A DNA stretch of 24,985 nucleotides from a virus (Duplodnaviria; Caudoviricetes): positions 1-24,985 of IMG/VR virus record IMGVR_UViG_3300005764_000082; one strand, 5' to 3'. Shown here one piece after another: positions 1-24,985 of the stretch. Under the pieces are notes generated by a model, which was not told where the DNA came from, did not search any database, and saw only the letters and a program-made list of their open reading frames with translations. The translations under genes were made by a program, and so were the position numbers. Every line of letters begins with the position of its first letter. Position 1 is the stretch's first letter.

Positions 1-31
1 AGACGACGTTGAGTGTTACGCTAGCAGCAAG

Positions 32-802
32 ATGCGCTATCCTGTATTCATTCCATCGAAGGGCAGAGCTGACACTTGCTACACGATGCAAGCCTTCGAT
101 AGGATAGGTGTCGACTACACGGTCTTCGTCGAGCAGCAGGACTTCGAGGCGTACAGCAAGGCGTCGTTCTGCGGCACTCTTCACGTATTGCCTCATAGCG
201 ACAAGGGGCTGGTAGTAACTCGAAACTACATCTGGGATCACGCAGAGAGATTAGGTGTCGAGCGCTTCTGGACGTTCGACGACAACATTCGCGGCTTCGT
301 ACGACTCGTACACAACAAGAAAAACAACGCCCGTGACGCGAGCATGTTCTGTGCTATAGAGGACTTCTGCGACAAGTACGAGAACATCGTCATAGCGGGC
401 TGTAACTACACGTTCTTCGCCAAGAGAAAGCAGAAGATACCGGCTTACGTGCTCAACACCAGGGTCTACTCGAACATGCTGATCAAGACTGACTCTGGTT
501 TTCGTAACGAGGGATTCTACAACGACGACACAGATTTGTGTCTTAGGGTATTGAAGGCTGGGCTATGCACAGTTCAGTTCAACGCTTTTCTGATCGCTAA
601 GGCGCAGACTATGACCGTCAAGGGAGGGATGACTCCGCACTACCAAGGAGATGGCAGGGCAAAGATGGCGCAGGAGCTAGCAGACAAACACCCTGACGTG
701 GTTAAGATCACGCACAAGTTTCAGCGTACACAACACCAGGTTGACTACAGTCACTTCAAGCAGGCGCTGATCCTGAAGAACTTGCGCAGGAAGATGCAAT
801 GA
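32..802 (+). CDS. TET-associated (TAGT)/GREB1-like GT-A glycosyltransferase, putative DNA base hypermodification enzyme; may extend 5' of the window
   Basis: Motifs YPVFIPSKGR, TRNYIWD, FWTFDDNI (DxD-like), YNDDTDLCLRVLKAG and TMTVKGG match phage TAGT/GREB1-type glycosyltransferases. The frame is also open from nt 2 (DDVECYASSK) and no SD precedes ATG32. Confidence 0.8.
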   Translation: MRYPVFIPSKGRADTCYTMQAFDRIGVDYTVFVEQQDFEAYSKASFCGTLHVLPHSDKGLVVTRNYIWDHAERLGVERFWTFDDNIRGFVRLVHNKKNNARDASMFCAIEDFCDKYENIVIAGCNYTFFAKRKQKIPAYVLNTRVYSNMLIKTDSGFRNEGFYNDDTDLCLRVLKAGLCTVQFNAFLIAKAQTMTVKGGMTPHYQGDGRAKMAQELADKHPDVVKITHKFQRTQHQVDYSHFKQALILKNLRRKMQ

Positions 803-951
803 GCGAGATCGAGCGGCTAAAGTCTCTTATCGAGAAGGCTAAGCGCACCGGCAGCTTCGGAGCTGTGAAGCTGTTCGAGCAGAAGCTGATCAAGATAGCT
901 AAGCAGATCACGAAACGAGAACGCGATGACAAAGCAGTTCGCAGACCTTGA
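799..951 (+). CDS. small hypothetical protein, 50 aa (MSEIERLKSLIEKAKRTGSF...VRRP); not in ORF track
   Basis: ATGA overlap with the stop of 32..802; fills the gap to the next gene; helical, basic composition. Confidence 0.65.
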   Translation: MSEIERLKSLIEKAKRTGSFGAVKLFEQKLIKIAKQITKRERDDKAVRRP

Positions 952-1168
952 CTTGCTAGAACAGCTCAGCGTAGTGATGAAGGACCTAGCTGGCTTCGTG
1001 CGGCTGATCTACGAGATGCGCATGGCGCAGAAAAAATACTTTCGCACTCGTAAGCAAGACGATCTGATCAACGCGAAAGAGATAGAGGCGAAGGTTGACG
1101 CGCTGCTTGGTCGCAAACAGTTGTGGAGGCTACTCGATGACTCGATGGGGAAAAACTTGGAACGATGA
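926..1168 (+). CDS. hypothetical phage protein
   Basis: 80-aa ORF with MRMAQKKYFRTR...AKEIEAKVD helical segment; stop overlaps ATG1165 (ATGA). Confidence 0.7.
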   Translation: MTKQFADLDLLEQLSVVMKDLAGFVRLIYEMRMAQKKYFRTRKQDDLINAKEIEAKVDALLGRKQLWRLLDDSMGKNLER

Positions 1169-1505
1169 AGATGTCGAGAGACAGCTCGCCAAGTTTAAGA
1201 CTGAGAATCGTGCTGCCGTTCGTGCTTCCGACCCAGAACAGGCTAGACTCTATGTCGTTGCGACAGAGAATGAAGGTGAAAAAGTTCATTCGCGATACCG
1301 TGTCTGCGTTAGCTATCGCTCAAAAAAGCCCGCAGACCCTACAGGACGATCTCATAAGGCGGCAGTGGACGGACTGGTTAGAAGCGGAATACTACTCGAT
1401 GATTCATCCAAATACGTCGAGTTTAGAGTACCTACTGAAGAAAAGTGTAAAGCAGGTGAAGCAGAAGCAACGATCATTGAGGTTTGGGAAATAGCCGATG
1501 AATGA
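1137..1505 (+). CDS. RusA-like Holliday junction resolvase, catalytic (C-terminal) half
   Basis: ADPTGRSHKAAVDGLVRSGILLDDSSKYV fits the RusA D-x(5-6)-K-x3-D-x-L-x3-G-x3-DD pattern. GGAGG at 1125-1129 supports ATG1137 over TTG1095. Confidence 0.7.
   Translation: MTRWGKTWNDEDVERQLAKFKTENRAAVRASDPEQARLYVVATENEGEKVHSRYRVCVSYRSKKPADPTGRSHKAAVDGLVRSGILLDDSSKYVEFRVPTEEKCKAGEAEATIIEVWEIADE
1165..1494 (+). CDS. overlapping (+1 frame) protein nested in the RusA-like gene; N-terminus resembles the RusA beta1/helix A
   Basis: 109 open codons, ATGA-coupled to 926..1168. LRIVLPFVLPTQN...RQRMKVKKFIRD resembles the RusA N-terminal LPxxPSxN plus basic helix. Confidence 0.55.
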   Translation: MKMSRDSSPSLRLRIVLPFVLPTQNRLDSMSLRQRMKVKKFIRDTVSALAIAQKSPQTLQDDLIRRQWTDWLEAEYYSMIHPNTSSLEYLLKKSVKQVKQKQRSLRFGK

Positions 1506-2304
1506 CGCGCCAGTGCTAACCTGGAATAGGAAAGAAGTTATCTCAGACTTCGCAGAGCGCTGCAATCGTATCGGCGCAGACACTGACAGCGTGATGAGAC
1601 ACTTCGATGCGTTCGAGCGATACTACAGAAGCCCGAAGACAGAGCGGCTTCACGACGACGCGATGATATTGCAGAAGCGATGGTACGATTCTGTCACTGG
1701 CGGTCACCCCGATTTATCTGTCTACTGCGAGCAGATTTATCTCGCTGACTTGCTTGCCTGCTATCTGATATATTCGCGCAAGTATCTGCTGCAGCTGAGA
1801 AAAAAGTTTAACCTGATGCAGTATAGAACGGTCGATTTAGGGTGCGGCTTAGGCTATACGACAGCTGTGCTGAACGAGATGAGCGTCAACGATGTCTTCG
1901 GCACGTACTTCAGCGAGTCGTGGCAGTCTCGCTTCGCTGAAACTGTCGCAGAAGACTGCGGGTTCACGCTGAACAACGATTTAAGTTCGATTAACAGCGT
2001 CGATTTCGTCTTTGCGTCTGAATACTTCGAGCACTTCGAGCAGCCAGTAGCTCACTTGTGCGAGGAAATTTTCCCGCTAAATTTCAAACTGATGCTCGTC
2101 GCTAACGCCTTCAACGCAGACTCGTGCGGTCACTTCAATCGCGGCTACGTCGTCAACCTGCAGCCAGTCACTTCTAGAGCGATCGGGCGAAAGTTCAACG
2201 AGCACATGCGCATGCACGGCTACGAGAGAATTGAGACTGGGTGGTGGAACGACCGCCCAGCTGTGTGGAAACAGGAGCAGACAGATTTATATGCCAGAAG
2301 ATAA
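1498..2304 (+). CDS. class I SAM-dependent methyltransferase (small-molecule/sugar type)
   Basis: Motif I VDLGCGLGY; VDFVFASEYFEHFEQP typical of Methyltransf_11/23-like enzymes; no DPPY/NPPY or PC DNA-MTase motifs. Confidence 0.8.
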   Translation: MNDAPVLTWNRKEVISDFAERCNRIGADTDSVMRHFDAFERYYRSPKTERLHDDAMILQKRWYDSVTGGHPDLSVYCEQIYLADLLACYLIYSRKYLLQLRKKFNLMQYRTVDLGCGLGYTTAVLNEMSVNDVFGTYFSESWQSRFAETVAEDCGFTLNNDLSSINSVDFVFASEYFEHFEQPVAHLCEEIFPLNFKLMLVANAFNADSCGHFNRGYVVNLQPVTSRAIGRKFNEHMRMHGYERIETGWWNDRPAVWKQEQTDLYARR

Positions 2305-2683
2305 GCCGCTTCCGAAGCCGAAGATGTTCCCGCCGGACATGCTGAACGGCACTCACGGCAACGCTCGCATCGAGGCTTCTGTCGAGATGTACGCTGACGC
2401 GATTCGCTCTAACTCGTCAAACTTGCTGCCGTACATAGATCAGGCGATTAAGCTCTGCACTGAAGTGCTGAGCGAACGATTGAAGCCGGTCAAGACGCTC
2501 AAGAACGGAAAGACAGTCGAGCTGCAGACGAAAGAGATAACGCGAGACATCTGTCAGATCGTCAAGTCTCTCGGCTTCATTCGCGCTCTGTACTCGATTG
2601 AGAAAAAGAGTAAAGATGGGCCGACTTCGACACTGACTTACGAAGATTTTATAAAACGAGAGATGGGAGAAGGCGATGGTTAA
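2291..2683 (+). CDS. hypothetical helical protein; candidate terminase small subunit
   Basis: ATG2291 overlaps the end of the methyltransferase gene. About 130 aa, helical, upstream of terL; TerS assignment is positional inference only. Confidence 0.55.
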   Translation: MPEDKPLPKPKMFPPDMLNGTHGNARIEASVEMYADAIRSNSSNLLPYIDQAIKLCTEVLSERLKPVKTLKNGKTVELQTKEITRDICQIVKSLGFIRALYSIEKKSKDGPTSTLTYEDFIKREMGEGDG

Positions 2684-2732
2684 AAAGAAGGCTAAAAAGA
2701 AGGTGCTGAAGTCAAAAAAAAAACTCACCTAG
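2676..2732 (+). CDS. Lys-rich micro-ORF (MVKKKAKKKVLKSKKKLT) ending just after an A10 run
   Basis: GGAG at 2666-2669, start overlaps the previous stop region, A10 at 2714-2723. Confidence 0.4.
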   Translation: MVKKKAKKKVLKSKKKLT

Positions 2733-2776
2733 CAGCACCGCGCGGACACGCAGCGATAGTGGGGGAAGGGAAACAC

Positions 2777-2860
2777 ATGGAAAAAGAACCGAAGCCAGAG
2801 CCTCAGCCTGAAGAGCCACAGCCGCAAGAGCCGCAGCCTGAGAAAGAACCAGAGCTATAG
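2777..2860 (+). CDS. Glu/Pro/Gln repeat micro-ORF (MEKEPKPEPQPEEPQPQEPQPEKEPEL)
   Basis: Purine-rich upstream sequence and a codon-level EPQP repeat with synonymous variation, which indicates coding. Confidence 0.45.
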   Translation: MEKEPKPEPQPEEPQPQEPQPEKEPEL

Positions 2861-2880
2861 AACTGTCGACACTCATAGTT

Positions 2881-3090
2881 GTGGTCACGATCTGGGTCAT
2901 GCTGCTCGCTACAGTATGGGTCGGATACGTGATGCTGACGCGGTGGTATTACTTAAAGCAGCGTCGCTTTGCTGAAGAGCTGCGCCGCAGAGAACTCGGC
3001 TCGTCGTTTACAGAGAGCGAGGATGATCGCATGTCAGATCGCAGGGAAGCGCTGAACGAGAGAATCGCAAGGATGAAGGGCGAGCACTGA
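2881..3090 (+). CDS. small membrane protein with a single N-terminal TM helix
   Basis: Hydrophobic VTIWVMLLATVWVGYVML followed by a basic then charged tail; TGATG overlap with the next gene. Confidence 0.65.
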   Translation: MVTIWVMLLATVWVGYVMLTRWYYLKQRRFAEELRRRELGSSFTESEDDRMSDRREALNERIARMKGEH

Positions 3091-3341
3091 TGTATCGCAT
3101 CACGAATGACGGCAAACTAGAACTGTCAGCGATGCTTCACAAACTAGACTTACGTCACGGCTCAGTGTTGATTTTCAAGTGTAACTATCCGCAAAAAGAA
3201 TTTCTCGAATCGCTAGCTGAATCTATCGCAGCTATGCGCTTGCCATTTACTGTTCCTGTGCTGGTGCTCAGCGAAGATGAATCTATCTATACGATTGATC
3301 GAAGCGTCTTGGAGACAGCGCTAGAAATCGAGCGTGATTAA
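3090..3341 (+). CDS. hypothetical protein
   Basis: Coupled on both sides by 1-nt stop/start overlaps. Confidence 0.75.
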   Translation: MYRITNDGKLELSAMLHKLDLRHGSVLIFKCNYPQKEFLESLAESIAAMRLPFTVPVLVLSEDESIYTIDRSVLETALEIERD

Positions 3342-3532
3342 TGGACACAGAAGAAGAAAGACTGCTGCAGAAAGAAAAAATCCGTTTGCTCGAATACGAG
3401 TGTAAGCTGCTAGAGCACATCGCATACTACATCGCTGCTGACAGCGGCGAGCTGCCGCGCCCTCATTCTGACAGAGAAATCACTTTCAGTGAGTACGTAG
3501 ATTTCCTAAGAGGCAAAAAGAACTATGCCTGA
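3341..3532 (+). CDS. hypothetical protein
   Basis: TAATG overlap; 63 aa; overlaps the next start. Confidence 0.65.
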   Translation: MDTEEERLLQKEKIRLLEYECKLLEHIAYYIAADSGELPRPHSDREITFSEYVDFLRGKKNYA

Positions 3533-3944
3533 AGTGAAAAAAGAGCGTACTGGCTGGCGAGATTTGCGCTTGAGCGAGAGACATCGCCACTGGGGCTGGG
3601 ATTGCCCTGCAGTCGATCTAGATTTTCTGTTTCTAGAATATGATCGCGGCAAAGCTGTAGCGCTCGTCGAGTACAAGCATGAGAAAGCAGCGCCGCAGTT
3701 TCGCACTCACCCGACGTATCAGGCGATGATCGACCTGGCAGACAGGGCGAAAGTGCCGTGCATTGCGTGTCGCTACGCTGACGATTTTTCGTGGTTCAAC
3801 GTAGTGCCGCTAAACGAGATCGCCAAGAAATGGATCGCGATGGCACAACGAATGGACGAGCGAGAATGGGTGACGCTTCTCTACAAGATTCGCGGCTACG
3901 ATGTGCCTGATGATCTGTTTACCGACATGAAAGTCATTATCTGA
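3525..3944 (+). CDS. putative PD-(D/E)XK (restriction-endonuclease-like) nuclease
   Basis: PAVDLDFLFLEY...VALVEYKH gives the D...ExK catalytic pattern, followed by a helix (YQAMIDLADRAKVP) and a strand. Confidence 0.55.
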   Translation: MPEVKKERTGWRDLRLSERHRHWGWDCPAVDLDFLFLEYDRGKAVALVEYKHEKAAPQFRTHPTYQAMIDLADRAKVPCIACRYADDFSWFNVVPLNEIAKKWIAMAQRMDEREWVTLLYKIRGYDVPDDLFTDMKVII

Positions 3945-4451
3945 GTGATCGCTCTCACCTCTCTGATTCTCTCGCCGCGCTGTCAGTTCGCAGAGTTAGG
4001 CTGGTTCTTGCACCCTAAAGACTGGCGCTTTAGACAGACAGTTACTGCAGACATGACAGTAGCGCAGATCAAAGGAGCGACGCTTATCAACGTCGATGAC
4101 TTGAAAGGCACACCTGTCATAGAACTGGTGATTTCTAATCGAGAGCTTCACCCGTTGATCGGGCTCGGCTCGACCAAGATTCGCATGCTAGAGGGCGACA
4201 AGACTAAAGGCGAGTCGTGGCGTCGCTTTGATGAGGTGAAGGTCGGCGACGTAGTGATAGTTGCTGAGAACTGCCCGCTAGGTATGGGCATCACATGGGC
4301 TAACATAAGAAAAGTTCGCTCTTCGACTGCTCTGCACTCGATCTGGTGCAATACTCCGACAGTTGCAGGCACGCTCGTCTTGCACGACGGGCGCAGCTTC
4401 GCCACTCCTGCTGGTTTTATCCTCTGTCGCGACGACGCTCGTCTCTGCTAA
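3945..4451 (+). CDS. stand-alone Hint (intein-like) domain protein, catalytically degenerate
   Basis: Block-like segments: xIALTSLI (A), PVIELVISN..LIG..STKI (B), WRRFDEVKVGDVVIV, ITWANIRKV and TLVLHDGRSFATPAGFILC (F/G). Cys1, TxxH and terminal HN are missing. Confidence 0.55.
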   Translation: MIALTSLILSPRCQFAELGWFLHPKDWRFRQTVTADMTVAQIKGATLINVDDLKGTPVIELVISNRELHPLIGLGSTKIRMLEGDKTKGESWRRFDEVKVGDVVIVAENCPLGMGITWANIRKVRSSTALHSIWCNTPTVAGTLVLHDGRSFATPAGFILCRDDARLC

Positions 4452-4470
4452 TTTTCGTTGCTATTTCTAG

Positions 4471-4680
4471 ATGTTTGCGCTATCTGCATTCTCAATGCAG
4501 ATGGTAATGGACAGATCGCTGCAGAAAGACGACCTGTTCGGCAGCTTTGATCCGTATCTCTACGACTTCATCATCGTCGACGAAGAAAACAGGAAGTTTT
4601 TGCTGAAGATTTTCGAGTACACGACGCCAGTGAGATGGCGTCTCTATGACGACACTGCCTTTACTCTTAGAGCTGCATGA
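4471..4680 (+). CDS. hypothetical protein
   Basis: 69-aa ORF whose stop overlaps the terL start (ATGA). Confidence 0.55.
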   Translation: MFALSAFSMQMVMDRSLQKDDLFGSFDPYLYDFIIVDEENRKFLLKIFEYTTPVRWRLYDDTAFTLRAA

Positions 4681-6452
4681 TGGCGAATCAGCTAGCGAAT
4701 TTTCCGCTCTACAGTAAAAAATTTTTGCGCGTGAAAGATCCACGCTACGGCTCGATTGTGCCGTTCGAGCTGAAGCCGATCCAGCTGAAGATGAACGCGG
4801 CCATCGACTCGTTGCTTCAGCGCGGCATGCCAGCGTTCATTCAGGTGCTGAAAGCTAGACGTTTAGGGTCTTCGACCCTGATCGCTGGGCGATTCTCGCA
4901 TAGATGCTACACGCGATCTGGTCAGAGAGCCGCAGTTATAGCGCACTCGAAACCAGGCGTCGAGGTGATCTTTGAAATCTACGAGCGCTTCTACTCGAAC
5001 TTGCCGGAAATTCTCAAGCCGAAGCGTGCAGGCTCGCATGGCAAGCAGATCAGACTTCCGCTGCTAGACTCGGTGATCGACGTCGGCTCAGCTCTTTCGA
5101 CTGATTTAGGCAGAGGTTCAGATGCGCAGATGCTTCACATCTCAGAATTTCAGAGCGAGAATTTTGCTGACCCTGAGAAGTTCCTTGCCACTCTTCTGCC
5201 AACTATGTCAGTTACGGGCGATGGCATCCTCATCATTGAAGGAACCGGAAGCGGCCCTGATAATCAATGGGCTGACATGTGGCGCCGCTCATTGGATGGT
5301 GTGTCAGGTTTCTCTCCGCTGTTCTTCGCTTTCTACGAAGATCCTGTCAACCGTCTTGAGCCATCACTGGCGGACGACGAACTCAACGAAGAAGAGATCG
5401 AACTCAAGAAAAAATATCCGCTAGATAACTCACAGCTGACCTGGCTACGTCACCAGCTAGAGGTGAGGTGCATGGGTAACTGGAAGCTGCGCTGTCGCGA
5501 GTTTCCATGCAGCTGGGAAGAAGCGCTGACAGCTGTAGGCGAGACCCCGTGGGGAATGGATGTAGTAGAGCCTGTTCACGAGCACAAGAAAATTCTGTTT
5601 CAGGGAGATATAAACAAGAAGGGGCTGGTCAAAAATCGTGACGGAGCACTCAAAATCTGGCAATATCCTGAAGAACGAGCCATTTATTGTATTGGAGTGG
5701 ATTGCGCCGACGGACTTGCGACTTCAGATTTGCAGGTGGCTTGCGTGTTTAGGGTGTCCAAACGACCGGGCGAATGGCCTGTTCAGGTCGCTGAGTGGGC
5801 AGGTCACATGGAAGCTGTGCCGTTCGCAGAAATGCTCCATCTACTGGGCCACTACTACAACAAAGCCCTTATGGCTGTTGAGATTAACAATATGGGGCGA
5901 GCTATCCAGAACAGTTTACAGCGTATCTTTTTCTATCCCAACCTCTATCGTTGGCTCCAGTTTGACCGTTACCAAAAAACATCAAATACTCTCGGCTGGC
6001 AGACGACTTGGCAGTCGAAAGATGTCATGCACGCGATCGGCGACTGGGCGATTCGTTGCGGCAAAGTCACTATCCGATCAGACGAGCTAGTGCATGAACT
6101 GGTCAGCTACGAGCTGAAAGATGGTTCTGCAGACGAGTACATCGGCAGAGCTGGCGATGATCGCATCATGGCGTTTCTGATCGCTCTGGTCTGCTGGTTT
6201 CAGCACCAGTTTCCCGGCGTGCCTCTCAAAGAGCTGCGCCCCACGCTAGCGAAACTTTACGGCGCTCCGCAGGGCAATACAGTCGAAAATAAGCTAGCCG
6301 GTTACGAGGGGGGTGACGAGTCGGTTACAGGGCGAACCCCTGTCGATGGCGACTCAGAGTCGCAAGACTCCCCTCCTCAACCTAACTCGCATGTGTTTTC
6401 TACTCGCAAGTGGCAGCCACGAGAAGTATACGAGGTCGAAGAAGATTTCTGA
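4677..6452 (+). CDS. terL: terminase large subunit
   Basis: LKPIQ adenine-binding motif, Walker A-like LKARRLGSST, Walker B LHISE, coupling motif IIEGT, RNase H-like nuclease IGVDCADG...SD, AVEINNMG and GDDRIMA. Confidence 0.95.
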   Translation: MMANQLANFPLYSKKFLRVKDPRYGSIVPFELKPIQLKMNAAIDSLLQRGMPAFIQVLKARRLGSSTLIAGRFSHRCYTRSGQRAAVIAHSKPGVEVIFEIYERFYSNLPEILKPKRAGSHGKQIRLPLLDSVIDVGSALSTDLGRGSDAQMLHISEFQSENFADPEKFLATLLPTMSVTGDGILIIEGTGSGPDNQWADMWRRSLDGVSGFSPLFFAFYEDPVNRLEPSLADDELNEEEIELKKKYPLDNSQLTWLRHQLEVRCMGNWKLRCREFPCSWEEALTAVGETPWGMDVVEPVHEHKKILFQGDINKKGLVKNRDGALKIWQYPEERAIYCIGVDCADGLATSDLQVACVFRVSKRPGEWPVQVAEWAGHMEAVPFAEMLHLLGHYYNKALMAVEINNMGRAIQNSLQRIFFYPNLYRWLQFDRYQKTSNTLGWQTTWQSKDVMHAIGDWAIRCGKVTIRSDELVHELVSYELKDGSADEYIGRAGDDRIMAFLIALVCWFQHQFPGVPLKELRPTLAKLYGAPQGNTVENKLAGYEGGDESVTGRTPVDGDSESQDSPPQPNSHVFSTRKWQPREVYEVEEDF

Positions 6453-6844
6453 TGGTATTTGAGATAATTGAAGATTTTTTCTCAGACAAGCCGCGTGTTC
6501 ACTGGATTCTTGACAGCGATGTTCTTAATCCTACAGAGAAACTAGCCCTCAAGGGCGCAGCGTCGACTTGGGGCGGCGACATAGACGCTACGAGCGCGTA
6601 TTTTCTCAACTCATGGGTCAAGACGCCAGACGGGCTAAAGTGGCTGCTTAACCAGTCTTTGCCGCTTAGTGACAGTCAGCAGTCTGAAGCTGAGGGCGTC
6701 TTGAAGATGTGTCTCGACGCGAGCGCAGTGTCTGTCAGAAAGCGAGCTGCAGCAGAGTGCGACGACGACTTGAAACTAGCTATAGCGAAGTCAGTGCAAG
6801 AGATTTTACAGGTGTTCGGTCTAGCGCTTTACTACGAGAAATAA
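6452..6844 (+). CDS. hypothetical protein between terL and portal
   Basis: TGATG overlap with terL gives start 6452; ends 1 nt before the portal gene. Confidence 0.75.
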   Translation: MVFEIIEDFFSDKPRVHWILDSDVLNPTEKLALKGAASTWGGDIDATSAYFLNSWVKTPDGLKWLLNQSLPLSDSQQSEAEGVLKMCLDASAVSVRKRAAAECDDDLKLAIAKSVQEILQVFGLALYYEK

Positions 6845-6845
6845 T

Positions 6846-8669
6846 ATGGCAGCAGAAACCCCGCCGATTCACGAGCAGATCATACCGCCATCTGAGCAGC
6901 CTGACGAGTACGATCAGACAAAAGGCGAAGAGCTAGCAGACTGGGTATTTGAACTTCTCGGCCATGCTGCGTCGATGCGCAAGAAGATCACCCGCGAAGA
7001 CAAGTGGGACTCTGACTTTGCTTTTTTGAAAGGCTCACAATGGACAGGACCTTTGCCTTCTTATCGTCGCCCTATCAAGATGAACGCATGGGCGCGAGCG
7101 TTGCACATCGCACTTTCTATCGTTATCGGCAACCGCCCGATTCTAAAACTGATACCGCAGGGAACCAACGTCGACTCGAACGTGATGAAGGCATGGCAGG
7201 ATGCTTTCTGGTCGATCCAGAAGACAGAATACGTGATCGACAAGTACGCAGAAGCACTGACGTGGGCGTGGATCGGCGATGGCGGGTTTTTCAAGGTCGG
7301 CTACGGTAGGCGACACGAGTATTCTAAGTCTCTCGCTGACGTGATGATCTCGTCGCCGCACCCGAAGAAGATTTATCCAGATCCAGACTGCACTGACTTT
7401 CGCCTCATCGACTGCAGCTACATCATCTTTCGCGATGTTCTAGACATGGCTACGATGTCGGCTCGGTATCCTGAGCAAGCACATCTCGTAGAGCCCGACG
7501 GTTCTGTTTCGCGCAAGTGGTCTACTGAATCACCAGAGTGGGCTAAGAGCGAGGGAGACGTTATTTCTCCTGCGGGAGGGTGGCGTGCGACAGGTGACTA
7601 CAGTCGTGCCAAAGCGACAGTCGCTGAGTGCTGGATTGACGACTCGTCGCTCGAAACGAAAGAAGAAACGCAAATTACGAACATTAAACAGATGATCGAC
7701 ACGTGGTCAGAGCTGACCGGAATGATGAACGGTTCTCTGTCGCCGGAAGATCGATCAGATTTGCAGGGCAACATCGAGGGATTGAGCGAACAGTCTCCGA
7801 TCGAGAAAGTGAATCAGCTGCGTGAGCGCATGATGGGCCTCACGTCGCGAGACATAACGCCGGAGCTGCGCCGTAAGAAGGTATGGGCGCCGAGATACCC
7901 GTACGGGCGTATCATCACCTGCACTCGCAACGTAGTGCTGCGAGACATTCCGAACGAAGCGTTTGGTCGTGCGTTCGGCTACGAGATGCGCTGGCCGTTC
8001 GTGTACATTCCTGGCGCTCTGTATCCGAACACGCTCTGGCGGCCAGGTCTGCTCGCCGACAACGAAGAGATTCAGCGCTCGATCAATAAAGCGCTCTCGC
8101 TGCTGATCGAAAACTCGATCAAGGTCACGAACGCTCTGGTGATATGCGACGAGAACGCGATGGAAGACGAGGACTGGGACAATCTTTCTCTGGTGCCCGG
8201 CTGCAAGATTCGCAAGCGCCCGATGTCTGAGTTCAAGGTCGAGTTTCCTAAGCCGCTGCCTCCACAAGCGTTTCAGCTGCCAGACTACTTGATTCGTAAG
8301 CTAGAAGAGCAGGTCGGTTTGCACGACCCGCCGATAGCGCCCGGCCAATCGGTAGCGAGCAAGACTGTCGCTTTCATGCAGCAAAAGGGTTCTTTTTTGA
8401 TGGGTATGTTGGCAAAGCTGGCAGAAGAGTCACTAGAGCGACTAGGCGCACGGATGATCGGCCTGATGGTGGATCGCTATCTGCCGGGTCGTATGGTGCC
8501 GATGTTCGACGGAGAGAAGATTTCAGGTGTTCAGCAGCTGCCAGAACTGCCACCATCGCTCAGGTTCAGGGTCGAAGCGACTAGCGGCTTTCAAGAAGTG
8601 CTCGGCTTCATGGAGATGATGTCTCAGCAAGGCAAGCCGCAGAGCCGGAGACAGCAAAGAAATGGATAG
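6846..8669 (+). CDS. portal protein (P22/podovirus-like)
   Basis: 607 aa just after terL. W..D..F..G.QW, RP, GDGGFFKVGY, IYPDP, YPYGRII, WPFV and Q..IN motifs are typical of this portal class. Confidence 0.9.
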   Translation: MAAETPPIHEQIIPPSEQPDEYDQTKGEELADWVFELLGHAASMRKKITREDKWDSDFAFLKGSQWTGPLPSYRRPIKMNAWARALHIALSIVIGNRPILKLIPQGTNVDSNVMKAWQDAFWSIQKTEYVIDKYAEALTWAWIGDGGFFKVGYGRRHEYSKSLADVMISSPHPKKIYPDPDCTDFRLIDCSYIIFRDVLDMATMSARYPEQAHLVEPDGSVSRKWSTESPEWAKSEGDVISPAGGWRATGDYSRAKATVAECWIDDSSLETKEETQITNIKQMIDTWSELTGMMNGSLSPEDRSDLQGNIEGLSEQSPIEKVNQLRERMMGLTSRDITPELRRKKVWAPRYPYGRIITCTRNVVLRDIPNEAFGRAFGYEMRWPFVYIPGALYPNTLWRPGLLADNEEIQRSINKALSLLIENSIKVTNALVICDENAMEDEDWDNLSLVPGCKIRKRPMSEFKVEFPKPLPPQAFQLPDYLIRKLEEQVGLHDPPIAPGQSVASKTVAFMQQKGSFLMGMLAKLAEESLERLGARMIGLMVDRYLPGRMVPMFDGEKISGVQQLPELPPSLRFRVEATSGFQEVLGFMEMMSQQGKPQSRRQQRNG

Positions 8670-8952
8670 TTTTGAGCAGTGGAGAGCTAAGTACGTCAAT
8701 CCGCATGACACCGGAAAAGACTATGATCTTAGAGGCGCTTGGCAGGCAGGAATAATACCGGGACCAGATAAACACTTTCCTGATACTTTCAAACTGCCGA
8801 ATCATCCATATTTCAGCATCGAGTCAAAATACTGGTATCCCGGTTTACCTGCTGGAAGATGGGATAAAGATAACGCTGGACAAGATATTTATATTTGGAT
8901 GGACGCTGAAACAGCAGCACAATGGGTAAAAGAACACCCGATAGGTAAATAA
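8662..8952 (+). CDS. conserved phage protein of unknown function (YDLRG...HFPDTFKLPNHP..S.ES.Y motif)
   Basis: 96 aa overlapping the portal stop; dense His/Asp/Tyr/Trp motif; locally more AT-rich than its neighbours. Confidence 0.7.
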   Translation: MDSFEQWRAKYVNPHDTGKDYDLRGAWQAGIIPGPDKHFPDTFKLPNHPYFSIESKYWYPGLPAGRWDKDNAGQDIYIWMDAETAAQWVKEHPIGK

Positions 8953-8953
8953 T

Positions 8954-9760
8954 ATGCCAGCTTCATTTCCTTTCGTGATAGACGAGTCAGTTCCGGACGG
9001 TAATACTGAATCAGCTCGCTTGCTCGATGATCGTATCCGCGAAGTCAAAGCGTGGTACAACGCGATGTTCGGCATCCCGCAGGTAGCGATGCAGGCAGCG
9101 ATCGGATCTACAAATGCTGACGGTACGTTCACCTTGTCGAAGGGCTTAGTGCTGTTCAACGTCGCTGCTGACCCGACGTTTGCAGGACAGCTGCAGCGAA
9201 ACGGAGCACGGCTAAAATACAACGATGGCTCGACTGCGCAGAATTTGGCGTTTCAATCAGACATTTTCTTGACCGGAGATAATTCTGAACCGAACGTAAA
9301 CAGCATCGCTACAGAGACAGCGATGTATACTATCGGTATCCCCGGTGGTTCTCTCGGCACAGCTGGTTTTCTTCATATCTACGTTGAGCATTTTATTCTC
9401 AGTATTCTAAGCGGTTCATCATTGCAGCTGCGCTTTGCTTTGGGCGGTGGTGTGTTTTATGGCCCGTCAATCTTCAACTCGACCGTCGGCACGGTGACGA
9501 ATGTCGGCGTCAACACTCATATCCGTCTCAACGCGAGAAGCAGCGTGTCTCTGCAGAACTTTGCCGCGACGACCATCATCGGTCAAGACAACGTGCTGTT
9601 TAATTTTGGCAATAGTGGCCAGCTTACTTATCATCGCGCAGGACAGACCAACATCAACATGAGCGGTGCTGTCAATTTTCAATCTAATGCTCTGTGGAGT
9701 CTATCTTCAGCTTCTAACTCTGTTTCGGGTATGGGCGTCGACATCGTGAAGACTAGATAA
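8954..9760 (+). CDS. short tail fibre/tail appendage protein
   Basis: N-terminal DE..P......LDDRIREVK resembles phage fibre-anchor motifs; Gly/Ser/Thr/Asn-rich beta C-terminal domain; precedes the nozzle-like gene. Confidence 0.6.
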   Translation: MPASFPFVIDESVPDGNTESARLLDDRIREVKAWYNAMFGIPQVAMQAAIGSTNADGTFTLSKGLVLFNVAADPTFAGQLQRNGARLKYNDGSTAQNLAFQSDIFLTGDNSEPNVNSIATETAMYTIGIPGGSLGTAGFLHIYVEHFILSILSGSSLQLRFALGGGVFYGPSIFNSTVGTVTNVGVNTHIRLNARSSVSLQNFAATTIIGQDNVLFNFGNSGQLTYHRAGQTNINMSGAVNFQSNALWSLSSASNSVSGMGVDIVKTR

Positions 9761-9761
9761 A

Positions 9762-11297
9762 ATGCCAGCCGGTACACCGATCACAGTTCCTGCTATCGTC
9801 GGAACTTTTATCAACAACCCGCCATTCAATCAGATCGGTTTTACAGACCAGTCACTGAACGTGCTGATACGAGAAGATGAGCTGCAGACTCGTCCGGGCT
9901 TGAATCAGGTCGGTCAGAATCTCAACGAGATAGTGCTCGGCTTCGCGCCGCCATGTCGCGACACTAGCGATCAGACAGTTTTGATAGCTGCTACGAATCT
10001 TCACTGGTGGAAACTCAACATGGCGACGGACTTGTACACGAACATCGCAAATGTTGCGCTTACTCAAGCGTTGATGCCGACGACGTTCACGTACTTTTTT
10101 CAGGGTGCTCATCAGTACATGATCGGCGTCAACGATAAAGACCCGACCAAAGAGTTTGACATTACGCAGAATACGGTGTTCGCGACCATCGCTGCAGCGC
10201 CGATCGGTCGCACATGCGCTACAGTAGCTAACAGAGTCGTCATCGGTAACTTGCTGTATAGCGGCACTCGCTTTCCTAACGACGTTCAGTGGTCAAGTGT
10301 CGCTGATCGCACGAGCTGGCCCGCGATAGCACGCAATACTTTGCCGGACACTGCGGACAACATCATGGCGATTCGCACTCTCGGCAGAAACTCTGCAGCG
10401 ATTCTCATGGAGCGCAGCCAGTGGATCATGCAGGCGCAGCTCGGCTCTGATGCAGCAGCATTTTCGTTTACTGTTATGGATCACTCGCCCGGTCCGATCG
10501 GGCCTGCTGCGTGCGACATCGGTCCTGGCGGTATGCAGGTCGTCTATCTCGGCGAAGACGGTAACATCTGGAGTTTCAACGGCGTGCAGTCGCAGATGAT
10601 CTATCAGACGCAGCGCTATATCGCTGGGCGCGTCAACTTCGTGACGAAATATCTCACTGCGGTTGCTTATCAGCACGCGCAGCAAGAAATCTGGATTTCA
10701 ATCGCTCTCGATGGCGATTTTTACCCGACGCATCTGCTGATCTACTCGTACAAGAACAGTCAAGTCTACATTCAGCAGACACCATCGACGATTCCTGTCA
10801 CAGCGATGGGCCTCTGTATCTGCGAGCTGTCGACGCCGACAAACCAGCTGCCGGACGTTCCTACGAATCAGCTGCCCGACATCCCGACGAACTTCTTAGG
10901 CGTCAGCAGTAAGATCGAAGAACTGATAATGGGCAACACGGTCGGCACGTATCACTGGGAAGGCACCCTAGATGCCGGTTCAAATATCTTTAACGACTGG
11001 CGATTGCTGATGCCTGTTATACCTGGATCAAACTACGTGTTTGACGGTCTTGAGATCATGGCAGAACCGATGGACGCGCAGTCTGGCGCTTTCACCGTAT
11101 CTGTTCAGCTTGGTCCTGCATACGATAATCTTACAGAGACGATTCTCGGCGTGCTCGATCCTTCTGACAGCGCGATGCTCTCGATCACTAACGTAGAGCT
11201 GAACGGGCGCGTCGTCGTCGTGCGTATCACAGGCAACGGTTACTTGAAAATCAGACGACTAGAAGTGCGGGCTTGGGAGGCGAGAGTGATGATCTGA
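9762..11297 (+). CDS. tail nozzle/stabilisation protein (P22 gp10/T7 gp12-like beta-propeller)
   Basis: 511 aa beta-rich; N..I....LQTRPG near the N-terminus, NRVVIGN, VQWSS..D.TSW, VYLGEDGNIWSFNG and LLIYSY blades. Confidence 0.8.
   Translation: MPAGTPITVPAIVGTFINNPPFNQIGFTDQSLNVLIREDELQTRPGLNQVGQNLNEIVLGFAPPCRDTSDQTVLIAATNLHWWKLNMATDLYTNIANVALTQALMPTTFTYFFQGAHQYMIGVNDKDPTKEFDITQNTVFATIAAAPIGRTCATVANRVVIGNLLYSGTRFPNDVQWSSVADRTSWPAIARNTLPDTADNIMAIRTLGRNSAAILMERSQWIMQAQLGSDAAAFSFTVMDHSPGPIGPAACDIGPGGMQVVYLGEDGNIWSFNGVQSQMIYQTQRYIAGRVNFVTKYLTAVAYQHAQQEIWISIALDGDFYPTHLLIYSYKNSQVYIQQTPSTIPVTAMGLCICELSTPTNQLPDVPTNQLPDIPTNFLGVSSKIEELIMGNTVGTYHWEGTLDAGSNIFNDWRLLMPVIPGSNYVFDGLEIMAEPMDAQSGAFTVSVQLGPAYDNLTETILGVLDPSDSAMLSITNVELNGRVVVVRITGNGYLKIRRLEVRAWEARVMI
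10836..10898 (+). repeat. 24-nt tandem coding repeat, about 2.6 copies (PTNQLPDV-PTNQLPDI-PTNFL)
   Basis: ccgacaaaccagctgccggacgtt / cctacgaatcagctgcccgacatc / ccgacgaacttctta. Confidence 0.85.
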
Positions 11298-11656
11298 TGG
11301 TCTGGTTTGTCCCGCCGATAAGAACTCAAGCAGTAGATGATCCAGACTTAGACTGGGCTTACGATCAGCTAGCACGCGCTATGATCGGCAACCCGGTGAT
11401 AAATCAGACCGGCGCTGCGACTATGACCGGCGCTCCGACGACTGGCAGTGTGACTCTGCCTGTAGCAGAGCAAGACGCTAATTACTCGGTGATTCTATCG
11501 CCGTCAGGGTTTACCGGCACTCCGGCAGCTGGCAGTCAGACTATCACGTCGATCACGCCGACGACGACTGGCTTCACCTTCACGACTCAAGCAGCGCCGG
11601 GACTCGGCAATACGGTAAGTTTTAGCTGGTTCTTAGTTCGCACGTTGACACGATGA
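11297..11656 (+). CDS. small tail protein with an H-type-lectin/gp53-like beta domain
   Basis: TGATG overlap gives start 11297; SVTLPVA..D.NY.V.LSP...TTTGFT...VSFSWFLV pattern. Confidence 0.65.
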   Translation: MVWFVPPIRTQAVDDPDLDWAYDQLARAMIGNPVINQTGAATMTGAPTTGSVTLPVAEQDANYSVILSPSGFTGTPAAGSQTITSITPTTTGFTFTTQAAPGLGNTVSFSWFLVRTLTR

Positions 11657-11871
11657 AGCTGATCAACAGCAAACAGCTCTCGACAATGCTCGGCTGCTCT
11701 ATGCGAACTATCTGGCGCATGGTCGAGAACAACGAGATACATAAGCCGTACTATGTCCGGTCATCGCCACGATGGGACATCGAAGCGATTCAAAGCAGCC
11801 TCATTCTTCACACCAAAGCGCACAAGCAGCGATCTATTTCTCGCGAAGTCACGCCTAGGCGCTTGACTTAA
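11653..11871 (+). CDS. AlpA/excisionase-type helix-turn-helix DNA-binding protein
   Basis: LINSKQLSTMLGCSMRTIWRMVENNEIHKP...SSPRW matches the AlpA family pattern; ATGA-coupled. Confidence 0.85.
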   Translation: MKLINSKQLSTMLGCSMRTIWRMVENNEIHKPYYVRSSPRWDIEAIQSSLILHTKAHKQRSISREVTPRRLT

Positions 11872-11892
11872 AACTTCAGCGCAGCTTCTTCT

Positions 11893-11912
11893 TTACAATC
11901 GCATTGTTGTAA
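11893..11912. promoter_or_regulatory. inverted repeat TTACAA-N8-TTGTAA, candidate operator
   Basis: Perfect 6-bp dyad in the non-coding gap just after the HTH gene; overlaps a TACAAT hexamer at 11894-11899. Confidence 0.35.
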
Positions 11913-11933
11913 GCGCATAGCTTTGTCCTAAAT

Positions 11934-12026
11934 ATGGCTGGAGCACGAGCACGCAGATCGAGGTCTAGAGGACGAGGCAAGGGGTATGCGCGGCCGGGCG
12001 GGCGGAGACAAGTGCGCAGTATGTGA
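11934..12026 (+). CDS. Arg/Gly-rich protamine-like micro-protein (MAGARARRSRSRGRGKGYARPGGRRQVRSM); not in ORF track
   Basis: 30 codons, extremely basic, varied Arg codons; no SD visible. Confidence 0.55.
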   Translation: MAGARARRSRSRGRGKGYARPGGRRQVRSM

Positions 12027-12032
12027 GTCAAG

Positions 12033-12107
12033 CAGCGCGATTAGATCGTTTTTAGAGCTGAAACGCTCTTTTCCTCTCTCGCGCTGAAATCTAGTTGAAG
12101 GAGGAAA
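12033..12107 (+). promoter_or_regulatory. structured RNA leader with a possible anti-SD element
   Basis: CAGCGCGA (12033-40) pairs with TCGCGCTG (12079-86); inner AGAGC-tGAAAc-GCTCT hairpin; TTTCCTC (12070-76) is complementary to GAGGAAA (12101-07) of the downstream SD. Confidence 0.45.
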
Positions 12108-12112
12108 GCGCT

Positions 12113-12178
12113 ATGTTGAAGATGCCTGAGATCGTAGAGCGGCGTCGACGCAAAGGCGGACGCAAACACAAAAGATAG
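12113..12178 (+). CDS. basic micro-protein (MLKMPEIVERRRRKGGRKHKR); not in ORF track
   Basis: Strong SD AAGGAGG upstream; ends 6 nt before the next gene. Confidence 0.65.
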   Translation: MLKMPEIVERRRRKGGRKHKR

Positions 12179-12184
12179 TTTATT

Positions 12185-12622
12185 ATGCCTCCACCGTTCG
12201 GCCCACCTCTAGGGGCAGGCCCACCATCGCCGATGGCGTCGCCAGAGACCACGTCGGCGATCAACCCGCTCTCGCCATCACCCGAAGCAGGAACCGTACT
12301 GGCATCACCTCTCGCAGATCGTCTGATCGGCCCGCTGATGGAGATGCAGCAGCAGCAGAAGATGGGCCAGCAGGGTCAAGCGATCCGCGCCATGCTCAAG
12401 ATGCTTGCTAGCCAGATGATGGATAAAGACCCACGCGCAGCACAGCAGCTAGAGCAGCTAGCAGCAAAACTCATCACTCTTTTACCGCAGGGCGGAGCAC
12501 CTCCGACTACGCCGAACAAGATGGCAGGAGCAGCAGGTCGCATGCCGTCAGCTGCGATGGGTTCTTTCCCGCCGCCAGCAGTTAGCCCGCCCGGAGCAAT
12601 GCCGTTAGGAGGAGCAACTTAA
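12185..12622 (+). CDS. Pro/Gly/Met-rich head-module protein of unknown function
   Basis: Low-complexity termini around a short helical core; directly upstream of the scaffold gene. Confidence 0.75.
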   Translation: MPPPFGPPLGAGPPSPMASPETTSAINPLSPSPEAGTVLASPLADRLIGPLMEMQQQQKMGQQGQAIRAMLKMLASQMMDKDPRAAQQLEQLAAKLITLLPQGGAPPTTPNKMAGAAGRMPSAAMGSFPPPAVSPPGAMPLGGAT

Positions 12623-12623
12623 A

Positions 12624-13373
12624 ATGAAGCTGTCTGAAGTCTTAGCTGAGCTGAAAGACAAGAACGTGACCGTTGACGATCTGGTTGACGACACCAGCGG
12701 CATGTCGATGAAAGACATGCGAGCTAAGATGGGCGAACTCACTAAAGGCATCGAAGCGATTGAGGGCTTGAAACAGCAGATAGCTGAGCGCGACGGTCGG
12801 CTGGGACAGTTAGGTCAAGAAAACGATAGCTACAGGCGGACGCTTGAAGCTTCCCGCGCAACTCTAGATGGACGCGCAGCGCATCAGATTGATCGAAGTT
12901 TTCAGAACGACTCTCTCTATCAGCCCCTCATGCCATATCTCAACTACCTTGAGCAGACGCTGGTCACCGCCGCGCAAGCCCTAGCCGAGCAGCACAACGC
13001 ATATCAGGCAGATCGCAAGTTCGTGATGGAATATCTGAACAAGGTCGAAGCTGACCGCATGAAACGAGCATACAAAGACTTCGACGAAGACAAGATTCGC
13101 GAGCACGCGAGAAAAAAGAACATGAATCGCTCGTGGGACGACGTTTACAAGGACTGGAAGTCAGATCAGTACCCGAACGAGCTAGAAGCGGCGCGAAAAG
13201 AAGAGCGCGAGAAGGTCATGCGCGAGATTGAATCGAAGGGCAAGGAGCCGCCGGTGACTGAAGGTAGCGGCCACCCTCCAGCGCCAGAAGTGCCAGAACC
13301 TAAAGAAGATAAGGGGCAGTGGGGAGACAAGTGGCGTGGTCTAGTCGACGAAATCAAAGGACTTGGCTTGTAA
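12624..13373 (+). CDS. capsid scaffolding protein
   Basis: Charged coiled coil with a Pro-rich C-terminal linker and terminal helix; AGGAGG SD; immediately upstream of the MCP gene. Confidence 0.75.
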   Translation: MKLSEVLAELKDKNVTVDDLVDDTSGMSMKDMRAKMGELTKGIEAIEGLKQQIAERDGRLGQLGQENDSYRRTLEASRATLDGRAAHQIDRSFQNDSLYQPLMPYLNYLEQTLVTAAQALAEQHNAYQADRKFVMEYLNKVEADRMKRAYKDFDEDKIREHARKKNMNRSWDDVYKDWKSDQYPNELEAARKEEREKVMREIESKGKEPPVTEGSGHPPAPEVPEPKEDKGQWGDKWRGLVDEIKGLGL

Positions 13374-13385
13374 AGGAGAACTCAA

Positions 13386-14372
13386 ATGGCAGCTGGAACT
13401 GGGGTCGATAGCACGATGGCAGTGCTCGCGAGCACGCTGAACTCTTTCGTGCAGAAAAACATAGCTCCGCTCGTGTTCGACAACGTGCTCAAGCATAATC
13501 CTGTGCTGTATCGATTCTGGCGCAAGGGGCCGGTCTTGGACGGGGGCGCAGCTCTCACCTGGCCTGCTTTGACGCAGACTAAGAGAAACGGTGGGTGGTA
13601 TATCGGCGCAGCGAACTTGCCGCACGGCGTCGAAGACACGATCCAGCCTGCTGAAGTCTTGTGGCGTCACGTCGCTGAAGACATCACGATTCCGCGCACA
13701 GACATGCTGAAAGCTCGCACACCGTACGCTAAGGTCGATCTCGTCAAGACGAAGTTCGACGAAGCGATCTTGAACCTTCGCGCTCGCATCTCTGCAGCTC
13801 TGTATGCGACTGCGACTGAGGGCAACTCGCTAGATCATCTGTTTCAAGCTGTCGACGAGGGCACAGATTTCTCGACTTATGCTGGAATCGCTCACAGCAA
13901 CACTTTCTGGAAATGTGGGATCGCTGGTGACGGTCGATACGCTAAGGCGTCGACGCCTGTCACTACGCTGACGGAACTAGAAATCAACGTCTACGGCAAA
14001 GCCTGCGATGGCGACGAGCAACCAACTTTGGGGATTACTACACAGCCGGGATGGGATTTCATCTGGGGTCAGATGCAGGCTCTTCAGCGCTTCGTTAGGG
14101 ACGACGAGATGACGAAGGCTGGGTTCGAGGCGCTGAAGTTTAACCGCGCAGTGCTCGTGGTAGATCGTAACACTGTCGCTAACACGCTGCTTTTCATCAA
14201 CGAGAACTGGATCGATCTCGTCAGTCACGAAGAAGAGAACTTCGCGGTCGACCCGATACTGCCCGGCACCCCGTCAGAAAGAAGCATCAATACAAAAACC
14301 GTTTGGTCGGGGAATCTCCGCACCAAGATAGTCCGCTATCACGCGAAGATGGTTGGCGCCTCGAACTTTTAA
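13386..14372 (+). CDS. major capsid protein (HK97 fold)
   Basis: 328 aa after the scaffold with AAGGAG SD; FDNV...NP.L, GG..L..P, A...W....ITI...D.L, VDL...K...A...L, P....TT and AGF..L.F pattern of phage MCPs. Confidence 0.88.
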   Translation: MAAGTGVDSTMAVLASTLNSFVQKNIAPLVFDNVLKHNPVLYRFWRKGPVLDGGAALTWPALTQTKRNGGWYIGAANLPHGVEDTIQPAEVLWRHVAEDITIPRTDMLKARTPYAKVDLVKTKFDEAILNLRARISAALYATATEGNSLDHLFQAVDEGTDFSTYAGIAHSNTFWKCGIAGDGRYAKASTPVTTLTELEINVYGKACDGDEQPTLGITTQPGWDFIWGQMQALQRFVRDDEMTKAGFEALKFNRAVLVVDRNTVANTLLFINENWIDLVSHEEENFAVDPILPGTPSERSINTKTVWSGNLRTKIVRYHAKMVGASNF

Positions 14373-14383
14373 GGGATAGAGCG

Positions 14384-14755
14384 ATGAAACAAAAAATAAC
14401 AGTATCTTTGATCGCTTTAGTCGCTTTTGTCGCTCTGTACTCGGCTTATCTCTACTCTCAGCCGATTGTCCCGTACGGCCCTAACGTGCTGGCAGCGCTT
14501 TACCAACAGAAGCTGACGCCAGCAGCGTCGTCAGCAGCAATTCAGACTGCAGAGCAGACGTTTACGGTGAACGGTCTGATCACTCGCGACATCGTTTTCG
14601 TGAACGGACCAGCTCCGACATCGTTGTGCCCTATGGTGTCTGCTCGCGTGTCAGCGGCGAACACGCTAGCGATTGCGTTCTCTACCCTGACAGCAGCGGG
14701 CTGCACTCCGGCAACCGGGGTCTACAATATCTACGCTTTCAGATATGGTGGCTAG
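14384..14755 (+). CDS. capsid decoration/cement-like protein with an N-terminal signal peptide or anchor
   Basis: ATG14384 follows the MCP stop. MKQK plus hydrophobic core plus LYS|Q, then TAEQTFTVNGL...ARVSAANTLAIAF...TP..GVY, a beta domain typical of post-MCP genes. Confidence 0.7.
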   Translation: MKQKITVSLIALVAFVALYSAYLYSQPIVPYGPNVLAALYQQKLTPAASSAAIQTAEQTFTVNGLITRDIVFVNGPAPTSLCPMVSARVSAANTLAIAFSTLTAAGCTPATGVYNIYAFRYGG

Positions 14756-14756
14756 T

Positions 14757-15059
14757 ATGGCGACGAAATCAGAGCCGAAAGAAGAGCCAAAATCAGAGCC
14801 GAAAGCTGAGCAGCACGCAGAGCAGCATAAGCCGGCATCTAGAAAAGACATAAAAGCACCGTCAGCGCTGGGCTTTATCGAAGCGCTCAAGGCAGCGAAA
14901 GAAGGCAAGAGAATAGCTCCGACAAAAGATGGCGTAGCTGTCGGCCCGCATCTGTTCTACGACAAGAGTGATTTTAGATGGCACTACACTGATGGCGTCG
15001 GCTTAGTGATGCTGCCGTCACCAGACGAGCTGATGGGTGACTGGGAAGCAGTAGACTAG
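14757..15059 (+). CDS. DUF2829/Tad2-like protein with an N-terminal EPK repeat (alternative start 14745)
   Basis: F.EALKA.KEGKRI ... LPS.DELMGDWEAV matches the F.EAL..LK.G..V ... PSQ.D.LAEDW..V outline of the family. Confidence 0.55.
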   Translation: MATKSEPKEEPKSEPKAEQHAEQHKPASRKDIKAPSALGFIEALKAAKEGKRIAPTKDGVAVGPHLFYDKSDFRWHYTDGVGLVMLPSPDELMGDWEAVD

Positions 15060-15081
15060 AGCAAAATAAAGGAGACTTCAC

Positions 15082-15480
15082 ATGGCATTTGCGATGGCAG
15101 TTAAATCAGAGTTGCCTCCAACGGGCCCTATTGCTTATCAGCATCATCAGACTGCAGCTGATGCGACAGCGACAACGACGGTCACGACCGGAGCGTTTGG
15201 CGATCTGGTGACACCCGGACGCTGGTGGATTCAAGCGAAGATTCTGATCAAGGCGCTGAGCGGCACTTGCTCTCTGACTCTTGAGACTGCAGATAACACT
15301 AGCTTTTCGACGAACCGCCAACAGATAGCACCTTTTGCTGCAACGACTGCATCGATTCTTGGCAGCACTATTTTATCAGGATGGACTGACATAGCGACGA
15401 ATCAGTATTACCGGATACTGATGGCTTTCGGCACGTCTGGCACCGTAGACATCGTTGTCGATGCGAACCCGGTGCTCTGA
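15082..15480 (+). CDS. beta-rich structural (decoration-like) protein
   Basis: AAGGAG SD at 15069-15074; Thr/Ala-rich; LTLETADN..F and QYYRI jelly-roll-like pattern. Confidence 0.65.
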   Translation: MAFAMAVKSELPPTGPIAYQHHQTAADATATTTVTTGAFGDLVTPGRWWIQAKILIKALSGTCSLTLETADNTSFSTNRQQIAPFAATTASILGSTILSGWTDIATNQYYRILMAFGTSGTVDIVVDANPVL

Positions 15481-15495
15481 GAATACGGCGCATGA

Positions 15496-16455
15496 ATGAG
15501 TCTTACGTTTGTCGATCTGTATACTGCGGTTCAGGACTTAACTCCGACGCAGATTTCAGTCGCACAGGCTAAGAGTGCTGTCAATCGTGCTTATTTTTCC
15601 ATTGTTCGTCTTCGTCCTTGGCTCGGCGTCAACTTTACTGATGCTTTCGTAAGCCAGCCAGACAAAACAGATGGCACTATTGCACTTACCCAGGGCTCTT
15701 CAACCATTGTCGGAACCAACACCACATTCGCGGCTAGCGATGTGGGGCGTTATCTGCGGGTCGGCGCTCGCGTTCTCGTTCGTGTTACTGGGTATACTGA
15801 CCCTACTCACCTGACGCTTCAGATTCCGTGGGGTGAGTCGACAATTCTCACCACCGGCTACGCACTAGTCACTCTTCGCTACACACTCCCAACGACTGTC
15901 GAGCGAATCATCAGGCTCTCAGGGCCGCAGTGGTTTCTAGTACGGCGCAACTTAACGCTGATTGACGCCTACGACCCATTACGTGTCATGCGCAACGTGC
16001 CGCTGATATTCACTGAGGTCGAGATAGTGAACGGCGTGAAGGAGTACGAGCTATGGCCGATCCCGAACCAGTACGACACGTACACTCGTCAGTGCCGACT
16101 AGTAATAACGCCGCTGGTGAAGGATTCCGATGTGCCGCTGATCTCCCCAGAGGCCATCATGTGGCGAGCGTCGAAGGAGATGTCGAAGAAGCTCTACAGC
16201 CGGACAGGCGATCAATCGTGGAACGCTACCGCCGTCGGCTACGACGAGGACTATAAAGACACGCTAGACGCGATGATCAGAGAAGACCGTAGGCAGCGCG
16301 GCAGCCACCCGATCGTGTTTGACGCTGAAGACGCTAGCCCGATCTATGATCCAGGCTTCTTAGCGTTTCAGCGTGCATGGGTAGCGCTCGGCTTAGGCGC
16401 AATCGCTGGCGCACCTACTGGCGGGTACGGCGGTGGTGGTTACGGTGGCGGGTAA
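15496..16455 (+). CDS. head-tail adaptor/tail tubular protein A (T7 gp11/P22 gp4-like) with a beta-domain insertion
   Basis: MSLTF.DL...V, VNRAY, RYTLP...RI, YELWPIPN and SD.PLI motifs; inserted TDGTIALTQGSSTIVGTNTTF segment. Confidence 0.75.
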   Translation: MSLTFVDLYTAVQDLTPTQISVAQAKSAVNRAYFSIVRLRPWLGVNFTDAFVSQPDKTDGTIALTQGSSTIVGTNTTFAASDVGRYLRVGARVLVRVTGYTDPTHLTLQIPWGESTILTTGYALVTLRYTLPTTVERIIRLSGPQWFLVRRNLTLIDAYDPLRVMRNVPLIFTEVEIVNGVKEYELWPIPNQYDTYTRQCRLVITPLVKDSDVPLISPEAIMWRASKEMSKKLYSRTGDQSWNATAVGYDEDYKDTLDAMIREDRRQRGSHPIVFDAEDASPIYDPGFLAFQRAWVALGLGAIAGAPTGGYGGGGYGGG

Positions 16456-16471
16456 TGATTAGGGCGATGAT

Positions 16472-16759
16472 GTGGCTCGCAGCGATCTCATTCCTGAAGA
16501 TTTTAGCGATACTAGTGTAGCGCAGCTTAACGCTATGATAAGAGCACTCCAAGCATCTGCAGGACCACGCGGTGCTACTTTCGCTGGTCGTCTCGTCCAG
16601 CCGAGCGATACGCTCAGCTCTCTGATGCAGCGCTTTCCGCAAGCTGAGCTAGAAAGCGGCGGTGGAGCAATGCGTCAGTTAAATATACCGAGCATAACTG
16701 CTCTCTTACAACTTATCGGTATGCTCAACAAACAGAGAGGCGCGAGTGGAGCTTATTAG
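16472..16759 (+). CDS. hypothetical virion-module protein
   Basis: 95-aa ORF filling the gap and overlapping the next start. Confidence 0.6.
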   Translation: MARSDLIPEDFSDTSVAQLNAMIRALQASAGPRGATFAGRLVQPSDTLSSLMQRFPQAELESGGGAMRQLNIPSITALLQLIGMLNKQRGASGAY

Positions 16760-17261
16760 ACTATTCGCTGACGATACGCTTTCGCTAAGGCTCTGGCCAG
16801 ATGTGCGCGAGAGAATCATCGCTGCGACGCAGATGGAAAATCCGGGTGCTGACTCAAACGTAATCATCCAGACGATTCATAGCAAGTGGGTGACGGCTAG
16901 CAACACGATCGGCATCTGGGCTGCTGTAGAGAAAGGGCATGTTTTAGGTCATGCAGTCGCGTGGGTTGAGACAGTCTGGAACGTGCCGAGAATCTTTATC
17001 TTTCAGATCATCTCTGACCCGCAATCAGGCGCTCTGTTCGAGCTGAAAGACGAGTTTCTATCTAGACTGCGCGAGTGGATTGATTACCTGAACGGCATGT
17101 ATGCCAAGAGCAATAGCCCGTTTAGAATCGACTATGACGTGTATTTCACGACTATGCACGAGCAGGCGTTTCTCAGAATTTTTAAGGGCAGGGCGATAAA
17201 AGAATACTCAACTCTCAGGATCGACGTGAGCGCACAGCTAGTCTCTGCGGAGGTACACTGA
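16746..17261 (+). CDS. GNAT-fold protein (positional equivalent of T7 gp13/P22 gp14)
   Basis: LWPDVRERI helix and IWAAVEKGHVLGHAVAWVE...RIFIFQI strand order; immediately upstream of the first ejection protein. Confidence 0.55.
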   Translation: MELIRLFADDTLSLRLWPDVRERIIAATQMENPGADSNVIIQTIHSKWVTASNTIGIWAAVEKGHVLGHAVAWVETVWNVPRIFIFQIISDPQSGALFELKDEFLSRLREWIDYLNGMYAKSNSPFRIDYDVYFTTMHEQAFLRIFKGRAIKEYSTLRIDVSAQLVSAEVH

Positions 17262-17262
17262 C

Positions 17263-18303
17263 ATGTGCGGCGGCGGCGGCGGGCAAACACAACAGACTAA
17301 TCAGCAGAACTGGAACCCTGCGATCCAGCCGCTGATTCAACGCGGGGCTAGTCTCGCGCAAAGCTGGTTAAGTCCACAAAGCGAGGGTGGCGGTGGTGCT
17401 CCTGGTGCTGGACCAGCAGTCGATCTGTCTCAGTTCTTTGCGGCGAAACCGCAAGATATTCCTCAGCTTACACCTGAGCAGTATCAATTTATCGGCATGC
17501 AAGAACAGCTGCCTAATCAGCTTTATACCGGCGGTGAAGAGACAGCGCTGAGTCAACTTAATCAACTGACTGGTGGTCCTGTCGGCTCTGCGCCTTCTAC
17601 TGAAGAAGCGATGCAGTCGTGGACCCAGAACGTGCTACCGCAGATAAAGCAGATGCAAGCGCTGCAGGGTACGACTTACGGCGGCGCAGCTGACGAAGCT
17701 GTAGCTAACTCGATGAGCAGCGCTTTGACGCCGCTGTTGCAGCAGGAGATTTCTAACAGGGCAGCAGCAGCACCGGAGTATGCGCAGATCAGTGAAACAG
17801 CAGCGAATAGACAGATACAGAACATTCAGAACGCTCAGCAGGCAGCGAACATGCCGTATCAGCAGCAAGCGCAGCAAGCGCAGGCGAACTATCAAGATTA
17901 TCTGCGACGTTATCAGCTAGCTCAAGACATGACGCTTGGCCCGGTAATGCAGCTTTCTCCGAGTCTCGGCGGGTTGACGTCTACAGTGAAGACTAGTGGT
18001 GGTGGTGGTGGCGGGATGTTCGGTAGCGTGATCTGCACTGTGCTGCATGCTCGCGGTTATCTCGACGAAGAAATATACTCGCTAGATTCTCTACTTGGCT
18101 ATCACATGGGAGTTTATCGCCCACTGGTCATGCGCGGCTATCACAAGTTTGGCGTGCCTATAGCAAAGCTGATGCTGAAGTCTGCGATTTTCAGTGCAAT
18201 TATCGCTCCGTTTGGTGTACTGTGGGCGCGAAAACTAGCTGGCGGTAAGAAAAATCGTCAACTGTTTCTGGCAGCGCTAAGATTCTGTGAATCGATTGCA
18301 TGA
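17263..18303 (+). CDS. ejection/DNA-transfer (internal virion) protein with a C-terminal Cys-initiated domain
   Basis: MCGGGGGQTQQT N-terminus, Gln/Ala-rich helical body, Gly linker, then VICT..H..GY...GYH.FG.PIA domain. Confidence 0.7.
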   Translation: MCGGGGGQTQQTNQQNWNPAIQPLIQRGASLAQSWLSPQSEGGGGAPGAGPAVDLSQFFAAKPQDIPQLTPEQYQFIGMQEQLPNQLYTGGEETALSQLNQLTGGPVGSAPSTEEAMQSWTQNVLPQIKQMQALQGTTYGGAADEAVANSMSSALTPLLQQEISNRAAAAPEYAQISETAANRQIQNIQNAQQAANMPYQQQAQQAQANYQDYLRRYQLAQDMTLGPVMQLSPSLGGLTSTVKTSGGGGGGMFGSVICTVLHARGYLDEEIYSLDSLLGYHMGVYRPLVMRGYHKFGVPIAKLMLKSAIFSAIIAPFGVLWARKLAGGKKNRQLFLAALRFCESIA

Positions 18304-18794
18304 GTGATAACTCGCTGGAAAAAGTAAGGTTTCGCGAGAGCGTGCTGCAGGCTCAAGCTGAAATGTTTCAGATGATCGAGAACGGTCAGATGAAAGATGT
18401 CACGAGCGAGCTGACGCTGACTCACTATTTCACGCCGATCGACGAGAAATACGGCTGCTGCACGTATGCTCGTCAGTGTTTCTTGCCCAAACACAGCTGG
18501 ACGTTCGGCAAGATTCATCGCCACCAACATTTGAATTTCATCTTGAAGGGCAAGGTGATTGTCGTAACAGAGTTTGGCAGAAAGCACTTTGAAGCGCCAT
18601 GCACTTTCATTAGCGAGGTGGGGCTGAAGCGGGCAGTGTTCGCGGTCGAAGACACGCTCTGGACGACTGTGCATCTGACGCAGTTCAACAGCGAAGCTGA
18701 TCTCGACAAGATCGAAGAGGAAGTAATCGCGCCTAACTACGAGACGCTCGGCTTGATCGCGTCGATTGACAAGTTTCTGGAAAAGCACAAATGA
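18300..18794 (+). CDS. cupin-fold protein
   Basis: THYF...YARQ..LP....GKIHRHQHLNFILKGKV...APCTFIS..G.KR...A.EDTLWTTVH, a His-rich phage cupin usually found beside internal virion genes. Confidence 0.8.
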   Translation: MSDNSLEKVRFRESVLQAQAEMFQMIENGQMKDVTSELTLTHYFTPIDEKYGCCTYARQCFLPKHSWTFGKIHRHQHLNFILKGKVIVVTEFGRKHFEAPCTFISEVGLKRAVFAVEDTLWTTVHLTQFNSEADLDKIEEEVIAPNYETLGLIASIDKFLEKHK

Positions 18795-19390
18795 CTTGGG
18801 TAATCGTTGCAGGAGTTGCTATCGGCGCGTCTCTCGGCGGGATTAAGGGAGCGATTGGTCACGACAAAGGTGGCGAGTGGGGCAGAGATATAGGCTTAGG
18901 AGCTATACTCGGCGGAGTTAGTGGTGGAGTCGGCGGGCTAGGTGGAGCTATGCCAGCGCTCGGCGGCGGCATGACTGGCGGTGGAGGTTCAGCTATCGGC
19001 TTCGGCGCAGCACCTGAGATCGGAGGCGAGACAGTAGCTGGGCCGCTGATGGAAAATGCCGGATTCTTCTCAACGCCGCTCGGAGCAGCACAAAGCGGTA
19101 CGTTCGGTTTAGGCGATATAGGCGCGATGATTCAAAAACCGTTCTCAGGCATGTCGCTCACAGATGCGGCGAAACTAGCGCAGACGTTACCCGGCATGTT
19201 GGGTGGCGGGCAAAAGACTGCTCCTGCTGCGCCTCCTACGCAAGAGCCACAACCTAAGACCGGAGCATATCAGCCGCCAGATGTGTCAAGATTTCTGACG
19301 CCGATACCAAATTTCTCTACTGCTGGTGCTCAGAACGATCAGCTCGCAATGCTGATGAAACTGCTGCAGAGAAGCAGGAGCATAGGATGA
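18791..19390 (+). CDS. ejection protein with a glycine-zipper hydrophobic N-terminus (P22 gp7/T7 gp14-like)
   Basis: MTWVIVAGVAIGASLGG and GLGAILGGVSGGVGG GxxxG repeats. Confidence 0.7.
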   Translation: MTWVIVAGVAIGASLGGIKGAIGHDKGGEWGRDIGLGAILGGVSGGVGGLGGAMPALGGGMTGGGGSAIGFGAAPEIGGETVAGPLMENAGFFSTPLGAAQSGTFGLGDIGAMIQKPFSGMSLTDAAKLAQTLPGMLGGGQKTAPAAPPTQEPQPKTGAYQPPDVSRFLTPIPNFSTAGAQNDQLAMLMKLLQRSRSIG

Positions 19391-19728
19391 TCAAGCCAGA
19401 ACGCACGATGCAGTCGACGATTCACGAGAAGGTCGCGTGGCGCAACCTCAAGCAAGATGACGTGGGAGAAGCGCACACTACTGCAGATGTTTTTCCGCGC
19501 AAGCGCGTGATCGAAGTCTCCGGCAACTTCAGCGGCAAAGCGACTCTGCGATTCTGCGGCGGTATAGAGCGTAGTGACTACGAGCTGACAGACGACGAGG
19601 GCTTGCCAGCGCTATTGACTAGACCCGGGATGATGACGATTGACGACACTCTCTCTGCGATCTATCCGATGCTTGATGGCGGCAATCAAGACACTGATGT
19701 TACGGTCGTGATGCTGGTCATTATGTGA
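19387..19728 (+). CDS. beta-sandwich structural protein, paralogue of 20288..20668
   Basis: Shared W..L...D.G, G.F.G..T, SDY..D..G, P...GG and VTV.M pattern. Confidence 0.65.
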   Translation: MIKPERTMQSTIHEKVAWRNLKQDDVGEAHTTADVFPRKRVIEVSGNFSGKATLRFCGGIERSDYELTDDEGLPALLTRPGMMTIDDTLSAIYPMLDGGNQDTDVTVVMLVIM

Positions 19729-19734
19729 GGTTTT

Positions 19735-20307
19735 ATGGCTCAACGTAAATCAGAAGAACCGGAAGAAATCTCAGATGGCGAGATTCAGCAGTCTATGGCG
19801 CAGCTTCAGCGCCAGCACGCGATATTCGCCCACGCCAAGACGTTCGTCGATGGCTATCTTCAGGCGAAACGCGAGATGGCTAATCTAGAGCGCGAGAAAG
19901 CGAAGCTCGCTGAAGAGGTCAATAAGAGCCGCGCTGAAGCGCATGACATCGCTGCGAGCCACGACAAGTTCAAAGCAGCGATGAAAGCTGCAGAGACTAA
20001 AGCGATTGAAGAGAGCGACACTGCTGTGCGCTCGAAGATCGACGCTCTCAAAAAAGAGATCGCTGCTCTCGAAGCAAAGAAAGTGCAGCGCGAGAACGAT
20101 CTCGTCGATTACGAGAAGTCGATGAAGCAGCGCGTTAAAGACTTGCAGAACGAAGTCACTGATGCTGCTCGCGCTGCTGATGAGAAGATCGCAGCGCTCG
20201 ACAAGCAAGTCATGTCATATCAGCAGAAGCACGACGACATCATAGCGTCGCTCAACAAGTCGATCAGAGAGAAAGTGAGCGAGGTCAGTGGCGGTCATCC
20301 CGTATAG
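19735..20307 (+). CDS. long coiled-coil protein
   Basis: 190 aa of Ala/Glu/Lys heptads, essentially without Pro in the core. Confidence 0.8.
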   Translation: MAQRKSEEPEEISDGEIQQSMAQLQRQHAIFAHAKTFVDGYLQAKREMANLEREKAKLAEEVNKSRAEAHDIAASHDKFKAAMKAAETKAIEESDTAVRSKIDALKKEIAALEAKKVQRENDLVDYEKSMKQRVKDLQNEVTDAARAADEKIAALDKQVMSYQQKHDDIIASLNKSIREKVSEVSGGHPV

Positions 20308-20668
20308 CTGTGACTTTCTTGCAGCGAACGTGTTTTTGATCTCTTGGGCTGGCATGACTACGAACGACACTGGAGCACCATATCCGTTTTATCGTTACGT
20401 GTCGCACTTTACTGATAAGTCGGCTCAAGCGTGGGGCACGTTCGGTGGGAGCACGATTTTGCTAGAAGGGTCGAACAAAGTTGGGCCGCTGATCGACTCG
20501 GACTATGACCCGATCATGGACCCAGCAGGCATCAACATCACGTGGACTGCACAGGCGCCGCTCAAGCAGATTTTGCCGGTGTTCGTGCAGTTTCGACCGC
20601 GCATCACTGGTGGTGCAGGAAGCTCGATCAACGTGACCGTTATGATGGTCAACAAACGAACGCAGTAA
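20288..20668 (+). CDS. beta-sandwich structural protein, paralogue of 19387..19728
   Basis: SWAGMTTNDTG, DKSAQAWGTFGGSTILLEGSN, DPAG, FRPRITGG; GAGG upstream of the GTG start. Confidence 0.7.
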   Translation: MAVIPYSCDFLAANVFLISWAGMTTNDTGAPYPFYRYVSHFTDKSAQAWGTFGGSTILLEGSNKVGPLIDSDYDPIMDPAGINITWTAQAPLKQILPVFVQFRPRITGGAGSSINVTVMMVNKRTQ

Positions 20669-20677
20669 GGAGTTATT

Positions 20678-20866
20678 ATGCCGGAAAGATTCAATCCTAG
20701 CCCGCACACTAGCGAGCGTGTCTCGACAAAAAAGATCGACAACGCTGGAAACTTGATCTCGTCTGACTACAGTCACTGGCATCACATCAAGAAGTACGGT
20801 GATACCAAAGAAGCGCACGAAGGTCCGATAGAACACGAAGGCCCACTAAAAGATCGAAAGGAGTAG
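20678..20866 (+). CDS. small hydrophilic hypothetical protein
   Basis: TAAGGAG SD; contains HEGP twice. Confidence 0.7.
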   Translation: MPERFNPSPHTSERVSTKKIDNAGNLISSDYSHWHHIKKYGDTKEAHEGPIEHEGPLKDRKE

Positions 20867-20869
20867 ACT

Positions 20870-21064
20870 ATGAGCTGGAAAGAAAAAGAAAAGGGCGGCT
20901 TCGACATCCCTATGCCGAAGAGCTTTCCGAACCACGAGTCGACGATCACTCCGACATACTCGACCGGCAAGGGTCCGACTCAGGGCAGCACGAAGGCGTC
21001 AGACAGCCATACCGGCAAGCATGGCGCTCGCAGCGGCGGCGGCAAGAAGAACGGCTGGGAATAA
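20870..21064 (+). CDS. small basic, disordered hypothetical protein
   Basis: AAGGAG SD; Lys/Gly/Ser/Thr-rich. Confidence 0.7.
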   Translation: MSWKEKEKGGFDIPMPKSFPNHESTITPTYSTGKGPTQGSTKASDSHTGKHGARSGGGKKNGWE

Positions 21065-21067
21065 ACT

Positions 21068-22165
21068 GTGCCCGATCCAGCGTTGGTCGACCCCAACGCT
21101 AATCAGCCCTGGTTAAATCGTAACCTGCCAGAGCTGATGACGGTGCTCGGCTCTCTCTTAGCGCCGCTGCGTTTCGGTCACCGAGACATACAGGGTCAGC
21201 GTCACGGCTTGGCGCCGTTCGCACCGATCGGTGCGCTCGGCCCTCTGCTGATGAAGCAGCGCGAGCTAGACACGCAGCGCAACTTAGAGCTGCAGCAGCA
21301 GGCGCTCAAGGGCGCAGCGCTGCAGAAGATGACACAAGCGCTAGAGCCTAGCGAGGGCTTGGTTCCGGCTCAGATCGACGTTGAAGACCCGAATCAGCCA
21401 GCAGTGCCGCAGAAGACTGGGATGGTAGCGCCGAGCGAGCAAGAGTTTATGCGCCGCATGGGAACTATCTCGCCCGCAGAGATGGCGGCGTCTGGCGTCA
21501 CGCCGTTTCAGGTCTACGAGATGGCGCAGAAACTGCGCGTTCAGCCGAAGATCACAAAAACTAAGCCAGGTGAAACAGTTGAAGTTACTGACCAGTACGG
21601 CAACGTGATCAGCACGAGAACTACACCTAAAGAGCCAGCAGAGCCTAAATTACCTACGAATATCGCAGAGCAGCGCCAGATCGCTAATACACCAGGCCAT
21701 CCTATGCGAGCTGCAGCAAAAGCAGCAGTTGAAGAATCTGAGAAAGCTGCCAAAGATTTAGACGCTCAGAAAGCTAAAGAGCGCAAAGAATACGGCCAGA
21801 TGATTCAGGGGCTGATTACTGGGCGACAGCAAAAGAGGCTAGACGCATTAGATAAGAAAAAGAACGACATCAACAAGCAGATCAGCGGCTTGAACAACAC
21901 GAAAGCTAAGCTGCAGACTGAGCTAAAAGATTTGACAGACCCGAAAAAGATGCCGAGCACTTGGACTAAAGCTGGCGCTAAATTGTACGGCGAGAAACAA
22001 GCTCAGATCAAAGCTAAGCAGAGAGAAATCGACATAGTGACAGACAGAATAATGGGTCTGCAGGGCTTGCGCGGCGGGCTCGAAGCAGCAGGCGAAATGA
22101 GCAACGCTAGCGACGCAGAGGTGCTCGGCGCACTTATTAGCGTTCCACAGCCTGGAGGCGAGTGA
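21068..22165 (+). CDS. ejection/internal virion protein (P22 gp20/T7 gp15 position)
   Basis: 365 aa with an N-terminal amphipathic segment and Gln/Lys/Ala coiled coils; position in the ejection cluster. Confidence 0.65.
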   Translation: MPDPALVDPNANQPWLNRNLPELMTVLGSLLAPLRFGHRDIQGQRHGLAPFAPIGALGPLLMKQRELDTQRNLELQQQALKGAALQKMTQALEPSEGLVPAQIDVEDPNQPAVPQKTGMVAPSEQEFMRRMGTISPAEMAASGVTPFQVYEMAQKLRVQPKITKTKPGETVEVTDQYGNVISTRTTPKEPAEPKLPTNIAEQRQIANTPGHPMRAAAKAAVEESEKAAKDLDAQKAKERKEYGQMIQGLITGRQQKRLDALDKKKNDINKQISGLNNTKAKLQTELKDLTDPKKMPSTWTKAGAKLYGEKQAQIKAKQREIDIVTDRIMGLQGLRGGLEAAGEMSNASDAEVLGALISVPQPGGE

Positions 22166-22166
22166 G

Positions 22167-24032
22167 TTGGAGCTGACAGATCGTCAATGGGCTGCAGTGC
22201 TAGAAGCAGATAAGCGCGGTATCTTGCCGCCAGAAAAGCAAGCTGCTCTCGCAGAAGCACGTCGCCGCGGGTTAGTGCCTGGTTCTGAGAAGCCAGCTTC
22301 TGCTAAGAGAGAGATCACGCCGCAAGAAGCAGGGATACAGGGAGCTGTCGGTGATGTTGTCGCAGGAGTGCAGGCAATTCCTGGAGCAGCGTCAGCGCTC
22401 GCTCGTGGCGCACCGATTCCGGCTCTGTATTCGATCGGAAAACGTCTGATCACAGGCAAGAGCGAGCAGACGCCAGAGCAGAGCAAGAAAGATGTAAAAA
22501 ACCTGCTCGAAGCATCGAACTTGCTAAACACGCCATATATTCTCGGTGGTGGTTTGCTCGGCACAGGCTCACAGATTCTCGGCGCTAGCCCAGAGACTGC
22601 GAGCAAGATTCGTACTGGCACAGAAATCTTGGGACCGCTGGCGACTGGTGGCATCACGATGGCTGCCAAGCGACTAGCTCCTGAAGCGTGGGCTGCTGTC
22701 AGCAGCAGAGCATCAGCTGTGATGCCAGAAGCGCGAGATGTGCTGAACATAATCACTGGCAGATCGCGGCGCGTCTCAGAACGAGCGGCAGCGCGAATTT
22801 TTAGCAACGAAGAGAAAGCAGCTGCGAAGGCACTGCATGGCCAGTTCGGCGAGCAATACGCAGCAGTCAGAACAGCCGGGATGGACATTCCTGTCAAGAC
22901 TGACGAGATCGCAGATGCGCTGTCGTCTGTAGTGCCGAAAGATCAGGTAGAAAAAATTCTAGCAACTCCGACAGAAGCAAGACTCGCTAAAGCGTCGCGC
23001 ATAGCAGAGAATCTTGACGCAGCTGAAGAAGCTGCGCTAGAGCAGGGAACAGTGCCGCAAAGCGTATACTCTAAGCTGTTCAGAGACAGAGGGGCACCAT
23101 CGAGTGATTGGCGAGAACTCGGAATCGATCCCAAGACTGCAGAAAAAGACATCACAGAGCTGGTGAAATCTGGCAAAGCTAGAAACATTCAAGATGCGAT
23201 GCAGCAGCTAAAAGAAGCGCAGATCGCAAAATACGGTAACCCTCACGCTGGCAATCTTATTTCTCTGCGCCAAGACTTGAAAGACTTGCAGCGCAAGGCG
23301 AAGCCGTTCAGCCAAGGGTGGCGTCAGCTTCAAGATGCTCAAGAGAACGTATTGAACCTCATCAAGAGCAAGAGTGAAACGCTCGCTAGCAACTTGCAGA
23401 AAGTAGATCGCGAGTACGGGCGCAGAATGATCAAGAGCATGGGCGAGCTAGACAAAGTAGCAGCTGAAGATCCGAGCAGATTAGTAAAAGAATTGTCGTC
23501 GATTGAAGATCCTGTAACGCTTGCTGAAGCTCGCCGCTTTATGTCTGACAAAGCGAAGCTAGCTGTGCGCGACGTGTGGATGCGAGAGGGGCTAGCAAAG
23601 CCGGAAAATCTAGTCAAGCAGATGGATTACTGGTCAAAGAATAATCGCACAGCTCTTGACTTGTTTGCCGGTACTAAAGATCAACAACAGCTACTGAGAA
23701 ATCTAGCAGTCAACATAGAGAAAGAAGCTAAGAGCACTGCTGGCTTCGGGCGCGGCAGGTTCGGCTTCTTTCAGGGAGTGCTCGGCGCTAAAGACATCGT
23801 TATGGGCGCTCTGCTGCAGAACCCAGCTTATCTGGCTCTCGGCGCTATGCACGTAGCGACGTATCTCGGCTATCACGATCCTAAGATGCTGACGAAAGTC
23901 ATATCGACTGGAGGCGCTGGTATCGTGAACGCTTTCATCAGCAGACCGACGACTCAGACGTTGCGAGCGCTGACAGCAGCAATGAATAAAGCAGAAGAGA
24001 GCGAGGCACAAGAAAATGCCCGCAGTAAGTAA
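22167..24032 (+). CDS. large ejection/internal virion protein (P22 gp16/T7 gp16 position)
   Basis: 621 aa, Ala-rich and helical; LEADKRGILP...LAEARRRGL duplicated N-terminal motif; Gly-rich hydrophobic segments near both ends. Confidence 0.7.
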   Translation: MELTDRQWAAVLEADKRGILPPEKQAALAEARRRGLVPGSEKPASAKREITPQEAGIQGAVGDVVAGVQAIPGAASALARGAPIPALYSIGKRLITGKSEQTPEQSKKDVKNLLEASNLLNTPYILGGGLLGTGSQILGASPETASKIRTGTEILGPLATGGITMAAKRLAPEAWAAVSSRASAVMPEARDVLNIITGRSRRVSERAAARIFSNEEKAAAKALHGQFGEQYAAVRTAGMDIPVKTDEIADALSSVVPKDQVEKILATPTEARLAKASRIAENLDAAEEAALEQGTVPQSVYSKLFRDRGAPSSDWRELGIDPKTAEKDITELVKSGKARNIQDAMQQLKEAQIAKYGNPHAGNLISLRQDLKDLQRKAKPFSQGWRQLQDAQENVLNLIKSKSETLASNLQKVDREYGRRMIKSMGELDKVAAEDPSRLVKELSSIEDPVTLAEARRFMSDKAKLAVRDVWMREGLAKPENLVKQMDYWSKNNRTALDLFAGTKDQQQLLRNLAVNIEKEAKSTAGFGRGRFGFFQGVLGAKDIVMGALLQNPAYLALGAMHVATYLGYHDPKMLTKVISTGGAGIVNAFISRPTTQTLRALTAAMNKAEESEAQENARSK

Positions 24033-24186
24033 GGCGCAACGCCGTTATATGGCGATTTGCGAGCACTCTGATCGCGAAGACTGCCCTGATATGTCGAAAA
24101 AACAATATCGTGATTTTAGCCGCACTAAAGAGAAAAACTTGCCGCATCGTAAGTCAAAGCGCAGAAAACGGAGATTGTCACGATGA
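24016..24186 (+). CDS. small basic protein, DUF3008-like (MPAVSKAQRRYMA...MSKKQYRDFSRTKEKNLPHRK); not in ORF track
   Basis: 56 codons; MPAxSKAQ...MS....F..TK.K.LP motif; GAGG upstream; ATGA-coupled to the next gene. Confidence 0.75.
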   Translation: MPAVSKAQRRYMAICEHSDREDCPDMSKKQYRDFSRTKEKNLPHRKSKRRKRRLSR

Positions 24187-24620
24187 GATTCATACTCGCT
24201 TTTCTAGCCATCTTGATTCCGGCGATCCTGCTCGCGCAGCAGACTAACACTGTTGGCTTCATTCAGCACGCTGGCTGGACGTCGACTACAGCTGTCGGCG
24301 CGGCATCTACGGTTCTGCTCAAAGCGTCGTCAGGTGCGACTCAGAGAAACTATATTACAGACATCTCGATCTCTGCGACTAGCGTCAATGCTGGCACGTT
24401 AAAGATCATTCAGGGCACAAAGACGACAACAGACTGCGATACTAACGCTGCAGACTTGACGCCGCCGTATAACTTGACATCGAGCGCAGGAGCTACACCG
24501 CAAGTCAACTTTACGACTAGCATGCCGGTGATACCGATAGCTGGGCGTCAGCTGTGCGGAGTCTCAGCTGGAGCTAGCGCAACGTACAGTGTAACTCTGA
24601 GAGGCTATACTGGGCCATGA
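24183..24620 (+). CDS. beta-rich virion-type protein with a Sec signal peptide
   Basis: MRFILAFLAILIPAILLA|QQ, then a Thr/Ala/Ser-rich jelly-roll-like domain (YITDISIS...VTLRGY) with two Cys. Confidence 0.75.
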   Translation: MRFILAFLAILIPAILLAQQTNTVGFIQHAGWTSTTAVGAASTVLLKASSGATQRNYITDISISATSVNAGTLKIIQGTKTTTDCDTNAADLTPPYNLTSSAGATPQVNFTTSMPVIPIAGRQLCGVSAGASATYSVTLRGYTGP

Positions 24621-24621
24621 A

Positions 24622-24985
24622 ATGAAAAAACTGCTTCTCGTCACCCTTTTTTTATCTGCAGTTCTATACTCTGCTGCAGCTCTCGCTCAAATTCCGACCA
24701 CTCCTAACATTCACTTAAATCTTCCGCCTCCCGGCACTCCTAACTGGGACGTGCTGCTCAACCAGAATTTTACGATCTTAGATCAGCAATTTCCGCAGGG
24801 TGTTGCAGCGATCTACGGTGTCTACAATCAGGGCATCTTGCTGCCAGGGCGAAACTATATCAACTTCACAGGCCAAGGTGTCAGTTGCGGCGACAACTCG
24901 ATCAACAATCGTATCGACTGCACGATCACGGGTGGTGGTGGTGGTGGTGGCGGGCATGTCATCGCAGACGAAGGTACACCGCTCA
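24622..24985 (+). CDS. tail fibre-like protein with a Sec signal peptide (runs off the window); not in ORF track
   Basis: MKKLLLVTLFLSAVLYSAAALA|QIPTTPNIHLNLPPPGTPNWDVLLNQNFTILD (fibre-anchor motif), then RNYINFTGQGVSCGDNSINNRIDCTI, G8 and VIADEGTPL; open to the window end. Confidence 0.8.
   Translation, partial: MKKLLLVTLFLSAVLYSAAALAQIPTTPNIHLNLPPPGTPNWDVLLNQNFTILDQQFPQGVAAIYGVYNQGILLPGRNYINFTGQGVSCGDNSINNRIDCTITGGGGGGGGHVIADEGTPL

Follow-up and report, generated by a model that had tools for sequence, protein, structure and literature searches.

The window, the whole 24,985-nt stretch analysed here, is the entire record IMGVR_UViG_3300005764_000082 of an uncultured soil phage, which by its gene plan is a P22/SU10-type podophage. 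Tailed phages assemble their virions in the cytoplasm and are taken to complete them there, and their structural proteins normally lack signal peptides. The relevant features are as follows.

4677..6452, plus strand: terminase large subunit, leaderless (phrog_2, E 3e-20)
6846..8669, plus strand: P22-like portal, leaderless (PF16510, E 2e-12)
8954..9760, plus strand: fibre-like protein without a leader, Cys-free (viral clusters at 0.92)
9762..11297, plus strand: nozzle-like virion structural protein, leaderless (phrog_3287, E 3e-24)
11297..11656, plus strand: small leaderless protein with a Gp53-like tail-fibre C-terminal match, needle/tip-like (phrog_1396, E 1e-6)
13386..14372, plus strand: major capsid protein, leaderless (phrog_9953, E 3e-33)
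14384..14755, plus strand: 123-residue protein directly after the coat gene, with a Sec-type leader (residues ~1-25), a beta-sandwich of ~90 residues and Cys82/Cys107
15496..16455, plus strand: head-tail adaptor, leaderless (PF24175 SU10_adaptor, E 7e-6)
17263..24032, plus strand: block with the long helical, Cys-poor, leaderless ORFs 17263, 21068 and 22167 (by composition and order)
24183..24620, plus strand: 145-residue protein, a single jelly roll with a leader (residues 1-18) and Cys85/Cys125
24622..24985, plus strand: N-terminal 121 codons of a fibre gene cut by the contig end, with a leader (residues 1-22) and an N-terminal motif

The nozzle label of 9762..11297 is drawn from size and position, and ORFs 17263, 21068 and 22167 are putative ejection proteins by composition and gene order, the ORFs of this block having no family match in Pfam or PHROG. 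The comparison of 11297 with PF21882 (E 0.0016) fell below the cut-off. Gene 8954 possibly encodes a cytoplasmic fibre or docking piece, and its C1q-like tip is a lead only. A preliminary description of this DNA had proposed a selective split in which capsid, portal, adaptor and nozzle lack leaders. This holds for those four, as it does for the terminase, scaffold and ejection-like genes, but the appendage genes 8954 and 11297 and the small, beta-rich 15082 are leaderless too. The leaderless 8954 and 11297 rule out export of every appendage of this phage. Neither 15082 nor 20288 has detectable paralogy to 24183. A viral-contig search with the coat protein and 24622 found no close relatives of the phage, and the host searches gave no assignment: the coat protein matched in one of five searched (24% identity), and among 401 genomes from the phylum to which G001 belongs the 14384 profile matched in 7 and the 24183 profile in 1 (E 8.5e-4).

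Leaders were called with a von Heijne-style heuristic, not SignalP, based on a basic n-region, an uncharged h-region and a cleavage site with a small -1 and a tolerated -3 residue. The heuristic picked 3 of the 41 window ORFs, 14384, 24183 and 24622, which are exactly the three genes that the preliminary description had named, and passed 0 of 4,743 internal positions in 20 other window genes. Each N-terminus is a basic, hydrophobic, cleavable-looking leader with Sec/SPI-type sequence features, the exact cleavage site of 14384 being uncertain and atypical. Gln stands at +1 after the leader in all three proteins, a feature of the Bacteroidetes Q-rule; the portion of PMC5837995 available describes this rule for Bacteroidetes substrates, with high values also in some non-Bacteroidetes. 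Each protein has exactly two Cys residues, at 82 and 107 (14384), 85 and 125 (24183), and 89 and 100 (24622, over the 121 codons present), which the preliminary description did not mention. It had, however, raised the possibility that the true starts lie downstream of the hydrophobic segments, and the start sites speak against this. The start of 14384 has a Shine-Dalgarno (SD)-like site (-5.2 kcal/mol against the anti-SD), that of 24183 overlaps the preceding stop codon (ATGA) and has an SD of -6.6 kcal/mol, and that of 24622 lies 1 nt past the 24183 stop. The only in-frame starts beyond the hydrophobic segments are GTG codons 35 of 14384 and 44 of 24622, both without an SD (-1.7 kcal/mol), and 24183 has none. 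Over the start regions of 24183 and 24622, independent contigs show zero differences from the window; they do not extend 24622.

Behind its leader, 24622 carries the motif TPN..LNLP..W...LNQNF.ILD and a first Cys-stapled hairpin repeat (Cys89/Cys100). The leader directly precedes the motif at 12 of 14 non-self loci; the remaining two (L120 and L121, one protein) are leaderless and have the motif at their extreme N-terminus, in line with the earlier suggestion that it normally begins a fibre. Their genes follow ejection-type genes, just as 24622 comes after the ejection-type block, an order shared by its relatives. In this family the predicted cut is 1-5 residues ahead of the motif with which the leaderless form starts. 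For T4_gp9_10_N the anchor gave an Atlas lead at 0.84 only. No Pfam match was found for 24622, and none of the three families has a PDB sequence match.

The predicted fold of 24183 aligned with the cement protein 7DOU at Z 9.4 (rmsd 2.9, 107 residues aligned) and with the HFTV1 turret at Z 8.9, non-viral jelly rolls scoring within 1 Z of 7DOU, and matched 141 viral models at E<=0.001. Judged from this model, 24183 resembles a cement/turret-type single jelly roll, the fold of KHP40- and Pam1-type capsid cement/decoration proteins, in agreement with the jelly-roll-like domain noted before; its sequence had no match in Pfam or PHROG. All nine true homologues bear leaders, and Cys85/Cys125 is invariant over nine aligned rows of the family. 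The leaderless KingKamren gp36 is homologous to 24183 (hhalign 95%, E 3e-8) and is without the Cys loop. Three further candidates (P0124, P0126 and P0133) were dropped as repetitive. A trimer prediction for 24183 scored 0.02, which speaks neither way.

The decoration-type domain that had been proposed for 14384 was not borne out, in that it belongs to no recognised decoration family and its model is a lectin/tailspike-tip-like sandwich instead. The mature domain gave weak fold matches, with Z 7.0 (9QRM), 6.2 (HK620 tailspike) and 5.8 (discoidin), which fall in the range of chance arrangements, and Foldseek against the PDB returned nothing at E<=0.001; the modelled domain weakly resembles tailspike-tip/H-lectin domains. 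We consider 14384 likely to be an exported capsid-accessory or lectin-like protein. The domain lies within virion modules at 36 of 38 loci scanned, and behind the coat gene at 22 of them (16 leaderless, 6 with a leader). Among the 119 homologues listed, 51 have both leader and Cys pair, 58 neither, 7 the Cys pair only and 3 the leader only; by eye, five of the seven have leaders and two are apparently truncated. These counts carry no independent weight, and their Fisher p was set aside, since the homologues are related to one another. The family tree shows 3 changes, with 1 independent pair on supported branches, so that leader and Cys pair switched jointly only about once. Cellular secreted proteins have the leader-plus-Cys form too. 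Chromosomal genes of Patescibacteria carry it at 64-73% identity, an Acidobacteria-linked phage having a lower 60%, and the domain forms the C-termini of large Acidobacteriota proteins with a different Cys pair.

In four protein families, leader-bearing relatives have extra Cys residues and leaderless relatives are mostly without them, with about one gain of leader and Cys per family. The tailspike of related P22-like phages, for example, has a leader and new Cys residues, and its N-domain matches 7EEQ (E 2.5e-8), a solved tailspike head-binding domain; the matching N-domain is leaderless in four named phages. Since leaders are conserved and go together with gained Cys in four families, we conclude from the sequences that the three window proteins are very probably exported and disulfide-bonded.

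The P22/Pam1-type podophages follow the same plan as the window (P22-like portal, adaptor, ejection-type block), and 24183 shares its cement-type jelly roll with 7DOU and 7EEL. However, the known tailspikes and cement proteins of these phages have no leader, folding in the cytoplasm, and the homologues in PBR31, DSL-LC05, P26218 and KingKamren have neither leader nor added Cys. In vitro, the tailspikes of P22 can be added to heads that are already complete. A further parallel is the Cellulophaga phage phi18:3 (KC821620, Pachyviridae), in which gp085-087 have basic-hydrophobic leaders before Gln and are annotated as structural by MS/MS. In the part of the record fetched, 3 of 12 MS/MS-annotated structural proteins have a leader and 9 do not; the record carries no remark on leaders. 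Envelope proteins that co-purify with particles can also turn up in such MS/MS data, and the Holmfeldt 2013 proteomics used purified particles, as an excerpt of PMC11946311 says of phi18:4. The phi18:3 proteins differ in having 0-3 Cys with no pair pattern and in their marine Bacteroidota host. They are not homologous to the window proteins (blastp, best E 0.30 over 26 aa). In the Bradyrhizobium phage ppBdUSDA122-1 (OP596612), both the tail fibre WAX24263 (18 Cys) and its upstream neighbour WAX24264 (6 Cys) have leader calls. This phage shares a domain with a relative of 24622 (L125), one absent from the part of 24622 in the window, and differs in its long-tail-type gene set (13 kb examined); our literature search found no virion proteomics for it.

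We lean towards the explanation that the three outer virion-type proteins are exported, folded in the periplasm and docked on particles at lysis; if export is granted, docking on the particle is reasonably probable. The leader-bearing proteins would pass Sec and be clipped by signal peptidase I, and their Cys pairs would be disulfide-bonded in the periplasm. The cytoplasmic core (coat, portal, adaptor, nozzle and the leaderless 8954 and 11297) would be assembled as usual, and the exported parts would dock on the finished particles once the inner membrane fails. The exported set would comprise host-binding or capsid-accessory parts, the final ones to be added, at positions still accessible once the particle is mature. 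The preliminary description had arrived at a similar reading. Its export step is upheld by the conserved leaders and gained Cys, and the virion-type character of the domains by folds and gene position, while we infer virion membership because the fibre genes of the complete relative G406 all have leaders and because phi18:3 has MS/MS-annotated leader proteins. Our literature search found no paper describing such an export-then-attach route.

It is possible, if rather doubtful, that the exported proteins remain within or attached to the host envelope, or are set free, and act as virion-derived adhesins, receptor masks or decoys for superinfection exclusion or host-surface remodelling. Since 8954 and 11297 are leaderless and fibre-like, these genes could serve the virion, which need not by default depend on the exported set. 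The non-phage settings of the 14384 domain, in Patescibacteria with the same Cys pair and in large Acidobacteriota proteins, also fit an envelope role. So do the Bdellovibrio MAT fibres, described in an extract of PMC10769870 as phage-fibre-like trimers that bear signal peptides, reach their fold once exported and act as surface adhesins, and the leader-bearing phage genes of P. gingivalis that Matrishin et al. take as host-surface modifiers (PMC10367356, in the part available). The MAT fibres, which are likened by description only, differ in being chromosomal, with an N-domain of their own of ~130 aa and a place outside any virion operon. However, the three window genes belong to the late operon, share its strand and are tightly coupled, and they occupy the positions that orthologues without a leader have elsewhere. 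Virion-docking N-domains have been kept downstream of leaders. The promoter/terminator scan was at chance level, with no promoter excess near the leader genes (8 found, 7.3 expected). The two complete proteins, 14384 and 24183, have no lipobox or second hydrophobic segment, which argues against lipoproteins (SPII) and membrane-anchored morons. Finally, G406, a related podophage that is 100% complete by CheckV, has leaders on 5 of 5 recognisable fibre-like late genes, no leaderless fibre being recognised among them.

We regard it as unlikely that the N-termini are uncleaved anchors of the signal-anchor-release (SAR) type, which would keep the parts bound to the inner membrane until the cell lyses, or fasten particles to membrane. 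SAR endolysins show the same logic in tailed phages (PMC6116005, in the part available), the cleavage site of 14384 is atypical, and in two homologues (L010 and L034) the hydrophobic segment lies ~85 residues inside the ORF. Nevertheless, leaders ending in a small residue followed by Gln are found in 34 of the 51 homologues with a Cys pair but in just 11 of the other 61, and the position of the predicted cut in the fibre family points the same way. A dual route, in which poor export or a downstream start leaves most of the protein in the cytoplasm for normal assembly and the leader is vestigial or makes a second pool, appears quite improbable. The in-frame GTG codons would suit it, that of 14384 immediately preceding the folded domain and that of 24622 falling within the fibre motif, but they have no SD, 24183 offers no such start, and leaders are kept with Cys pairs over dozens of divergent homologues. 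Chance hydrophobic starts or an assembly error are hardly credible, given the clean internal control, the agreement of independent contigs and the leaders common to homologues.

Filamentous-phage coat proteins use host Sec, and these phages, which are not tailed, assemble at the membrane. Tailed phages use the Sec pathway for exported and SAR endolysins and for spanins (PMC6116005, in the part available), which differ from the window proteins in serving lysis and not being particle parts. We think it, on balance, slightly more likely than not that tailed phages more broadly possess a second, periplasmic assembly line for fibres, spikes and capsid accessories. Such parts would pass through Sec, undergo oxidative folding by the host and be kept separate from the heads, to be joined to particles only once lysis brings the two compartments together. 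A leader and stapling Cys would have arisen independently in several unrelated appendage families, and one phage could mix cytoplasmic and periplasmic parts, as the window phage may do. The two cultured phages, phi18:3 and ppBdUSDA122-1, whose hosts are harmless, make the export-and-dock idea testable. If it is true, morphogenesis would rely on the Sec, signal peptidase and disulfide machinery of the host, and lysis itself would time the final maturation of the particle. Phages would gain disulfide-stapled, possibly host-modified, receptor-binding proteins, and late-operon genes with signal peptides, often filed as morons, would be receptor-binding proteins. It would also open a direct route for the passage of fibres between phages and bacterial surface adhesins.

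The window is an entire virus record of 24,985 bases present in soil metagenome runs, and its gene content is that of a short-tailed phage's late region. All of its genes lie on the + strand, among them:
4677, + strand: terminase
6846, + strand: P22-like portal
9762, + strand: nozzle-like protein (label inferred from order and composition)
12624, + strand: scaffold-like ORF (label inferred from order and composition)
13386, + strand: coat
15496, + strand: SU10-type adaptor
+ strand: long, helix-rich ORFs, interpreted from order and composition as ejection proteins

Possible DNA hypermodification is suggested upstream of the packaging genes, where 2-802 encodes a TET-associated glycosyltransferase (PF20691, E 1e-42) and 1498-2304 is a methyltransferase-like ORF. 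A 168-aa ORF (3945-4451) between gene 3525 and the terminase matched no family and looks Hint-like by eye. An excisionase-like helix-turn-helix ORF (11653-11871), followed by about 300 non-coding bases, lies within the morphogenesis region, and a leaderless cupin-like ORF (18300-18794) in the ejection-type block is labelled short tail fibre or adhesin by PHROGs (E 6e-28), a label that may be wrong.

The preliminary description had read Sec-type leaders on genes 14384, 24183 and 24622, and this reading was confirmed by a heuristic, distinct from SignalP, requiring a basic n-region, an uncharged 8-residue h-region and a small-residue cut site. It flagged these three window ORFs and no others; when 4,743 internal positions from 20 further genes of the window were put through it, 0 passed. 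True starts downstream of the leaders, one of the outcomes that description had counted as refuting, are not favoured: SD-like sites or coupling of stop to start back the annotated start codons, and neither of the two GTG codons further down has an SD. Where contigs from other runs span the starts of 24183 and 24622 they are identical to the window; none extends the cut fibre 24622. Each protein contains exactly two Cys residues (for 24622, in the part present in the window).

Leader and Cys pair were compared across the 14384 family. Among the matches listed (120 of 502 found; 119 non-self), 51 combine a leader call with the Cys pair, 58 have neither, seven have the pair only and three the leader call only. 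By eye, five of the seven carry a leader and two appear truncated, while the leader calls of the three are weak and fall on an internal strand. With the Cys columns left out of tree building, leader and Cys pair each require three changes, with only one independent pair on supported branches, so this amounts to roughly one evolutionary event. The 80 viral loci represent 58 distinct forms; nine of the 11 with the Cys pair have an N-terminal leader and in two a leader-like segment starts after about 85 residues; one of the 47 without the pair has a leader. In the two exceptional loci (L010:9275-10237 and L034:5665-6648) the preceding residues are hydrophilic, and the gene before the latter starts with a similar stretch.

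A large ORF was found ahead of the 14384 domain at 38 of 48 loci examined; 36 of the 38 lie in head or tail modules, and in 22 this ORF is the coat protein (the 14384 domain being leaderless in 16 of these and leader-bearing in six). The structure model (pLDDT 92.5), a helix and six-stranded sandwich, matches 17 viral models at E<=0.001; its resemblance to H-lectin domains and to the C-terminal domains of tailspikes is weak, with Z 7.0 at best. The leader-plus-Cys form also occurs amid housekeeping genes in three Patescibacteria genomes (64-73% identity), and in Acidobacteriota genomes the domain, there with another Cys pair, ends large proteins; both count against a purely viral reading. In Patescibacteria-labelled L081:9365-10255, L082:9539-10255 and L083:553-2514, a secreted protein with a leader ends in the domain, which has the same Cys pair as 14384. 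The neighbouring protein also bears a leader, is rich in Cys and has a peptidoglycan-binding match; exchange of domains between CPR surface proteins and phage appendages is possible. In L107, L108 and L109 (genomes G340, G053 and G163, in the phylum of G001), large proteins with a C-terminal 14384 domain and a different Cys pair adjoin polysaccharide-type or housekeeping genes.

For 24183, an exhaustive search returned 13 rows: itself, nine true homologues and three proteins set aside for being repetitive. The leader is present in 9/9 homologues, and Cys85 and Cys125 are invariant across nine aligned family rows; homologous Microbacterium phage KingKamren gp36, placed after minor tail genes, lacks both leader and Cys loop. 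The model (pLDDT 81.5) is a single jelly roll resembling the STIV turret (Z 10.0), KHP40 cement (Z 9.4) and HFTV1 turret (Z 8.9), with non-viral spore-appendage and nucleoplasmin domains within 1 Z of these; a few of the 141 viral models matching at E<=0.001 are named virion proteins.

For 24622, a metagenome scan gave 15 loci including the window. The leader ends 1-5 residues ahead of the TP..L.LP motif in 12 of the 14 non-self loci (about nine distinct proteins); the other two (one protein of 454 aa, 1 Cys) start with the motif directly after ejection-type genes, a slot occupied by a leader form in L125. In one longer homologue the Cys hairpin is seen to be a repeat. A search for a curated family matching the motif found none, with T4_gp9_10_N as a lead only. 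In L126:9504-10150, where the gene set is contractile-tail-like, a leader-plus-motif fibre comes after baseplate-type genes, and the form is thus not confined to podophages. In L123:215-11002, four or more fibre-like genes, rich in Cys and each with a leader (up to 1,045 aa, 25 Cys), form a single block ahead of an adaptor-like gene.

Tailspikes are a fourth family with leaders, which they bear in P22-like phages with the leader-form 14384 domain (L002, L004, L011, L013 and L084, the last in an Acidobacteria-labelled assembly). The N-domain of these tailspikes gives a match to the tailspike head-binding domain 7EEQ; in PBR31, DSL-LC05 and P26218 the same domain has neither a leader nor the added Cys. 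Genomes G406, G407 and G408 each have a single copy of it, and none was detected in G409. A short G-T-x-C-x-x-G loop is similar in this domain (L002:10883, L084:10957) and the unrelated exported jelly roll 24183; inserted, it supplies one Cys in each family.

We propose that the three proteins would pass through Sec, be cut by signal peptidase I and be oxidised in the periplasm, and that lysis, by mixing the compartments, would let them attach to finished particles. Export, cleavage and oxidation are very probable; attachment at lysis, given export, is reasonably probable, and the whole route stands a little better than even. Tailspikes, decoration proteins and other components that join a particle last attach to mature heads in vitro. 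The main rival, display on the envelope or release as decoys, appears rather unlikely to us. It draws on the leaderless window genes 8954 (fibre-like), 11297 (Gp53-like C-terminal match) and 15082, with which an infectious particle could form without the exported set. PMC10769870 describes exported phage-like fibres serving as cell-surface adhesins in Bdellovibrio, and PMC10367356 reads leader-bearing phage genes of P. gingivalis as host-surface modifiers.

Attachment to the virion is also favoured by G406, an uncultured podophage record rated 100% complete. By eye, all five recognisable fibre-/spike-like late genes carry leaders, the only leaderless such piece being a 60-aa stub after the nozzle. 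Since a podophage requires a receptor-binding part, the G406 virion most likely makes use of an exported protein. Among cultured phages, leaders that end before Gln are present on 3 of the 12 proteins annotated as structural by MS/MS within bases 27,000-71,443 of Cellulophaga phage phi18:3; these proteins are Cys-poor and not homologous to the window proteins. Leaders were also called on the tail fibre and preceding gene of Bradyrhizobium phage ppBdUSDA122-1. Gln at +1 of the window leaders agrees with a Bacteroidetes rule that is, according to PMC5837995, not exclusive to that phylum.

Known phage use of Sec concerns endolysins (PMC6116005). The literature searched, which takes in few subscription papers, yielded no account of virion parts of tailed phages being exported through Sec. 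The window contributes a minimal case: each gene carries a single domain with a single Cys pair, each of the three families has matched counterparts that are leaderless, and probably exported appendages are mixed with cytoplasmic ones in the same phage.
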